A DNA stretch of 64,000 bases from Myxococcota bacterium (GCA_963674735.2 CAXXQS010000001.1:640001-704000), one strand, 5' to 3'; shown: positions 1 to 64,000, numbered from the stretch's first letter. The notes: generated from the letters alone by a model not told the origin. A program made the numbers and translations.

Positions 1-318
1 AAACCATGCCTGGACGAAGTCCCCAGCCTGGAGCGGCTGACCAAACGTTCCGGGGCGCTGGATGTGACGGTGTTGGCGGTGAGTGTGGATAAAGGTTTTG
101 ACGAAATCGAAAAAGCGCTGCCGAATACCAATCTGAATATCCTGCTCGATCCCAAAATGGAGATCGCCCACCGATACGGCACCACCAAGTTTCCCGAGAC
201 CTGGGTGATCAGTCCGCAGGGCAAAATCGTGGCGCGTTTTATCGGGGCGCGGAACTGGGACAGTCCGCTTTTCGAGCGTTTTTTCCAGATGGTGACGAGT
301 GGGAAGGGCATGCCCTGA
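1..318 (+). CDS. TlpA/ResA-like thiol-disulfide oxidoreductase (5'-truncated by window edge)
   Basis: Frame 1 is open from base 1: KPCLDEVPSLERL (second half of the CxxC motif followed by ExPxL), VLAVSVD, cis-Pro loop YGTTKFPETWVI, and G(K)IVARFIGARNWDS, all typical of the TlpA/Redoxin fold. Confidence 0.85.
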   Translation, partial: KPCLDEVPSLERLTKRSGALDVTVLAVSVDKGFDEIEKALPNTNLNILLDPKMEIAHRYGTTKFPETWVISPQGKIVARFIGARNWDSPLFERFFQMVTSGKGMP

Positions 319-340
319 GCGTCGAATGGGAAATGGTTGC

Positions 341-1276
341 ATGCAGACGACGAAGGCGAACAGCTTGTGGATGATTTCAGCGCTTGTAATACTTGCGCTC
401 GGGCTGTATTCCCCCCCCGTCGCCGCCTCCGATGCACAACCCATTGTGGCTCCGCCCGTCGAAACGATCCCCTCTCCCGGCCATGAATCCATGAAACCGT
501 TGCTGTGGCGACCGGTGGTGGATGGCATCGAACGAAGCTCGCTGAGGGTCGATGACGATTCCAGCCCTTTTCGCCTATTGGCTTTTCGTGTCGATCTGAC
601 ACGCTTTCGCCTGATCGCCGCCGATGCACGCCAGTTCGGTCCCGAACGCAAAACCGCCGATCTGCGCGAGATGGCGCGTTGGTGGAAAGGGCTGCTGGCG
701 GTCAATGGCTCCTACTTCGATGAGAACGACCGCCCGCTGGGGTTGGTGGTATCGAATGGAGTCACCCTCAATTCTTTCCGCAAAGCCGATTGGGGGGTGC
801 TCTACGAGGTGGATGGCCGGGCGGGACTGGTGCATACCCGCGACTGGCCGAAACGGTCCGAAACGCTCGACCCCGATTTCGCCATCCAGGTCGGACCGCG
901 TGTGGTGGTCAATGGCGAACCGACGCGCCTCAAACCGCAAATCCATCGCCGGGCGGCTATCGGGATCTTGCCCGGCGGACGGTCGCTGGTGCTGGTCGTC
1001 ACCGACAGCGGCAAGGCTGAAGCCAACGCTTTGGCGCGCGTGATGGCCACGTCACCGGAAAAGGGCGGCCTGGGGTGTCGCGACGCGGTCATGATGGACG
1101 GCGGTCCCTCCGCTCAGCTTTACCTGAATGCCGGAGGGCAAAACCTGTCTGTGCCGGGGGGCTGGTCGGTTCCCGTGGGCGTTCTCGTGGTTGAACGCAA
1201 TGCCGCACCCAACACCCAAGATCGTGCTATCCCTGCCGATCATTCATCCTCTTCCCGACAGGAGGCTCACCCGTGA
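341..1276 (+). CDS. Secreted phosphodiester glycosidase (NAGPA-family) protein
   Basis: Signal peptide, LAVNGSYFD, AIQVGPRVV, RRAAIGI and GCRDAVMMDGGPSAQL motifs. ATG at 341 is preferred over the 299 start, which overlaps the upstream gene. Confidence 0.85.
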   Translation: MQTTKANSLWMISALVILALGLYSPPVAASDAQPIVAPPVETIPSPGHESMKPLLWRPVVDGIERSSLRVDDDSSPFRLLAFRVDLTRFRLIAADARQFGPERKTADLREMARWWKGLLAVNGSYFDENDRPLGLVVSNGVTLNSFRKADWGVLYEVDGRAGLVHTRDWPKRSETLDPDFAIQVGPRVVVNGEPTRLKPQIHRRAAIGILPGGRSLVLVVTDSGKAEANALARVMATSPEKGGLGCRDAVMMDGGPSAQLYLNAGGQNLSVPGGWSVPVGVLVVERNAAPNTQDRAIPADHSSSSRQEAHP

Positions 1277-2892
1277 GCGTGTCTCGACGATTTCGGGGGC
1301 GAGCGTGGCTCGTCCTCTCGCTGGCGTTTCTATTGACGATTCCGAACCTGCTTGCGGCTTCCATGCCGGACGGTGAGGGGGCGGAAGCCTACCACGATCC
1401 GGGTTTTCCAACTCCGTTCAGCGACGACGAGCGTGTGCTGTTCGACCGCGTGCGCCATATTTTCGGGCAGGCCGGAAACCCCTTACCGCGTCTCGATGCC
1501 GGATTACGCCGGGCGGCCCTGGCCGAAGCAGCCGGACTGCTGGCGACCTCGCCCGAGGATCGCGAGACCCGCAAACAGCGCGATATGCGGGGAATTTTGC
1601 GTCACCACGGCGTCTCGGATTTTCAGGTTCGCGGGGGATTCGCCGCCAGTTCGGATAAAAAACAACTGATTGCAGGCCTGGCCGCCTGGGCGGCCAAACG
1701 CGTCGAAGCCGGATGGAACCGCATTGGGGTGGCCCTGGCGAGCAACGCCGATGAAACGGCGGCGGCGGTTTTTCTCACGCGCCGCGTGGTGCAGTTGGAA
1801 GCGATTCCGCAACGGATCAAGCGGAAAGGGACGCTGGAACTGACGGGTCGTACGGCGACCGGCGTGAAAAAAGTTGTTTTCTACATGTCGGGCCCGGATG
1901 GGCGCATCAAAAAAATCAAACCTTTGCGGCTGCCCTCGGGGGGAATTTCCGCCGAAATCGAGATCGCGAAGCCGGGCCGCTATGCCGTGGAAGTGATGGC
2001 GACGGAAGAGGCCGGACCGAAAGTGGCGGCGCTGCTGCATGTCTGTTTCGGCGACTGTCCATCCGGTGACGCGCCGGTATTAAGCGGAAGCCTCGATGCC
2101 GGAGATCCGGAATCGGCCCAGCGCGACATCCTGGCCTGGATCAATGCGCGTCGCGCCGAAGCCCGGCGCAAACCGCTGCTTCTCGATGACCGCCTCACGG
2201 ATATCGAATCGGCGTACCTGAAAACGCTGCCGGATGACCGCGCGCTGGCGCACCAAAACCCGCAAGGTCGCGACGCCGGGGCGCGTCTCAAAGCTGCCGG
2301 GCTGGATCTCGCGGTCTACGGGGAGAATCTCGGACGGCACAAGCGTTTGTCCGGCCTGCTTAAAAATCTGCAAGATTCGCCCGCGCATCTGTCCAACCTG
2401 CTTTCGGCGGCCTTTACTCACGTGGGAATCGCCGTGCGCCGCAATCCGAACGACGGGCGATGGACGGTCGGCCAGTTGTTCGCCGCTTTCGAAGAGGCGG
2501 CCGTGTGGCCGGCCGTGAGAATGGTGAAACCGCCCAGTACGTTCTGGAAGGCGCTGCATGAGAACCGACGCGTGCAAAACGCTCCAGCCATGGGCTTGTA
2601 TCGAAAATACATGAATCTGGCGCGAACACATTTACGGGCGCAGATAAAGAACGGACAGATCGACCCGGCGCGTTTGCGAGCGGGGGTCCAGATGACGCTG
2701 AATGCCGATCCGAACGACCCCATCCGCATGGTGGCGCTGTTCACCGCCGCCAGTTTCGATGAATTGGCCGAATTTTCAGGATTCGTGCAGCCGCAGTGGA
2801 ATGTATTGGGTCTGGCGGTGGCACGATTGAAAAACGGGCAATTGGCGGCCTTGGCTCTGCTGGGCGTTCGTCTCGAAGCCGAAAGACGTTAA
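1273..2892 (+). CDS. Secreted CAP (SCP) domain protein
   Basis: Signal peptide; canonical CAP domain (INARRA...H...GENL...SPAHLSNLL...FTHVGIAV), flanked by two degenerate CAP-like segments and a beta-sandwich. GTGA overlap with the upstream stop. Confidence 0.85.
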   Translation: MSVSRRFRGRAWLVLSLAFLLTIPNLLAASMPDGEGAEAYHDPGFPTPFSDDERVLFDRVRHIFGQAGNPLPRLDAGLRRAALAEAAGLLATSPEDRETRKQRDMRGILRHHGVSDFQVRGGFAASSDKKQLIAGLAAWAAKRVEAGWNRIGVALASNADETAAAVFLTRRVVQLEAIPQRIKRKGTLELTGRTATGVKKVVFYMSGPDGRIKKIKPLRLPSGGISAEIEIAKPGRYAVEVMATEEAGPKVAALLHVCFGDCPSGDAPVLSGSLDAGDPESAQRDILAWINARRAEARRKPLLLDDRLTDIESAYLKTLPDDRALAHQNPQGRDAGARLKAAGLDLAVYGENLGRHKRLSGLLKNLQDSPAHLSNLLSAAFTHVGIAVRRNPNDGRWTVGQLFAAFEEAAVWPAVRMVKPPSTFWKALHENRRVQNAPAMGLYRKYMNLARTHLRAQIKNGQIDPARLRAGVQMTLNADPNDPIRMVALFTAASFDELAEFSGFVQPQWNVLGLAVARLKNGQLAALALLGVRLEAERR

Positions 2893-3033
2893 GCCTGTTC
2901 CCAAATCGTTGTGGTGCGGGACTAAGCCGGTTTGTCGAAGCGCGGAACGATTGACGCCATCCGCGACTTCCGGTAAGGTCTCGGAACGAACGGTCCCGAA
3001 GTTCTGTCTATCGATATCCGATTGAGGACGATT

Positions 3034-4515
3034 ATGAATACACGCTTGACGATAATAGCGGTTTTGCTTTTTATGCCGGTTTTTCTTTTCGCTTGCGGCG
3101 GTGATTCCGACGAGAAACGGTCGGACGACGACGGGGACGCGGATACGCAAGAACGCGATGAAGAGGGACTTGCGGACGACGGGGATTGGGAATCGCTGTT
3201 GCCGGATGGCGACGAGGATGTGCTCGACAGTGACGGGGATCTTGATGTGGAAAAGGAAGTCGAAGCCGAGGCCGAAGTCGAAGAAGAACCGCCCCCCGAA
3301 CCCTTCGAAGTCGATGACCTGATGGCCACTAAAGTGATCGGCAATGTCACCTTCGAACCCGATGCGACCGACCCGACGATGCAACTGCATCCGGCGGTGA
3401 TCTTCGATGGCGAGGCCGTATGGATGGTTTACAACAAACCCGATACGCGAAACACCTTTGATGTGTATGCGACTCGGATCAACGGGGACGGCAGCACCGC
3501 CGTTGAACCGTTCTTGTTGAACACCACCGATTTCTACGAGTTGGACCCCGATCTGGTGAAGACCAGCGATGGCCGTATCCGCGCGGCCTGGCAGACCATG
3601 AACGACGAAGACGCCATGGGGCATAATTTCGACATTTACTTCCGTAGTTTCGATGTGGATGGCGCAAACCTGCTCGCCGGCGAGCGGCGTCTGGTCATGA
3701 CGCTCGACGGCGCCTTGGCGGATGAGAAATCGACAATGGTGACGCTGGCCGCCCTCAATTCGGGCCGCTGGGCCATTTCCGGTCTCTGGGCGCATCCCGA
3801 CGCTACCGCCTGGCAGACGTTTATCCAGCCAATGGGAGCCGACGATCAGCCCGAGGGTGAGGTGATCGCCGCCATGACGAATCTCGACGAATTTCACAAT
3901 ACGCCTGCCCTGGCTGCCGAGGCGGATGGTCGCTTGCATCTGGTATGGCTCAAGGAACCCTTGGATGCCGATGTCAGAGACGTCTTGTGGACGAGTGTGG
4001 CGGCTGGTGCGACGACAATCACACCCGATCCGGGTGCCCGACCCTTCAGCGATACGCAAACGGAATACGGCGATGTGGCCTGTTCGTCCGGCGCGAACGG
4101 CCCCTGCTACGTGGCGGCAGCGACCGTCACCGGCTCCGACAGCGACATCCTGGTGGGGCGTCTGCCCGATCCCGACTCGTCGGGAGCCGCCAGCCGTATC
4201 GGTCGTTTCGGGCGTGCGGGTGTGGCCGAGGGCGAACCGGAACTGGCCGTGGGACAAAACGAAGCGCTGGTGGCCTGGCACCAAGCGGTGAACGGTGTGC
4301 GTGGCGCGCTGATGGTCCAGGGCTTCGAAGAGGTGGAAGGTCGCTTGGACTCCATCGGAAATCCGCGAAAACTGAACGACCTCGATACCTATATGATCTG
4401 CCCGCCCACTCTGACCTATATCGGCGAGGATATCTACTTCGTGGCTTGGGTGGAAGGCAGCAACCCCGACTTTCGCATCAAAGGCCGATTCATCCGCGCC
4501 CGCCCAACCCGTTGA
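3034..4515 (+). CDS. Lipoprotein with acidic DGD linker and probable 7-blade beta-propeller
   Basis: RBS GAGGA; lipobox LFAC; Asp/Glu-rich DGD linker; about 7 repeats of a PxL/VAxxxDGxxxxAW-type blade motif. Confidence 0.75.
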   Translation: MNTRLTIIAVLLFMPVFLFACGGDSDEKRSDDDGDADTQERDEEGLADDGDWESLLPDGDEDVLDSDGDLDVEKEVEAEAEVEEEPPPEPFEVDDLMATKVIGNVTFEPDATDPTMQLHPAVIFDGEAVWMVYNKPDTRNTFDVYATRINGDGSTAVEPFLLNTTDFYELDPDLVKTSDGRIRAAWQTMNDEDAMGHNFDIYFRSFDVDGANLLAGERRLVMTLDGALADEKSTMVTLAALNSGRWAISGLWAHPDATAWQTFIQPMGADDQPEGEVIAAMTNLDEFHNTPALAAEADGRLHLVWLKEPLDADVRDVLWTSVAAGATTITPDPGARPFSDTQTEYGDVACSSGANGPCYVAAATVTGSDSDILVGRLPDPDSSGAASRIGRFGRAGVAEGEPELAVGQNEALVAWHQAVNGVRGALMVQGFEEVEGRLDSIGNPRKLNDLDTYMICPPTLTYIGEDIYFVAWVEGSNPDFRIKGRFIRARPTR

Positions 4516-4688
4516 TGATCGGGAATTATTACGGGTGCTTTTTCAATCTATGGGTGTAAGTTTTCTAAAGCCGTCAACCGACGGGCCGGGGCGTAGTGTT
4601 TCGCCTTTTGCTGGATTCACGCTATCGATTGTGTTAAACATGGAAAATACGCTCACCGTTTCGTAACAGCGAGGGGATAGGCAGACTG

Positions 4689-5732
4689 ATGCGGATTTCA
4701 AAAAAGAGCGCAGCCTTCGTTGATTTTCTCAAACAACGCGCGCCGAAGGGGCAAGCGCTGGTCGTCATGCACGACAATCCGGACCCCGACAGTCTGGCAT
4801 CCGGCATGTTGCTGAAAAACATTTTCGAGCGTGCCTACGGCATGACGGTGGTTATGGCCTATAACGGCATTATCGGGCGTGCGGAAAACCGTCAAATGGT
4901 GCAGGAATTGGGGTTGTCGTTGGTGCGCACGCGCCGCTTGAAACTTGATGACTATGCGATTGTCGCCACGGTCGACACGCAGCCGGGAGCGGGGAACAAT
5001 CTGCTCGATTCCGCCGACCGCGTGGATATCGTGATCGACCATCATCCGCGTCTGCCGGGTCTACGCGGCGTTCCCTGGACGGATATTCGCACTCGTCACG
5101 GCGCTTCGACCACCATTGCACTCGAATACCTGACCGCTCACAAACTGGATCTCACCAAAACCGAGGCCACTGCTTGCATCTATGCTTTGAAGAGTGAAAC
5201 TCAGGATCTCGGACGCGAAGCCGTCCCAGCCGACCGACGCGCCTACTTTCACCTGTTTACCAAGGCCGATTATGAGATGCTTTTCCGTATCAGCCGCGCC
5301 CAGGTGGGGCGGGAATACTTTCGCAGTCTATCGCGTGGCTTGGAAAATTCGCGCATCTATAACGATGTTCTCATTACCAATCTCGATACCATCGATATTC
5401 CCGATTACGTCCCTGAAATCGCCGATATGTTGTTGCGATTGAAAGAGGTGGTCTGGACGTTTGTGGTCGGTCGTTATCAGGATAACCTGTATTTATCGAT
5501 TCGGACTCTGGACACCCGTGCGAATGCCGGAGATGTCATGAAACAGGTGGTCGCCGGCTTGGGGAGCGGGGGAGGTCACGATCTGATGGCGGGCGGTCGT
5601 GTCGAGAATTTGGAAGCCGGGGTCGATCCGAAAGTGGTGATCGAAGAGTTGATGCAGCGTTGCTTGAAAGCGTTACGCAAGCGCAGCTCCGGCTCAGACC
5701 TGATCGCTACGGCTACCGAAAAGCGCGAGTGA
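4689..5732 (+). CDS. DHH/DHHA1 family phosphoesterase (NrnA-like)
   Basis: HDNPDPDSLAS, VDTQ, IDHHP and GGGHDLMAGG motifs. Confidence 0.92.
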   Translation: MRISKKSAAFVDFLKQRAPKGQALVVMHDNPDPDSLASGMLLKNIFERAYGMTVVMAYNGIIGRAENRQMVQELGLSLVRTRRLKLDDYAIVATVDTQPGAGNNLLDSADRVDIVIDHHPRLPGLRGVPWTDIRTRHGASTTIALEYLTAHKLDLTKTEATACIYALKSETQDLGREAVPADRRAYFHLFTKADYEMLFRISRAQVGREYFRSLSRGLENSRIYNDVLITNLDTIDIPDYVPEIADMLLRLKEVVWTFVVGRYQDNLYLSIRTLDTRANAGDVMKQVVAGLGSGGGHDLMAGGRVENLEAGVDPKVVIEELMQRCLKALRKRSSGSDLIATATEKRE

Positions 5733-5735
5733 ATC

Positions 5736-8700
5736 ATGCCTCGAATTCTGCCTTTCCTTTTGCTTGGCTGTCTGCTGTTCCTCTCCATTCAAGCTGAAAC
5801 CGTCCATGCGCGCGAAGCGTCGCCGCTGGAATTCGCTTTGGGCCAGGCGTTGCGACCGCTCATCAGCCAGGATCCAACTCAGCTGTCGGATCCGAGTTTG
5901 CTGAAAGCCGCCGAGGCGGCTTTGCTGGCGGAGCGTCCGTTGCTGGCGGAGTGGATCCTACATTCCGTTAAAGACGAAGCGGGGGGGCCTCTGATCGACT
6001 ATCTGCAGTTCGAGGTCTTTCGGCAGTTGGGCGATACACAGGCGGCCTACGAAATGTTGGATGCTCATCTGGGCACGTGGCCGCCCGAGAAGTTTGTCGG
6101 AGAAGATTGGGATGCGCGTATCGGCCGACTCTCCGATTGGCTGTTGGAGCGGGGCGATTTGGAGGTCGGCTGGCCGTGGATCGCGGCGCTGAAAGAACGG
6201 GCTCCTGCGTCGTCACAAATGATCAAACACTGGTTGCGTTGGCTGGCCTTCAAAGACGGTCACGAGGCCGTTCGCCGGAAATTGGCAGCGTTCGACCGTG
6301 AACACGATCCGGCTCTTCTACGGGTTTTGGCCGAAGTTTCCGCTGATGTCGGCTGTATCGATCTGTCGGTGGCATACACCCTGCGGTTGTGGCGTTTAAG
6401 CGAAAACGAAAACGACTGGGCGGCGGCTTATGCGCTGTTTGCGCGAAATGCGTCCAATGGGCTACGCGACAACGTATTGGCGGACCTGATTGCGCGTCAA
6501 CCCGGTTTGAAATTCTGGATGGATTTCAAACTTGCCGACTATGCCGATCCGGATGTCTTGGCCGAATCTATCGCCGATCATCCGGTCGTCTCCGAGGTGG
6601 ATGCATGGCGGAGATCGGCCCTGCTGTGGCGTTTCGGGAAGCGTGGTCGGGCGACAATCGATCTGCCCCCGAAAGAAGACGTGACCGCCGATGCTGAAAA
6701 TTCACGGGTCTTGCTGGATACGCTGTTACCGAGACTGGATGAGCGAAAGGACGTATCCGATACCGATCGAGCCGACTGGATGGCACGGGTGGTGCGGGTT
6801 TGGACGCAACTGGCCGAGGCGGATCCGTCCCCCGAGGCTGCGGCGCTCCGTTTGCTGCAAGCACCCGCTGATCCCGATAAAGCGTTACGTGCCTTGATTG
6901 ACGGGGATCTCGCGACGATGTCGAAGGCGCAAACGCTCATGGCTGCTCTGCTGGAGATTTCCGTTTTAACCCGTCTCGGCGAAACGCAGATGGCGGCGAC
7001 GCGGTTGTCGTTTGCTCTTGACCGGGCCGATGCGGCGAAACAGCGTGTGTTGCTGGAGGAAGTCGCGGCTCTAGCTCGTGCAGGAAATGGGCAAGCCGAA
7101 GGACCGCTGAAGAACCTCGCCATCGAGCAACTGCGGAAGCGGGAAACGCAAAAAGCCGAATCCGAACCGGATTTGCGGACCTTTCTTTTGCATGAAGGTC
7201 TCAAACACCGTTTCGATATGAATCCCTTTCATGCTGCGGCGAACGCGGGCAAACTCTCCACGGTTGTCTACCTCGATTTACTGCGACGCTGTTACGACAC
7301 CTTCGGCGAGCGGGCCTGTTTTCCACGGGATACCGCTTTACCCACGCCGGACAGCCTTACCGACCGATTGCGGCTCCTGGAACTTCTGTTTCGGCTGGAT
7401 CGCCACGAGAATGCATTGGCGATCATGCACAAGATCGAAAACGAAGCCGCCGCTTCGGGTCCGTTGAATCTGGCTCAACGCCTGCTGCCTGCGTACCTTG
7501 ATTTTCGCGACGGGCTGGCCTACGTCAATCGCCGCCGCCGGATCTCGCTCGATATCCACACTCAGTTGATCTTACGTTTGCTGCGACGCCATGTGGACGA
7601 ACAACGCGCCGCTTCCGACTGGGGCCGCGTGTTTGATATTCTCAACCGAATGCAGGGCGATGTGATGCGTGATGAAGCGGCTGCTCAACGCCAGCGGCGC
7701 GAGGCGTTATGGGAGATCGATCGGGATCTCGATGCGGCGGTCTTCGATTTCACGCAGCTTTACACCGCGTTCGGACCGCAATCCGCCGATCTGAACGTGC
7801 GTGTGATGGCCGGATTGGCTGCCAATACAAACCCGGATTTCTTCAAGATATTCTGGGGACAGGTGGGCCGGAGTCTGACGAATGTTTCTGATTTGTCCCA
7901 TTTGGCCTTTATCCTTGTGCGGCGCGAAGATAATGCGTTGCAACGTTCGTTTGACGAGGTCTTAGCCCGTTGGCGACGTGGTTTGGATGCGGAGGACAAG
8001 CCCCTGCAATTTCAAGAGGCTGCCTGGCGTCTTCTCGCTATCTCCGATCGTCAAAAGACGGCGGTGCAGCGACGAAACGAAAAGTCCAAAGAGTACCGTA
8101 GAGCCTTTGACAAAACCATCACGGCTTTAGTGGAACGTCGGGAAAAGCTGTTGGATTATGCCAAACTTCCTTTCAAGCGGCTGGCTCTGAGCTATGCTCC
8201 CACGCCGGATATTCACGGCTTATCGGCGGATGTGATTGCCACGGAATTCATTAACAATGCCTGGGTAATCGAGGATTGCCTGATCGAGTCGGTCGAGAAG
8301 GCCACCCCGTTCCGGTTTGCGCTCGAAATCACGGTGAGCCAGACCGGAACCGTCCAGCGGGTTGCTTTTCGCAACCGGCCGGTGTTGTCGCATGAGACAC
8401 GGACGTGTATCGAGACGCGCTTGATGGGTTTTGCTTTTGAACCACCGGATCCGCCGTTTGGATACACGGTTATCGAGGCGACGGCAGAACCCACCGCCCC
8501 GGAAGGGTGGAGGACACGTGAAATTGAAGCGCGCAAGGCCTGGATATCCCGTGTCATATCTGGATTGAAAGCTCGCTCCGTTTTTCTGGAAAAACAAGCC
8601 GAGCAACGCCTGGAACGAGTACAGGCTTTACAGGATCTGGCCGGACAGTTCATGCGGCTGGGATACCGGATTGCCTATGATTCGGCGCGTTACCGTGAAG

Positions 8701-8864
8701 CAGCCTGGTATATGGGACATGTGGAACGCGACGCCGCATCTGCCGGGCATGTGGAGAATGAAGGTCGTTGGATGATGGCCTGGCAGATCGGCTGGAAAAT
8801 CGGAATCCTGTTTCTGGCGGGATGGCTGGTTGTACGTGTTCGACGCAAGCGGCGCAAAGCTTGA
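5736..8864 (+). CDS. Large exported alpha-helical (TPR-like) protein with AgmX/PglI-C (TonB-C-like) domain and C-terminal membrane anchor
   Basis: Signal peptide (VHA), Ala/Leu-rich helical body, segment IEDC...FALEITVSQTGTV...TRTCIETRLMGFAFEPP, terminal hydrophobic helix followed by RVRRKRRK. Confidence 0.65.
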   Translation: MPRILPFLLLGCLLFLSIQAETVHAREASPLEFALGQALRPLISQDPTQLSDPSLLKAAEAALLAERPLLAEWILHSVKDEAGGPLIDYLQFEVFRQLGDTQAAYEMLDAHLGTWPPEKFVGEDWDARIGRLSDWLLERGDLEVGWPWIAALKERAPASSQMIKHWLRWLAFKDGHEAVRRKLAAFDREHDPALLRVLAEVSADVGCIDLSVAYTLRLWRLSENENDWAAAYALFARNASNGLRDNVLADLIARQPGLKFWMDFKLADYADPDVLAESIADHPVVSEVDAWRRSALLWRFGKRGRATIDLPPKEDVTADAENSRVLLDTLLPRLDERKDVSDTDRADWMARVVRVWTQLAEADPSPEAAALRLLQAPADPDKALRALIDGDLATMSKAQTLMAALLEISVLTRLGETQMAATRLSFALDRADAAKQRVLLEEVAALARAGNGQAEGPLKNLAIEQLRKRETQKAESEPDLRTFLLHEGLKHRFDMNPFHAAANAGKLSTVVYLDLLRRCYDTFGERACFPRDTALPTPDSLTDRLRLLELLFRLDRHENALAIMHKIENEAAASGPLNLAQRLLPAYLDFRDGLAYVNRRRRISLDIHTQLILRLLRRHVDEQRAASDWGRVFDILNRMQGDVMRDEAAAQRQRREALWEIDRDLDAAVFDFTQLYTAFGPQSADLNVRVMAGLAANTNPDFFKIFWGQVGRSLTNVSDLSHLAFILVRREDNALQRSFDEVLARWRRGLDAEDKPLQFQEAAWRLLAISDRQKTAVQRRNEKSKEYRRAFDKTITALVERREKLLDYAKLPFKRLALSYAPTPDIHGLSADVIATEFINNAWVIEDCLIESVEKATPFRFALEITVSQTGTVQRVAFRNRPVLSHETRTCIETRLMGFAFEPPDPPFGYTVIEATAEPTAPEGWRTREIEARKAWISRVISGLKARSVFLEKQAEQRLERVQALQDLAGQFMRLGYRIAYDSARYREAAWYMGHVERDAASAGHVENEGRWMMAWQIGWKIGILFLAGWLVVRVRRKRRKA

Positions 8865-8883
8865 GCGAGAGTCCGACCCAATC

Positions 8884-8914
8884 AAAAAAACAGGCGACCA
8901 TCCGGCCGCCTGTT
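8884..8914 (-). terminator. Rho-independent terminator of the cyclophilin gene (possibly bidirectional)
   Basis: aacaggcg...cgcctgtt stem with an A7 run on the + strand (U-tract on -), between convergent genes. Confidence 0.7.
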
Positions 8915-8943
8915 GTCGTTTTCGACCTGCGCGTTATGACTTA

Positions 8944-9582
8944 CTATTTTTCGATGATGCGGACTTTCTTCAGCACGACGTTTTCCATCGGTTTGTCGCG
9001 GGCGTCGCGCGGGACGCGAGCGATGGCTTTTGCGATATCGAGGCCTTTGGTCACTTCACCGAAAATCGTGTGGCGGTTATTGAGGTGCGGCGTCGGGACT
9101 TCGGTGATGAAGAACTGGCTGCCATTGGTATTGGGTCCGGCATTGGCCATGGCCAGCAGACCCGGTCGATCGAATTTGAGGCTTGCGTTGAATTCATCTT
9201 CGAAACGGTAGCCGGGACCGCCCGTGCCGTTTCCTTTCGGATCGCCCGCCTGAATCATGAAGTTGGGGATGACACGATGGAAAATGGTGCCGTCGTAGAG
9301 GGGCTTTTTCACTTTTTGGAGGGTTTTCGGGTCGACCCATTCTTTCTCACCTTTGGCCAGTTCGACGAAATTCTTGACGGTCTTCGGCGCTTTGTCGGGG
9401 AACAGCTTGATGTGGATGTCACCGAGACTGGTTTCGAGAATCGCCGTCAGGTTCTCAGGCATCGCCTTTTCGACCTTTTTGGCTGGAGCCGCGGGTTCTT
9501 TTTCCTGGGTGGCGCCATTGCTGCTGCAGCCGGCGGTCAACAACCAGGCGAACGCCAACAAAATTACTAACGTTTTCTTCAT
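8944..9582 (-). CDS. Cyclophilin-type peptidyl-prolyl cis-trans isomerase, lipoprotein
   Basis: Lipobox TAGC; [53 protein letters not shown]. Confidence 0.97.
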
Positions 9583-9682
9583 TCCAACCTCCTTGATTCG
9601 ATTTATCTTTCTCGACGGAGAAAAAGCATAGCCGGTTTTGCCGATCCTGCAAGAATTTTCGTACTAAAAAGGGCCGACCCTT

Positions 9683-10381
9683 TCAGGTTGATACACGAGT
9701 GGCTTGCTGACTATTGGGACTACGCAACAAAATGGCCGAAACGATGGGCATATCGAAATCACTGACATGCCCATGGAGTCCATCCGGTGAAAACGTCTGA
9801 AAATGCTTGAATATTTTCAGCTCGTGCCGGTCGAAACCGATGAAGTCGAAAGGGACCGGATTGCGGTCGGGTGCGTGCAAAGGGCATTGATCCGCTAGAA
9901 TCAGCTTAGAAACCGGATCTTTGAAAGGCAATCCCTGAAAGCGGCAGATGGAAGGCCGATAGTCGTAAGCGAGGCAGGTGCCTTTGTCGCTCAGGAAGAG
10001 GCAAGGAGTCTGATCGAAACGGGAAAAAAAATCGGATGTTTCCATATTCTCCGGTTGATCGGCTATCCGATGAGGAAACGGCCAGCCGCAGGCTTCGAGT
10101 TCGCGGCTCTGCTCCTTTGCGCGGATATGAATGTCAGCCGCAAACACGGAATCAGGCGCATAGAAGGCCAGAAGCAGGATATCGAGAATGGAAACTTCGA
10201 ATAATCCCAGGCAACAATCGTGGCATCCTCTGTGACAAAAAACTGTAATATCATCATGTTGCGTGGCTTGGAGAAAGTGTGCATCGATGCTTTGCAGTCG
10301 GTCCAGATAGCGTCGCAAATCAAACCGGAGCTGGGTGTGTTGGGCCAAGTTTCGAATCTTGTCTTCAAATAGCTTGGGCAT
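9683..10381 (-). CDS. YkgJ family cysteine-cluster (putative Zn/Fe-chelating) protein
   Basis: CHRGCHDCC and CLFL...CLAYDYRPSICR motifs. Confidence 0.88.
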   Translation of the reverse strand: MPKLFEDKIRNLAQHTQLRFDLRRYLDRLQSIDAHFLQATQHDDITVFCHRGCHDCCLGLFEVSILDILLLAFYAPDSVFAADIHIRAKEQSRELEACGWPFPHRIADQPENMETSDFFSRFDQTPCLFLSDKGTCLAYDYRPSICRFQGLPFKDPVSKLILADQCPLHAPDRNPVPFDFIGFDRHELKIFKHFQTFSPDGLHGHVSDFDMPIVSAILLRSPNSQQATRVST

Positions 10382-10450
10382 GCACGCGATTGTAGATGAA
10401 GATCATTAAAAATTCTAGTGAAATGACTATCCCTCAAACGGATTGTTGCA

Positions 10451-10480
10451 TTGACAAGGCATTTTCAGGTGTTTTACAAT
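10451..10480 (+). promoter_or_regulatory. Sigma70-type promoter for the giant-protein operon
   Basis: TTGACA-18 nt-TACAAT in an AT-rich intergenic region, about 300 nt upstream of the 10777 start. Confidence 0.6.
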
Positions 10481-10776
10481 AGTCGAAACGAGGTATTGGG
10501 ATGCATGAAGATGCCAAACGGTTGCTGTCGAGGTCGCAGGTATGAATATTGCATCCAATAATATATGGAAGAATGGGAGCTAGGGTCCGACAGTATTTGT
10601 AACCAGATCGGATGTTAGGCTTGTTATTGTTAAGTAAAAACAAGGTGTTGGTGGGATTCCCGGCAGAGACACGGCGGAGGTCGTTCTGTGAGGGGTGAAA
10701 AATATTTTGAAAATACGCAAAAAATGCGAGCCGGTATGCTAGGCTTACCGCATAACCATTCCGGGCGAGGTGAGAA

Positions 10777-13700
10777 ATGAATAGCCGAGACGCCAAGACA
10801 GGGTGGCTGACGTGGGTCGTTTTATTGGGTCTGGTGTTGTCGATGATGATTATGGGCAATGCTTGGGCTGCGGGTCCTTGCGATCCCTGTGTAAACACGA
10901 CACAGTGCGGCGGTGGCTACGATTGCTGGGATTACAATAGCGGGGGGACCGCGACCTTGGTTGTCCCGTCTGGGTATAATGGGTTTTGTATGAAATCCTG
11001 CCTGTATTACGATGCCGTAGCCGAAAAATACAAGGCACGTTCCGACTCTTGGTGCACCAGTAATGCTGGGTATCCCAGCAATGAATGCAAGTATTGGGTG
11101 CCTTATGGTAGCACGGTTCCACAGGCGAAATGTCTGCCCAACGTGGCGTTCGTTACAATCGAATGTACGACCGGGAATCCGACCTATCAAGATTCATGTG
11201 AAAATGATTGGCGAACGGATTATTGCGCAATTGACGAACATTGCGTTCCGGGTACGCCACAATGCAAAAGCGACAATGAGGCGGATGCCTATGATCCAGA
11301 AACCAATCCCAATCCCTGCTCGAATGGCGAAGACGATGACCTCGACGGTTACTACGATTGTCTGGATAGTGATTGTGATGGAGCTTTGAACTGCGCAGGG
11401 AATCAGTGTGAGTCCTGTAACGACAATGCGGATTGCAGTACGGGAGACTTGGTTAGTTTTGTCTGTCATGATGACGGGTATGGAAAAGTTTGTACGCAGG
11501 AATGCGATGCTTTCACTTGCGGCCCAGGCGCGACTTGCAAGAATGTCGCCGGTCAAGATCTGTGCATTCCGGATGTTCGCGAGTATATTTGTGCCGGACA
11601 AGAGCTCCGATCGGTTAATTATTGCAATGCAAACCTTCTGGTTGATGTGTGTGATGTCGATCATATTTGCAATGAACTTCTGGGTGAATGTGAGCTCATT
11701 ACGGCACTTGAGAGTGTGTGCAACGACGGGTTTGATGACAATTTCAACGGATTGACGGATTGTGACGATCTTGGGTGCAGAGATTATCCCGACTGTCCGT
11801 CGCCCGAAGTTGTCCACCCTACGCTGCGCAGCAATCATGGGGGGGGGATTTGGCATTTTACCGCAGCCGACGATGGTACGGAAATTTCCGATTATCACTA
11901 CAATATCAGTGAGTTTATCATTGATGAAGGTGTTACGATCAACGTTTCACCTCAGAAAAAACTATATATCAAAGCAAACAAAATAACCATCAACGGTACG
12001 ATCGATGCCGACGAAGCCGGTATGCCGGGAGGAAAAGGAAGTCCGACGAAAGATGCCGGGGCTGACGGTTCCTCGCACCATTTGGGTGGAAATGCGGGTG
12101 AACAGGCCAGCGCAAACGCGGGTCGCATGGACCCTCAGGCTCTTGAATATGTCATGTTTGCGTTCGAGGAGGATGGTGCGACCTTACCCGAGGAGTTTTA
12201 CTTTGAACTCGGCGGTGGTTTCGGTACTCCCGGCGGGCAGGCTGAGCTGAATTTGGATGATGTGCCCAGCTATTGTTCGGTTGGTTGTGATTGCGGTTGG
12301 ACTGGTAGCTGTTCTTGCAACAAGGGGAGTGGTGCTGTTTGCTCCGGTGGTGGCGGTGGTGGCGGCACGGGTGGCGGTTATATGACAAATGGATGTCAAG
12401 GCAATGATGCCGCGCCTGGTTTTCAGCCGACGTCTTTAACGAGTGTTCACTGTAACGGTGGAGATGGTGGCTCGGGGGCGGAAGTAACGAGCTCTTTCAG
12501 CGACTACGATCGTTACGGCTGGCTGCTGATGGGATCCGGTGGCGCGGGTGGTGGTTCCGGGGCCGGAAACGGATCGGGAGACGGTGCTCCCGGCGGAGAC
12601 GGCGGTGGTGCCGTTGCCCTTGAAGCGACGGAGTGGATTCATCTCGGTGCCAACGCGGTCATCACCGCAAATGGTGGGTCGGGCCTTTTTACTGGAACGG
12701 CGAGTGAGCCGGATGTCCTCGATGGCGCGGCATGCGAGAATTGTGATGAAGCGACCGGCGAAGCTTGTACAAACTACTATTTCGGTGGTGGATGTGGTGG
12801 GGGTAGCGGTTCCGGCTCGGGAGGCGGGATCTTGCTGGCGGCTCCGGACGTTTCACTCAATGACGGTGCCAGTCTATCTGCCAAGGGTGGGGTTGGTCAC
12901 AATTTGAATTGGTGGCAGATGGAGATCGTCATCGATCTTTTCTTTTTCGTCATAGAGTTGGGATATATCGTTTGTGAGCCGACGAGTGGAGATATCAGCT
13001 ATGATGGCGCGGGAGGCGCGGGTGTCGTCAAGGTTTTTGATGACGACGGGGTGAATGATTTTTGTTATGGTGATGGTTGTGCCGATATCTCCGGTTGTGG
13101 TGCGGCCAATGTCGCTCCGCAGTATCACGCACTTCAGGATTTGACGGTTCGCGTTCGCTACGCAAGCGACCCCGATGGTCCCGATGTCGATACCTATCCC
13201 TACGTGGTAGATGGCATCGAGTATACAGGCACAACAACTTTATCCGTTGTGCCTGGAGGAGAGTACTCGTTTAGCGCGGCTTTGACCCATTCTTATTTGG
13301 ACGGCGATCAGACCCGCTACTCCAGTTTTGTCGAGTGGTCGCTTGACCCTTATGATCCGTTAACGCCGGAAGCCCCTCCGAAAACGACGGTTCGCGATTA
13401 CATGATCACCGACGAAAGTGTTGTCACCCTTTATGTTCTTGCCGAGACATACTATTTGTGGGATGGCAGTCGAAGCTCTGAATGGTCGGAACCGGAAAAC
13501 TGGCAGTTGTGCGCAGTCGATTCGGTGAATTGCACACCCGACTCGAACGGCTATCCGGCTTTCATCGCCCCCTGTCTTTTGCCTGGGGATATCAACAGCC
13601 ATTCGGTCAAAGTGTTGACCAATGATACAGAGGGCGGATCGTCTTATGCCAGCACCCTGTACATTACGGGAGACCTTTACTGTAAAGACATGGAAATCGG

Positions 13701-16700
13701 GCACGAAGCGAATGTGATGTTTGCGATGGATCAACCAACCGCTGTTGAGCTTGATGAGTGTCACGATTTGGTTATGCCTGAATGCGATCCGGGTGATGAG
13801 ATTGTTTGCTTCGACAATGCTTTTGTGTGCAGCGGGTTTGGCCAGTGCGTCAATTCGTGTACCGAAGATTGGCAATGCATGCTCATTCAACCGAATGCGG
13901 TTTGCGATTCGAATGTTTGCACCATTCCTCTCGACCAAAGATGCTATGGCGGCGAGTTCAGTTGTGTCGACAGCCAATGCGTCAACACTTGCTCCTCGGA
14001 TTCTCAGTGCCAGGCGGCCAATCCCAAATACACCTGTGAGGGGAGTACCTGTGTTTACAATCCGGCGAGTGAAGGGGCTTCCAACCTGACGATTGGTGGC
14101 ACTTTCGTCGTACGTGGCGACCTCGGAGGTGAATCCGACGATCCGATTGAAGGAAATGTCATCACGGTAAACGGCAATACTCAGCTTGGTCCGCTTGAGG
14201 GACAACTTGGCTTGGCGCAACTTTACCTGAACAATGCAACCATTGTTGCCAACGGAAATCTGGTTGTGACGAACCGCGCCCGTATTTATCGAGAAAATGC
14301 AGTCGGCGACACGGATGCGGCGATCCAAGTCGGAGGTGGTCTTGTCGATGATCCGGGAACGGCGCAATTGGAAGCGACGCTGATCGATTTCCGTTCACAA
14401 GATTACGATGCCGGTCTGTTCCGCATTCAACTGGCGGGAGCCGATCGAAACGTACAGTTGGAGTCGAGTTTCGGACCTATCATCGACGAACAGATTTCGG
14501 AAAGAAATTTAGGTGTTTTGGATGTTGCCCGAGGTGTTTTGCATATCGGCGGTAATACCGTAACATTAAGTGAATCCCTACAGGTCGGTGCGGAAGGCAA
14601 GGTGGTTCTCGGGGCAAGTTCCAGTCTGCGAGTTATTGGTAACGGTGACCTGGCCACGGCGAAGCCCATCGTGCTTAGTGACCGTGGGGCGCTTTCGGAT
14701 GCAATCGTCAGTGATGGTGGCTCTTTATGGGTCGGACCGTTCAATTATAACTATGCAATCAGTGTTCCTGCCGCACATGCCAGTGTTATCGACTTCGGCG
14801 TCAACGCCCGGGTCACGTTGAACGAAGGAACATTTTTCTATATCGATAACCTGGAAAAATGTACCGGCTGGGATTTGGATCTCGATCAGGCTGCCTATCT
14901 GGTCGCCGATCAAACTCGGTTTGAAATCGACAACGATCTGACGATCACTTCGCCGGGACTTCTGAATGTAACGGATTGTGAGTTTAATGCCGGTGCCGGT
15001 TACCAGGAATTTGACCCAAGCAACCCGGTGACGTGTCAGTCCGGTGAAATTCAACGTCCGGGTGACTTTACGGTAACGGATCCGAGTTCAACGTGTACAG
15101 AGCAGACTTGTAGCATCGATGCCGCGACCGAAATCGAGTTCCCCGGTTTTGCTTTCTCAACGATGGGGGAGTTTGAAGATATCGGCGGAAAACTGGTGCC
15201 GACCAGTGATGGTGCCGAGATTGGCGGCAACGCGGCTTTCGATGAGTTGCGGGTCAATGTGGACTTGGTCATCCCATCCGGTGCAAGCCCGATTTTCGAG
15301 GATCTCGTTTACGTCCAGAATGACGGCAAACTGGAGGTTCGTCCGGGCGGCGTACTGCGTTTCGGTAATGATGCCGTGATGGAAGTCTGGGGCGAGCTGG
15401 ATATGCGGGGCACTTACGTAAGTGACACCGACATCACGTATGCGATGTTGTCACATCGTCTGGATGATGAGACGTCGACTTACACGGTGAATATTGAGCT
15501 GGGAGGAACGATCAAGGCTAGCTATGCCATCTTCGAATATATGGGAGTCACGGGGCTGACGGTCAAAGATGGAGCGACGGTCGATGTAACCGATAACTTC
15601 AGCCACTGTCGGTTCCGTTATAGCTATCATCCTAGTAGTTACAGGATGCTGGCTATTGATAATAGCCAGGAACTTATCATTGATGGTGCGCGGTTTATTT
15701 CGAACGTACATCCCAGTAGCTTTGGTGGGTTGCATAACGCTGCCAAACAATACGATCAGGGTGTGCTCGTGTTCATCAATGAGCGCTGCGATCCTGACAA
15801 TGTTCCGATGGATAACCTTGACTGTGTCGGCGGGGACAACTGGGATATCAGCGGGGAACTCTACGATCAAGAAAGTTATGTCGGCGTACGGCTGGAGCGG
15901 ATTTATTGGACGCCCGGTTTGTCGGTTTCCGATTACAAAGCGGTTGTTTACGATCGCTATGCGCCGCTGAATTCTGAAAAGAGCTATATCCTGTTTGGAA
16001 TCGAAAACATCAATAACCCGACGAGTACGGAGTATTGCATCAAAGACAACCTGACCGACGTGATCCTGGGATCGGATTACCGACTGTCGGCTGCGACTTG
16101 TGATGCGAATTGGGGAAATAAGGAATTCTGGGGCGGTGGCGGTGGAGTTATGATCGAAGTGCCGGATCGGTCCAGCTTCCAATTTGCGGCTAAGTCGCGC
16201 CTGGTTATCGAAAATGATGTGGGGGGTCCTCTTTATACTTATCCCGCGAGTGACTGGGTGGTTTCGGATGCAACGGTTGGTCCGACCGGCGATCGTACGC
16301 CATCGGACCCGACTGCGGCTGCCGCGGTTATCGCCACTCCGCAAACCATCGATCCGGAAGATCGCAACATTGGTCTGGCTTGGGGATTGCTGGGCGACCC
16401 CGGAGCGGGTGAAGATTCCACGTGGGATGTCAAGTTTGCCGCTTTGCGCGGAGTGGGCCCCAATAGCCTTGGGGATATGGCCGGATTGCCGAATCATGGT
16501 CACGTGCTGGCGGATGTCCCGTCAGATTTCACTCCCGTCAAAGGCTTCTGGGATAACTTCGAGATGGAATACGAAGGTGCTCCGCCTTGGCAATATTCTC
16601 CTCAATGCGCTTGGACGCGGGAGAATTCCGTTCTCAAGGGAGAAAATCCCGGACAGAGCGGCTGTGCCGAAGGCGAATACTATTCGCGAATTTTGTTCAA

Positions 16701-19700
16701 ACCACCAAACGATGTCATCGAGTACTACGATGAGCTTGCCGGTGGTTATGTGATGACATTCGACCTGAAACGCACCGGTGGTAGCGGCGGTCCTGAAGTC
16801 ACGTTTCTTCTGGATACGGATTACACGGGTGATCCGGAAGATGTGGTCAATCCCACTGCAGCTCGCTGGCAGATCGGTGTTATGGACGACCAACTGGTTC
16901 CGAAGTCCAAATTGTTCCACTCGGGGGATGCCGCATCCAATATCGAAGATTTCTCCCTGGTATCGGATCGTTGGTATCAAGTTATGATCTATGTTTATCA
17001 CATCGATGATGTGACGAACGGATCCGTGCATATGGCGCGTGGTTATGTGAATGGGCAGCGTTTGTGGGAGATTGATCTCTCAAGCGGCGTAACCGGAAAT
17101 GCCGCTGCCAACCTGAACTGGTTCGGTTTCATGCTGCATGATTCCGAGGTCGAAATCGACAACCTCATGGTTGCTCCGCTGCTCGATCCCGTGCAGGGGA
17201 CTGTCGATGTCGGAAACGGTCCGGAGACGCGTTGGACCTTTACGGATGATGACGCGAAGGATCTGGCTTCGCCTATTACCCCGGATTTCACGTTCAGCGA
17301 CATTACGGCGATTGGCGGTGAGGCTATCCAGGTGACGGTGGTTGAGCCTGATGCGGCCGATGGAAACAATGCGACCTATAAAGACCAGGGCAGTGCTTAT
17401 TTCTACTATGTCCTGGGGTTCGATAGTGAAGGAAATGTGAGTAATTACGTCCGAAATCCCGGCTTTGAAGGATTGAACGTCGATGTCTGGCAGGGAACCG
17501 GACCGGATGACGATCCGTTGCGTCCCTATTTCGACGAAACCGAGGGCGTGTTGGCCGAGGCTCTGGAAGGTCGTTGGCTGGGAACGATAGCGCTGCCTTT
17601 CAGCAAGTCCGTAACGATGATGGGCGTACAAAACATCCAAGCCCCATACGTAGCTGAAAGCATGATGCCGGGTAGTTCGATCCTGCGATTCCAGCGCTAT
17701 TTCAAGATCAACGATTATACCGATGGTTCGGTTTTCCCGGCGACTTTCACAGTCAACTTTGCCGATGCTTCGTCGAGTACGGCGGTTGGAATGGAGTTTG
17801 CGTCCGTGACGGATGGCTGGCTGATCGATACCGCTCGGATGCAGCTTGATCAGACCGATCAGGTGGCATCGCTTCAGGTGTTCTCGCAACCGTCGGGTGC
17901 GACCCCCAACTACGAATTATCTCTCGATCAAGCGCGTCTGGACGTGATTACCGGGCAGGCCATGTGGGCGGGGTATAATTACACCCAGATAGAATACAAT
18001 GCGGAGTTTTTGGGCGGGAAGTGCGATTTTGCCGAGTTGAAAGTCGACGACGGCGAGGGCGGTTGGAAATGGCCCGAAAGTGGAACGGTGACGGATAACT
18101 GGGTTTTCCAGACCGCCAACGAACGGCGTTTCTATCGTATCCGTTCTTGCGATGCAACCGGTGGCGAAGACGATAACTGCGGAGACTGGCGAGGAGGCCA
18201 TACCTGCAACAGCGACGCCGAATGTGTTGCGCTCAACAAGGATTATATCAAGTGTGTGGACTTTGACGGCCACAACTACTGTGCCCGCTGTGTCGATGCC
18301 GGTTGTTCGACGCCCCAGGATTGCGTGCCGGGCGTCGAGGTTTATTCGTCGGCCGTTCCGCCTGCGAACCCGTTGCTTGCGACCAAAAACACCGATTTCA
18401 GCACATTCCAGAATGCGGATCCCGATGGCAACGCTTTGGTGTTGGCTTGGGATAACGGTGCCGGAACACTTAAAAACTCGACGGGTACCGAATATCAAAT
18501 TCGAGGTTTATCGGCGGAAAACGCGGCCGAGTGCTCGTCCTGTAATCCTTACGAGGAAACCTGCAGTACTTCCGTGCGCGTAGAAAACTACTGGAATCCG
18601 ATTTCGGAATCGTTTACGGCCAATGCGTCGGAAGATGCCACGTGGTCGATGTTCGAAATCAATATGGTTAAGCGTAAAAGCGCGGGACGTATGCGTAATA
18701 CGGGATCCAACCCCAACAACCTCGATCCGCAGCGCTTCTACTGCTTCCAGGTACGGGCGCAAAACCATAACGCTCAGCCGACGGCCTGGACGGCTATCAG
18801 TAACGCGGTTCAACCTCCGGCACGCCCCGTGGTCGATCTGCTTTCGGTCAGCGTGAAATACGGGCAGAATCCGGCCGGTTACGATGCGGATAGTCCTTTC
18901 GCGATGTCGACCGATGGGTCGACCTACCAGGAAGTTTCCTTTGTCGTAACGGACCCCAACAATGTCGGGACATACAGCGATCTCGATGTCGTCGGATTCC
19001 GTGTTTTGCCACACGGCGATTATGACCTGACCTATATGAACGGCAACCTCTATTCCCATATGCAACGTGGCGATTTCCGGGCGATGTACACCGGAAGTCA
19101 TGATTTGCATGCAAGTAGTAGCTGGGAATTCCTGATCGAAGCGGGCAAGGAGAACATCAACGGAAACCAGGCGGTCGACCTGCTGGAGACCGGAGTCGAT
19201 GCCTCTTTCGCAGCCGAAGTCTCGGCGGGGAACCTGGTGAACGGGGTGCGCTTTACGTTCCGCTGGACTTTGGACGAGAACTACCCGAGCGGCTATGAAA
19301 CCGATCAGGATCAGGGTTTCATGATCAAGGTCGCCGATACCGAGGGCATCGTCACAGACTGGAACGTCAACGAAGTCGGTAGTTGTGAAAAGGTGTTCCA
19401 TACCTCCTATACGCCGCCCACTCCGGTATTGGCTTCGCACGGTTCGCCCACCGTTTGGATCAATTCCGTCGAACCGCAATTGGTGGTTCTTGGAAACCTC
19501 GATTACGATCGGCTCGATCATGTCAACCTGTCGACGGTCTGTGCGGCCTTTACGGACGATCAAGGCAACCCGGACCCGGTGTGTAACGAATGGGGACTGA
19601 CGGGTCCAAGGGCCGGTTGGTACAACTGCATCGATGCGGATGCCGATTCACGCGATGAAGTGGATTACCAGGTCGAAATCTGGAAGGGTGAGGTCTCGGA

Positions 19701-22047
19701 ATCGGCGGGTAGTGTTGTGTATGGGTGTAAGGATGGTGGCGGAAACCTCTTGGCTTCATCGCCTTGGTTTGAGGATATTGCGACCGAGCAGATCGAAGTC
19801 GGCGGAGTGATGCAAACGTTCTATGGCCTGCATCTCAACGATTCCGGAGCCAGCCAGAGCTTCGACTTCACCTTGCCGGGCGATGGCGCGTACTGCTGGC
19901 TTTCGCGAGCGCGCGACAATCACGACTATTCTCCGCTGGCGACTCCCGTCAATTCAACAGAGAAGACCTTCTTCGGTGTCGATACGGTTGCACCCGATTG
20001 GGAAACTCCGGCTACGGCGTTGACGGTAAAAGCGAAGACGGAAGAGGGATCGCAGTTTGATGTTCCCGATACGGAAGATAACTGGATGATCGAGAACGAT
20101 CTCAAGTTTTACTGGGATCCGGCTCGTCGCGACCCGCTGTCCGCGCCTCCGGCGGAAAACGAAACCGCCCCCATCGCCTATTACCACTACACGATCACGC
20201 CCCATCCGACGGATCGTAGTCAGGCGAATATGGCGGGTAATCTACAAAACGAAGGGCAGGCCCTTTTCGTTTATCCGCCTTCCGCCGAAACGTGGCAGCA
20301 GTTCCTGGCGGGAATCTACGAATTCCAGGTTACGGCGTTTGATGAAGCGGGCAACGAATCCGATGCTCTCGACTTCACCATCCGCATCGACTGGAAGAAC
20401 CTGAGTTCTCCCTGTCTGCATTCCACAACGCACCCGAACGAAACCTATGTCTATTGTAACGATGGCAGCTACGATGTCGGTGGGGAAGTGCCGGTTTACG
20501 ATCCGACGGCTCCCACCCCGATCATCCGCTTCATGGATCCGGTGGTGGCGAATAAAGATGCGTTTGTCGCCAACGATATTTGCTGCCAAGAATCGGGTGG
20601 ATGTAGCTGCAATGATGTCGTGACCGATTGCGACTGGGCGCTGGCTCATAGCGAGATCGTTGCCTACAGCTTTACCTTCAGGGAAGACACGGTTTCCCCT
20701 GATATCAACTACGAATGGGAAGACGATGCTCCGGCCGAAGGTGTGTGCGATGCCTACATGCGTTGCTACGATTCGCAGCAACCGGATAACTTTGACGACC
20801 GTTTCTCCTTTACCTTCCTGCCGTCGCGTTACCAGTTGGCCGATGGCTCTTACCTGGATTGTGGTGAGGACGATGTCGGAGATCCGTCGCCGTGGCGTTG
20901 TGTGCAGTATTTTGTGAGCAATGCCGATGGCGAGCAACAATCCGGCTCTTATTTCGTCAGCCTCTACGGCTGGTCGGAGATCGGATCGCGCACGGAATTG
21001 GCCAATTGGCAGTTCAATGTCTGCGGTTGCAACGAGGACAACTGCAAGAATGTCGGAGGGCGCAAGGATGACGGCCGGGCCATGGCCTTCTTCGATGGCG
21101 GCGAACTCGATATGACGGGTTCGGCCGGTGGCGAGGGCGGTTCCTCGGTGAATGTCGATCCTTTCTATCTGGACGAGAGTGAAGTCGCTAACGCGGATTA
21201 CGCCAAGTGTGTGGCTGACGAGGTGTGTCCGGATCTTGCCGACGCATTCAGCGGATCGAAAACGCGTGATAGTTATTACAAGAGTGAAACCTTTGCAACC
21301 TATCCGGTGGTGAACGTGGATTGGGACAGCGCGCAAGCCTATTGTGCCTGGGCCGAAAAACGCTTGCCGACCGAAATCGAATGGCTCTATGCCGCACAGC
21401 AAATTTTGGCGAGTCATCCCGATGGATTGGAAGCCAGCTTCCCCAGTGAGTTGATCGAGCGTGGTGATACCGATCCGGTCGATGCCGTGCACGGTCCCAT
21501 CTTAACGGGCAAATTGACCTTGCTGAATCTCTTCGACAACGTGTCGGAGTGGACATCGAGCTGGTGGTCGCCCGATTTGATGGTTCCCACTGCGGATGAG
21601 ATGGATATCGAAGCCATCCGGGCTCAGTGTCTGGCAAGTTGTGCGGCCGCTGCTGATGGCGAATCGGCCGAGCCGGTTGAGACCGAAGACACGGCGTTGT
21701 CGATGACGGGCCGCGAAACCGTGCAAACCGAGACCGAGCATTTGGCCGCCGAGAATCTGCAACTGGCCGATCCGGCTTGTGCGGCGGCCTGTCAGCGCAA
21801 AACGGTTCGCGGCGGTTCGTTTGAAGATGAATCGATCAGTCTGGATCTGCGCAAGGCTGTTTTGCCGGGCGATCAACAACCGAGCCTGGGCTTCCGCTGT
21901 GCCCGCGATGTCGGCGAAAATGATGAAGAGCTTAGCCGCGATGCGTCCATTGATTCGGATAGCGGTGTCGAGCCGATCGATCAGTCCGCGCAGGTTGAAC
22001 CGTCGATTGATACAACAAGCGTCGAGCGTGTTCACCTTCGGCGTTGA
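10777..22047 (+). CDS. Giant (3756 aa) secreted Cys/Gly-rich multidomain surface protein with C-terminal FGE-sulfatase (SUMF1/C-lectin fold) domain
   Basis: RBS GAGG; Sec signal (AWA); Cys-rich and CxxGxDDxxxGxxDCxDxxC motifs; Gly-rich domain; WDGSRSSEWSEPENW plus beta-helix-like region; LamG/DUF1080-like (about 16546-17172); NPGFE CBM4/9-like; FN3/Ig-like segments; FGE motifs FYLDESEVAN, YPVVNVDWDSAQAYCAW, KRLPTEIEW, NVSEW, RGGSF, LGFRCAR. Confidence 0.88.
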   Translation: MNSRDAKTGWLTWVVLLGLVLSMMIMGNAWAAGPCDPCVNTTQCGGGYDCWDYNSGGTATLVVPSGYNGFCMKSCLYYDAVAEKYKARSDSWCTSNAGYPSNECKYWVPYGSTVPQAKCLPNVAFVTIECTTGNPTYQDSCENDWRTDYCAIDEHCVPGTPQCKSDNEADAYDPETNPNPCSNGEDDDLDGYYDCLDSDCDGALNCAGNQCESCNDNADCSTGDLVSFVCHDDGYGKVCTQECDAFTCGPGATCKNVAGQDLCIPDVREYICAGQELRSVNYCNANLLVDVCDVDHICNELLGECELITALESVCNDGFDDNFNGLTDCDDLGCRDYPDCPSPEVVHPTLRSNHGGGIWHFTAADDGTEISDYHYNISEFIIDEGVTINVSPQKKLYIKANKITINGTIDADEAGMPGGKGSPTKDAGADGSSHHLGGNAGEQASANAGRMDPQALEYVMFAFEEDGATLPEEFYFELGGGFGTPGGQAELNLDDVPSYCSVGCDCGWTGSCSCNKGSGAVCSGGGGGGGTGGGYMTNGCQGNDAAPGFQPTSLTSVHCNGGDGGSGAEVTSSFSDYDRYGWLLMGSGGAGGGSGAGNGSGDGAPGGDGGGAVALEATEWIHLGANAVITANGGSGLFTGTASEPDVLDGAACENCDEATGEACTNYYFGGGCGGGSGSGSGGGILLAAPDVSLNDGASLSAKGGVGHNLNWWQMEIVIDLFFFVIELGYIVCEPTSGDISYDGAGGAGVVKVFDDDGVNDFCYGDGCADISGCGAANVAPQYHALQDLTVRVRYASDPDGPDVDTYPYVVDGIEYTGTTTLSVVPGGEYSFSAALTHSYLDGDQTRYSSFVEWSLDPYDPLTPEAPPKTTVRDYMITDESVVTLYVLAETYYLWDGSRSSEWSEPENWQLCAVDSVNCTPDSNGYPAFIAPCLLPGDINSHSVKVLTNDTEGGSSYASTLYITGDLYCKDMEIGHEANVMFAMDQPTAVELDECHDLVMPECDPGDEIVCFDNAFVCSGFGQCVNSCTEDWQCMLIQPNAVCDSNVCTIPLDQRCYGGEFSCVDSQCVNTCSSDSQCQAANPKYTCEGSTCVYNPASEGASNLTIGGTFVVRGDLGGESDDPIEGNVITVNGNTQLGPLEGQLGLAQLYLNNATIVANGNLVVTNRARIYRENAVGDTDAAIQVGGGLVDDPGTAQLEATLIDFRSQDYDAGLFRIQLAGADRNVQLESSFGPIIDEQISERNLGVLDVARGVLHIGGNTVTLSESLQVGAEGKVVLGASSSLRVIGNGDLATAKPIVLSDRGALSDAIVSDGGSLWVGPFNYNYAISVPAAHASVIDFGVNARVTLNEGTFFYIDNLEKCTGWDLDLDQAAYLVADQTRFEIDNDLTITSPGLLNVTDCEFNAGAGYQEFDPSNPVTCQSGEIQRPGDFTVTDPSSTCTEQTCSIDAATEIEFPGFAFSTMGEFEDIGGKLVPTSDGAEIGGNAAFDELRVNVDLVIPSGASPIFEDLVYVQNDGKLEVRPGGVLRFGNDAVMEVWGELDMRGTYVSDTDITYAMLSHRLDDETSTYTVNIELGGTIKASYAIFEYMGVTGLTVKDGATVDVTDNFSHCRFRYSYHPSSYRMLAIDNSQELIIDGARFISNVHPSSFGGLHNAAKQYDQGVLVFINERCDPDNVPMDNLDCVGGDNWDISGELYDQESYVGVRLERIYWTPGLSVSDYKAVVYDRYAPLNSEKSYILFGIENINNPTSTEYCIKDNLTDVILGSDYRLSAATCDANWGNKEFWGGGGGVMIEVPDRSSFQFAAKSRLVIENDVGGPLYTYPASDWVVSDATVGPTGDRTPSDPTAAAAVIATPQTIDPEDRNIGLAWGLLGDPGAGEDSTWDVKFAALRGVGPNSLGDMAGLPNHGHVLADVPSDFTPVKGFWDNFEMEYEGAPPWQYSPQCAWTRENSVLKGENPGQSGCAEGEYYSRILFKPPNDVIEYYDELAGGYVMTFDLKRTGGSGGPEVTFLLDTDYTGDPEDVVNPTAARWQIGVMDDQLVPKSKLFHSGDAASNIEDFSLVSDRWYQVMIYVYHIDDVTNGSVHMARGYVNGQRLWEIDLSSGVTGNAAANLNWFGFMLHDSEVEIDNLMVAPLLDPVQGTVDVGNGPETRWTFTDDDAKDLASPITPDFTFSDITAIGGEAIQVTVVEPDAADGNNATYKDQGSAYFYYVLGFDSEGNVSNYVRNPGFEGLNVDVWQGTGPDDDPLRPYFDETEGVLAEALEGRWLGTIALPFSKSVTMMGVQNIQAPYVAESMMPGSSILRFQRYFKINDYTDGSVFPATFTVNFADASSSTAVGMEFASVTDGWLIDTARMQLDQTDQVASLQVFSQPSGATPNYELSLDQARLDVITGQAMWAGYNYTQIEYNAEFLGGKCDFAELKVDDGEGGWKWPESGTVTDNWVFQTANERRFYRIRSCDATGGEDDNCGDWRGGHTCNSDAECVALNKDYIKCVDFDGHNYCARCVDAGCSTPQDCVPGVEVYSSAVPPANPLLATKNTDFSTFQNADPDGNALVLAWDNGAGTLKNSTGTEYQIRGLSAENAAECSSCNPYEETCSTSVRVENYWNPISESFTANASEDATWSMFEINMVKRKSAGRMRNTGSNPNNLDPQRFYCFQVRAQNHNAQPTAWTAISNAVQPPARPVVDLLSVSVKYGQNPAGYDADSPFAMSTDGSTYQEVSFVVTDPNNVGTYSDLDVVGFRVLPHGDYDLTYMNGNLYSHMQRGDFRAMYTGSHDLHASSSWEFLIEAGKENINGNQAVDLLETGVDASFAAEVSAGNLVNGVRFTFRWTLDENYPSGYETDQDQGFMIKVADTEGIVTDWNVNEVGSCEKVFHTSYTPPTPVLASHGSPTVWINSVEPQLVVLGNLDYDRLDHVNLSTVCAAFTDDQGNPDPVCNEWGLTGPRAGWYNCIDADADSRDEVDYQVEIWKGEVSESAGSVVYGCKDGGGNLLASSPWFEDIATEQIEVGGVMQTFYGLHLNDSGASQSFDFTLPGDGAYCWLSRARDNHDYSPLATPVNSTEKTFFGVDTVAPDWETPATALTVKAKTEEGSQFDVPDTEDNWMIENDLKFYWDPARRDPLSAPPAENETAPIAYYHYTITPHPTDRSQANMAGNLQNEGQALFVYPPSAETWQQFLAGIYEFQVTAFDEAGNESDALDFTIRIDWKNLSSPCLHSTTHPNETYVYCNDGSYDVGGEVPVYDPTAPTPIIRFMDPVVANKDAFVANDICCQESGGCSCNDVVTDCDWALAHSEIVAYSFTFREDTVSPDINYEWEDDAPAEGVCDAYMRCYDSQQPDNFDDRFSFTFLPSRYQLADGSYLDCGEDDVGDPSPWRCVQYFVSNADGEQQSGSYFVSLYGWSEIGSRTELANWQFNVCGCNEDNCKNVGGRKDDGRAMAFFDGGELDMTGSAGGEGGSSVNVDPFYLDESEVANADYAKCVADEVCPDLADAFSGSKTRDSYYKSETFATYPVVNVDWDSAQAYCAWAEKRLPTEIEWLYAAQQILASHPDGLEASFPSELIERGDTDPVDAVHGPILTGKLTLLNLFDNVSEWTSSWWSPDLMVPTADEMDIEAIRAQCLASCAAAADGESAEPVETEDTALSMTGRETVQTETEHLAAENLQLADPACAAACQRKTVRGGSFEDESISLDLRKAVLPGDQQPSLGFRCARDVGENDEELSRDASIDSDSGVEPIDQSAQVEPSIDTTSVERVHLRR
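11839..11847 (+). repeat. G9 homopolymer in frame (Gly-Gly-Gly) within the giant gene
   Basis: cat-ggg-ggg-ggg-att; the longest homopolymer I noticed in the window. Confidence 0.75.
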
Positions 22048-22136
22048 GGTGGTGAGCGTTTGCTGATGATCTTGGGTTGGAGCCACGGGTAATAGACGCA
22101 ACCCCCATCGGGGGAGGGGCAAGGAAGGTGGTCCAC

Positions 22137-24383
22137 ATGAAGTCGTATCTCGGAAGCCATTGGGCGTCGCCCGGTCGCGTTGTTTTGCTTGTGATGCTTC
22201 TGATCGGAGCTTTTGTGATCCAAGCCTGCGGTGGCGGCGGTGCCGAGCCGGATGGCGACGAGGAAATCGACAATAAATGTGAGGAAGGCTATATCTACTC
22301 CAATGGCCGCTGCGTTCCCATCCCTACCGATGGTGATACGGATAGGGACAAAGACGCCTCCGATGGCGATGTGCCGGATGGAGACATCCCCGACGAAGAT
22401 CGCCCGGATGGCGACCTCGACGACGTGCCTACTGACGGTGACATCGAAGATCTGGAACCGGAAGACGAGCCCGAGTGGGAGACTCCCGATCAAAACCCCG
22501 AAGTCGTCGATGAATACGATGAAAGTCCCGTTTGTGTGACGAGTTTCGATTGTCTGGAAGGGGAGACGTGCATCGATGGGCGGTGCGTGGAAGACACCCC
22601 GGACGGCGATACCGATCCTGACTGGGACTGGGAACACGATGGGGAATTGGAGTATTGCGAATCGGGGCAAATTTCCTGTGCCAGCAATGATGATTGCCCA
22701 CCTTTCATTCTGTGCAATCCCGAAGATAACTGCTGTGACGAAAGCTATTATGTGACCTGTCAGGTGCATGAGCAGTGTCCGACAGGTTATCACTGTAACG
22801 GAATCGGTATCTGCGACTCTTTCTGCCTGTGGGACACGGCGTGTCCGCCGACATGGTGTTGCACCGATATCGGTTACTGCGTTCCCTTCCAGTTCTGTAA
22901 CGGTGGTGATGAAGAGGTCGAGGAAGAGATTCCCACCTGCAGCAGTTGTCAGGACTGCCTGAATCTTTTCGGTGAGGGGTATTTCTGCAACATCGATACG
23001 GCGACTTGTCAGCCGGGCGATTGCTGCGATGATTCGGATTGCGACCAGCAGGCGGGGGGATTGTGCAATCTCTATACCGGCACCTGCTTCTATCCCGGAG
23101 ACCAAAGTAACATCGGCTCCATCTCCGGTACGATAACGGCGGATGACAGCTATGAGGGTTTTGTGGGGCTGGCCGAAATGCAGGCGCGCAACCTGTTCGG
23201 GGACGTGCTCGGCAGAGGAGAAATCGGCGAAATATCCGAAATCGGTGGCGGCGTCATTGAGGCCGATTACACGATAGAAGGATTGTTTGAAGGCGATTAC
23301 TATGTTTACATCGCCCCCATTGATGCTCCGGAGGTGGAACCGGTTCCCTATTTTTACAACCCAGTTACCATCGACTACGATACATCGGAAAGCACCCATG
23401 TTGTGGGGATCGACTTCTACGCTGGGGTGGACAATCCGCAGTTAGCGGAAATCAGTGGAACGGTTTTCAATACGGAAGATTACTGGTACCGAAATTTCCG
23501 CGTGCAGCTTCATCGAGAAGTCAGCTTGAACGAGTTGGAACAGGTCGGGACCGTAAATGCCATCGGTGAAGATGGCCCCAGCTCGTTGGAGAGGGCTTTT
23601 TCGTTTATCAATGTCGAGGATGGTCTGTATTACCTCGAAACGCGCGTCACCATGCCCGGTGGTGAGGAACAAGATTATTGGTCGTCGCCGACCGTGATTG
23701 ACCTGCAAAACAATCCGATGCAACGGGTGACAGGTATCGAATTCTACTTCAGTTCCAGCAACGACGTGTTGGGAAGTCTGTCGGGTACGATTCGGTATGC
23801 CGATTGGTACGATGCCGAAGATTTCTCCGTCGAACTGTATCGCTATCCGAAAACCTATGCTGTCGCCCGCGCCGCGATCAGTAGCGCGAGCAAAGGTGAA
23901 CTGAGCTATAGCTTCGATAATATCGAAGGAGGCTTATACTGGATACGGGCCTTTGCTATGGTGGGGGATGTGGTTGTGGAAACGCGTCCGGCCAGTTCCA
24001 CCATTAATGTGATCGAAGGTGAAGAAAACGATTACACCGGACGTAACGTGTTCTTCGACGTGGTGCGCAGCGATTTGTGCTCGATTTCCGGCACCTTGTC
24101 TTTCCCCGACTCCATGGATGCCAATACCTTCCGGGTCAAGGTGTTCCAGGATGCGGCTTATACCCAATTATTGGTTGCCGATCCTGTTTTCGATGTGGAT
24201 CCCGAATTGAACGAAGCGAACTATTTTGTTGAAAACCTGGATTCGGGCACTTACTATCTGAAAGCGGAATCCGATGATGGAGTCGGAGGTGTTTCGGAGG
24301 TCGCCGCTTCAGGATCGGTTACCGTCGATGTTTCAAGCGGCCCGAAGGATGTTGGGGATGTGGATCTTGATTTCAACCCATAA
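22137..24383 (+). CDS. Lipoprotein: DGD linkers, Cys-rich modules and four prealbumin/carboxypeptidase-regulatory-like beta-sandwich repeats
   Basis: RBS AAGGAAGG; lipobox IQAC; four ~105-aa repeats starting (G/A/C)(S/E)(I/L)SGT and containing xxGxY(Y/W). Confidence 0.8.
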   Translation: MKSYLGSHWASPGRVVLLVMLLIGAFVIQACGGGGAEPDGDEEIDNKCEEGYIYSNGRCVPIPTDGDTDRDKDASDGDVPDGDIPDEDRPDGDLDDVPTDGDIEDLEPEDEPEWETPDQNPEVVDEYDESPVCVTSFDCLEGETCIDGRCVEDTPDGDTDPDWDWEHDGELEYCESGQISCASNDDCPPFILCNPEDNCCDESYYVTCQVHEQCPTGYHCNGIGICDSFCLWDTACPPTWCCTDIGYCVPFQFCNGGDEEVEEEIPTCSSCQDCLNLFGEGYFCNIDTATCQPGDCCDDSDCDQQAGGLCNLYTGTCFYPGDQSNIGSISGTITADDSYEGFVGLAEMQARNLFGDVLGRGEIGEISEIGGGVIEADYTIEGLFEGDYYVYIAPIDAPEVEPVPYFYNPVTIDYDTSESTHVVGIDFYAGVDNPQLAEISGTVFNTEDYWYRNFRVQLHREVSLNELEQVGTVNAIGEDGPSSLERAFSFINVEDGLYYLETRVTMPGGEEQDYWSSPTVIDLQNNPMQRVTGIEFYFSSSNDVLGSLSGTIRYADWYDAEDFSVELYRYPKTYAVARAAISSASKGELSYSFDNIEGGLYWIRAFAMVGDVVVETRPASSTINVIEGEENDYTGRNVFFDVVRSDLCSISGTLSFPDSMDANTFRVKVFQDAAYTQLLVADPVFDVDPELNEANYFVENLDSGTYYLKAESDDGVGGVSEVAASGSVTVDVSSGPKDVGDVDLDFNP

Positions 24384-24419
24384 TCAAAGATGGGTTACCT
24401 GTCTGTTATGTGGAGGAGA

Positions 24420-25364
24420 ATGATGAAACGGACACGATTATTGGGGTTGGCGCTATCGGGGGTTCTTCTCATCTTGCTTGTGTCTTGCAGCAGCAACGAC
24501 TCGACTTCTCCCGACGGCGACGAAACCACGGAATGCCCGAGTGGTCAGGTTCTGGGACCGGACGGCAAATGTCATACTTTGCCGGATGGCGATGTGCCCG
24601 ATCCGAGTGACGGCGACCAGGATACGGATATCGAACCGGAAGACGATGATACGGATGTTGATACGGTCGATATCGATGGTGACAAGACCGATACCGACGG
24701 GGACACGGTCGATACCGACGGCGATACGGTCGATACCGACGGCGATGAAATCGAAAATGTCGATACCGACGGTGATGTCATCGATATAGATATTGATTCC
24801 TATGAAGGATCGGATAACAACCCCGACGGAGACGTCGATGAGGAAGATGCCGACGAAATAATGGGGACTTGTCAGGGGCCTTGCACCCAGGATGAGCAAT
24901 GCGGTTACGGCTGTTACTGTCAGACCGACACCTGTGGTCGCGAATGTTTCTCCGATTTCGATTGTGGGGGGCCGCGTCCTTGGTGCAATCCCGAACGTGG
25001 GCGTTGTGAAGTGATGCCGGCGGACGAAGAGGACGTTGAAGAGATTATCGTGAATTGCCCCGGAGGCACCGACGAGGAATGCTCGGTGGGCTACATTTGC
25101 ACATCGAACTTCTGTAATCTAGGTTGTACCCCGGGTGGGTGTCCTTTCGGCTTTACCTGTGATGATAGCGACCATCCGCGTTGTCAGATGGATAGCAGCA
25201 AGGCGGGACAGGCACTCAAGAATCTGACGCCTTGTCAGTCGGACAATATGTGCAAAAGTGGGCAAATTTGCGATTGGAACCGCTCCGTGTGCATTTCCGG
25301 TTGCCGCGACGATGCGGAATGTCCCCCCGAAGCGCCTGTCTGTAGCGAGGGAATCTGCTATTAG
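24420..25364 (+). CDS. Lipoprotein with DTDGD repeats and Cys-rich (Dickkopf-N-like) modules
   Basis: RBS GGAGGAG; lipobox LVSC; long Asp-rich linker; repeated CxxDxxCxxGxxC modules; no catalytic domain seen. Confidence 0.8.
   Translation: MMKRTRLLGLALSGVLLILLVSCSSNDSTSPDGDETTECPSGQVLGPDGKCHTLPDGDVPDPSDGDQDTDIEPEDDDTDVDTVDIDGDKTDTDGDTVDTDGDTVDTDGDEIENVDTDGDVIDIDIDSYEGSDNNPDGDVDEEDADEIMGTCQGPCTQDEQCGYGCYCQTDTCGRECFSDFDCGGPRPWCNPERGRCEVMPADEEDVEEIIVNCPGGTDEECSVGYICTSNFCNLGCTPGGCPFGFTCDDSDHPRCQMDSSKAGQALKNLTPCQSDNMCKSGQICDWNRSVCISGCRDDAECPPEAPVCSEGICY
24690..24776 (+). repeat. 21-nt coding tandem repeat (DTDGDTV)
   Basis: gataccgacggggacacggtc / gataccgacggcgatacggtc / gataccgacggcgat, plus a fourth degenerate copy. 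Confidence 0.85.
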
Positions 25365-25388
25365 TTCCGATAACGATCCGTAAACACC

Positions 25389-25416
25389 AAACCCCACGTT
25401 TCGGCGTGGGGTTTTT
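25389..25416 (+). terminator. Rho-independent terminator ending the giant-protein operon
   Basis: aaaccccacg-tttcgg-cgtggggttt stem followed by a T-tract. Confidence 0.85.
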
Positions 25417-25692
25417 CATTAAAGAAGCGTTCGGCCCACTGCGTCATGTTCTCCGGATAATTCTTTACGATTGCAAGAGAAAAGTGGTATGAATAAACAG
25501 CTAAGCCTGTCGACGCGCTGCTTCATTGGCGTTGTTTGGGGATAGGCTGGCTGCTGTTTCCCTTTGCGGAATCATCCTTCCGACTTTTCAGGCAAGATCA
25601 ACATTGTGGTTGGAATGGGATAGGAAACATCGGGATGCAAAGCAACCTGTTGTCACTCTATCTAGTGATTGGTAATTTACGAGGAGTAACTC

Positions 25693-26913
25693 ATGGCCAG
25701 ACTGCTCGACCTTCATGTGCATCCCAGTCTAAAGATGTATTACCTGCCTTATTTGAGGGCATCTTTTCATGCACGGGTGCTATCGGGACCGTTTCGCAAC
25801 CCCTTGTCTTTTCGAACTCAGTACTCGCACCTGAAGAATTCGCCAGTCAAAATCATGCTTTGCGCACATTATGTGATTGAGCAGGATTTCGTCAAGCATG
25901 GCATTCAGGGATGGGCGCGAGCTGTTTCATGGATCTTTGCTCCTTTGTTTTACGGGAAGCTGAGGCGGGAAGATCCTTACAAAGCCTTGAATGGGATGAT
26001 GGACACGCTGGAGAAGGCTGCCGCCAACACCAATCGCTGGGTATTTGGAAACGGTACCCGCTTTAAACTCGTGCGCCGCTTTGCCGAACTTCAGGATTTG
26101 GGATCCAACGAAATCGCTCTCGTTCATGCCATCGAAGGGGCGCATGCGTTGGGATACCATCCCGAGCCCGGTCAGAGCCTCGATGATTTCATGCAGCAGA
26201 CGCTCAAACGCTTGAAAGAAGTGAAGGAACGAGGTGTTTGTCTAATCACGCTGGCCCATTTCTGGGACAACATGTTTGCGCCGCAAACCAACGGCACCGA
26301 GCTTGTTCCGAAAAGGAAAAACGGTGAAATGTCGCGCGATTACGATGACTTGATGGCGGAAATGAAGCGCGCCGACTGGGAGTGGGGCGATAAACAACGT
26401 TTGGCCGAGCCTTTTGCTCGCGCCTGTCTTGAAATGGGCATGCTTATCGACATCTCCCACACCCAGGAACATGCTCGTTGGCGGATCTACGAGCTTTGTG
26501 AAAGCTATGATCGTCCTGTTATCGCTTCACATGTGGGTTTGCGCCATTTTTTCAACCACGAGTACAACTTGTCCGATGACGAAGTGTTGCGGATTCATAA
26601 ATTGGGCGGAATCGTGGGCTTGATTCTGTCGCGCCGTTGGCTGGTCGACCCGCTCAAACATCCCGAAACCTCCGGTAACGGGATCGATGATCTCATCGAA
26701 AACATGCTTTATATTCGCAACCTTACTGGCGATGTGTCCTGCATCGGCATCGGGACCGACTTCGATGGCTTGACGGATCCCTTCGATGATTGCTATCATC
26801 CGGGACACCTGGACCGCGTTGCCGAGGCCATGCGAAAGCATTTCACCGAAGGCGAAATCGACCAGATTCTCTACGGAAATTCCTTGCGGGCGCTTGAACG
26901 CGGGTGGGATTAA
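25693..26913 (+). CDS. Peptidase M19 (membrane/renal dipeptidase family) amidohydrolase, cytoplasmic
   Basis: RBS GAGGAG; DLHVH, IEGAH, TLAH, IDISH, IASH, GIGTDFDG motifs; no signal peptide. Confidence 0.9.
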   Translation: MARLLDLHVHPSLKMYYLPYLRASFHARVLSGPFRNPLSFRTQYSHLKNSPVKIMLCAHYVIEQDFVKHGIQGWARAVSWIFAPLFYGKLRREDPYKALNGMMDTLEKAAANTNRWVFGNGTRFKLVRRFAELQDLGSNEIALVHAIEGAHALGYHPEPGQSLDDFMQQTLKRLKEVKERGVCLITLAHFWDNMFAPQTNGTELVPKRKNGEMSRDYDDLMAEMKRADWEWGDKQRLAEPFARACLEMGMLIDISHTQEHARWRIYELCESYDRPVIASHVGLRHFFNHEYNLSDDEVLRIHKLGGIVGLILSRRWLVDPLKHPETSGNGIDDLIENMLYIRNLTGDVSCIGIGTDFDGLTDPFDDCYHPGHLDRVAEAMRKHFTEGEIDQILYGNSLRALERGWD

Positions 26914-26944
26914 GCGGATTGACGATTTGTTGATGATCGATAGG

Positions 26945-26968
26945 GCGGCACCTGCGGGTGCCGTTTTT
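26945..26968 (+). terminator. Rho-independent terminator after the dipeptidase
   Basis: gcggcacc-tgcg-ggtgccgt stem plus T-tract, between convergent genes. Confidence 0.65.
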
Positions 26969-27762
26969 CATGCCCGCTGAAACGGTAGAGCCACCAGAAA
27001 CAACAAGGCTTCCACAAGAATAATGGTCGCCCCACTGGGGACATCCAGGAGGAACGATGCCATCAATCCGGTGATCGTCGATAGAACCCCGATCAAAATG
27101 GATAGGACGGTCATGCCGAAGAAGGTGCGCGCCAACAGGCGAGCTGTGGCGGCGGGAATGACCAGAAAGGCGGCGATCAGGACGATTCCGAGTACCTTGA
27201 CGGCCGTCACGACGACGACCGCGATCAGGATGGACAAGATATAGTCGTCACGGCGGGTAGTGAGATGATCGGCTTCGGCCAGTTCGTTATCGAAGGTGGA
27301 ATAGGCCCAGCGGCTCCACAAAGGCAATGTTGCGGCGACGATGAGCATCACGATGGCGGCGGCGGCCAGGTCGGTGGAGGTGACGGCTAGGATGGACCCG
27401 AAGAGATACGAAAAAGCCTCGGTAGTGTAATCCTGTTTCAGCGACAGAAAGATGATCCCCATCGCCATGGCGACGGCGAAGAAAATGCCGACGGCCGTGT
27501 CGCCGCCGAGTTGGGTGTGTTGACGGATCCAGGTGATGCCGATGGCGGCCAATACGGTGAAGGGCAGGGCGATTGCGAGAGGTTCGACGCCCAGTAAAAG
27601 ACCGAGTGCGACTCCTCCGAAAGCCGAGTGAGCCAGGCCCGCTCCCAGAAAAGCCAGTCGTCGCTGGACGATGAAAACGCCGAGGTAACTGGCCATCAGA
27701 CCCGCCAGCAGTCCTGCAAGAAGCGCACGTTGCATGAAAGGTAGTGAGAAAGCCTCAATCAT
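26968..27762 (-). CDS. znuB: Zn/Mn ABC transporter permease
   Basis: FMQRALLAG, LAHSAFGG, YLFGSILA, GIVLIAAFLVIPAATA (ABC-3 family). Confidence 0.92.
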   Translation of the reverse strand: MIEAFSLPFMQRALLAGLLAGLMASYLGVFIVQRRLAFLGAGLAHSAFGGVALGLLLGVEPLAIALPFTVLAAIGITWIRQHTQLGGDTAVGIFFAVAMAMGIIFLSLKQDYTTEAFSYLFGSILAVTSTDLAAAAIVMLIVAATLPLWSRWAYSTFDNELAEADHLTTRRDDYILSILIAVVVVTAVKVLGIVLIAAFLVIPAATARLLARTFFGMTVLSILIGVLSTITGLMASFLLDVPSGATIILVEALLFLVALPFQRA

Positions 27763-28507
27763 GCTTGACTCCGATAAACATGGCGTGATCGTGACCGACG
27801 TGGCCGAAGGCGCGCCGCATGCTGTCGTCAGTGAGGGCTTCCGTCGGACTCCCGAAACTCAGTTGACGGCGGTTGAGAACCAGGACGTGGGTGCACAGGT
27901 GACAGACGGCATTGAGGTCGTGGGTGATCATGACGACCGTGGCGTTTTTTTCGCGCTGATAGTGCCCGAGCAGGTCGTACATGTCGGATTCGCCCGCGAT
28001 ATCGACGCCGGTAGCCGGTTCATCCAGCATCACCATACGTGGTTCGGCGATCAGGCCGCGTGCCAGATACACTTTCTGCAGCTCGCCGCCGGAGAGACGG
28101 CTGACGGTGCGATCGGCCAGATAGTCCGCGCCGATTGACTTCAAGGCCGAAATGGCACGGCTTTTAACCGAAGCCGACAAACGACCCGGCCAGCGTTTTA
28201 AAAGCCCCGTTGCGACCAACTCACATGCCAGTGCGGGAAAGCGGCGGTCGAGGGTTTTGATTTGCGGAACGTAGCCCACCACACCGGAAGGAACGTTTTT
28301 CGGCGTATTTCCGAATACTTCGATGCGTCCTTTTGCATGGGGGATCAGACCCAACGCCGTGCGTAGGAGCGTGGATTTACCGGCTCCGTTTGGACCGACG
28401 ACCGATAAGAATGCGCCTTCCGGAAGCGCTAAATTGACCTCTTCCAGGGCAATCTGGCCATTGTACTGTACCGATAATCCGGCTATTTCAAGGGCATGGG
28501 TGCTCAT
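27755..28507 (-). CDS. znuC: Zn/Mn ABC transporter ATP-binding protein
   Basis: Walker A GPNGAGKST, GYVPQ, LSGGE, LDEP, THD. Confidence 0.93.
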   Translation of the reverse strand: MSTHALEIAGLSVQYNGQIALEEVNLALPEGAFLSVVGPNGAGKSTLLRTALGLIPHAKGRIEVFGNTPKNVPSGVVGYVPQIKTLDRRFPALACELVATGLLKRWPGRLSASVKSRAISALKSIGADYLADRTVSRLSGGELQKVYLARGLIAEPRMVMLDEPATGVDIAGESDMYDLLGHYQREKNATVVMITHDLNAVCHLCTHVLVLNRRQLSFGSPTEALTDDSMRRAFGHVGHDHAMFIGVKHD

Positions 28508-29412
28508 TGAAAATTTGTCCGAAGGGTTTTCGCTATGGCTTCGATGATGTCACGGTAGCGCATGGGAGGCTGTCCGATTGGATCGATCACGTGCACTTTG
28601 GCGTGGATCGACTCGGCCACGACATCGGCGGGCCGTTGCGGCAGTTGGGGCATCGTATAAATCATACGGATCTTTTGTTTGAGACCGAGCTTGATCGTTC
28701 GGGCCAGATCGCGCGGCGAAGGTTCCTTGCCGGGGACGGTAACGATGGTTCCCGCATGCCGGAGCTTGTAACGGTGGATGAAATACGTCAGGAACGGATA
28801 GGCCAACAAAAACGGCGTGCTTTTCACCGGTTTCAATGTCGCCGCGGTTTCGAGATCCAACTTATCGAGATCTTTTGCGAACTGCTTGCCGCGTGTTTGG
28901 TAATGGCTGCAGCCTTCGGCATCGATGCTGCACAGCGTAGTGACGATACCCGGAATCGTCGCTTTTACCGCTTGTGGATCGGTCCAGAAGTGTGGGTCGA
29001 CTCCTTCCTCATGATCGGAGCCTGTTTCGTGGCTGGAATTATGTAAGGTATTGTTATTCTTGGTTTCTTCATGTGAATGACGCCCATGCAGGATGTATGA
29101 TTCGGGGAGAAAATCAATGACGGCAACCTTTCGGGGAGCCGGAAGCCGGGCTGCGAAACCGTCAAGGCCGGGAGAGATATAAAAAAGCACCGCCGCCGAT
29201 TCGACTGTTCGAACATCGGATGGACGCGGTTCGAAGGTATGTGGAGAGGCACCGGCCGGGAGCAGTCTGACAACCTTCGTGCGTGGGGCGGCGATTTCGT
29301 CTAAAACGGCCGCCAGAGGGTGGATGGTGGCGATGATGGTCGGTTGTGCCTGGGCTACGGACGCCATCGCGGAAAGAAGCGTCAAAACAAGGATAACACG
29401 TAATGTCTGCAT
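28504..29412 (-). CDS. znuA: Zn/Mn ABC transporter substrate-binding protein with His-rich loop
   Basis: Signal peptide; ASPHTFEP, His-rich loop, DPHFWTDP, EPSP. Confidence 0.9.
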   Translation of the reverse strand: MQTLRVILVLTLLSAMASVAQAQPTIIATIHPLAAVLDEIAAPRTKVVRLLPAGASPHTFEPRPSDVRTVESAAVLFYISPGLDGFAARLPAPRKVAVIDFLPESYILHGRHSHEETKNNNTLHNSSHETGSDHEEGVDPHFWTDPQAVKATIPGIVTTLCSIDAEGCSHYQTRGKQFAKDLDKLDLETAATLKPVKSTPFLLAYPFLTYFIHRYKLRHAGTIVTVPGKEPSPRDLARTIKLGLKQKIRMIYTMPQLPQRPADVVAESIHAKVHVIDPIGQPPMRYRDIIEAIAKTLRTNFQ

Positions 29413-29451
29413 GGTATGACTGAGGTCCTGCTTTCGGTTTCAAGGCGTGTG

Positions 29452-29480
29452 ACCTTAGCATCGTATCATGTGTCTGTCAA
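29452..29480 (-). promoter_or_regulatory. Sigma70-type promoter for znuACB
   Basis: On the - strand, TTGACA-17 nt-TAAGGT with an extended TG. Confidence 0.6.
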
Positions 29481-29533
29481 GGTGCGTGAAACCTGAATTC
29501 ATTGTTAAAACAGCTAGATGGAGTACGTTAAGT

Positions 29534-30937
29534 TTATTCTCCACGGATGCGTCGGCTAAAAGACTCGAATCCGGCGCGGCCCATGAGTCCATAGGCGAAC
29601 TGCTTACCCAGTTCAACTCCCGGTTGGTCGAAAGGATTGACGCCGTAGAGGTAACCGGCGAAGACCGTCATCGCTTCCGCCCAGAATACGAGTTGTCCCA
29701 ACGTGTCGGCGTCGAGTTTCGGCAGCGTCACTTGGTAAGTCATCCGTTTCTGCTCGTTCAACGCGAAACGCGAGGCGGTTTGCTCGGCCAGCAACAGTTC
29801 CTGCATGGAATGACCGGCGAAATATTGCAGGGCTTCCGGGATCCGTGATTTCGGTGGAAAAGCGAGTGGTTTTCCGAAGGATTCGTTGCGGATGAACATG
29901 AAAACCTTGTCGTCGGGGCCCTCCATGTAAAGCTGCATCTGGGAATGCTGGTCGATTGCGCCGAGTGTTTTAATCGGCGTGGTGCCCGTATGCACCTCTC
30001 CGCCCGATTCATCGACGGCTTTCCCGAGGCTTTCGGCCCAAAGCTGGCAGAACCACTCGGTCCAGGCCTTCAACCCATCCGCATAGGGAAAGGCCACGAC
30101 CATGTTACGACCCAACTGCTGGTCGGCGATGATATGCAGGAGAGCACCGGCCAAAGCCGGGTTGTCGGCTATGGAATCGGACAAGCAACGCTGGGCCATA
30201 TGCTCCGCTCCGGCCAGTAACTTTGAAGCATCGACTCCGAGAGCCAGGGCTGGCAGCAAACCCACCGGACTGAGGACGGAAAAACGTCCGCCCACATCGG
30301 ATGGCACGTCCAGAGTTTGGATGCCGTCGGTGGCGGCGAGTTTGTTGAGGATGCCTTTTTCCGGGTCGGTGGTGAACAACAGGTGTTGCGCCCAGGTATC
30401 GGGGAAACGGCGTTTGAGGATGTCGCGTACAAGAATGAACTGGGAGGCGGTCTCAGCGGTGGAACCGGATTTGGACACGACATTGAAGACCGTGCGCTTA
30501 AGGTCAAGGTGGCTCATCAGGGCATTGAAGTGCGCCGGATCGTTGTTTTCGAGTAGATAAAGGCGCATGCCTTTGCGCTTGGAATCGGGAAGCTCATTGT
30601 GGTAGGGGTGCGCAAGAGCGTCTTTCAGCATTCGTGCTCCCAAGGCGGAGCCGCCGATGCCGATAATCACCAGGTTGTCGAAGCGCGAGCGCAGGTTTTT
30701 AGCTGCTTGGCGAACAGGAGCGAGAGTGGCTTTGTCGCCGTATACGGCTGGCAATTTCCAAAACCCCAGCTCGCCGTTAGCGACTTCACGTCGTACACGC
30801 TCAAGGCTGAGGCGAAGGCGTTTTTTATAAGTATTTTGGAGGGCTTTCGTGATTCCTCCACGACCGAAGCCGGAAGAAAAATCGAAAGCGATATCGGGGG
30901 CTGGTTTTCGGGCGAAAGATTTCGCTGATTTCGACAT
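29534..30937 (-). CDS. pgi: Glucose-6-phosphate isomerase
   Basis: IGIGGSALG, VSKSGSTAET, VGGRFSVLSPVGL, QLWAESLGK, DQHSQMQLY, NPFDQPGVELGK; RBS GGAGG favours the ATG at 30937. Confidence 0.97.
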   Translation of the reverse strand: MSKSAKSFARKPAPDIAFDFSSGFGRGGITKALQNTYKKRLRLSLERVRREVANGELGFWKLPAVYGDKATLAPVRQAAKNLRSRFDNLVIIGIGGSALGARMLKDALAHPYHNELPDSKRKGMRLYLLENNDPAHFNALMSHLDLKRTVFNVVSKSGSTAETASQFILVRDILKRRFPDTWAQHLLFTTDPEKGILNKLAATDGIQTLDVPSDVGGRFSVLSPVGLLPALALGVDASKLLAGAEHMAQRCLSDSIADNPALAGALLHIIADQQLGRNMVVAFPYADGLKAWTEWFCQLWAESLGKAVDESGGEVHTGTTPIKTLGAIDQHSQMQLYMEGPDDKVFMFIRNESFGKPLAFPPKSRIPEALQYFAGHSMQELLLAEQTASRFALNEQKRMTYQVTLPKLDADTLGQLVFWAEAMTVFAGYLYGVNPFDQPGVELGKQFAYGLMGRAGFESFSRRIRGE

Positions 30938-30975
30938 GTGCATCCTCCCATGGGCAATCTGCTATGATCGCGTGT

Positions 30976-31004
30976 AGCTTACACCACACAGGATAGATAG
31001 ACAA
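30976..31004 (-). promoter_or_regulatory. Candidate sigma70 promoter for pgi
   Basis: On the - strand, TTGTCT-17 nt-TAAGCT. Confidence 0.4.
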
Positions 31005-31084
31005 GCTTCCACCTTCCCATAAAAAGCATAGGATTTGAGATGGTTGCTTGTAGGCCGACAATTCGATTCGGAAGATTCGTTGTT

Positions 31085-33508
31085 TCAGTCCAGCGGCGTG
31101 GCGGATATCGCCGACATCAGGTGGTTGAGGCTAAGCATATTCGTCCCGTTGAAGTTCATCAAATCATCGAAATCAAGATCGTTCAGCTTGATGGCCTGCA
31201 ACATGCTGTGATAGGGCGTTTGGGCCGACAACATCAGAGCCACGGGGGATGGAATGCGAAGCGTTTGCGAGATGACACCATTGCCGAAATAGATTGACCA
31301 CGTGTGGGTGAGTTCGCTACCCGGATCTCTCCAGACGATCAACAGGCGTCGGAAGTCGGCTTCAGGTTGAGCGGGCAGGGACAGGGAAAGGGTTCCCCAG
31401 CCGCCGTCAAGAACGATGTCGGCGTCGGACCGACTCGGAGCGTCGAGGAAGGCAGGCATGTCGACGCTTTGAGGTGGATTTCCCGAACGATGCAACAGCA
31501 TGGAATGGCTGAAAAAGGGTGTCGCGGCGTGAAGGGTGCCGGACATATGATCGCCGATATCGAAGGCGACGGCAACGGTTAAGTAGGGCGAGAGGTAAAC
31601 TCCGCTATGTTGTGGGGCATAGTTGATATCCAGAACATTATTGTCGTCATCGCCGAATCGGCAGTCGGACGGTTCATCATTTTCGTATAAAGTATCAAGC
31701 CCAGCCGCAAGACCCAAGGGGGAGAAACCCGTGTGAGGTTCGTCGACACCCAGCATCACAATCAAGCCTTCAGCACAAGTTCGGATATCGGTGTTCAATG
31801 CGGGAAGAGAGGCGAAATGCAAGCCGGCGGTCCTCGTCAAGGTTTCGGTGCCTTTCAAACTGAGTTCGATATCGGGTAGGTCGTTGTATGGCGGAACGAA
31901 ATCATTCCTGCTTCCATTCATATTGAGATCTTCCGTGTCTTCCTGCATGAGTTGGGCAGTGAGATCAAGCCCTGTTTTGAATCCATGAACATAGCCATCG
32001 GCCTGTTTGAAGATGTGAATCAGAGTGGATGGCATGGTCGGGGCATCGGCATAAAGCTCGGATACGGCTTCGATAAAGTGAGTGAGCTCCCCATAACCGA
32101 GAAAGCCCCAGAGGGTTTGGCGACCCGGCGCGCCGATCGCGCGGTAAGGACCAAGTATTGGATTGCCGGATAAGAAAACTTCCAATCCGGCCGGGGAAGG
32201 GACTTCTTCCTCAATGGTGCTGCCTAGAGCAAAGTGAGTGCGTAATCCATCACCGACGAGATCTTTTGGATGCCAGTCAGCCCAAGAACCTTTATAAGAA
32301 AGTCCGGCCAGGGCCACCCGCACGTCGGTTCCTTGTAGCCAGGCTTCGGGGATAAGACTGTCATCCATACGACCTGTCACGCCTCCGACGCTGTCGTAGC
32401 GGGCCAGTGGAGGTAATGGAACCAGCCAGTCGTTACCTGTCAGGCCGAGAAGTGTAACGATTCCATGCTCGGAACTCTCGATTTGGAGATCGCAACCCGA
32501 AGAACAATTGATGCTGTCCAGACGATGTGCTCTATCGGTACCCAGGGGCATGGGGATACCGTTGACTTGGATTTCGGCGGTGGTGATAAGCTCGGATGTT
32601 TGATCGTCGATTGCCAGTACGCGCAAGTTTGCAGGAGATACGGTCGTGTAATTGGTAACGGGTACGGTATCGAAAACGCGGGAGCATTGCCGGAGTTCCG
32701 CGCGTATCTGGGTCACCCCGGCGTTGCTTCCACCGGTTATCAAACCGCGGTTGCTGACGACTTGTGCGACGCTGAAATCATCGCTTGACCAGTACAGGGA
32801 GTCGGGGGCCAGATAGGAGATGCGTTGGCCGTCTCGATCGGTGAGAACGGCTTGGAGTTGCTGGCTGATACCACTGCGGATAATCATCAACGGCTCGACG
32901 ATGGAAAGCGTGTAGCCGTTGCAAGGATCGGGGGGATAATCGCATGTTTCGCCGATGCAAACCGCTTCGCCCGGGCAATCTTGGTCGTTTATGCAACGCG
33001 GTGCGATGCAGTGGCAGCCATCGCATTGGTAGGGGGCTGGACAATCGGTATTCCGCACGCAGCCGCACATGCGACACAAGTAAAGCGTTGGGTCGCAGGG
33101 ACAGTCATCCGGACATTCGCTGCTGTCTCGACAAGGAGCATCGCAGGCCAAGCCATCGATCGGTTCATTAGCATCCATGTCGCCGTCAATGTCACCGTCC
33201 ATCGGTTCGTTGTCGCCGTTATAAATGCACAAATTCCGTGTAAAATCACAATGATAACCAATCAAGCAGTCATCGTGGGAGGTGCAGGTGGGTTCCTCGG
33301 GGTCGAGGCATTGCCCCTCGACGCAGATTTTGTTGTTGTCGCAATCGGAATTGTCGGAGCATTGGGTTTTGTCGCCATCACCGGAATCGCCGGTTTCAAA
33401 CTTGAGAGTCGTGTTGCCGTCTGAGCATGCCGAGAAGATGAACAGCAAGGAAAGCAGGCTGAAAAGACGAACTCGTTTCAAAGTCGATCCGAGAACAAAA
33501 GACGACAT
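31085..33508 (-). CDS. Cys-rich / Ig-like lipoprotein, paralog C of a tandem trio
   Basis: RBS AAGGAGG before ATG 33508; lipobox FSAC; Dickkopf-like Cys modules; Big_2-like WSSDDFSVA; C-terminal ~450 aa shared with both neighbours. Confidence 0.82.
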   Translation of the reverse strand: MSSFVLGSTLKRVRLFSLLSLLFIFSACSDGNTTLKFETGDSGDGDKTQCSDNSDCDNNKICVEGQCLDPEEPTCTSHDDCLIGYHCDFTRNLCIYNGDNEPMDGDIDGDMDANEPIDGLACDAPCRDSSECPDDCPCDPTLYLCRMCGCVRNTDCPAPYQCDGCHCIAPRCINDQDCPGEAVCIGETCDYPPDPCNGYTLSIVEPLMIIRSGISQQLQAVLTDRDGQRISYLAPDSLYWSSDDFSVAQVVSNRGLITGGSNAGVTQIRAELRQCSRVFDTVPVTNYTTVSPANLRVLAIDDQTSELITTAEIQVNGIPMPLGTDRAHRLDSINCSSGCDLQIESSEHGIVTLLGLTGNDWLVPLPPLARYDSVGGVTGRMDDSLIPEAWLQGTDVRVALAGLSYKGSWADWHPKDLVGDGLRTHFALGSTIEEEVPSPAGLEVFLSGNPILGPYRAIGAPGRQTLWGFLGYGELTHFIEAVSELYADAPTMPSTLIHIFKQADGYVHGFKTGLDLTAQLMQEDTEDLNMNGSRNDFVPPYNDLPDIELSLKGTETLTRTAGLHFASLPALNTDIRTCAEGLIVMLGVDEPHTGFSPLGLAAGLDTLYENDEPSDCRFGDDDNNVLDINYAPQHSGVYLSPYLTVAVAFDIGDHMSGTLHAATPFFSHSMLLHRSGNPPQSVDMPAFLDAPSRSDADIVLDGGWGTLSLSLPAQPEADFRRLLIVWRDPGSELTHTWSIYFGNGVISQTLRIPSPVALMLSAQTPYHSMLQAIKLNDLDFDDLMNFNGTNMLSLNHLMSAISATPLD

Positions 33509-33610
33509 GACGACCTCCTTCAGACCTGGAAATTCCGGCACGGAAACACGGCCCGATAACGCGGGGAGTGTTCTCAACAATCGAGATGTGGCGATTCGGT
33601 AAGATGTCTT

Positions 33611-33639
33611 ATTTTAATGAACGTCGCTTAAGCTGTCAA
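33611..33639 (-). promoter_or_regulatory. Sigma70-type promoter for paralog C
   Basis: On the - strand, TTGACA-17 nt-TAAAAT. Confidence 0.7.
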
Positions 33640-33707
33640 CAAATAACTACGCATACGATGCGTGAAAGGGACAGGTGAGTCAATCGCTGAAAATACGGAT
33701 TTTACAC

Positions 33708-33738
33708 AAAAAAACACCCCCCGCCGAAGCGGGGGGTG
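33708..33738 (-). terminator. Strong Rho-independent terminator after paralog B
   Basis: Perfect 10-bp GC stem caccccccgc/gcggggggtg, UUCG loop and U7 tract on the - strand. Confidence 0.92.
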
Positions 33739-33770
33739 CGAGGTGTCAGAAGCCTAAACCGATAGTCGGC

Positions 33771-36065
33771 TTAGTCGTCAACGGCATGCATGGAGAACGC
33801 GCTGGTGTAGTCGTTCATCATGGTGGTGTTGATACCGTTGAACTCGAACAGGTCGTCGTAGCTCACGCCGTCCAGTTTGATACCCTGGACCAAGGAGGCG
33901 GACGAAATGTTCACGCCGCGGTTGTCGGTGACTTCCGCCGGTTGATCGAAGTCGAAGCCGCCCTCGTCGTTCGGCCAATAGATGTGCCAGAACTTGACTT
34001 TGGTGGCGTCGTCCGTGTCGTTGCGGATCACGATGCGATGGAAGCTGACATCATCACTGAGCGCGGTGGCGGTGACGGCCAGGTTTTTGGTGGCTGCGGT
34101 GTAAGTATAGTCCGCGTCGCTCATGAAGTCGACGAAGGCCGGCATGGTGACGGATTCAGGCGAGGAGCTGCTCTTCGCCAGGACACCCGACAGGTCGATG
34201 GACATTTCTTCTTTAAGGCTGATGTCGCCAAGCAGACTGTCCAGGGACAGGGCGATACCGAGGAAGTAGTACTCGTAACCCGACAGACCGCTGTGCTGCG
34301 GCGCGAAGGGAACCATGATTTTGCCGTCGTTGTCTTCACCCACTTTGCAGTCGGCGGTGTCGGTACCGGTACGCTTGTCCAGACCCGCAGTGAGGCCCAG
34401 AGGCACGAAGCCGATGCCGCTCTGATTGGCACCCGCCAAGACGATGACGGAGTCGGCGCAGCTGTCGCCGTAATCAGGCAGATTGGCGAAGGTCAGCTCG
34501 GTGCGCTGAGTTTGCGACTGGTTCAGTTTCATGTCGCTGCCGATGTCGGTGAAGTTGGCATAGTCCGGAACCAGGTCGTCGGTGTTGCCGTCGCCGTTGA
34601 GGTCGTCGGCATCGGCGACTTTGGCGATGGCCTGCAGGTCGAAGCCCGGCACGATACCATGATAGAAGCTCTCGAACAGCGGCAGAATCGCGCCCAAGAT
34701 GGCGGCGACGTCGATTTCGTCACCCAGGTTCTGAGTCACGATCTGGATCAGGTCGGCCAGTTTGGCATAACCGCCGAGGCCCCACAGAGTGGCTTTGCCA
34801 GCGACGGCTTCAGCCGAGAAGCCTTCTTTGATCGGGTCGTCCATCAGGTAGCCTTCGAGGCCGCCCGGCAGGGGGATGTTGTCGTCGAGAACCGTACCGA
34901 TCTGCACGTGGGTTTCTTTCATCGTGCCGATCAGGGCTTCGAAGTTCAGGTCGGCCAGGTTGCCGGGGATCGAGAAGCTGGTGAAGCCGAGGCGTACGTC
35001 GTTGTTGCCGACGACCGCTTCGGGGATGGGGCTGGGATCCTGGGCGCCCAAGACGCCGGCGGCCACGGTGTTGTCGCCGTTCGCCGACAGCGGCACGATC
35101 ATGTCTTGCACGGTCAGGCCCATGGCCGACACGTAGGTGTAATCAGCATGGAAAACGTGCATGTCACAGCCACCCGAGCAATCGGTGCTGGCGAAGTTGG
35201 CTACACCGTCGACGGTGTCGACAGCGGTGCCGTCCAAGAACACTTTGGCGCCGGAGAGCAGCTCGCCGGTTTTGTCGTTGAACACCACGACGCGGGCATC
35301 ACCGGCGGTGACGGTCGGGAAGTTCTGGTAGGTGACGGTCGTGTTGACCGCGGTTTTGCAGGTCAGGGTGGCGGTGATGGTGGAGCTACCCGCGGTGTCG
35401 CCACCGGTCAGCACGCCATCGCTGGCGCCAACGGCCACGGCCGCCGGAAGGCTGGAGCCCCAGCTGAACAGAGAATCGCCCACCAACTCGAGCTTCGCGC
35501 CATTGGCGTTGAAGACGGTGGCGGACAGGGTGAGGGTTTCGCCCTGGCGAATCAAACCATTACCTTGGTTGATCTGGATGCTCGTGGCATTGTCGCAGCT
35601 CGGGGCTTGTTCGCAGCCACCGGCCAAGCAAACGAAACCGGTCGGGCAGTCGCCGTTTTCGGTGCAAACGATCGGGTAGCACAGGGCGTCGACCGGATCA
35701 CACTCGAAGTTGGCGCCGTAGGTGGCGCAATCGGCGGTGGTGTTGCATTCGGCTTCTTTGCAAAGGAACAGTTCGTCGTGGCAGGCAAAGCCGTCGCAGC
35801 AGTCTTCATTGGTCTTGCAGGGGGTGTCTTCTTCGCAGGGAACATCGCCATCGGAATCGTCGCCGTCGGAATCACCGTCGGGATCGTCGCCATCGGAATC
35901 GCCGTCGGGACCGTCGCCGTCGGGATCGTCGCCGTCGGGATCGTCGCCGTCGGGATTGTCACCGTCGGGATTGTCGCCGTCGGCAGAGCTGTCATCGCCG
36001 CCGCATCCGGCGAAGACGACCATCGCTAGCAGAACTAGCATAAAGAACAATACGCTTCTCTTCAT
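33771..36065 (-). CDS. DGD-repeat / Cys-rich / Ig-like lipoprotein, paralog B (likely highly expressed)
   Basis: RBS AAGGAGG; lipobox FAGC; ten DGD units; Cys modules; Big_2-like WGSSLPAAVAV; DLNGDGNTDD Ca-binding-type loop; codons overwhelmingly C/G-ending. Confidence 0.88.
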   Translation of the reverse strand: MKRSVLFFMLVLLAMVVFAGCGGDDSSADGDNPDGDNPDGDDPDGDDPDGDGPDGDSDGDDPDGDSDGDDSDGDVPCEEDTPCKTNEDCCDGFACHDELFLCKEAECNTTADCATYGANFECDPVDALCYPIVCTENGDCPTGFVCLAGGCEQAPSCDNATSIQINQGNGLIRQGETLTLSATVFNANGAKLELVGDSLFSWGSSLPAAVAVGASDGVLTGGDTAGSSTITATLTCKTAVNTTVTYQNFPTVTAGDARVVVFNDKTGELLSGAKVFLDGTAVDTVDGVANFASTDCSGGCDMHVFHADYTYVSAMGLTVQDMIVPLSANGDNTVAAGVLGAQDPSPIPEAVVGNNDVRLGFTSFSIPGNLADLNFEALIGTMKETHVQIGTVLDDNIPLPGGLEGYLMDDPIKEGFSAEAVAGKATLWGLGGYAKLADLIQIVTQNLGDEIDVAAILGAILPLFESFYHGIVPGFDLQAIAKVADADDLNGDGNTDDLVPDYANFTDIGSDMKLNQSQTQRTELTFANLPDYGDSCADSVIVLAGANQSGIGFVPLGLTAGLDKRTGTDTADCKVGEDNDGKIMVPFAPQHSGLSGYEYYFLGIALSLDSLLGDISLKEEMSIDLSGVLAKSSSSPESVTMPAFVDFMSDADYTYTAATKNLAVTATALSDDVSFHRIVIRNDTDDATKVKFWHIYWPNDEGGFDFDQPAEVTDNRGVNISSASLVQGIKLDGVSYDDLFEFNGINTTMMNDYTSAFSMHAVDD
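35844..35981 (-). repeat. 12-15-nt coding tandem repeat (DGDxP/DGDS, 10 units)
   Basis: Repeated tcgccgtcggga-type units on the + strand encode DGDNP DGDNP DGDDP DGDDP DGDGP DGDS DGDDP DGDS DGDDS DGD. Confidence 0.88.
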
Positions 36066-36193
36066 GGGAACTCCTCCTTAATTGATGTTGGTCCTCATCT
36101 TTGTTTGGTTATGGATCTTCCTTCCGAACCCAAACCCAACCTCTTTTCGGTTTCTGCGTCCCTATTTCCTATAATTCGCCTCTTAACTAAGGA

Positions 36194-36225
36194 ATTTGCA
36201 TACTGCAAATGGGCCGCAAAGTCAA
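36194..36225 (-). promoter_or_regulatory. Candidate promoter for paralog B with an overlapping palindromic operator
   Basis: On the - strand, TTGACT-17 nt-TATGCA; perfect inverted repeat ATTTGCA-tac-TGCAAAT (36194-36210) covers the -10 box. Confidence 0.5.
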
Positions 36226-36313
36226 GTCAATTAGTCCTTTCAAAGAACGCGAAGTGCTTAAATTACAAATAATTAGTCAAAATTAAGAGTTCCTAATAAA
36301 AATACTGAAGCGA

Positions 36314-38665
36314 CTATTGAGCCGACCTGATCGCATAAGTTGAAAAACGTGTGAAATACCGGTCTATTGTAGCGAGACTAACCTGATTGAAGCCCGCAAA
36401 GTGATCCAGCGATTGATTCGGCTGCATATCCAGCGCCGTGACGCTCAAATGTCCATCCAAAACGTCTTCCAAAGGAGGCTGGGGCAGGTTGATTACCACT
36501 GTATCCCTCTCCGTATCCGGAGTTTCGATGTAAATTTCCCATTGTCGGCCGTTTGCAATTACCCGCAGACGGTGAATGGGAGCGCCTTCCACCGGAATGA
36601 ATTCCAATCGCCGTTCGTCGGTGGTCATGGCGGCATATGTGGGCAAGGCGAGAAAGTCGCCGAACTCGAGTTCTTCCGACTGCCCGTCGTAATCGGCCAC
36701 GATAGCCGAGTAGGATAGCGCGCAATTCTCGGTGGGGAAGAGATCGGCGAATTCCAAGGCGTAGGCGATGGCGGTATACTCGTTTGTCAAACCTCCATAA
36801 TAGGGGGTGAATGGCGTCCACAAATCGCCGCCCATCCCCACTGAAGGTTTATCGAGATGACCGTTTTGAGAGATTTGCTTCATTGCCAACCCAACCGGAA
36901 TGAAAGCTTGTTCCGATGAGAGCAACCGCGATCCGAGGATCGTGAAAACGCCTCCCACCGGTTTGAGATTCATCAGGGGCAATCGCCCGAGGCGCGCCTT
37001 GACTCGCTGATTCATCGGATGAGAAAGCTTCAATTCATCTCCGATACTGAGAAATCCCGCATAATCGGGGACGAAATCGTCAGTCGTGTTGTCTCCGTTG
37101 ATGTCGATCTGATTGGAAGGCTGAGTGTCGCCATTGCCATTATCGGTTAGCATCGGCAGGCTTTCGACCTGAATTCCGGATAATATACCGTGAAAATATT
37201 GGGCCGAGTTGGTGAGTGCCGTAACCACAAAGGCTCCCATGTTCGTCCAGCCATCGTAGATGCTATCGACCACCAAGCTCATATAATCGGTTGCATTGAG
37301 GAATCCACCCAGTCCCCATGCGGCCGGGCTGGACGACGAGCCGGTGGCGTAAATAAGTGTGTTCTCGTCGCCTGCGATGGGATGTAAGCGGATGTTGGCG
37401 GGGAGACTGAGCTGATCGTGGAAAGGTCCGCGCACCGCCGCCGGTTGTAGAAGCGTCGGGCTGAATAAACCGCCGGGAAGCAGGTCGAGCAGGCTGGCGG
37501 TGTAGGCCAGCCCCAAAAGCGACACGAAACCGCTTCGTTGCAGGATTTCGGGGGTTTGTGAAAGATCCGGTGTGCCTTTGATTCCAGCTTTTTGATGAGG
37601 ACCGTCAAAGGGTAGCAACGGCAGCAGCAGGTCTGATTCGGTTAGGTTGATCAGGCTGAGGTAGTGGTAATCCGGATGAAAAACATGAACGCGGTAAGGA
37701 GGCTCCACGTTTTCGAATAAAGCCACTCCGGCGTTGATGTCCTCTGCCGTCAATCGGCTCACGCCATTGACTTCCACCGTTGCACCGCCTACCAGACTGC
37801 CTGAATGTTGTTCAACCAGGATAACCCGCAAACCTTCGTCGATCTGGGCGAAGTTCTGAACCGAAAGCGACACCGACAGTTCGATCCCGGAACAGGCGTC
37901 ATTTTCGAACGCCAGCCGGGCCAGTACGGTGGTGGTACCTGAGATGGGTCCTCCGAGCAGAATGACATTTCCACCGTTTTCCGTAATAATGCTGACCACG
38001 TCGGAGTTCAGCGACCGCCATTCGACCGAAGCCTGGATGGCGGCCAGTTCGGGAAGCGCGGTCCCGGCCGCATCGATGGCGCGGGCCACAACCTGCATAT
38101 GTTGTCCGGTTCGGGTGATCAGCGTACCCGATTCCACGATCAAGTCGGAAAGAGCGGCACATGCCGGGTAGGGCATACAAAAGCCGGTCGTGCAGTAGTG
38201 ACCATCCGGGCATATCTCGTTCCCTGCGCAGGGAATGGGCAGGCACAGACCGCTATCCGAGCAGGTGGAAGCGATCCCGTATTGACCGACGCAGTCCGCC
38301 TGCATCGCGCATTCTTCTGTGCGGCAAACAAAATTGTAAGGATCGCAAGCTGTTGTGGAAGGGCACTCGGCATTTGCTGTGCAGGCGATCGTTTCCTGGA
38401 TGTCGTTGGGAGGCTCGGGGTCGCCATCCATATCGCCATCGGAAGCCGTTGCGGTATCGCCATCCGAAATTGGCGAATCGTTGTTTTCTTGAATGGCGTT
38501 TTCCGAATCGCAGCCCATCAGCCCCGGAAAGACGACGAAAAGAATAAGGATGAAGATAAAATAAAAACCGGATGCAACACGCGAAATGAGCCGGGTGTGC
38601 TCGGATGTGGTTGGCCGGTAAACATGCATGGGTGTAGTACGAATCCTTTCGCCGATTGAGCGCAT
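36314..38665 (-). CDS. DGD / Cys-rich / Ig-like lipoprotein, paralog A (true start possibly 38629)
   Basis: Lipobox LMGC; DGD linker; Cys modules; WRSLNSDVV; motifs shared with neighbours (AWGLGG, YFHG, DINGDNTTDDFVPDY, FIPVGL). Confidence 0.8.
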   Translation of the reverse strand: MRSIGERIRTTPMHVYRPTTSEHTRLISRVASGFYFIFILILFVVFPGLMGCDSENAIQENNDSPISDGDTATASDGDMDGDPEPPNDIQETIACTANAECPSTTACDPYNFVCRTEECAMQADCVGQYGIASTCSDSGLCLPIPCAGNEICPDGHYCTTGFCMPYPACAALSDLIVESGTLITRTGQHMQVVARAIDAAGTALPELAAIQASVEWRSLNSDVVSIITENGGNVILLGGPISGTTTVLARLAFENDACSGIELSVSLSVQNFAQIDEGLRVILVEQHSGSLVGGATVEVNGVSRLTAEDINAGVALFENVEPPYRVHVFHPDYHYLSLINLTESDLLLPLLPFDGPHQKAGIKGTPDLSQTPEILQRSGFVSLLGLAYTASLLDLLPGGLFSPTLLQPAAVRGPFHDQLSLPANIRLHPIAGDENTLIYATGSSSSPAAWGLGGFLNATDYMSLVVDSIYDGWTNMGAFVVTALTNSAQYFHGILSGIQVESLPMLTDNGNGDTQPSNQIDINGDNTTDDFVPDYAGFLSIGDELKLSHPMNQRVKARLGRLPLMNLKPVGGVFTILGSRLLSSEQAFIPVGLAMKQISQNGHLDKPSVGMGGDLWTPFTPYYGGLTNEYTAIAYALEFADLFPTENCALSYSAIVADYDGQSEELEFGDFLALPTYAAMTTDERRLEFIPVEGAPIHRLRVIANGRQWEIYIETPDTERDTVVINLPQPPLEDVLDGHLSVTALDMQPNQSLDHFAGFNQVSLATIDRYFTRFSTYAIRSAQ

Positions 38666-38960
38666 GGATTAAAGGCGTCTCAAAGAAACAAGCAAGAATT
38701 GTACCCTATGCGACAAAGACGAAAAAGACAAGTAATATTAGGCACTACTGGAGACTGCCGGAATGGGCGCAGCGGCGAGAGGGGGGGAGGTCGCGACATC
38801 AATGTCCTACCTGTCAAGTGAAACGTCACGGTGAGAAAATGGTGTATCCGTCATGTATGCTCTTTTTGGTTGTGTAATACTGGTGCTTCGTTTACAATTC
38901 TGGTGTAGGCTAGCGGAAAGATTGGATTCTTAGCCGGTTTCATTCGCGCAGGAGGAAGCA

Positions 38961-39440
38961 ATGGCGGTTCGATGTGGCTGTCAGGTTGTACCGAAGGCGC
39001 AGTGGCATAAACAGCGATTTTCATTTGAGGGCCGCTCATTCTATCGTACTAAAATCATGCAACTCTTTCATAATCCGATCGGATTTCGAAAAGGGATTGA
39101 AAAACTCAGACAAGAAATCGGAATCAAAGAATACCGTTTTGCCGAGAGCAATATGGTTCTACTGAAGGACGGGCTGTTCTCCGGAAAACTGATGATCGAA
39201 ATCATCAAGCCACGTTTTTTCGACCCGAGTATCTACACGTTCGATAAAACAACCTTGCACTCGTTCGTCACTGAGGAACCCTTCGATACTTTGCAGGAAG
39301 AGACCGCTCGTTTCCGAAAAAGGCTGGACGCCCAGGTCAACTCAATCGACAACATCTATTTTTGGCAGACCACCTGTCCGGAATGCGCCAACATTCAAGG
39401 ATATCAGACCGTCATTTTCTTCGAAGAGAGCGAAAGCTGA
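38961..39440 (+). CDS. Small conserved hypothetical protein (GyrI-like / 'bacterial hydrolase'-type family)
   Basis: RBS AGGAGG; N-terminal CGC..W and C-terminal YFWQTTCPECA resemble a family ending in YTTCPKCAK; function unknown. Confidence 0.6.
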   Translation: MAVRCGCQVVPKAQWHKQRFSFEGRSFYRTKIMQLFHNPIGFRKGIEKLRQEIGIKEYRFAESNMVLLKDGLFSGKLMIEIIKPRFFDPSIYTFDKTTLHSFVTEEPFDTLQEETARFRKRLDAQVNSIDNIYFWQTTCPECANIQGYQTVIFFEESES

Positions 39441-39599
39441 AACGAATCGCGCAAAGGGCGCATTGAACGCATTTCCCCCTGGACAAAACACCCCTGAATT
39501 CGGTAGCCTAACGAGGTTGAACGCCGGAGTTATGTGAGGAAACCGGCGCGTGCGGGCCCTAACAAATCGGATGGCGGATCGTTCAGGAGTGAGAAGGAC

Positions 39600-42500
39600 A
39601 TGTGGAAGAACCGGTGCGAAACGATATGGACGGTGGTCGGGCTCTTGACGGCGGTGCTGCTGATCGTCGGGTGCGGGGAGGCCGGAAGTGAGCTGGACGG
39701 CGATGGGGATTGTAGCGAACTTGCCTGCGGTTCCCATGGGCATTGTGTCGAAGGCGCCGGAGGCGCGGCTTGTGTGTGCGATGAAGGTTACGAGGGAACC
39801 CTCTGCGATCGTTGTGCCGAAGGGTTTCATTGGGAAGGTGACTATTGCATGCCCGGCGGTGCGTGCGACGACGACCCCTGCATCCACGGTCTTTGCGTCG
39901 ATAACAGCGGACGTGCGGAGTGTGTGTGCGATGAGGGGTATGACGGCGATTGGTGCGAGACTTGTGCGCCGGGTTATGTCCCGGATGGCCTGCTCTGTGT
40001 GCCTGCCTCGGCCTGCGATCCCAATCCCTGTATCCACGGCGTCTGTCGCATCGGCGACGACGGGCCGGAGTGTCTGTGCGATACGGGATATGCCGGTGAA
40101 TTCTGTGATGAATGCGCCCCGAGTTATGTTGAGGATGATGGCGAGTGCGTTCCCGATACGGAAAATGCCTGTCTTCCCAATCCTTGTACCGAAAGTCACC
40201 GTAGTCGTTGCATAACCGATGGCGAGGGTTATCGGTGCGATTGCGATGACGGATATTATGACGACAACGGGGTCTGTGTCGAGGGCGCCGGTCCGTGTTT
40301 GCCCAATCCGTGTGAAGAACCCAATCGCGGGGTATGCGAACCGGCTGGCGAGGATAGCTTCGTGTGCCGCTGTGATGTCGGTTATCACGAGGAAAACGGC
40401 GAGTGTGTCGAATCCAGCGCCTGCGAGCCGAATCCCTGCAACATCGTCAACCGGACCATCTGCGTGGAAGCCCAGGACGGCCACGAGTGTTTGTGCGATC
40501 CCAACTATCACCTGGAGGTCGACCTGTGTGTGGCGGACGATGCCTGCCACCCCAATCCCTGCGAGGATCCGAATCGCACCTGGTGTGTCGAGACGCCCGG
40601 CACCTACGATTGCCAATGCGACCCCGGTTATCACGATGATGCCGGTAGTTGCGCGGAGGATACCGTTTGCAACCCGGTTACGACCTGTACGGGACGCGGT
40701 GCCTGCACCGGAAATGGATTGGAATGTGCTTGTGGTGAAGGGTATGCCGGCGATCACTGTGAAATCTGTGACGATGGTTATTACGAATCGAATAACCACA
40801 TCTGCATGTTGCGTACGCCCTGCCAACCCAATCCCTGCAACATCGTTCACACAACCGACTGCCGGGTGGTCGGGGATGATGGTTATGAATGCGGATGTGA
40901 TGACGGATATCAGGATGTCGATGACAACGATACCTGTTTACCGGATTGTTCGACGGCCGCGCTGGATTGCGGGGCTTTCGGCGGCTGCGAAATCGTCGCC
41001 GGAATGGCGAGTTGCGTCTGCGAGCAGGGTTTCGGTGGCACGGCTTGCGATATTCGCGGCTGCACGACGGAAATCGTTTATCGCGACACAAGCGGGACCA
41101 TCCAAAATCTATACATTCGAGGCGAGTTCAACGGCTGGGGCGAGCAGGACAAGATGACGAAAGACGGCGATACCTTCCACATCGTGCTCGATCTGTCGCC
41201 GGGAGATTATGCCTATAAATTCTGGGACAAAGATCACGATACCTGGTTCCGTGACGAGCAGAACCCGTACACCATGTGGGTCGGCGATAGCCGGAACTCG
41301 CGCTTGCGCGTGTTCGATTGCGATGAACCGATGCTCGTTTTATCGGATGAACCGGTTGTGGGGGCAGACTCCATTTCCTTCGATGTGCAATTTATTCGTG
41401 GCAATGGACGAGATGCGCTCGATTCCTCTTCCGTGACCGTCACTCGCAGCGGGGCTTCCTACAGTGCGACTTACGACGAAGCGACTCGCCGTTTTTCCGT
41501 GCGCGATACCAGCCTCGATCCGGGCAAGTATGGTTATTTGTTCAAGGCGGCCGATACGGCGGGACATCCGGCCCGGCCCTTGTTCGCTCCTTTGTGGGTT
41601 GAAAATACGGACTTCGACTGGCGTGACGGTATTATTTATTTCACCATGACCGATCGTTTCAAAAACGGCGATGCCGGAAACGATCAGACCGCCGGGGTGG
41701 AGTGGGCCGCCGAATGGCAGGGAGGCGATTTCGCGGGGATTATCGACAAATTGGAAGACGGCTACTTCGAGAGCCTGGGCGTCAACGTTTTGTGGATTTC
41801 CTCTATCAGCGAAAATACGCCGGGTACGGGTGCGGGAATGAGTGACGGCCACATGTATTCGGGTTATCACAGCTACTGGCCGATCAGCAGCGGTTGGACC
41901 GACGACAACCCGCTTGCGGGTGTCGAACCGGTCGATCCGCATTTTGGCGATTTGGACGAATTTCGTGAGTTGGTCGAGGCGGCGCACGCACGCGGGATTC
42001 GCGTCCTGGTCGATTTTGTGGCCAACCACGTGCATGCCAGTCACCCGTTTTATGTCGATCATCAAAACGACGGTTGGTTCCATATGCCGCCGCGTATGTG
42101 TGGCGACAGCACGGGAGGGCAGTCCAATTGGGATGTGATTCCCATCGAATGCTGGTTCACCGACTATTTGCCGGATTTGGAGTACAAAAGCCTGGATGTC
42201 ACCAAGGCCATGACGGATCATGCGGTGTGGCTGGTACAGGAAACCAACATCGACGGTTTTCGCATGGATGCCGTGAAACATATGATCCATGATATCGGTT
42301 GGACGCTACGTGCGCGTATCGACGAAGAAGTGGATACGACCGGCGACACACGTTTTTACATGGTGGGTGAAACATTTACCGGCGAGGGACAGGAAGACTT
42401 GATTCTTGCCTACATTGGCGAGGACGAGTTGGACGGCCAATTCGATTTCCCGCTGTATTGGAATGTCATGGCGGCTTTCCTGCACGAGTCGCGTGATTTA

Positions 42501-43130
42501 AGCGCCTTATCGGGTATGTTGGCCAGCAACGAAGCTTACTATCCCGATAGCGCCATTTTGAGCAATTTCATGGGTAATCACGACGTGGCACGGGCGATTT
42601 CGCAGGCCGATGGTAACATTGGCGATGCGTGGAGTAATCCGCCGGATTTGCCCAACAGTGACCAGCCGTTTGATCGCATGAAACTGGCCTGGAGCTTCTT
42701 GTTCACCATTCCCGGTTTACCGCTGATTTACTACGGTGATGAAATCGGCATGCCCGGTTCGGGCGATCCCGACAATCGCCGCATGATGATGTTCGAACCG
42801 TCGTTGAGCGCGCGACCGCAGGATATGCTGGATCACGTGCGCTTGCTGGGGCAGATTCGGCGCGATCATCCGGTTTTGGCGCGCGGCCTGCGCAGTACCC
42901 TCTATGTGACGTCCACCTTCTGGGCTTACGGATTGCAGTACGGCAGCCAAAAAGCGGTGGTCGTGCTCAATCGATCGAACGGCACGCAAAGCCAATCGGT
43001 CAACCTGTCGTCGCTCGGTATCACGTCGGGGACACTCACCGACCAGTTGAATGGAGGAACGGTCAGTGTGTCGGGTGGTTCGGCCACGATTTCGGTGGAA
43101 CCATACGATGCGCGGATTCTCGTTCCTTGA
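39600..43130 (+). CDS. Lipoprotein alpha-amylase family enzyme (GH13) with ~10 EGF-like repeats and CBM48-like domain
   Basis: RBS AAGGA; lipobox IVGC; CxPNPC...CxCDxGY repeats; YIRGEFNGW (CBM48-like); IYFTMTDRF, GYHSYW, DFVANH, FRMDAVKH, GET, NHD, YYGDEIG. Confidence 0.93.
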   Translation: MWKNRCETIWTVVGLLTAVLLIVGCGEAGSELDGDGDCSELACGSHGHCVEGAGGAACVCDEGYEGTLCDRCAEGFHWEGDYCMPGGACDDDPCIHGLCVDNSGRAECVCDEGYDGDWCETCAPGYVPDGLLCVPASACDPNPCIHGVCRIGDDGPECLCDTGYAGEFCDECAPSYVEDDGECVPDTENACLPNPCTESHRSRCITDGEGYRCDCDDGYYDDNGVCVEGAGPCLPNPCEEPNRGVCEPAGEDSFVCRCDVGYHEENGECVESSACEPNPCNIVNRTICVEAQDGHECLCDPNYHLEVDLCVADDACHPNPCEDPNRTWCVETPGTYDCQCDPGYHDDAGSCAEDTVCNPVTTCTGRGACTGNGLECACGEGYAGDHCEICDDGYYESNNHICMLRTPCQPNPCNIVHTTDCRVVGDDGYECGCDDGYQDVDDNDTCLPDCSTAALDCGAFGGCEIVAGMASCVCEQGFGGTACDIRGCTTEIVYRDTSGTIQNLYIRGEFNGWGEQDKMTKDGDTFHIVLDLSPGDYAYKFWDKDHDTWFRDEQNPYTMWVGDSRNSRLRVFDCDEPMLVLSDEPVVGADSISFDVQFIRGNGRDALDSSSVTVTRSGASYSATYDEATRRFSVRDTSLDPGKYGYLFKAADTAGHPARPLFAPLWVENTDFDWRDGIIYFTMTDRFKNGDAGNDQTAGVEWAAEWQGGDFAGIIDKLEDGYFESLGVNVLWISSISENTPGTGAGMSDGHMYSGYHSYWPISSGWTDDNPLAGVEPVDPHFGDLDEFRELVEAAHARGIRVLVDFVANHVHASHPFYVDHQNDGWFHMPPRMCGDSTGGQSNWDVIPIECWFTDYLPDLEYKSLDVTKAMTDHAVWLVQETNIDGFRMDAVKHMIHDIGWTLRARIDEEVDTTGDTRFYMVGETFTGEGQEDLILAYIGEDELDGQFDFPLYWNVMAAFLHESRDLSALSGMLASNEAYYPDSAILSNFMGNHDVARAISQADGNIGDAWSNPPDLPNSDQPFDRMKLAWSFLFTIPGLPLIYYGDEIGMPGSGDPDNRRMMMFEPSLSARPQDMLDHVRLLGQIRRDHPVLARGLRSTLYVTSTFWAYGLQYGSQKAVVVLNRSNGTQSQSVNLSSLGITSGTLTDQLNGGTVSVSGGSATISVEPYDARILVP
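39711..41048 (+). repeat. Array of ~10 EGF / laminin-EGF-like protein repeats
   Basis: By eye, four 8-Cys modules (ending GYxGxxCxxCxxGYxxxxxxC) and six 6-Cys modules. Confidence 0.85.
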
Positions 43131-43144
43131 GTGGAGGTTGACTG

Positions 43145-45799
43145 ATGCGGTGGATTGCAGTGATCGGATGGATTGCGTGGACGGTGACGCTGTTTTCCTG
43201 CGATGAAAGCGGGCAGGATGGCGACTCTCCCTGTTTCGGCATCGACTGTTCGTCTCATGGCGTGTGCGTGGAAGATGGGGATGCTTTTATTTGTGAATGC
43301 CACGGCGGTTACACCGGGGAGCTTTGCGAGCTCTGCGAAATCGGTTTGGTGATGGTTGAGGGACAATGCGTTCCTGCTGGCGAGAGTCCATGCATTCCCA
43401 ACCCCTGTGAACATGGAACCTGTTCGGTCCAGGACGACGGGATTTCGATTGCCTGCGAATGCATGCAAGGCTTTGCAGGGGATCTATGCGATCGCTGTGC
43501 CGACGACTACCTCGACGATGGCTCGGGTGACTGCATCGCGGTCGACGGCGATAATCCTGCCGATGGAGACGTTCCAGACGGCGACAGCTCGGATGGCGAT
43601 ATGTCCGATGGTGATTTTTTAGACGGCGATACTGATGGCGATACCGAGGGTGATTTCGATGTCGAGGATGTGGATGTCTGCATTCCCAATCCCTGCACCG
43701 ATCTGCACAAAACCGTTTGTGTGCCCAACGATGATACCTTTTCTTGTTCCTGCGAACCGGGCTATTCGGAAACGGCAGGCCTATGCGTTCCCGACTGCGA
43801 TGTCGAGGCTGGATTGTGCAGCGCCGCCCACGACTCGGCCCCCAAACTTGTTAGTGCTAACGGATATTCCGCCGTCGCCTGGGACAAGACCTCACGCAAA
43901 ATCGACACGTTTCTCGAACATATGTACCGCAATTGGGATGAGGATGTGTGGACGCGCGACTTGCTCTTCGATAGTTATTTCGGGCTGCGCTACGACGGGA
44001 CGGGCAAATGGCTCGACACGGTCGAGCCGTTGCATGTCGGGTATTTGCGCGAAAGCGGTGTCATTCACCTTGTACGCGACCTGAGCGGACTACGGGTCGA
44101 GACCTTCGTTTACGCGCCTTTCGAGATCGATGCAGCGGCGATGGTGATGTTGATCAAAGTAACCAACACCCGCAGCCAAGCAGCGGATGTGTCGCTGTAT
44201 TCGTTGCACAATGCCCATCTCGGTTACACCAGCGCGGAAGATCCGGTCAATCCCGATGCCGAGGATGAAAGCATCATTCGCGATGCCAGCGGCGCATGGG
44301 TGGAAAAGGGCGTTGGCGGAACGCTTGTCTATCGCTCGTTCGAACTACCCAGCCATGCCGGATGCTCACCCCAGAATCCCTATCAGGCTTTGCTCGATGG
44401 GCATGATCTAGCCGACAATACCGGCGATGTCGCGGTTGGAGACGATCGTGTGGCAGGCTTCCAAAAAGATGTCCACCTGGAACCGGGCTCCATCGGCTGG
44501 TTCGGTGTCGCGATGGCCTATCATCCGGGTGATGACGCGGTGTCCCTTTTAGCGAAACTTGAAACCGTATATGGCGATAAAACATCCGAAACGGTACTGG
44601 CCGAAGCCGTCGATGCCTGGGAGACTTGGCGTGTCGCGCCTCCCGCCGGGCTGTCACCGGCCGAACTTGCCGTCTACCGGCAATCGGAAGCGGTATTGCG
44701 GATGGGGCAGGTACGCGAGAACTCCGATTTGTCGTATGGTCAGATTTTGGCATCCATGCCGCCGGGCAATTGGAATATCTGCTGGATGCGCGATATGGCC
44801 TACGCCATTGTGGCATTGGCACGAAGTGGGCATGCCGTCGAGGCGCGCGCGGCGCTGGAATTCGTCTTGAATGCGGACAGTGGCTACTATGAAAGTTATA
44901 GCGGTGTGCCCTATCAGGTGACTATCACGCGCTATTTCGGGCGTGGAAAAGAAGAGACCGACTCCAACGAAAACGGGCCCAACATCGAATACGACGGATT
45001 CGGATTGTTTTTATGGGCCCTGGCCGAAACGATGGCTGCCGAAGGCGATACAAGCCTGCTTGACGACAACTGGGTTGTCGTACGGGACAAAATCGCCGGG
45101 GCGTTGGTCGATCTTGTCGATGACTCCAACATGATCGGCCCGGACAGCTCCATCTGGGAGGTCCACTGGAACGGCCAGCAAAAGCACTACAGCTATACAA
45201 CTCTCACGGCTGCCAATGGATTGTGTGCCATTTCTCCTGCGGTGCGTTCGTTAGGCCATGGTGTGGAAGCCGATTTCTACGAAACAGCCGCAGCCGGATT
45301 GCGTAATGCTCTGAAGGCCGGTTGTGTCGACAACGCCAATGTCTTGGCCAGTTCTATCGAAGAGTTGACCAATGGTTGGGGGCATTACGATGTCGCGACA
45401 GTGGAAGCCTTCAATTGGCCGATTCTCGATCCATCGGGGGGAGTGGCCGACGCGACTTTTGCCATGTATGACAGCCACCTCCAAGTGGCCAGCGGCCACG
45501 GCTATTTTCGTAACGACGACGGCGGTTGGTATGATTCGCAGGAATGGGTTTTCGTCGATCTGCGAGCGGCGCGGGCGTTGCGTCGTGCCGGGGAAACCGC
45601 TAAAGCCGATGCTCTGCTCGATTGGATCACCGCACAGGCCTTGGCCAACCAGGGGCTTATCAGCGAATTGCACCATCCCACCAGCGGAGACTACGAAGGC
45701 GAATATCCCATGGTCGGCTTCGGAGCCGGAGCCTATCTTCTGGCGATCTTCGAACGACTCGATCCATCGGCCGTATCTGCCGCTTGCGGGGATTGGTAG
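43145..45799 (+). CDS. Lipoprotein glucoamylase-like enzyme (GH15) with three EGF-like repeats and a DGD linker
   Basis: RBS GGAGG; lipobox LFSC; EGF modules; ILAS...WNICWMRD, SIWE (general acid), GLISE (base region). Confidence 0.88.
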   Translation: MRWIAVIGWIAWTVTLFSCDESGQDGDSPCFGIDCSSHGVCVEDGDAFICECHGGYTGELCELCEIGLVMVEGQCVPAGESPCIPNPCEHGTCSVQDDGISIACECMQGFAGDLCDRCADDYLDDGSGDCIAVDGDNPADGDVPDGDSSDGDMSDGDFLDGDTDGDTEGDFDVEDVDVCIPNPCTDLHKTVCVPNDDTFSCSCEPGYSETAGLCVPDCDVEAGLCSAAHDSAPKLVSANGYSAVAWDKTSRKIDTFLEHMYRNWDEDVWTRDLLFDSYFGLRYDGTGKWLDTVEPLHVGYLRESGVIHLVRDLSGLRVETFVYAPFEIDAAAMVMLIKVTNTRSQAADVSLYSLHNAHLGYTSAEDPVNPDAEDESIIRDASGAWVEKGVGGTLVYRSFELPSHAGCSPQNPYQALLDGHDLADNTGDVAVGDDRVAGFQKDVHLEPGSIGWFGVAMAYHPGDDAVSLLAKLETVYGDKTSETVLAEAVDAWETWRVAPPAGLSPAELAVYRQSEAVLRMGQVRENSDLSYGQILASMPPGNWNICWMRDMAYAIVALARSGHAVEARAALEFVLNADSGYYESYSGVPYQVTITRYFGRGKEETDSNENGPNIEYDGFGLFLWALAETMAAEGDTSLLDDNWVVVRDKIAGALVDLVDDSNMIGPDSSIWEVHWNGQQKHYSYTTLTAANGLCAISPAVRSLGHGVEADFYETAAAGLRNALKAGCVDNANVLASSIEELTNGWGHYDVATVEAFNWPILDPSGGVADATFAMYDSHLQVASGHGYFRNDDGGWYDSQEWVFVDLRAARALRRAGETAKADALLDWITAQALANQGLISELHHPTSGDYEGEYPMVGFGAGAYLLAIFERLDPSAVSAACGDW

Positions 45800-45808
45800 G
45801 CCGACGAG

Positions 45809-47986
45809 ATGGCAGATTGTCGCGTAAAATATGTGTGCATATCTGTTGTTGCACTATGTGTGATAGGGCTGGTTGCCTGCGACAACGACAAAGGAAATTT
45901 AAGTGATTATCGGCGCGATTGCCGTTTGACAGTAGTTTATGAACCGACCCCCGGTGAATCCCCTCCCTTCGATCTCATTGGTGATTTCAATGACTGGCAG
46001 CCCGGTCAAACACGCCTTCGCGACGCCGATGGCGATGGCTTGTACGTCGCGCGTCTCGATCTGCCGCCAGGACCGGTGTTTTATCGTCTGCGTATCAATG
46101 GTGAAGACCGTCTGGATACCGGCAATCCCCTCACCGCATATGATGAAAACGGCGTCGAGCAGTCTTTCGCGCGCATTGCGGATTGTTCGACGCCTGCGTT
46201 GCGTGTCGGCGACGTCGGTGTTGTCGATAGCCGAATCGAGGCCACGGCGGCTTTTCTGCGGGTGGAACTGGATTCGCCGTTGGCCGTTGATTCTGTGCAG
46301 GCACTGGCTCGCGGTGGGGCGGTTCTGGACGTCACGGCGGAGGCTGATCCGGGGACTTTGGTTATACAGGGGGCACTGCCTCTCGGAAAGTCGTGGATCG
46401 ATATCCGCGCGGAAGATAGGGATGGTCGCCCGGCCGAGGTTTCATTTCCGGTCTGGAACGAAGCAACGCCTTTTACCTGGCGCGATGCGGTGATCTATCA
46501 GGTGGTGGTGGATCGCTTTCGGCGCGGTGGTGGGTCGCTCGATGCGTCGGCTTCCATTGCACAATATCAGGGCGGCGATCTCGATGGTGTGCGCGAGGCG
46601 GTGGAAGAAGGCTACTTCGAATCGTTGGGTGCAAACGTGCTATGGCTGTCGCCGCTTTATGACAATCCGGATGGGAGTTATCTGGGGCTCGATAATCGCT
46701 GGTACGAAGCCTATCATGGCTATTGGCCCATTGCTCCACGAACGGTGGAAGCGCGTTTCGGCGGACCCGAGGCGCTGGATCGGCTGGTGGCGGCGTGTCA
46801 CGAGCGAGGCATCCGAGTTCTGATGGATTTGGTTCCCAATCATGTGCATGTCGATCATCCCTATTTCATCGACCATGCCGCCGACGGCTGGTTCAACGCT
46901 CCCGATGGGTCGTGTGTTTGCGGGCGGGGAACATGTAGCTGGGCGGACGATATCGAGCGGTGTTGGTTTACGGAATATCTGCCCGATCTGGATTTTAAAA
47001 ACTTAGAGGTGATCGAGCAATCGTGTTCCGATGCCGTGGCTTGGTTGACACGCTTCGATTTGGACGGTTTTCGCATCGATGCCGTTCCCATGATGCCGCG
47101 TCTCGCCACTCGCCATTTGCGTGACGCTCTGCACGTGGCAGGCGAACTTGGCAACGAACGAGTCTTTTTATTAGGTGAAACTTACACCGGAGCAACGGGA
47201 CATGGAAAAATCCGCTGGTATCTCGGTCCGCAAGGATTGGACGGCCAATTCGATTTTCCACTTATGTGGGTGCTCCGTGAAACCATTGCCCATGGAAATG
47301 GTAATATGATGGATCTCGAAAACATCATTGCCGAAAGCGAAGCAGCTTGGGCCGGAGCGGATGCGCACATGGGGTTGATCGTCGGCAATCATGACGTCAC
47401 GCGTTTTATTTCCGAGGCGGCGGGTGATGATACTTCGGATGCCTGGGGATCGCCGCCGCCGACGCCTTCGAGTTCAGGGGTCTTTGCCAAATTGAGGTTG
47501 GCCTACACGGTAATCATGACTTTGGCCGGGGCTCCGATCATCTACTATGGCGATGAGGTCGGATTGGCCGGGGCCGGAGATCCCGATTGCCGTCGGCCAT
47601 TTCCCAATAAAAACGAGCTTTCAGACCTTGCGCAAGCGTTGCGGCGAGACGTGGGGCGTTTGGCACGTGCGCGTTCTTTTTCGTGGGCTTTACGCGGCGG
47701 AGCCCGGCAGGCGCTCAAAATCGAAGACGATACCTACGTCTATATGCGTCTTGCTCCGGGAACCGATCTGGCGGTTGTGGCTCTCAATCGAGGAGCCAAA
47801 GCGACGCAAATCACGTTTGATATCCCGCCGCAAGCACAGTCGATCATCTCTGACGCACTTGTGGATTTGTTCGGAACGGAGGTCGCTTGGTCGGGGACGA
47901 CAGTCTCCTTGACACTTCCTCCTCGTTCCGCAGCGCTCTTACTTCCTCCCGGAGTGATGGCCAAATTGGAGAATGACGAACCATGA
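45809..47986 (+). CDS. Lipoprotein alpha-amylase family enzyme (GH13) with CBM48-like domain, no EGF stalk
   Basis: Lipobox LVAC; LIGDFNDW; IYQVVVDRF, AYHGYW, DLVPNH, FRIDAVPM, GETY, NHD, YYGDEVG. Confidence 0.92.
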   Translation: MADCRVKYVCISVVALCVIGLVACDNDKGNLSDYRRDCRLTVVYEPTPGESPPFDLIGDFNDWQPGQTRLRDADGDGLYVARLDLPPGPVFYRLRINGEDRLDTGNPLTAYDENGVEQSFARIADCSTPALRVGDVGVVDSRIEATAAFLRVELDSPLAVDSVQALARGGAVLDVTAEADPGTLVIQGALPLGKSWIDIRAEDRDGRPAEVSFPVWNEATPFTWRDAVIYQVVVDRFRRGGGSLDASASIAQYQGGDLDGVREAVEEGYFESLGANVLWLSPLYDNPDGSYLGLDNRWYEAYHGYWPIAPRTVEARFGGPEALDRLVAACHERGIRVLMDLVPNHVHVDHPYFIDHAADGWFNAPDGSCVCGRGTCSWADDIERCWFTEYLPDLDFKNLEVIEQSCSDAVAWLTRFDLDGFRIDAVPMMPRLATRHLRDALHVAGELGNERVFLLGETYTGATGHGKIRWYLGPQGLDGQFDFPLMWVLRETIAHGNGNMMDLENIIAESEAAWAGADAHMGLIVGNHDVTRFISEAAGDDTSDAWGSPPPTPSSSGVFAKLRLAYTVIMTLAGAPIIYYGDEVGLAGAGDPDCRRPFPNKNELSDLAQALRRDVGRLARARSFSWALRGGARQALKIEDDTYVYMRLAPGTDLAVVALNRGAKATQITFDIPPQAQSIISDALVDLFGTEVAWSGTTVSLTLPPRSAALLLPPGVMAKLENDEP

Positions 47987-48363
47987 AACGACAGTTCTAT
48001 TTGATTGTCTTGATGCTGATGTTGGGAGCGATCCTCCTGTTGTCGGTTGCCTGCGGTGATGGTGGGGACGACCCGGACGGCGATAGCTCGGATTGGGAGG
48101 ACGGTGATGTGGACCGGGTGGATGTATGGGATCCCGGAGACTCTCCCGATGGTGACGATTGTGGATATTCAGGTGGATATGGGAGCGATTGCCAACCCGA
48201 GGGCGAAGGGGTCGACTGTACCCGAAACCCTTGTGTGTATGGAGTTTGTCGTACGGTTAACGGCAAAGGGGTTTGCGATTGTTCGACCGGCTATACCGGC
48301 AGATTTTGCGATGCCTGTGCCGAGAGTTACGTGGCGCGCAATCTTGAGTGCGTCCCGGAATGA
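47983..48363 (+). CDS. Small lipoprotein: DGD linker plus a single EGF-like module
   Basis: ATGA overlap with the upstream gene; lipobox SVAC; CTRNPCVYGVC...CDCSTGYTGRFCDAC...C. Confidence 0.82.
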   Translation: MKRQFYLIVLMLMLGAILLLSVACGDGGDDPDGDSSDWEDGDVDRVDVWDPGDSPDGDDCGYSGGYGSDCQPEGEGVDCTRNPCVYGVCRTVNGKGVCDCSTGYTGRFCDACAESYVARNLECVPE

Positions 48364-48399
48364 TGGGGGGGGTGATCGGACCTGTTAACGGTTTCCGAA

Positions 48400-49293
48400 T
48401 CATTTCCGGAAATGCAGTGAATGCTCAAGTTCTTCAGCCTGCTGCCGATTTATCAAACCGCGACTTTGCATGTTTTCAAACTGACTTTGCAGGTTGGGCT
48501 CACTGACGCTTGATTTCCATTCCTGAGCTGTTTCCAACACAACGCTTTTGTCAAGATAACCAGAAATCCACAGATGAATTGCCATTTGAAACGGACTCTG
48601 ACATGCGGTCAAAACAGGTCCGAAAATCTTGTAGTCTGCGGGATTCGTTCCCATACTGAGATAAATATAGATCTGTTTTACGCAGTTCCCAGGGTAGCCA
48701 ACCGCTTTTGCTGCAGAGAGGACATCGGCAATCGTTTCAGGTGGGCAGCCTTCCTGATGCAGAGTATTTTCGAGATTGAAATCGTCCAGTTCGCCGGACA
48801 ACCGGCGTGCATACAGTGAATAGGCCAGCGCGTCCTGTTCGGTATCGTCGCCGATCAATATTTCAGTACACCGTTTAGGCAGGTGTTGGCGTTGATGAAA
48901 CAGAGCTGCCAGCTTGTAGGGCAGCTGCATCTTCAACCAGCGGGGTTTCCGGCGGCGGACGATCAGGTCTTGCCAGTCCTTGAAGGTGATACCGTCATAT
49001 TGCACGCCGTCCAAAAGCATTTTTCGGGATAATGCTTTAAACAGGAAAAGAGGGCTGGCCGTAATAAAATAGAGTGGTGTCAATCCCGGTTCGAAAATGC
49101 GCAATCCCTTTAAAAGAGGCGTCATTCCGATCATTGCGTGCTTATCCTCACCCCATTCCAGGGGAATACGCAGGAGCCCTTTCATTGAGTGGAAGTCGGT
49201 GTCGAGATAGGTTTTATCCACATCGCACGTAACGACTAAGCCAGCATATTCGTCATCCAACAAACGGTGGTTGATGCGTTTGAGGGGAAACAT
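48400..49293 (-). CDS. HAD-superfamily phosphatase, App1/LNS2 (phosphatidate phosphatase)-like
   Basis: Motif I DVDKT, motif II ITASP, motif III K, motif IV IGDDTEQD; TGATG coupling to the upstream gene. Confidence 0.75.
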   Translation of the reverse strand: MFPLKRINHRLLDDEYAGLVVTCDVDKTYLDTDFHSMKGLLRIPLEWGEDKHAMIGMTPLLKGLRIFEPGLTPLYFITASPLFLFKALSRKMLLDGVQYDGITFKDWQDLIVRRRKPRWLKMQLPYKLAALFHQRQHLPKRCTEILIGDDTEQDALAYSLYARRLSGELDDFNLENTLHQEGCPPETIADVLSAAKAVGYPGNCVKQIYIYLSMGTNPADYKIFGPVLTACQSPFQMAIHLWISGYLDKSVVLETAQEWKSSVSEPNLQSQFENMQSRGLINRQQAEELEHSLHFRK

Positions 49294-50279
49294 CAGATCG
49301 ACTTTTCCTTGCCTCCCGGCGGTGCAAGAGTGGGAATAGGCAGGGATTCGTTTGATATGTCGAACACTGGATCTTGCTCCAGTCCGGTTGCCGTGGACAA
49401 AATCTCACTGACCGCTTTCTCTGCAGGATATCGTTTGTGAATGATATTTTGAAGAGCGAAAAGAATCGGGGTTGGAACTCCCGTTTTTCGTGCCACTCTG
49501 GTGCTGGCGTCCAGAGTGCATAAGGCTTCCTTATATCGATCCCCGTCATCTGGGAATTGCCCGACAGCGATCTGGTTGCCTGCTTCAATCAGCGGATGTG
49601 TCTTGTCTGTGAGTGCGGCAGTCACTTCTCCAAGACCGGATAAGCCGGAAAAAGTCGCAGCTTTCGCTCCGGTGACGACCCCGAGGCGGGTCATTTCCGT
49701 CAAGCTGCGGGTTATAATCAGGGCCAGCGTCCCCGAACCAAAACCCAACCTGTCGGCGATGCCCAGCGCTAAGATGAAGACTTGCCCGAGCGCTGCTCCA
49801 AGTTCGATTCCTTCCATGTCGGCATTCTTGAAGATCATGACGTTGGGTGCGGAAAAGAGTTTCTTGGATACCCGTGCAACTTCAGGAAAATGGGAAGCGA
49901 CGACCACGCCGGAAGGTGACGTATCATCAAGAGCCGGTCCGGTTACAATGCCGATTTTCTTTAGGCAGGTGTGTTTGCGAATGATCGTCGAGCTGGTCTG
50001 AAATGAATTCCGGTCTACTTGGAGACCGCGGGCAGTATGCAAAAGTATCTGATCGCCTGTCACAAATGGTGATATGGAAAGCGCCGTAGCTGCCAGTTGC
50101 TGGAAGGGAGTCGCTAATAGAATGACCGCTGAGCCTTCTAATGTCGTTTGAGCGTTAGAAGGTGGATTTTCGATTTCATGCCAATAGGAGACTTTCGCTC
50201 CACCTTTTTCGGCAATGGATGCCAGCGCTAGTCCGAAGGGCGTTTGGCCGATGACCGCGATATGGTTTGGCATGGTCAT
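49293..50279 (-). CDS. GpsA-like NAD(P)H glycerol-3-phosphate dehydrogenase homolog with degenerate active site
   Basis: Overall GpsA layout (VIG..FG.ALA, ARGL, TGP, D..GIELGAAL, LITRSL.EM.RLG, TFSGLSGLG), but key catalytic residues are replaced (see findings). Confidence 0.8.
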   Translation of the reverse strand: MTMPNHIAVIGQTPFGLALASIAEKGGAKVSYWHEIENPPSNAQTTLEGSAVILLATPFQQLAATALSISPFVTGDQILLHTARGLQVDRNSFQTSSTIIRKHTCLKKIGIVTGPALDDTSPSGVVVASHFPEVARVSKKLFSAPNVMIFKNADMEGIELGAALGQVFILALGIADRLGFGSGTLALIITRSLTEMTRLGVVTGAKAATFSGLSGLGEVTAALTDKTHPLIEAGNQIAVGQFPDDGDRYKEALCTLDASTRVARKTGVPTPILFALQNIIHKRYPAEKAVSEILSTATGLEQDPVFDISNESLPIPTLAPPGGKEKSI

Positions 50280-50312
50280 TGTGGTTTCCTTTTCAACTCG
50301 ATCCAGTCAAAA

Positions 50313-51902
50313 TTACGACTCCAGCTCATAGCCCCAAAGGCGATTCCGATAGTAATATAGAAGATTCATATCGCCGACGAACAGACGGTCACCTCGTCGT
50401 TCAAGTACCGGTTTGAAATGATAGCTTCCAAATAGGCGCAAGGCCCGATCAACGACGTCTTGAGCGGACCGGTTAAGCGGGGTTTCCGCGAGCTTGATTT
50501 CCCCCAGCTTTTCCAGATTTCTGAGCTGGCTTAGAGTCTGGTCGGTAGATCGGTAGACTGTGGGCATTGGCAGGGATGCTTCAGCCGCCGTTTGCCGAAG
50601 GAATCGGTAGAAGTCTGGATCCGGTTTGATATCAAGCAGTTTTTGGAAAACCGTCCACGCCAGTACGTGGGTGGATGAGATGACGGAATCGGTGGCGAGC
50701 GACTGGGTAAGCTTACTGGCCAGATCACGTGTATACTGAGCATCACGCATCGGTTCTGAGATGATTTGACCGTCTTGCATTACGTAGCGTTTAAGATCGA
50801 TGGGGCGCCCTGTTCCGTCGATCGAGTTTCCGTGCTCGTCGACCACATTTCCAAAGGGATCAAGCGGTTGTCCGAAATTGAAATAGATACTGGCATCCAT
50901 TCGTACCAGATTTCGCATAAAGGACCAGATGCGGTCGAGCTTGCTGAATTCATCATCTTCAATGATGAATCGGGATTTTCCAGCCTCTTTCAAGTGATCC
51001 TCAATCAATGTTTCCGCTTCAAGAACGAGTTGATAGTTGATCGTGCAGGGGACGATATACACGTTGGGCTTCTGTGACGCGTTGGCAAAGTTGTTGATCA
51101 ATGCGGAAAGTCCGCAGCCGAGCAACCCCAGTTTCAGTTTTTTTTCAATGGCGCCGGAACGGCTGCGTGTGCCGCCGGGAAAAAACAGGTTGTCGTAACC
51201 CAGTTCCATACTGGTGGTGGCGTATTCCTTGAGAATTTCCTTATAAAGCCGGTGCTTTTTACGTCGGTCGACTTTGTATGCGCCCAGGCGCTGCATGAAA
51301 AAACCCAGGAATTTGTTGTAGAACAGATTTAAACCGGCACCGTAGCAAACCGGAGGCAGATTGGCCATGTAGATGGCGTAGCCGGCGATAATAGAATCGA
51401 GGTTTGAGGAATGAGTGGGAACGAAGATGAGGATTCCTTTTTTGCGAAGTCGGTGAAGCTGCTGGATATCACCTCCCAGATGAATGTTGTCGGCCACGTC
51501 GGGTAAATGCGGAAAATGGTTGACTAGCTTCAGCGGTGACAATCCATTTAGCAGGATGCCGAGTGCGCGCGGAAGAATTCGAGTGGAAATGTCGTAAGTC
51601 GGTTGATCGAAGTGGCCAACTATTTCTGAAACATGGTGTCGAATGATTTCCTCTGCGATTTGCTTTTTTTCGCTTTCGCTGGCGCTTTTCATTCGGTTTT
51701 GGAGGTTGTTTAGGTGGCGTCGGTCTTCTTTCGCGTTGACCGCTTGTTGATCGGTATCAAGACGGCGTGTCTCGTAATAAAAAACTTCGTGGACAAGGTT
51801 GTCAAGGTAGGCATTGCGGCTGGAATCTGCACGGGCCAGGGTTCGTTCATATACCCGTCTCGTAACCTCAACGGTAATGCGCTCTATGTCTTTGGATTGC
51901 AT
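50313..51902 (-). CDS. PlsB-like glycerol-3-phosphate/lysophospholipid acyltransferase
   Basis: HX4D motif PTHSSNLDS, GAGLNLF, LGAYKVDRR, FFPGGTRSRSG, KLGLL, IVPCTINY; start may be 51923. Confidence 0.88.
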   Translation of the reverse strand: MQSKDIERITVEVTRRVYERTLARADSSRNAYLDNLVHEVFYYETRRLDTDQQAVNAKEDRRHLNNLQNRMKSASESEKKQIAEEIIRHHVSEIVGHFDQPTYDISTRILPRALGILLNGLSPLKLVNHFPHLPDVADNIHLGGDIQQLHRLRKKGILIFVPTHSSNLDSIIAGYAIYMANLPPVCYGAGLNLFYNKFLGFFMQRLGAYKVDRRKKHRLYKEILKEYATTSMELGYDNLFFPGGTRSRSGAIEKKLKLGLLGCGLSALINNFANASQKPNVYIVPCTINYQLVLEAETLIEDHLKEAGKSRFIIEDDEFSKLDRIWSFMRNLVRMDASIYFNFGQPLDPFGNVVDEHGNSIDGTGRPIDLKRYVMQDGQIISEPMRDAQYTRDLASKLTQSLATDSVISSTHVLAWTVFQKLLDIKPDPDFYRFLRQTAAEASLPMPTVYRSTDQTLSQLRNLEKLGEIKLAETPLNRSAQDVVDRALRLFGSYHFKPVLERRGDRLFVGDMNLLYYYRNRLWGYELES

Positions 51903-52133
51903 CCCCTCGACCTCCCTCGGCACTCGTCTCGCTGGTTGTTCGATCGATCCGGTACAAAGAAGATCCGTTTCTGCTTCCGTCCCCGCCCGTGACTGGGTTA
52001 CCTCATTGTTTTGGCTGCTTGAAACAGTTTAACCAATGCTCGAAGCAAGTGCAAACCGAAATCATTGCTGTATTCGAACGTCGAGATCGAGTGCGTGTCG
52101 GGGGTATGTGTCGGTTGCCGGATTGCGGGCATG

Positions 52134-52176
52134 AAAAAACCCATCGCCTTCCGGCCGATACCGGGAGACGATGGGT
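52134..52176 (-). terminator. Rho-independent terminator after the penicillin acylase gene
   Basis: On the - strand, acccatcgtctcccgg-tatcgg-ccggaaggcgatgggt followed by a U-tract. Confidence 0.8.
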
Positions 52177-52198
52177 GTATGGGCGGAGTTCCGTGAAT

Positions 52199-54730
52199 TT
52201 ACTTCTCGGCTTTTTCCACTTCCACGGGTTTCGATAGGGTGATAACGGCTTTCGCTTTTTCCTGGATTTCTTTCCAATCATAAAGCATCGGGGCGTATTT
52301 CACATTCAACCACATGGGGTGCTGATCTCCGTAATGCGGCGAGGCGGGCCAACCCGATGTGCCGGTATCGGAAATCCAATAGCCGTGATCGATATCGCCA
52401 AAGTCGACAATCATGCGATAGGCCGGACCGGCCAGAGCACGGAACGGCGTTTTGGGGTGCCCCAGATCGAAGTGCGACTTCCATACGGAATCGAGGCCAC
52501 CACCCACCGGGAACGGCGGCAGATTGATAAAATTGGCCAGCGCTTTTTTCGAGCCGAAGAAGTGGGTCATGTGAATTTCGTGCAGTTTTCCCCATTGCCA
52601 ATCGGAGGGACTGTCTCCCTGCTTTTCCGCCAATTGCGCCACTGCACGTTTGAAGGCGGGCACCAAGACGTCCGCGCGCAGCTCAACGTTGTCGCTACCG
52701 CGGTTGTCCCATACCACATGGTCGCTCCGGTCGAACCAGAGATCGGCCACGTTGGTTGAGTAGCGTTGCGACATGATGAAGGCGAAGCCATGCGGATCTA
52801 CTTCATCCATCAGCGCGTGCATGATCGCTTCACGGTACGTAACAAAGAAAACGGCCGTGCTTGCGGAATCAACGGATGCGACGTAGTTCCAGTCGTTCAT
52901 CAGTTTCAGAGCCTGCTGCTCCATCTCGGTGAGATTGGTGGCTTTGTTCAGGTCTTCCAGAATGTGCGGCAGCACACGCTGGGCACGCTTCAGCAACACA
53001 TCGCCTTGAATCTCGGCCATGCTGGTCCAGTCATGCTTGGGTTTGGCTTCAAGCAGTTCGGTAATGCGGTCTACACGATAGGACGGCGCACTGTCGATGT
53101 TGAAGAACATGTCGTTATGTTCGGGATTGATCATCAGATTGTTGCCGTGGGCGAAGAATCCGGATTTTTTAATCGCTTGAGGATTTTTGTCGGGCATCAG
53201 AAAACCTGCCCATTCGTATTTGTCCAACCAGCCGGGAACCGGGAAAGTGCCCAGGTGGCTGGTGCGTACCGGGACGGCTCCGGTTGCGAAGATGGCAATG
53301 CTGCCGTGTACGTCCGCCGCTAAAATCGTATTGGAAAGGGCCGTCATCTTATGTAACGCGCCCATCAGTTCTTCGACTGTTTCGGACATGTTGGCATTGC
53401 GGAAGGCGGCCAGACTTTCGGGGACACCGATGGGATTCCAGCGATAGGTGACCGCCGGGGCCCATTCGGGGAACTTGGTGGGGTACATGTCGTTGAGAAC
53501 CGGACCGTGGATGCTGCGGCGAATTGTGAAGCTCTTTTCCGTAAACTTTTTGCCATCGCGTACACGGATGACATGTTTTTCGAGTTTGTAGTCTTCGGGT
53601 CCCAGGGCCGTGATATAACCGTTGGGATTGTCGGGATCGGGTTTTTCGATATACAGATCGATCACGTCGGCCACGGAAGAGGTGACACCCCAAGCCACGT
53701 TCCGATTGTGGCCGGAGAAGATGTAGGGTAAGCCAGCTACGGTGGCGCCGATGACGTCGATACCCGGTGCTTTAATATGTTGTTGATAGAAGAACGACGG
53801 CAGGAAATGGGACATGTGCGGGTCGCTGGCTACCAGTGGGAGCCCTGAGGCGGAACGGTCGCCACTGACCGCCCACGCGTTGGACGCACCCGACAACCGT
53901 ACGATGGCGTGTCCGAAATTGGTCCAAGCCGCCATCACCTTGTCGGCATCGACGGGGGCGTAGGGCCGGGGTTTGATGATCTCGGCCAGTTCGGGTGCAA
54001 TGGCGGGAAGCAGTTCGCGCGTGACGTCTTTGTCGGGAATACTCATGCCGCCGTGCCAGTATTCGCTATTGTAAATCTGTTCGCCACGTTCGAGCCCCAC
54101 ACTCAAGGCCAATAAGAGCCGTGAGGTTTCCTGGTGCCAGTTGTGGGTGATTCCCCAAGCGACGATGCGGCCAAGGGCGTAACTGTCTTCGATGGTCCAA
54201 GGTTTCGGTTCAACACCCAACAGGCGATACTCCAGAGGCATATGCAATTTCAGAGAGTGATTGACTCCGTCGACAAAAGCCTGCATGCGTTGGCGTTCTT
54301 CGGGACTCAACCCCTTCACGTCTTCTTTGACGGCGCTATCGAAGCCCCAACCGCGCATGGAGAGATCGACGTCGATGGTGGTGCCTGCCAGGACGCCCAC
54401 TTCTTGCTCTCCGAGAAGTTCGGCGACTTGCCCGCGAGCGAAGCGACGGAACATATCCATCCCGAAGAACCGGTCGCGACCCTGTACATAGCCGACTGCG
54501 CGCAGTAGATCCAACTCGTTGCTTGCCTCGATATGTGCTACGCCGATTTCATCGAAGTAGATGGTCGCGACACCCGACAATCCCGGCAAATCGAGATTTT
54601 CAGTTTTATACTCGGGGAAATCCGGGTTCATTTTATAACCGATGAACTCGGTGGCTGCACAGCCTGCAAGCGCCAGGATTGCAATGAGCATCAGTACGCA
54701 TTCAACTAGTCGTTTCCTCGTATTGGTCAT
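52199..54730 (-). CDS. Penicillin acylase / AHL acylase family (peptidase S45) Ntn hydrolase, lipoprotein
   Basis: Lipobox LAGC; GVAHIEA, GYVQGRDRF, beta-subunit start SNAWAV, ASDPH, GHNRNVAWG, SGWPASPHYGDQ. Confidence 0.93.
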   Translation of the reverse strand: MTNTRKRLVECVLMLIAILALAGCAATEFIGYKMNPDFPEYKTENLDLPGLSGVATIYFDEIGVAHIEASNELDLLRAVGYVQGRDRFFGMDMFRRFARGQVAELLGEQEVGVLAGTTIDVDLSMRGWGFDSAVKEDVKGLSPEERQRMQAFVDGVNHSLKLHMPLEYRLLGVEPKPWTIEDSYALGRIVAWGITHNWHQETSRLLLALSVGLERGEQIYNSEYWHGGMSIPDKDVTRELLPAIAPELAEIIKPRPYAPVDADKVMAAWTNFGHAIVRLSGASNAWAVSGDRSASGLPLVASDPHMSHFLPSFFYQQHIKAPGIDVIGATVAGLPYIFSGHNRNVAWGVTSSVADVIDLYIEKPDPDNPNGYITALGPEDYKLEKHVIRVRDGKKFTEKSFTIRRSIHGPVLNDMYPTKFPEWAPAVTYRWNPIGVPESLAAFRNANMSETVEELMGALHKMTALSNTILAADVHGSIAIFATGAVPVRTSHLGTFPVPGWLDKYEWAGFLMPDKNPQAIKKSGFFAHGNNLMINPEHNDMFFNIDSAPSYRVDRITELLEAKPKHDWTSMAEIQGDVLLKRAQRVLPHILEDLNKATNLTEMEQQALKLMNDWNYVASVDSASTAVFFVTYREAIMHALMDEVDPHGFAFIMSQRYSTNVADLWFDRSDHVVWDNRGSDNVELRADVLVPAFKRAVAQLAEKQGDSPSDWQWGKLHEIHMTHFFGSKKALANFINLPPFPVGGGLDSVWKSHFDLGHPKTPFRALAGPAYRMIVDFGDIDHGYWISDTGTSGWPASPHYGDQHPMWLNVKYAPMLYDWKEIQEKAKAVITLSKPVEVEKAEK

Positions 54731-54820
54731 CGTCTCAAACTCCTTTCAACGGGAATTCATCACACAGTGTATCTGTCACAAAATCCTGTTTGCATGATCA
54801 GAAAAATCAAGGTCAACACC

Positions 54821-56050
54821 TTACCAGAACTTCATCGGAATTTGAATGCCTCCCTGTATAACATCGGCGGCCCGCGTGTTTTTGCCTGGGATCAAACTCA
54901 AGGTGCGGTAGCCGGCATACAACTGGAACGGAGCGCCCAAACGCAAGAAACTGAACGTGATTTTAGCGCCAAGCATGTTCTTATAACCGGGGCGCCAATC
55001 GTCTTCCTGCTCCCAATCCCAGAGATCCGATTCGGAAGTGTAGTCGGTCTGTTGGAGGTGAATAAACGTATAGCGTAGCGACAACGAGATCAGGGGTGGT
55101 AGCGATTTCGCTTTTTCCGTATCGCCTTTGACCAGCCAAGTACCCCAAGCCGGACCTTTATAAGCGACGACGTCCGCTTCGAAAGAGAAGCCAGTGAAAT
55201 CGCCGGGATCGATCGTATAGGTGTCGCCGATGTAAAGGGCGTAGTTGAGCAGTAGAGGGTTGATCTCACCACGCGCTGATGTGTAGGTATGTTCGAAGAA
55301 AATCTCATAGAAAAAATCCAGGCCGAGAGTCAAGTAGCCATCCAATTCTTCTTCGAAGGTTTTATCGATACCCAAGTGGAAGTTAAGTTCTCCTTGAGCG
55401 TGGAGATCCCACATGGACGTTCCGGCCGAAACCACTTCTTCGGGGTCTTTGCTCTTGCCGGTCGGGATCATTCCCATGATGGATAGGGCGCTATGCAGGC
55501 CGATATCCTGGAAGAAACCAATGCGCCGAGTCCATTGGTAACGCATTCCCAGAGCGATGTCGGAAAGGACACCCTTGTTGCCGCTCCAGTTGCCCGGCTT
55601 GGGTTGTCCCATGCTTTCGGCGAATTCCCAGAAATCATCTTCGGAGTAAGCGCGTCCAAGGGTTGGTTGGTATTGGCCGACTTCCCAGCTGAAGTTCGGT
55701 TGGACGGATGATTTCAAGACGATCGGGATGCCGAAGCCGACGCTCAGATCGTCCAGGATTCCATATTGAAGCATCGGAATGAGAACCTGAAACTGAGCTT
55801 CCGCATCCACTTTAAGAACCCCCTGCAGACCGCCGCCGGGTTCATAACGTTCGATTTCCTCGATGATGGGAGCGTTTTTCCCCTCGTTGTCCCAGCGGCT
55901 GTCGACGAGTGAATAATTGTAGCTGACGTCGAGAAGGAAGGTGCCCTGGGGCAGGGTTTGTGCAAAGCGGGCGTGAGCGGGCGAGGCCAGCACGCTTAAC
56001 ATGAAAAGGAAAAACACCGTAAGGCCGATTTGTAGATTGAGGTTATTCAT
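54821..56050 (-). CDS. Putative outer-membrane beta-barrel protein (MetA-pathway/SphA channel-like)
   Basis: Signal peptide (AHA); alternating beta-strands; LQYGILDDLSVGFGIP, LSDIALGMRYQ, IPTGK; aromatic C-terminus (FW). Confidence 0.6.
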   Translation of the reverse strand: MNNLNLQIGLTVFFLFMLSVLASPAHARFAQTLPQGTFLLDVSYNYSLVDSRWDNEGKNAPIIEEIERYEPGGGLQGVLKVDAEAQFQVLIPMLQYGILDDLSVGFGIPIVLKSSVQPNFSWEVGQYQPTLGRAYSEDDFWEFAESMGQPKPGNWSGNKGVLSDIALGMRYQWTRRIGFFQDIGLHSALSIMGMIPTGKSKDPEEVVSAGTSMWDLHAQGELNFHLGIDKTFEEELDGYLTLGLDFFYEIFFEHTYTSARGEINPLLLNYALYIGDTYTIDPGDFTGFSFEADVVAYKGPAWGTWLVKGDTEKAKSLPPLISLSLRYTFIHLQQTDYTSESDLWDWEQEDDWRPGYKNMLGAKITFSFLRLGAPFQLYAGYRTLSLIPGKNTRAADVIQGGIQIPMKFW

Positions 56051-58008
56051 TATTCCACCCCCTTCTCAAGAGCAACCTTGAGATCGACTTCCAAAAACGG
56101 CATAGCCGTAGCCGGAACGGACCCCATGGCAAAGTGAACTTTGCCTTTCGCGGGCTCGAAGATGGTGGAAATCATGGAATCATGTTCATCGACAAGTTGG
56201 GGAGTCCGGAGGATCTGTGCCGTCTTCCAAACATCCAACTTTCCATAGTTGTTACCAATTAGTTCCCCAAGCAAGTGGTAGGCCCGCAAGCTACGGTAGT
56301 AGAAACTAGTCCACACCCGCTGAGGTTTAAGCATAAAGCCGATGATGTTGGTTCCGTCGGGAACGTCATTTGTATTTACGGCGTAATGACTGGCCATGCG
56401 TATGTCGTCTGGGCCGAAACTACTTGGCTGATTCGGTTCTTCGGGGTCGTAGACAAAGACGCCACCATCGTCCGTGTTGAATTCGTTCGAATCCATTTCA
56501 ACGGCGCGGATGTCTCCCGCCGCATCGGCGAGCAAGACATTCCAGCCAAAAGCGGGCTTGTGCGTGCGCAGGTAATCGACGCCATCCGATGTCTCATTTC
56601 CTGTTTTCAGGATCTCGCGGCCCATGATTCCGATCGGAACGCCACTGGCCAGCAGGTGAGCCATGAAGAGGTCGTGGCTCACTTCCCCCGCCATGGAATT
56701 GTCGAGAGAATCGGAGTTGTTGAAAGAGAAGGTGACACCTTCCGTGTTCATTCCGGAGAATCCCCAAACGATACCGGTGTAGCCGAACGTTGCGTGCGGG
56801 ATACCGTTTTGCGGTTTATGTATGAACATCACTGTGTGTTTGTGGGTGGTGTCGGAGTCGAGTAACGCGTAATGGTGGGCGGCAATCGGGTCTCCGTCCA
56901 CGGTTGCCGAGCCGCGCATGGCAAAACTGATCGAGGGAGGCTGAGTGCGACCGTCTTCCTCTGCACGGTTGGGAGTATCCGCTAGGGATTTTCCGTAGCC
57001 GACGGTCGAGAAAGTAAACCATTCGTCACGCATGAAACGGGCGTGTAGAGGCGGAACATGCCCCAATGAGAGGTCGCCAACCTGCAGCAAGATGGAAATA
57101 TCGGCGGCTGGCGGGAATCCGCCATCCGGAGTGAATAGAATTTCGACTGTACCCTCGTCGTTGATTACGGTGGTGATAATAGCAGCGTTTGGTGATTCGT
57201 ATACGGTGTCGTTTACCTGAATTCGAATAGAATCCGGGTCAACGCCTTGAATATCAAGCGGATTTTTGTTGACGCCGATTTTCTGATCGGCCACGACGAA
57301 GCGGATGCTGGAGTCGGTGGGTACTTCACGCATAATAGCAACGGGAGATGGTTCGTAAGGTTTGAGCAACGCTTCATCGGCTTCGTCGGCGTCGCCGTTT
57401 TCGTTGTTGTCAATTTCATCATGCTCAAGATCGGTGACAAACTCGATTTCCTGGATGTAAGGCGACTGAATTTGGCGGATGAAGAAGGTGATGGCCCGGA
57501 AGGTCAGCATGGTATCGAAGAGGGTGTTCAGGATTAAGATCTCTTCGTAGGGCATGCCGGAACCATCTGCGATTCCGTGCATCTCATCGATGTATTCTTG
57601 TGGAATATCTTTCTCGAGATTTTCCCCACTTTCTTTCATGAGAAGATATGAAAACCCACATTTTTCACGGCAGCGGTCGGTGCAACCGGCTAAACATTCT
57701 TTTTCCCAAGCTTCGTAGTAGCTATCAAGGTCTTCATTTTCATCCACTTTATATTCAAGTAGGACATCGGAGACATCCTCCTGTTCTCGATTGAGGTAAG
57801 GCAAGAGGGAATTGGGTAAAAGGCTTGCGTAAAGGGAGCGAATGCGGTTTGAAAATCGCTCGCCATGTTTAAAACCTCGCTCGTAGGGGGTTCCCTCCAA
57901 CACCATGATTTCGAAATGCGAGGGCTGCTTGGCTTCATCGCAAGCGATACAGATTGTGATAAGCGCCAGCACAAACAACATCGGGGTTATGATTACTGCT
58001 CTACTCAT
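56050..58008 (-). CDS. Peptidase C45 / acid-ceramidase-like Ntn hydrolase homolog, lipoprotein, with insertion domain
   Basis: RBS GAGGAG; lipobox CIAC; LEGTPYERGFKHG, YIDEMHGIADG, ILN, SFAMRGSATVDG, FSGMNTEGV, WNVLLAD. Confidence 0.8.
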   Translation of the reverse strand: MSRAVIITPMLFVLALITICIACDEAKQPSHFEIMVLEGTPYERGFKHGERFSNRIRSLYASLLPNSLLPYLNREQEDVSDVLLEYKVDENEDLDSYYEAWEKECLAGCTDRCREKCGFSYLLMKESGENLEKDIPQEYIDEMHGIADGSGMPYEEILILNTLFDTMLTFRAITFFIRQIQSPYIQEIEFVTDLEHDEIDNNENGDADEADEALLKPYEPSPVAIMREVPTDSSIRFVVADQKIGVNKNPLDIQGVDPDSIRIQVNDTVYESPNAAIITTVINDEGTVEILFTPDGGFPPAADISILLQVGDLSLGHVPPLHARFMRDEWFTFSTVGYGKSLADTPNRAEEDGRTQPPSISFAMRGSATVDGDPIAAHHYALLDSDTTHKHTVMFIHKPQNGIPHATFGYTGIVWGFSGMNTEGVTFSFNNSDSLDNSMAGEVSHDLFMAHLLASGVPIGIMGREILKTGNETSDGVDYLRTHKPAFGWNVLLADAAGDIRAVEMDSNEFNTDDGGVFVYDPEEPNQPSSFGPDDIRMASHYAVNTNDVPDGTNIIGFMLKPQRVWTSFYYRSLRAYHLLGELIGNNYGKLDVWKTAQILRTPQLVDEHDSMISTIFEPAKGKVHFAMGSVPATAMPFLEVDLKVALEKGVE

Positions 58009-59002
58009 CATACTCCTCAGCTCCGGTGTATTTGGAAAATCCACAACCGACCGACCGGAAATGACTTCGGTTCGGCGTGAGTGCCACATTAAAAAACATC
58101 GGGATATCGGGGCGTTGCGAAAGATACAGATGTACGCGAATTCACCCTTCGAGAATTCATATTTTGCGCCATCGTATTTGTTTGTTGTACAAGCTTGGCC
58201 CTTTATCCGCTTTCACGTCACTGATCACATTCCACATTCAAGAGCACGAAGCGATTTTCGATTTCGGGAGACGACCCGATCCCAAGAGGTGCGGGTTACA
58301 TGCTTGCCCGGTTGACGAAACCTCTGAAATTATGGGTGAAATGCAGCATGTGGGAGATCAAAAGAAGAGGTGCATCCCATGTGAAAAGGTTCTCGATTCA
58401 AGCTCGGGATTCCCAAAACGTCAAAAGGTTAACACGATGCAAGATCAAGTCAACGAATTTTGCCGATAATTATCCGATTTTTGACGAATCCCTGCTTAAT
58501 GTGCAATTATACCAAATAAGATGTGCTTCACTTATTTATAAACACCTATATTACAAGCTGTTTTCAGATATGGAAAATATGTTGTATTATCTTGAAGTTT
58601 CAGAAAAGTTTACAATATAGACAAATGAAATCTGGTTATATCTGATAAAACGAGAAATTATTGGTAATTTGAATGGGTATTGGTTACAACTACAATTCAG
58701 AATAAAGGTGCCATCTTCGTGAATGGCTTACCTTTCGATCTTTCAGGCAGCAAATTCAAGATGTTCCCCATCTCTTTTTTTACATGCGTGAAATAAAGAG
58801 ATCATTCGTTTTCAGCGCTGGCCATGGTTTATGCGCTGCGTTGAAAGTCGGTCAGAATCATCCCAAGTTAAAGTGACTAAGATATGAAACCAACGGGATG
58901 AACGAGGGTTGGCCGACAACTGAGTGAGGCTTCATTCATGGCGGGACGGTCAGCCCGGTTTGGACGATCGATCGCCGTCGCGAACATAAGGAGTGGTCGC
59001 AA

Positions 59003-60295
59003 ATGGAAATACCGATCAAGCTTGACGAGAAAAAGCCGGATCTGAAGCAGAAAGCGCTGGAGGTGCTACCGGAAGGAGCGAATCTGGACTTGTGCTTCAC
59101 ATGTGGAACCTGTACCAGTGGTTGCCCGGCCTCAGGGCTGGCCGATATGGACCCCCGCAAGTTTTTGCGTATGGTTCTACTGGGTATGGATGAGGAGATC
59201 AAAGAGAGCAACTGGATTTGGATGTGCACGATGTGCCAACGTTGCATCTCGGCCTGTCCCATGAAAATCGATATACCGCGTTTGGTGTACTACGCTCGTA
59301 CGCTGGTACCACGTGAGGAACGACCGACGGGTATCAAGAAATCGTGTGATTTGCATATCAAATCACAAGGCGGCGCGATGGGAATCCCCAAGGAGGATTT
59401 CGAGTTCGTGGTCGAGGACATGCTTGAAGAAACCCATGAAACACAACCGGACTTTTCCGATATGCCGGCTCCGATCGACAAGGTCGGTGCCAAGTTTTGC
59501 CTGAACCAGAACTCGCGTGAGCCGGTCACCGAGCCGGAGGAAATGGTTCCGCTGTGGAAAATCCTGCACACTGTCGGTGCGGACTGGACTTACCCTTCGC
59601 ACATGTGGGGTGGTGAGAACTACTGTATGTTCCTGGCCGATGATGAAAACTGGGAACACATCATCCGTGAACAAGTGAACCACATCGATAATGTTCTAGG
59701 CTGCGAGTATTACGTCAATACGGAGTGCGGCCATTCTTTCTATGCCATATGGGAAGGTCTCCGTAAATACAAGATTCCGCATAAATTCAAGTTCAAGCAT
59801 GTCGTCGAGCTTTATGCGGAATGGATTCGTGAGGGGAAATTACCCGTCACCCCAGACTGGAACAAAGATCTCGGCATAAAATTTACCTGTCAAGATCCTT
59901 GCCAAGCTGTCCGCAAAACCTTGGGTGACTATTTCGCCCAGGAACTGCGATTCGTGGTTAAGGCGTGTGTCGGCGAAGAAAACTTTATCGACATGGTGCC
60001 CAACAGTATCAACAACTTCTGTTGCGGTGGAGGAGGGGGGACGCTTCAAGCTCCCTTTACCGATGAGCGCCGTGCCTTTGGCAAAACAAAGTTCGATCAG
60101 ATCATCGCGACCGGCGCTAGCTATGTGATTACGCCTTGCCATAACTGCCATGCTCAGGTTCACGATATCGGTGAACATTTCGGCGGCGAATATCACACCA
60201 TCCATTTGTGGACCTTGATCGCGATGTCCATGGGATGGCTTCATGAAAGCGAGCGGACGTATTTGGGCCCCGACCTGATGAAGATCGGTCTGTAG
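59003..60295 (+). CDS. HdrD/HdrCB-like heterodisulfide reductase catalytic subunit (2x[4Fe-4S] plus CCG domains)
   Basis: CFTCGTCTSGCP, CTMCQRCISACP, TECGH, QDPC, FCCGGGGG, TPCHNC; RBS AAGGAG. Confidence 0.88.
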   Translation: MEIPIKLDEKKPDLKQKALEVLPEGANLDLCFTCGTCTSGCPASGLADMDPRKFLRMVLLGMDEEIKESNWIWMCTMCQRCISACPMKIDIPRLVYYARTLVPREERPTGIKKSCDLHIKSQGGAMGIPKEDFEFVVEDMLEETHETQPDFSDMPAPIDKVGAKFCLNQNSREPVTEPEEMVPLWKILHTVGADWTYPSHMWGGENYCMFLADDENWEHIIREQVNHIDNVLGCEYYVNTECGHSFYAIWEGLRKYKIPHKFKFKHVVELYAEWIREGKLPVTPDWNKDLGIKFTCQDPCQAVRKTLGDYFAQELRFVVKACVGEENFIDMVPNSINNFCCGGGGGTLQAPFTDERRAFGKTKFDQIIATGASYVITPCHNCHAQVHDIGEHFGGEYHTIHLWTLIAMSMGWLHESERTYLGPDLMKIGL

Positions 60296-60307
60296 AGGAG
60301 GACAAAC

Positions 60308-63300
60308 ATGACGAATCCAGTAACCGGTTCTGTTCTCGTCGCGGGCGGTGGTATCGCCGGTATCCAGGCTTCACTGGATCTCGCGAATTCGGGATATCAC
60401 GTGTACCTTGTCGAAACAAAAAGCTCCATCGGCGGCGTGATGGCGCAGCTTGACAAAACGTTCCCCACCAACGACTGCTCCATGTGTATCATGTCGCCGA
60501 AGTTGGTCGAGGTGGGCCGCCATAAAAACATTGAAATTCTCACCCTGGCTGACATCCAGGACGTGCAGGGCGAGAAGGGCAACTTCACGGTCAAAATCCG
60601 GCAGCGCCCGCGTTATGTGGATCCCGACAAGTGTATTGCTTGTGGTGTCTGCACCCAGACCTGCCCGTCCAAGGTGGATGACTCTTACAATGCCGGTTTG
60701 GGCAAGCGCAAGGCCATCCACGTTTTGTATCCGCAGGCCGTGCCACTTAAGTATGTCATCGATGCCGAGCATTGCTTCAAACTGACCAAGGATAAATGTG
60801 GAATCTGTGCGAAGAAATGTCCCAAGGGTGCCATTAACTATGATGATACCGAAAAGCAACTTACGCTTAATGTCGGGGCGTTGATTCTTGCGCCCGGCTT
60901 CGATACTTTCGATGCCTCCAAACTGGTTGCTTACGGATACGGAAAAACACCGAATGTCGTGACCTCTATCGAGTTCGAACGTCTGCTGTCGGCCTCGGGT
61001 CCCACTCAGGGGCATGTCCAGCGAAATGATGGAAAAGAGCCGAAGAAAATTGCGTGGTTGCAGTGTGTCGGATCACGTGATATCAACCGTGCCGAAAACG
61101 GGCATTGTTCATCCGTTTGTTGTATGTACGCCATCAAGGAAGCCATCATTACCAAAGAACATGGTGCGGATGTCGATTGCTCCATTTTCTATATGGATAT
61201 GCGTACGCACGGTAAGGACTTCGAAGCGTGCTACAACGACGCCAAAGATAAACACGGCATCAACTTTATCCGTACACGTGTGCATTCCATTATTCCCGAC
61301 ATGAAAACCGGCGACTTGGAGTTGTCTTATATCGACGATGATGGCAAGTTGCTGAAATCCATGTTCGACATGGTCGTGTTGTCTGTTGGTATGCAAACGC
61401 CGCCGGAATTGGTCCAGCTTGCCGGAAGCATGAATGTGGCGTTGACACCCGGTAATTTCTGCCAAACCGGATCGTTTTCGCCGGTGTCCACTTCGCGTGA
61501 CGGTATCTATGTGTGCGGTGCCTTCCAGGGCCCCAAAGACATTCCGCAGTCGGTGGTCGAAGCGAGTTCGGCCGCCATGTGTGCCGGAGCGGATCTGGCC
61601 GCAGCGCGCAATACCTTGATTAAACAAGATAAGCCGATTTCCGAACGCAACGTGACGGGCGAACGTCCGCGCGTCGGTGTGTTTGTTTGTCATTGTGGGC
61701 ATAACATCGGGGGCGTCGTCGACGTGCCGGGCGTGCGCGATTACGCTCGGGATCTTCCATATGTCGAGTATGTGGCCGACAACCTGTATTCCTGCAGTCA
61801 GGACACCCAGGATGTGATGGCGAAAATGATCGAGGAGCATCAGCTCAATCGCATCGTCGTGGCGGCCTGCAGCCCCAAAACGCATGAACCTTTGTTCCAG
61901 GAAACCTTGACGGCGGCGGGCATCAACAAATACTTGTTCGAATTCTGCAACATTCGCAACCATGTTTCCTGGGTGCATAAGGACGACCCGCAAGCGGCGA
62001 CCGAAAAATCCAAAGAGTTGGTGCGGATGGCCGTTGCCAAGGTGGCGTGTTTGGCTCCCTTGCAAGAGGCCGAACTTGAAATCAATCAGGCTGCCATGGT
62101 GATCGGCGGCGGCCTTGCCGGGATGACCGCAGCGAAAGGGCTGGCGAGCCAGGGTTATCAGGTGCATCTGGTCGAACGCGAAACGCAACTCGGCGGTCAG
62201 GCGCGAAATCTGTACCACACGTGGCGCGGAGAAGACGTTCAGGCCGAGTTGGCCGAAATGGTAAAAACGATTGAGTCGAGCCCGGAAATCACGGTTCATA
62301 CCGGAACGGCGCTCACCCATGTCGATGGATTCGTCGGCAACTTCGTTTCTTCGTTGGAAAAAGACGGACAAACCCAGCGCATCAAGCATGGTGTGGCGAT
62401 TATCGCGACCGGTGCGAAAGGGTATACTCCCAACGAATACCTTTACGGCAAAGACCCACGGGTGCTGACGCATCATGAGTTGGACGCGCGTTTCATTGCT
62501 GACGACGCTTCGTTGGCCAAGATGAAAACGGCTGTATTCATTCAATGTGTAGGTTCACGTGAGCCGGGACACCCCTACTGCTCGCGTGTCTGTTGTACAC
62601 ATACCGTCGAAAGTGCGATTCGATTGAAAGAGCGCAATGCCGACATGAAGGTGTTCGTGCTTTACCGCGATATTCGCACTTACGGTGAGCGCGAGCTTCT
62701 GTATACCAAAGCTCGCGAGCTGGGCGTGATTTTCATCCGCTACGGACTTGACGGCAAACCGCAGGTTGTCGCCGGTGACAAAGGACTGGAAATTACGGTT
62801 AAAGACCACATCTTGAACCGTCCCGTCACCATTACGGCTGACCTGCTGACTTTGGCAACAGCCATCGAGTCCTATCGTGACGAGAAACTGGCTCAGATGT
62901 TCAAGGTCCCAATAAACGAGGATGGATTCTTCCTCGAAGCGCATGTCAAGCTTGGGCCGTCTGATTTCGCCACCGATGGTGTGTTCCTTGCCGGTATGGC
63001 TCATTATCCCAAGCCGGTGGATGAGGCGGTCGCGCAGGGTCAAGCCGCCGTGTCGCGTGCCACGACGCTTCTTGCCCGTGAGCGTGTACGCATCAGCGGA
63101 AACGTGGCTTATGTCGATCCGCGGGACTGCTCCAGTTGTGGAACCTGCGTTGATGTTTGTCCTTACAATGCTCCGAATTTCATCACCGATGGACCGTTTG
63201 CCGGTCGCTCGGAGATTAATCCGATGCTGTGCAAAGGATGTGGCTTGTGTGTGGCGTCCTGCCGCTCCGGTGCGATCAATCTGCGTGGGTTCGAGCAGAA

Positions 63301-63334
63301 CCAGTTGATGGTCCAGATCATGGAGGCGATTTAA
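60308..63334 (+). CDS. hdrA: Heterodisulfide reductase subunit A family flavoprotein (large form with two FAD-binding motifs)
   Basis: GGGIAG, QLDKTFPTNDCSMCI, ferredoxin inserts, QCVGSRD, CSSVCC, second GGGLAG and QCVGSR/CSRVCC, C-terminal 2x[4Fe-4S]. Confidence 0.95.
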   Translation: MTNPVTGSVLVAGGGIAGIQASLDLANSGYHVYLVETKSSIGGVMAQLDKTFPTNDCSMCIMSPKLVEVGRHKNIEILTLADIQDVQGEKGNFTVKIRQRPRYVDPDKCIACGVCTQTCPSKVDDSYNAGLGKRKAIHVLYPQAVPLKYVIDAEHCFKLTKDKCGICAKKCPKGAINYDDTEKQLTLNVGALILAPGFDTFDASKLVAYGYGKTPNVVTSIEFERLLSASGPTQGHVQRNDGKEPKKIAWLQCVGSRDINRAENGHCSSVCCMYAIKEAIITKEHGADVDCSIFYMDMRTHGKDFEACYNDAKDKHGINFIRTRVHSIIPDMKTGDLELSYIDDDGKLLKSMFDMVVLSVGMQTPPELVQLAGSMNVALTPGNFCQTGSFSPVSTSRDGIYVCGAFQGPKDIPQSVVEASSAAMCAGADLAAARNTLIKQDKPISERNVTGERPRVGVFVCHCGHNIGGVVDVPGVRDYARDLPYVEYVADNLYSCSQDTQDVMAKMIEEHQLNRIVVAACSPKTHEPLFQETLTAAGINKYLFEFCNIRNHVSWVHKDDPQAATEKSKELVRMAVAKVACLAPLQEAELEINQAAMVIGGGLAGMTAAKGLASQGYQVHLVERETQLGGQARNLYHTWRGEDVQAELAEMVKTIESSPEITVHTGTALTHVDGFVGNFVSSLEKDGQTQRIKHGVAIIATGAKGYTPNEYLYGKDPRVLTHHELDARFIADDASLAKMKTAVFIQCVGSREPGHPYCSRVCCTHTVESAIRLKERNADMKVFVLYRDIRTYGERELLYTKARELGVIFIRYGLDGKPQVVAGDKGLEITVKDHILNRPVTITADLLTLATAIESYRDEKLAQMFKVPINEDGFFLEAHVKLGPSDFATDGVFLAGMAHYPKPVDEAVAQGQAAVSRATTLLARERVRISGNVAYVDPRDCSSCGTCVDVCPYNAPNFITDGPFAGRSEINPMLCKGCGLCVASCRSGAINLRGFEQNQLMVQIMEAI

Positions 63335-63367
63335 TCCAAGCGGCATCGTCGCTGGGTGAGGAGATGA

Positions 63368-63814
63368 ATGATGCAAATTCCTAGAGAAGACTGGCAGCCC
63401 AAGATCGTGGCCTTTCTCTGCAATTGGTGCACGTATGGTGCGGCCGACCTGGCAGGCGTGAATCGCTTGCAATATCCGCCGAACTTCAAAGTTATCCGGG
63501 TGCCTTGCTCGGGACGGATCAGTCCCAAGCTGATTATGGCCGCGTTCCGTAATGGAGCGGACGGTGTGTGGGTGTCGGGTTGTCATCCGGGTGATTGTCA
63601 CTATATAGAAGGCAACCTGTACGCACGTCGTAAGTTTGCCATGTTCCGCAACCTCTTCAATTACATCGGTATCGATGAACGCCGTCTGCATTTCTCCTGG
63701 ATTTCGTCCGCCGAAGGCACGAAATTCGCCGCAGTGGCCAACGAAGTGGTCGAGGCCGTCCGGGAAGCCGGACCGGCCCATCAGCTGATCAAAGAAAAGG
63801 CACAGGTGGTGTGA
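63368..63814 (+). CDS. mvhD: MvhD/FlxD [2Fe-2S] subunit
   Basis: FLCNWCTY, RVPCSGR, GADGV..SGCHPGDCHY, WISSAEG. Confidence 0.95.
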   Translation: MMQIPREDWQPKIVAFLCNWCTYGAADLAGVNRLQYPPNFKVIRVPCSGRISPKLIMAAFRNGADGVWVSGCHPGDCHYIEGNLYARRKFAMFRNLFNYIGIDERRLHFSWISSAEGTKFAAVANEVVEAVREAGPAHQLIKEKAQVV

Positions 63815-64000
63815 TGAAAGAATACACGGCTATAATTCGTGAAACGGCCAAACGCCTGCTTTCGGAGAAAACGGTCGACGCATTTGTCGGCTATCGGAAG
63901 GGGAGTGTGCCGATGGTCAACCAGCCGGTCGTCATTACCGATCCGGCTCAGGCCGATGAACTTGTTTGGGATCGCAATTGCGCTCTTAATCTCACCAATT
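63814..64000 (+). CDS. FlxC / FdhB-FrhB-like 4Fe-4S protein (3'-truncated by window edge)
   Basis: TGATG coupling; MKEYTAIIRETAKRLLSEKTVDAFVGYRKG...LVWDRNCALNL matches the N-terminus typically found after mvhD in hdr-flx clusters; not in the ORF track. Confidence 0.75.
   Translation, partial: MKEYTAIIRETAKRLLSEKTVDAFVGYRKGSVPMVNQPVVITDPAQADELVWDRNCALNLTN

Follow-up and report, generated by a model that had tools for sequence, protein, structure and literature searches.

An order-specific gene cassette in an uncultured Myxococcota bacterium, encoding a giant beta-rich protein and lipoproteins, as a candidate surface fibre or adhesin system

What is the function of a single gene encoding 3756 amino acids in an uncultured Myxococcota bacterium, and how might so long a protein leave the cell and be retained at its surface? 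The gene lies in a 64,000-nt stretch of DNA (GCA_963674735.2 CAXXQS010000001.1:640001-704000), referred to here as the window, with two genes for lipoproteins behind it in the same orientation. A preliminary description of this DNA had reported the giant ORF together with the two co-oriented lipoprotein genes, an observation that was confirmed overall, with the ORFs as described. The cassette is laid out as follows:

10451..10480, + strand: sigma-70-like promoter site, TTGACA-18-TACAAT, 11/12 positions, a pattern match only
10777..22047, + strand: giant gene A, 3756 aa, single ORF without internal stop
22137..24383, + strand: lipoprotein B gene, 748 aa, ORF
24420..25364, + strand: lipoprotein C gene, 314 aa counted from ATG 24420, ORF
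25389..25416, + strand: terminator-like hairpin, ACCCCACG..CGTGGGGT followed by a T-run, seen in the sequence

The gaps between the genes are short (89 nt between A and B, 36 nt between B and C). The ORF of gene B opens at TTG 22077, and its ATG 22137 is preceded about 10 nt upstream by AGGAAGG; likewise, the ORF of gene C opens at ATG 24390 and its ATG 24420 is preceded by GGAGGAG. Promoter and terminator, both claimed before, were borne out in part. The promoter-like site, located in a 395-nt intergenic region, is the best match between positions 9500 and 26500 and the hairpin is visible, but promoter-like sites are not in excess in the region (14 observed vs 12.4 expected from shuffles) and the hairpin was not called by the terminator scanner. 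Judged from the sequence, it is plausible that A, B and C form one transcription unit. The genome search found one copy of the giant gene, and related genomes contain collinear orthologs.

The giant gene was found directly upstream of B, in the same order and on the same strand, in all ten species genomes of the order (seven of seven loci, G005, G007 and the window itself). These genomes span four families and the protein identity is only 23-37%. Lipoprotein B itself was detected in each of the 10 genomes of this order and in none of 391 other genomes of the phylum, and giant homologs lacking an adjacent B, which had been named as evidence against the original proposal, were not encountered. 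Lipoprotein C behaved differently from the constant two-lipoprotein set assumed before: blastp orthologs were detected in four of seven loci and a positional look-alike in G007, whereas both genomes of family f2 (G006, G009) lack a downstream C. Thus, at most one lipoprotein is obligatory. A search of 1.84 billion representative proteins placed about ten giant-type relatives within its best 150 matches.

Lipoprotein B is composed of a lipobox (VIQAC), an acidic DGD linker of about 100 aa, a Cys-rich domain and four repeated beta-sandwich units; the lipid-bearing Cys31 and about 25 further Cys are invariant in eight orthologs. The repeats matched CarboxypepD_reg (PF13620) in one of eight orthologs (E 3.5e-5) with no match in the B protein of the window, and a PDB profile search gave a weak match to NOMO2 (E 0.028). 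Lipoprotein C has the lipobox LVSC, a CP.GQ..G.C hairpin, an acidic linker of about 110 aa and a Cys-rich C-terminal domain. Acidic DGD tethers are common in other proteins of the same genome as well and thus do not single out the cassette. This generic character of the tethers and the dispensability of C in family f2 would fit a situation in which A, B and C are mere neighbours: the giant would be an extracellular matrix protein released from the cell, and the two envelope lipoproteins would have nothing to do with it. We consider this improbable, since the A-B order and strand have been kept across four families at such low identity and B is restricted to exactly the giant-bearing lineage.

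The giant protein was divided into the following segments:

10777..10869, + strand: Sec-type signal peptide without lipobox, aa 1-31, read by eye (..GNAWA/AGP)
10870..11811, + strand: Cys-rich N-terminal insertion with two acidic motifs, aa 32-345, from composition and alignment
11830..13146, + strand: N-terminal beta-helix core with long Gly-rich loops, aa 352-790, from AF2 and fold search
13144..13461, + strand: beta-sandwich, aa 790-895, AF2 model residues 442-550, pLDDT 55-87
13462..14061, + strand: W.G..SS.W..P.NW motif, then a variable Cys-rich insertion, aa 896-1095, from alignment
14074..15711, + strand: right-handed parallel beta-helix, aa 1100-1645, AF2 blocks mostly at pLDDT 75-95
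16429..17190, + strand: concanavalin-like lectin or DUF1080-like jelly roll, aa 1885-2138, from fold searches of the AF2 model
17449..17976, + strand: CBM4/9-like module, weak, aa 2225-2400, from Pfam in an ortholog and an Atlas lead
17977..21036, + strand: Cys-rich knot, then FN3-like and Ig-like modules, aa 2401-3420, weak profile matches
21136..21909, + strand: FGE-fold domain without the catalytic Cys pair, aa 3454-3711, from Pfam and PDB profile search
21910..22044, + strand: acidic C-terminal tail ending ..VHLRR, read from the sequence

The N-terminus, previously described as a Sec signal without lipobox, reads the same by eye, and the N-termini of orthologs resemble this signal region. 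The Cys-rich modules and CxxGxDDxxxGxxDC motifs mentioned earlier were also recovered: 36 of the 126 Cys of the giant fall within aa 32-345, and exact C..G.DD...G..DC motifs start at aa 181 and 315. The acidic double-disulfide repeat model NF033662 missed its curated score there (25 bits in two stretches vs a cut-off of 41). The Cys-rich insertion has no counterpart in the four rows of ortholog alignment A3 that reach the N-terminus, and its GC content is 0.50 vs 0.546 in the window. In G007, P0007, P0008, P0010 and P0013 the Gly-loop module comes directly after the signal peptide.

This module (aa 352-790), which is conserved in orthologs and corresponds to the formerly described poly-Gly domain (59 Gly in aa 500-700), was modelled by AF2 as a beta-helix whose Gly-rich loops span 30-160 residues. 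Overall model confidence is low (pLDDT 53.8), the strand rungs being confident and the loops below 50. In the VIA fold search its top six rows were all TpsA secretion domains with Z 9.7-11.4 (HMW1, EtpA Z 11.4; FHA 10.1; HxuA 9.9; full-length EtpA 9.9; HpmA 9.7). These matches, the position of the module right behind the signal peptide in orthologs with a complete N-terminus and the three Omp85 genes of the genome raise the question whether the giant is a substrate resembling those of two-partner secretion, with the Gly-loop beta-helix as a divergent secretion domain for a distant Omp85-family transporter. However, the TPS domain PF05860 was not found in the whole giant at E <= 0.01 nor in 21 overlapping pieces at E <= 1, and unrelated beta-helices, with Z 9.0, come close behind in a search with a model of such low confidence. 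Moreover, 320 Cys-rich residues precede the module in the giant of the window, relative P0006 has no such module, and no Omp85 or ShlB gene adjoins the cassette. The genome-wide ShlB search was also without match, but as its control failed too, it is uninformative. Altogether, we regard a secretion route of this kind as decidedly improbable.

Behind the Gly-loop module, the beta-sandwich matched the pilus adhesin Cpa (Z 7.4), with a weak Atlas lead to Flg_new_2 at 0.86. It is followed by the tryptophan motif, in which W895, G897, W903, N908 and W909 are invariant in alignment A3, and by a Cys-rich insertion (aa 985-1095) that is poorly shared among orthologs.

The best fold matches were obtained for the second beta-helix and the lectin-like domain, both of which had been proposed from the sequence (beta-helix-like repeats, LamG/DUF1080) and were upheld by AF2 and fold search. 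For aa 1100-1645, VIA returned the adhesin passenger Vag8 (7akv) with Z 17.9 over 348 aligned residues at an rmsd of 3.6, followed by EtpA (8cpk, Z 17.2), AlgE4 (Z 15.9) and pertactin (Z 15.6). Accordingly modelled, this 550-residue beta-helix is predicted to be of the type that forms adhesin and tailspike shafts. The lectin domain (model residues 790-1043) matched 1oq1 with Z 16.0 (191 aligned residues, rmsd 3.0), sialidase lectin domains with Z 14.5-14.7, 4b1m with Z 13.4 and 3hbk with Z 13.1; Foldseek likewise gave the CBM66 structure 4b1m (E 2.4e-5) and the DUF1080 structure 3hbk (E 3e-5). The concanavalin-like assignment is at fold level only, because the domain has no sequence-family match.

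In the middle 1200 residues of the giant, which were covered by Pfam, profile and Atlas searches, the CBM4/9, FN3 and Ig modules named earlier were recovered as weak signals only. CBM_4_9 (PF02018) was detected in one of six orthologs (E 0.021) with no match in the giant of the window, and Atlas clusters with CBM_4_9 at 0.88 are a lead only. Positions 273-415 of the search profile match fn3-rich proteins and positions 825-890 Big_13-rich proteins, and the PKD, Big_13 and Interfer-bind Pfam matches in aa 2401-3420 are all sub-threshold. Taken together, the data support the description of the giant as a long Sec-exported mosaic of almost wholly beta modules that includes beta-helices and lectin-like modules.

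Such a mosaic could also serve as a surface-bound or secreted polysaccharide-processing enzyme. The beta-helix would then be the lyase, epimerase or depolymerase itself, directed to its substrate by the lectin- and CBM-like modules, and B and C would be accessory substrate-binding lipoproteins. The beta-helix indeed matches, besides AlgE4, DFA-IIIase (Z 13.7), the Kp32gp38 depolymerase (Z 13.6) and the HK620 tailspike (Z 13.4); the lectin domain resembles DUF1080-type 3-keto-glycoside hydratases and lectin modules of glycoside hydrolases, and the CBM_4_9 leads as well as EGF-tagged amylase and GH15 genes in the same window point in this direction. Nevertheless, an enzyme seems rather unlikely: the best fold matches are non-enzymatic adhesin passengers, a Pfam catalytic family was found neither in the giant nor in seven relatives, no catalytic residues were identified, and neither a transporter nor other sugar-use genes were seen in the conserved cassette.

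The sole family recognised by Pfam in the giant is FGE-sulfatase (PF03781, aa 3440-3602, E 2.7e-24), in line with the FGE-type domain noticed before, and all seven metagenome relatives scanned with Pfam end in an FGE-like domain and contain no other Pfam family. The domain carries an insert of about 75 aa (aa 3600-3677). With the family profile, PDB entries of the FGE fold were matched with E values from 1e-21 to 1.8e-25, the best being pFGE/SUMF2 (1y4j, E 1.8e-25), while PorK (9mzu, E 6.5e-20) ranks behind the active FGE entries. In active FGE, the catalytic Cys pair stands just after GGS[YW]. The two Cys following GGSY in the Streptomyces FGE rows (6muj, 2q17) fall on gap or insert positions of the giant family profile, and the stretch from RG(G/A/S)S to GFRCA (between columns R306/G307 and C336 of alignment A6) is free of intervening Cys in all eight aligned sequences. 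An active formylglycine-generating enzyme was therefore rejected: the fold is present, but the catalytic Cys pair is deleted. The tail behind the domain ends in a hydrophobic-x-L-[RK]-x pattern that about 11 of 15 relatives share.

Regarding export and anchoring, the giant yielded no standard secretion or anchor domain in Pfam or NCBIfam, and the earlier statement that lipobox, barrel, RTX, SLH and sorting tail are missing holds for these searches and for inspection by eye. The autotransporter barrel PF03797 gave no match, the C-terminus being the FGE-fold domain plus acidic tail; RTX and SLH were without match in Pfam and NCBIfam, and MYXO-CTERM or other sorting tags in NCBIfam at E <= 0.01. 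Acidic or polar residues make up the last 45 positions, which contain no hydrophobic helix. An RTX adhesin of type I secretion was discarded, as there is no RTX Pfam match and an N-terminal Sec-type signal is present. Identity with PorK/GldK of the type IX system was rejected as well: TIGR03525, which matched a stretch of only 46 residues, reached 50.8 bits vs a cut-off of 350, and the giant has no lipobox. A T9SS signature was not found in the giant, nor a T9SS context in the window, and Myxococcota are not known to have a T9SS. The genome, for which a survey of T2SS and TpsB genes had been suggested previously, encodes three secretins and three Omp85 proteins, but none adjoins the cassette; the Omp85 genes are far away, and the 18 flanking ORFs of the window include no secretion, transporter or TpsB (ShlB/POTRA) gene.

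Most likely, the cassette represents an order-specific surface fibre or adhesin system. To its concrete form, an elongated extracellular fibre of about 400 kDa with its cognate lipoprotein partner(s) at the cell surface, we assign a probability of about one half. The multi-lectin adhesin proposed initially persists here with its beta mosaic, its lectin-like modules and its firm link to B, but not with C as a universal component. Against the fibre counts that polysaccharide lyases, epimerases and tailspike depolymerases contain beta-helices of the same fold, so that the shaft might instead be enzymatic. Sec would carry the giant across the inner membrane, the numerous disulfides would be formed in the periplasm, and the outer membrane would be passed via machinery encoded elsewhere, most likely one of the three secretin systems of the genome and less likely an Omp85 protein. 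From synteny only, we infer anchoring by the lipoproteins: one conserved end of the giant may dock non-covalently onto the outer-membrane lipoproteins B and C and so retain the protein at the cell, the first guess for this end being the dead FGE domain and tail. The acidic tethers of B and C, each about 100 aa long, could act as flexible spacers, and the lectin-like modules might bind glycans of surfaces, prey or polymers.

Among known systems, the type V adhesins (autotransporters Vag8, pertactin, Ag43 and UpaB; TpsA proteins EtpA, FHA and HMW1) share the right-handed parallel beta-helix with two segments of the giant (Z 17.9 and Z 11.4) and, like it as predicted, are long Sec-dependent extracellular proteins. 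Unlike them, the giant has no C-terminal beta-barrel, no PF05860 and no adjacent TpsB gene that was found; its helix leads into a stretch of more than 2000 residues with lectin- and Ig-type modules and an FGE-fold end, and the N-terminal helix bears the long Gly-rich loops. The C-terminal domain finds some of its best PDB matches in non-catalytic FGE-fold proteins, namely pFGE/SUMF2 (1y4j) and the T9SS ring lipoproteins PorK/GldK (9mzu, 9ots), and the SUMF2 row likewise shows no Cys at the site of the active-FGE pair. In contrast to these free proteins or lipoproteins, the 3756-aa giant carries the domain as its C-terminal module, with the additional insert. LapA, with its outer-membrane pore partner, and SprB of Bacteroidota gliding are giant repetitive adhesins that specific envelope partners retain at the cell. 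The same retention logic is proposed for the giant; homology was not detected, and unlike LapA and SprB it has no RTX repeats, no T1SS signal and no T9SS C-terminal domain, and does have an N-terminal Sec signal.

Giant multi-domain proteins have been reported from predatory or uncultured bacteria of the Omnitrophota, where they adjoin type II secretion-like loci, with a peptidyl-prolyl isomerase nearby (West-Roberts et al., bioRxiv 10.1101/2023.11.21.568195). Our giant resembles them in its very long ORF, in domains mostly visible by structure prediction alone, in its attachment and carbohydrate-binding content and in a peptidyl-prolyl isomerase gene close by, and differs in the absence of an adjacent secretion locus, in the two lipoprotein partners and in the C-terminal dead FGE domain as hallmark. 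For the flanks of the other loci, the comparison consisted of BLAST against the neighbours of the cassette in the window; a cyclophilin gene lies upstream of the cassette in divergent orientation and is conserved in G004 and G003. The window further contains the EGF-tagged amylase and GH15 genes.

The cassette lies in a 5.26-Mb source genome (94% complete, 3 contigs) and comprises a giant gene followed by genes for two lipoproteins, B and C. The preliminary description had called three co-oriented genes, and all three frames are intact on the forward strand:

10777-22047, + strand, giant ORF, a single uninterrupted frame of 3756 aa
22137-24383, + strand, lipoprotein B ORF, ATG at 22137 with AGGAAGG in front, 748 aa, lipobox VIQAC
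24420-25364, + strand, lipoprotein C ORF, ATG at 24420 with GGAGGAG in front, 314 aa, lipobox LVSC

The near-consensus promoter proposed for this unit is the best-scoring site of the region (TTGACA-18-TACAAT, 11/12, in the 395-nt spacer 5' of the giant gene), although promoter-like sites in 9500-26500 occurred at chance level (14 found, 12.4 expected). Likewise, a GC-rich hairpin with a T-run is visible in the sequence at 25389-25416, but this putative terminator was absent from the terminator scanner's list.

The cassette is real, well conserved and largely unannotated. Full-length matches to B (E <= 1e-10) were present in all 10 species genomes of the order, and at E <= 1e-15 B was found in none of the 391 other sampled genomes of the phylum (10/401 including the genome of the window). 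When related loci were searched with a 5-row alignment of B, three were returned, all already known. In 7/7 loci fetched first, a giant ORF of 2738 to > 4435 aa was located immediately 5' of B in the same orientation; the same arrangement was seen in G007, and a 4.3-kb contig of G005 carries the last ~520 residues of the giant followed by B. Thus, with the window included, B adjoins the giant in 10/10 genomes, and this part of the proposed linkage stood, whereas C is not downstream in G006 and G009, where other genes take its position. By blastp, C was detected in 4/7 loci; G007 encodes a positional look-alike with lipobox and hairpin, and contig borders fall at this position in G002 and G005.

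In five orthologs, collinearity with the window giant extends from near aa 1100 through the C-terminus (23-30% identity). In the two family-f2 genomes (G006 and G009), similarity to it is limited to aa ~2110-2490 and ~380 residues at the C-terminus. The source genome has one copy each of the giant, of its N-terminal module and of its middle part. No counterpart of the Cys-rich aa 32-345 (GC 0.50 vs 0.546 for the window) was seen in the four aligned orthologs reaching the N-terminus. In G007 and four metagenome relatives (P0007, P0008, P0010, P0013) the N-terminal Gly-loop module follows directly after the signal peptide, and relative P0006 lacks both this helix and the large beta-helix. A profile of aa 2222-3420 gave 2397 HMMER matches among 1.84 billion representatives; the best 150 contained about ten giant-type relatives, the others being generic Ig or fn3 repeat proteins. 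Because HMMER found these relatives, we take the empty result of a word-indexed homolog search with giant regions 1-3756 and 2600-3600 to reflect what the index can reach at about 30% identity and not absence. In seven of seven metagenome giant relatives scanned, a C-terminal FGE-sulfatase domain was the only Pfam domain.

The annotation of giant surface proteins of uncultured bacteria is mostly missing. Here, more than 90% of the 3756-aa giant is without a Pfam match, yet the protein is single-copy, order-wide and accompanied by a lineage-restricted lipoprotein. Pfam assigned one family to it, FGE-sulfatase (formylglycine-generating enzyme type) at aa 3440-3602 (E 2.7e-24), confirming the FGE-type domain proposed earlier. 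When 21 overlapping 350-aa pieces were searched at E <= 1, the extra matches were solely sub-threshold PKD, Big_13 and fn3-type. NCBIfam gave weak partial GldK, EgtB and SenA matches, all on the FGE fold, and an acidic double-disulfide repeat at 25 bits, below the cut-off of 41. A profile of six collinear orthologs matched FGE-fold chains only among all PDB sequences, and neither the N-terminal module of the window giant nor that of three orthologs matched a family in PHROGs. The Cys-rich, acidic and poly-Gly composition was borne out by 126 Cys (36 within aa 32-345), two exact C..G.DD...G..DC motifs at aa 181 and aa 315, and 59 Gly in aa 500-700.

Folds were predicted segment-wise with AlphaFold2. 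The model of aa 1096-2228 (6 sequences, pLDDT 68.5, first 550 residues mostly 75-95) allowed two clear assignments, which correspond to the beta-helix and LamG/DUF1080-like segments of the preliminary description. Residues ~1100-1645 (model residues 5-550) form a right-handed parallel beta-helix, with Vag8 (7akv) as top match (Z 17.9, 348 aligned, rmsd 3.6), followed by the EtpA secretion domain (Z 17.2), AlgE4 (Z 15.9) and pertactin (Z 15.6); tapirin and phage tailspikes were also matched. In one of the two main rival explanations, the beta-helix would have an enzymatic role. Residues ~1885-2138 (model residues 790-1043) form a concanavalin-like jelly roll, matching 1oq1 (Z 16.0), sialidase lectin domains (Z 14.5-14.7), ERGIC-53 (Z 14.3) and DUF1080 protein 3hbk (Z 13.1); Foldseek concurred (CBM66 E 2.4e-5, DUF1080 E 3e-5).

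For the N-terminal piece, the last third was misaligned with whole metagenome relatives in a local test, and the second fold was therefore run on 7 DNA-derived rows only. The resulting model of aa 346-1000 was poor overall (pLDDT 53.8), with confident strand rungs, Gly-rich loops of 30-160 residues (pLDDT < 50) and then a beta-sandwich; Atlas gave weak leads for aa 346-900 (0.81-0.86). Compared with 48,161 chains, its six best matches were all TpsA secretion domains: HMW1 and EtpA (Z 11.4), FHA (10.1), HxuA (9.9), full-length EtpA (9.9) and HpmA (9.7). These matches speak for the other main rival, export of the giant by a TPS-like route, but the margin over the next unrelated beta-helices (Z <= 9.0) is small. 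Because of this small margin we read the modelled N-terminal module as a probable beta-helix of the TpsA or adhesin kind and not as a TPS domain.

The CBM4/9-like call (aa 2225-2400) has two weak leads, CBM_4_9 in one of six orthologs at E 0.021 and Atlas CBM_4_9 clusters at 0.88. The FN3/Ig-like segments are suggested by where generic matches of the aa 2222-3420 profile fall, with positions 273-415 on fn3-rich and 825-890 on Big_13-rich proteins, and by the sub-threshold Pfam matches.

At the C-terminus, the family profile of the FGE end matched pFGE/SUMF2 best (1y4j, E 1.8e-25), then active FGEs and then PorK/GldK (E 6.5e-20). Streptomyces FGE rows carry two Cys right after GGSY, the catalytic pair of FGE; both fall at insert positions of the giant-family profile, and the residues separating RG(G/A/S)S from GFRCA include no Cys in any of the eight giants aligned. 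Judged from these alignments, the FGE-like end is predicted to be no enzyme. It contains a ~75-aa low-complexity insert at aa 3600-3677 and is followed by an acidic tail (window 21910-22044), which ends in hydrophobic-x-L-[RK]-x in about 11/15 giant relatives; no membrane helix was found at this C-terminus.

In lipoprotein B, the lipid Cys is invariant and is followed by ~100 aa of acidic, DGD-rich linker; about 25 other invariant Cys lie in a Cys-rich region, and there are four repeats that end with a ..G.YY.. motif. A CarboxypepD_reg match was obtained for one of eight B orthologs (E 3.5e-5), and a PDB profile search with B gave no significant match. C combines its lipobox with a conserved CP.GQ..G.C hairpin, an acidic linker and a Cys-rich domain; its likeness to B is weak and in Cys spacing only (E 0.035). 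DGD linkers are also present in at least 5 other large ORFs of the source genome. A complex prediction of the C-terminal 341 residues of the giant with mature B (616 residues), run without controls, scored 0.00, a value that speaks neither for nor against binding.

In 6/6 C-type lipoproteins compared (window 24474-24530, and loci L017, L018, L021, L022 and L068), the lipid Cys is followed by a small disulfide hairpin, CP.GQ..G.C[HV]; in the B proteins of family f1 (window 22260-22320), a related C..G..W..G.CV comes after the lipid Cys. In the G003 ortholog of B (L018, G003:C2, 13324-15360) one TGA was read through by the search and the last repeat is missing, and this may stem from truncation or from an error in sequencing. 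In G007 the B-type lipoprotein (L068, G007:C10, 3231-6965, - strand) has 1245 aa and a Cys-rich stretch like that of C (tblastn E 2.7e-7).

With regard to export and anchoring, neither Pfam, NCBIfam nor the sequence revealed a lipobox, TPS domain, autotransporter barrel, RTX repeat, T9SS tail or MYXO-CTERM in the giant, in line with the reported lack of lipobox, barrel and RTX repeats. Membership in the TPS, autotransporter, RTX, T9SS and MYXO-CTERM classes was rejected, none of their signatures having been found. No secretion component was found among the 18 flanking ORFs of the window. Genes for three secretins and three Omp85 proteins are present in the source genome, each far from the cassette; a ShlB family search of this genome gave no match, nor did the control of that search.

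The observations are compatible with a long fibre outside the cell, encoded by a gene that has a functional link to B and, in most lineages, also to C. The giant may be exported by a type II-like system, and B and C would hold it on the cell. A more far-reaching reading, to which we give a probability of only about 15%, is that the cassette mounts a giant adhesin on a diderm cell in an undescribed way: after export by Sec, the fibre would pass the outer membrane without TPS domain, autotransporter barrel, RTX signal, T9SS tag or MYXO-CTERM, and would dock by a dead FGE (PorK/GldK-like) module and the terminal L-R-x tail on two acid-tethered lipoproteins with a common CP.GQ..G.C hairpin. It would form a surface organelle that defines the order, in an uncultured lineage of the Myxococcota, the Gly-loop beta-helix being a new elaboration of the TpsA-type shaft. 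In its folds the giant resembles both type V adhesins and non-catalytic FGE-fold proteins; of the features that define either group, it has none beyond the fold. Giant genes of other phyla with similar domain content have type II-like loci adjoining them, according to a preprint (10.1101/2023.11.21.568195); in contrast to those, none lies beside the window cassette. With its predicted function, the cassette is a fresh variation on the theme of giant surface adhesins or fibres. If the docking is true, it offers a testable case of very large adhesin display in Myxococcota without known sorting tags, and a second envelope-assembly use of the non-catalytic FGE fold besides PorK/GldK. If it is false, the locus is still a useful marker cassette for the order and can supply new modules of the lectin and beta-helix types.

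Divergent from the giant and upstream of it are genes for a cyclophilin with a 48-aa N-terminal extension (8944-9582, - strand) and a CxxCxxCC protein (PF03692; 9683-10381, - strand), possible candidates for folding helpers. They are the only window neighbours common to other loci, namely those of G004 and G003 alone. A 1042-aa helical protein (5736-8864), whose N-terminus is signal-like and whose C-terminus has a membrane helix, belongs to no Pfam family and is not kept beside the cassette in other genomes. Outside the window, at about 1.39-1.43 Mb of G000:C2 (L055-L057, L059, L061, L062), an open frame of 10,590 aa includes at least 3 copies of the lectin and FN3 module of the giant (E 9e-20, 1.2e-14 and 1.6e-10) together with Ig-like pieces. 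Three glycosidase genes follow one another at 39534-47986 (alpha-amylase, GH15-like, alpha-amylase), and two of the three products begin with EGF-type domains (PF00008, E 8.8e-19 and E 6.9e-7), which amylases of bacteria do not usually carry.
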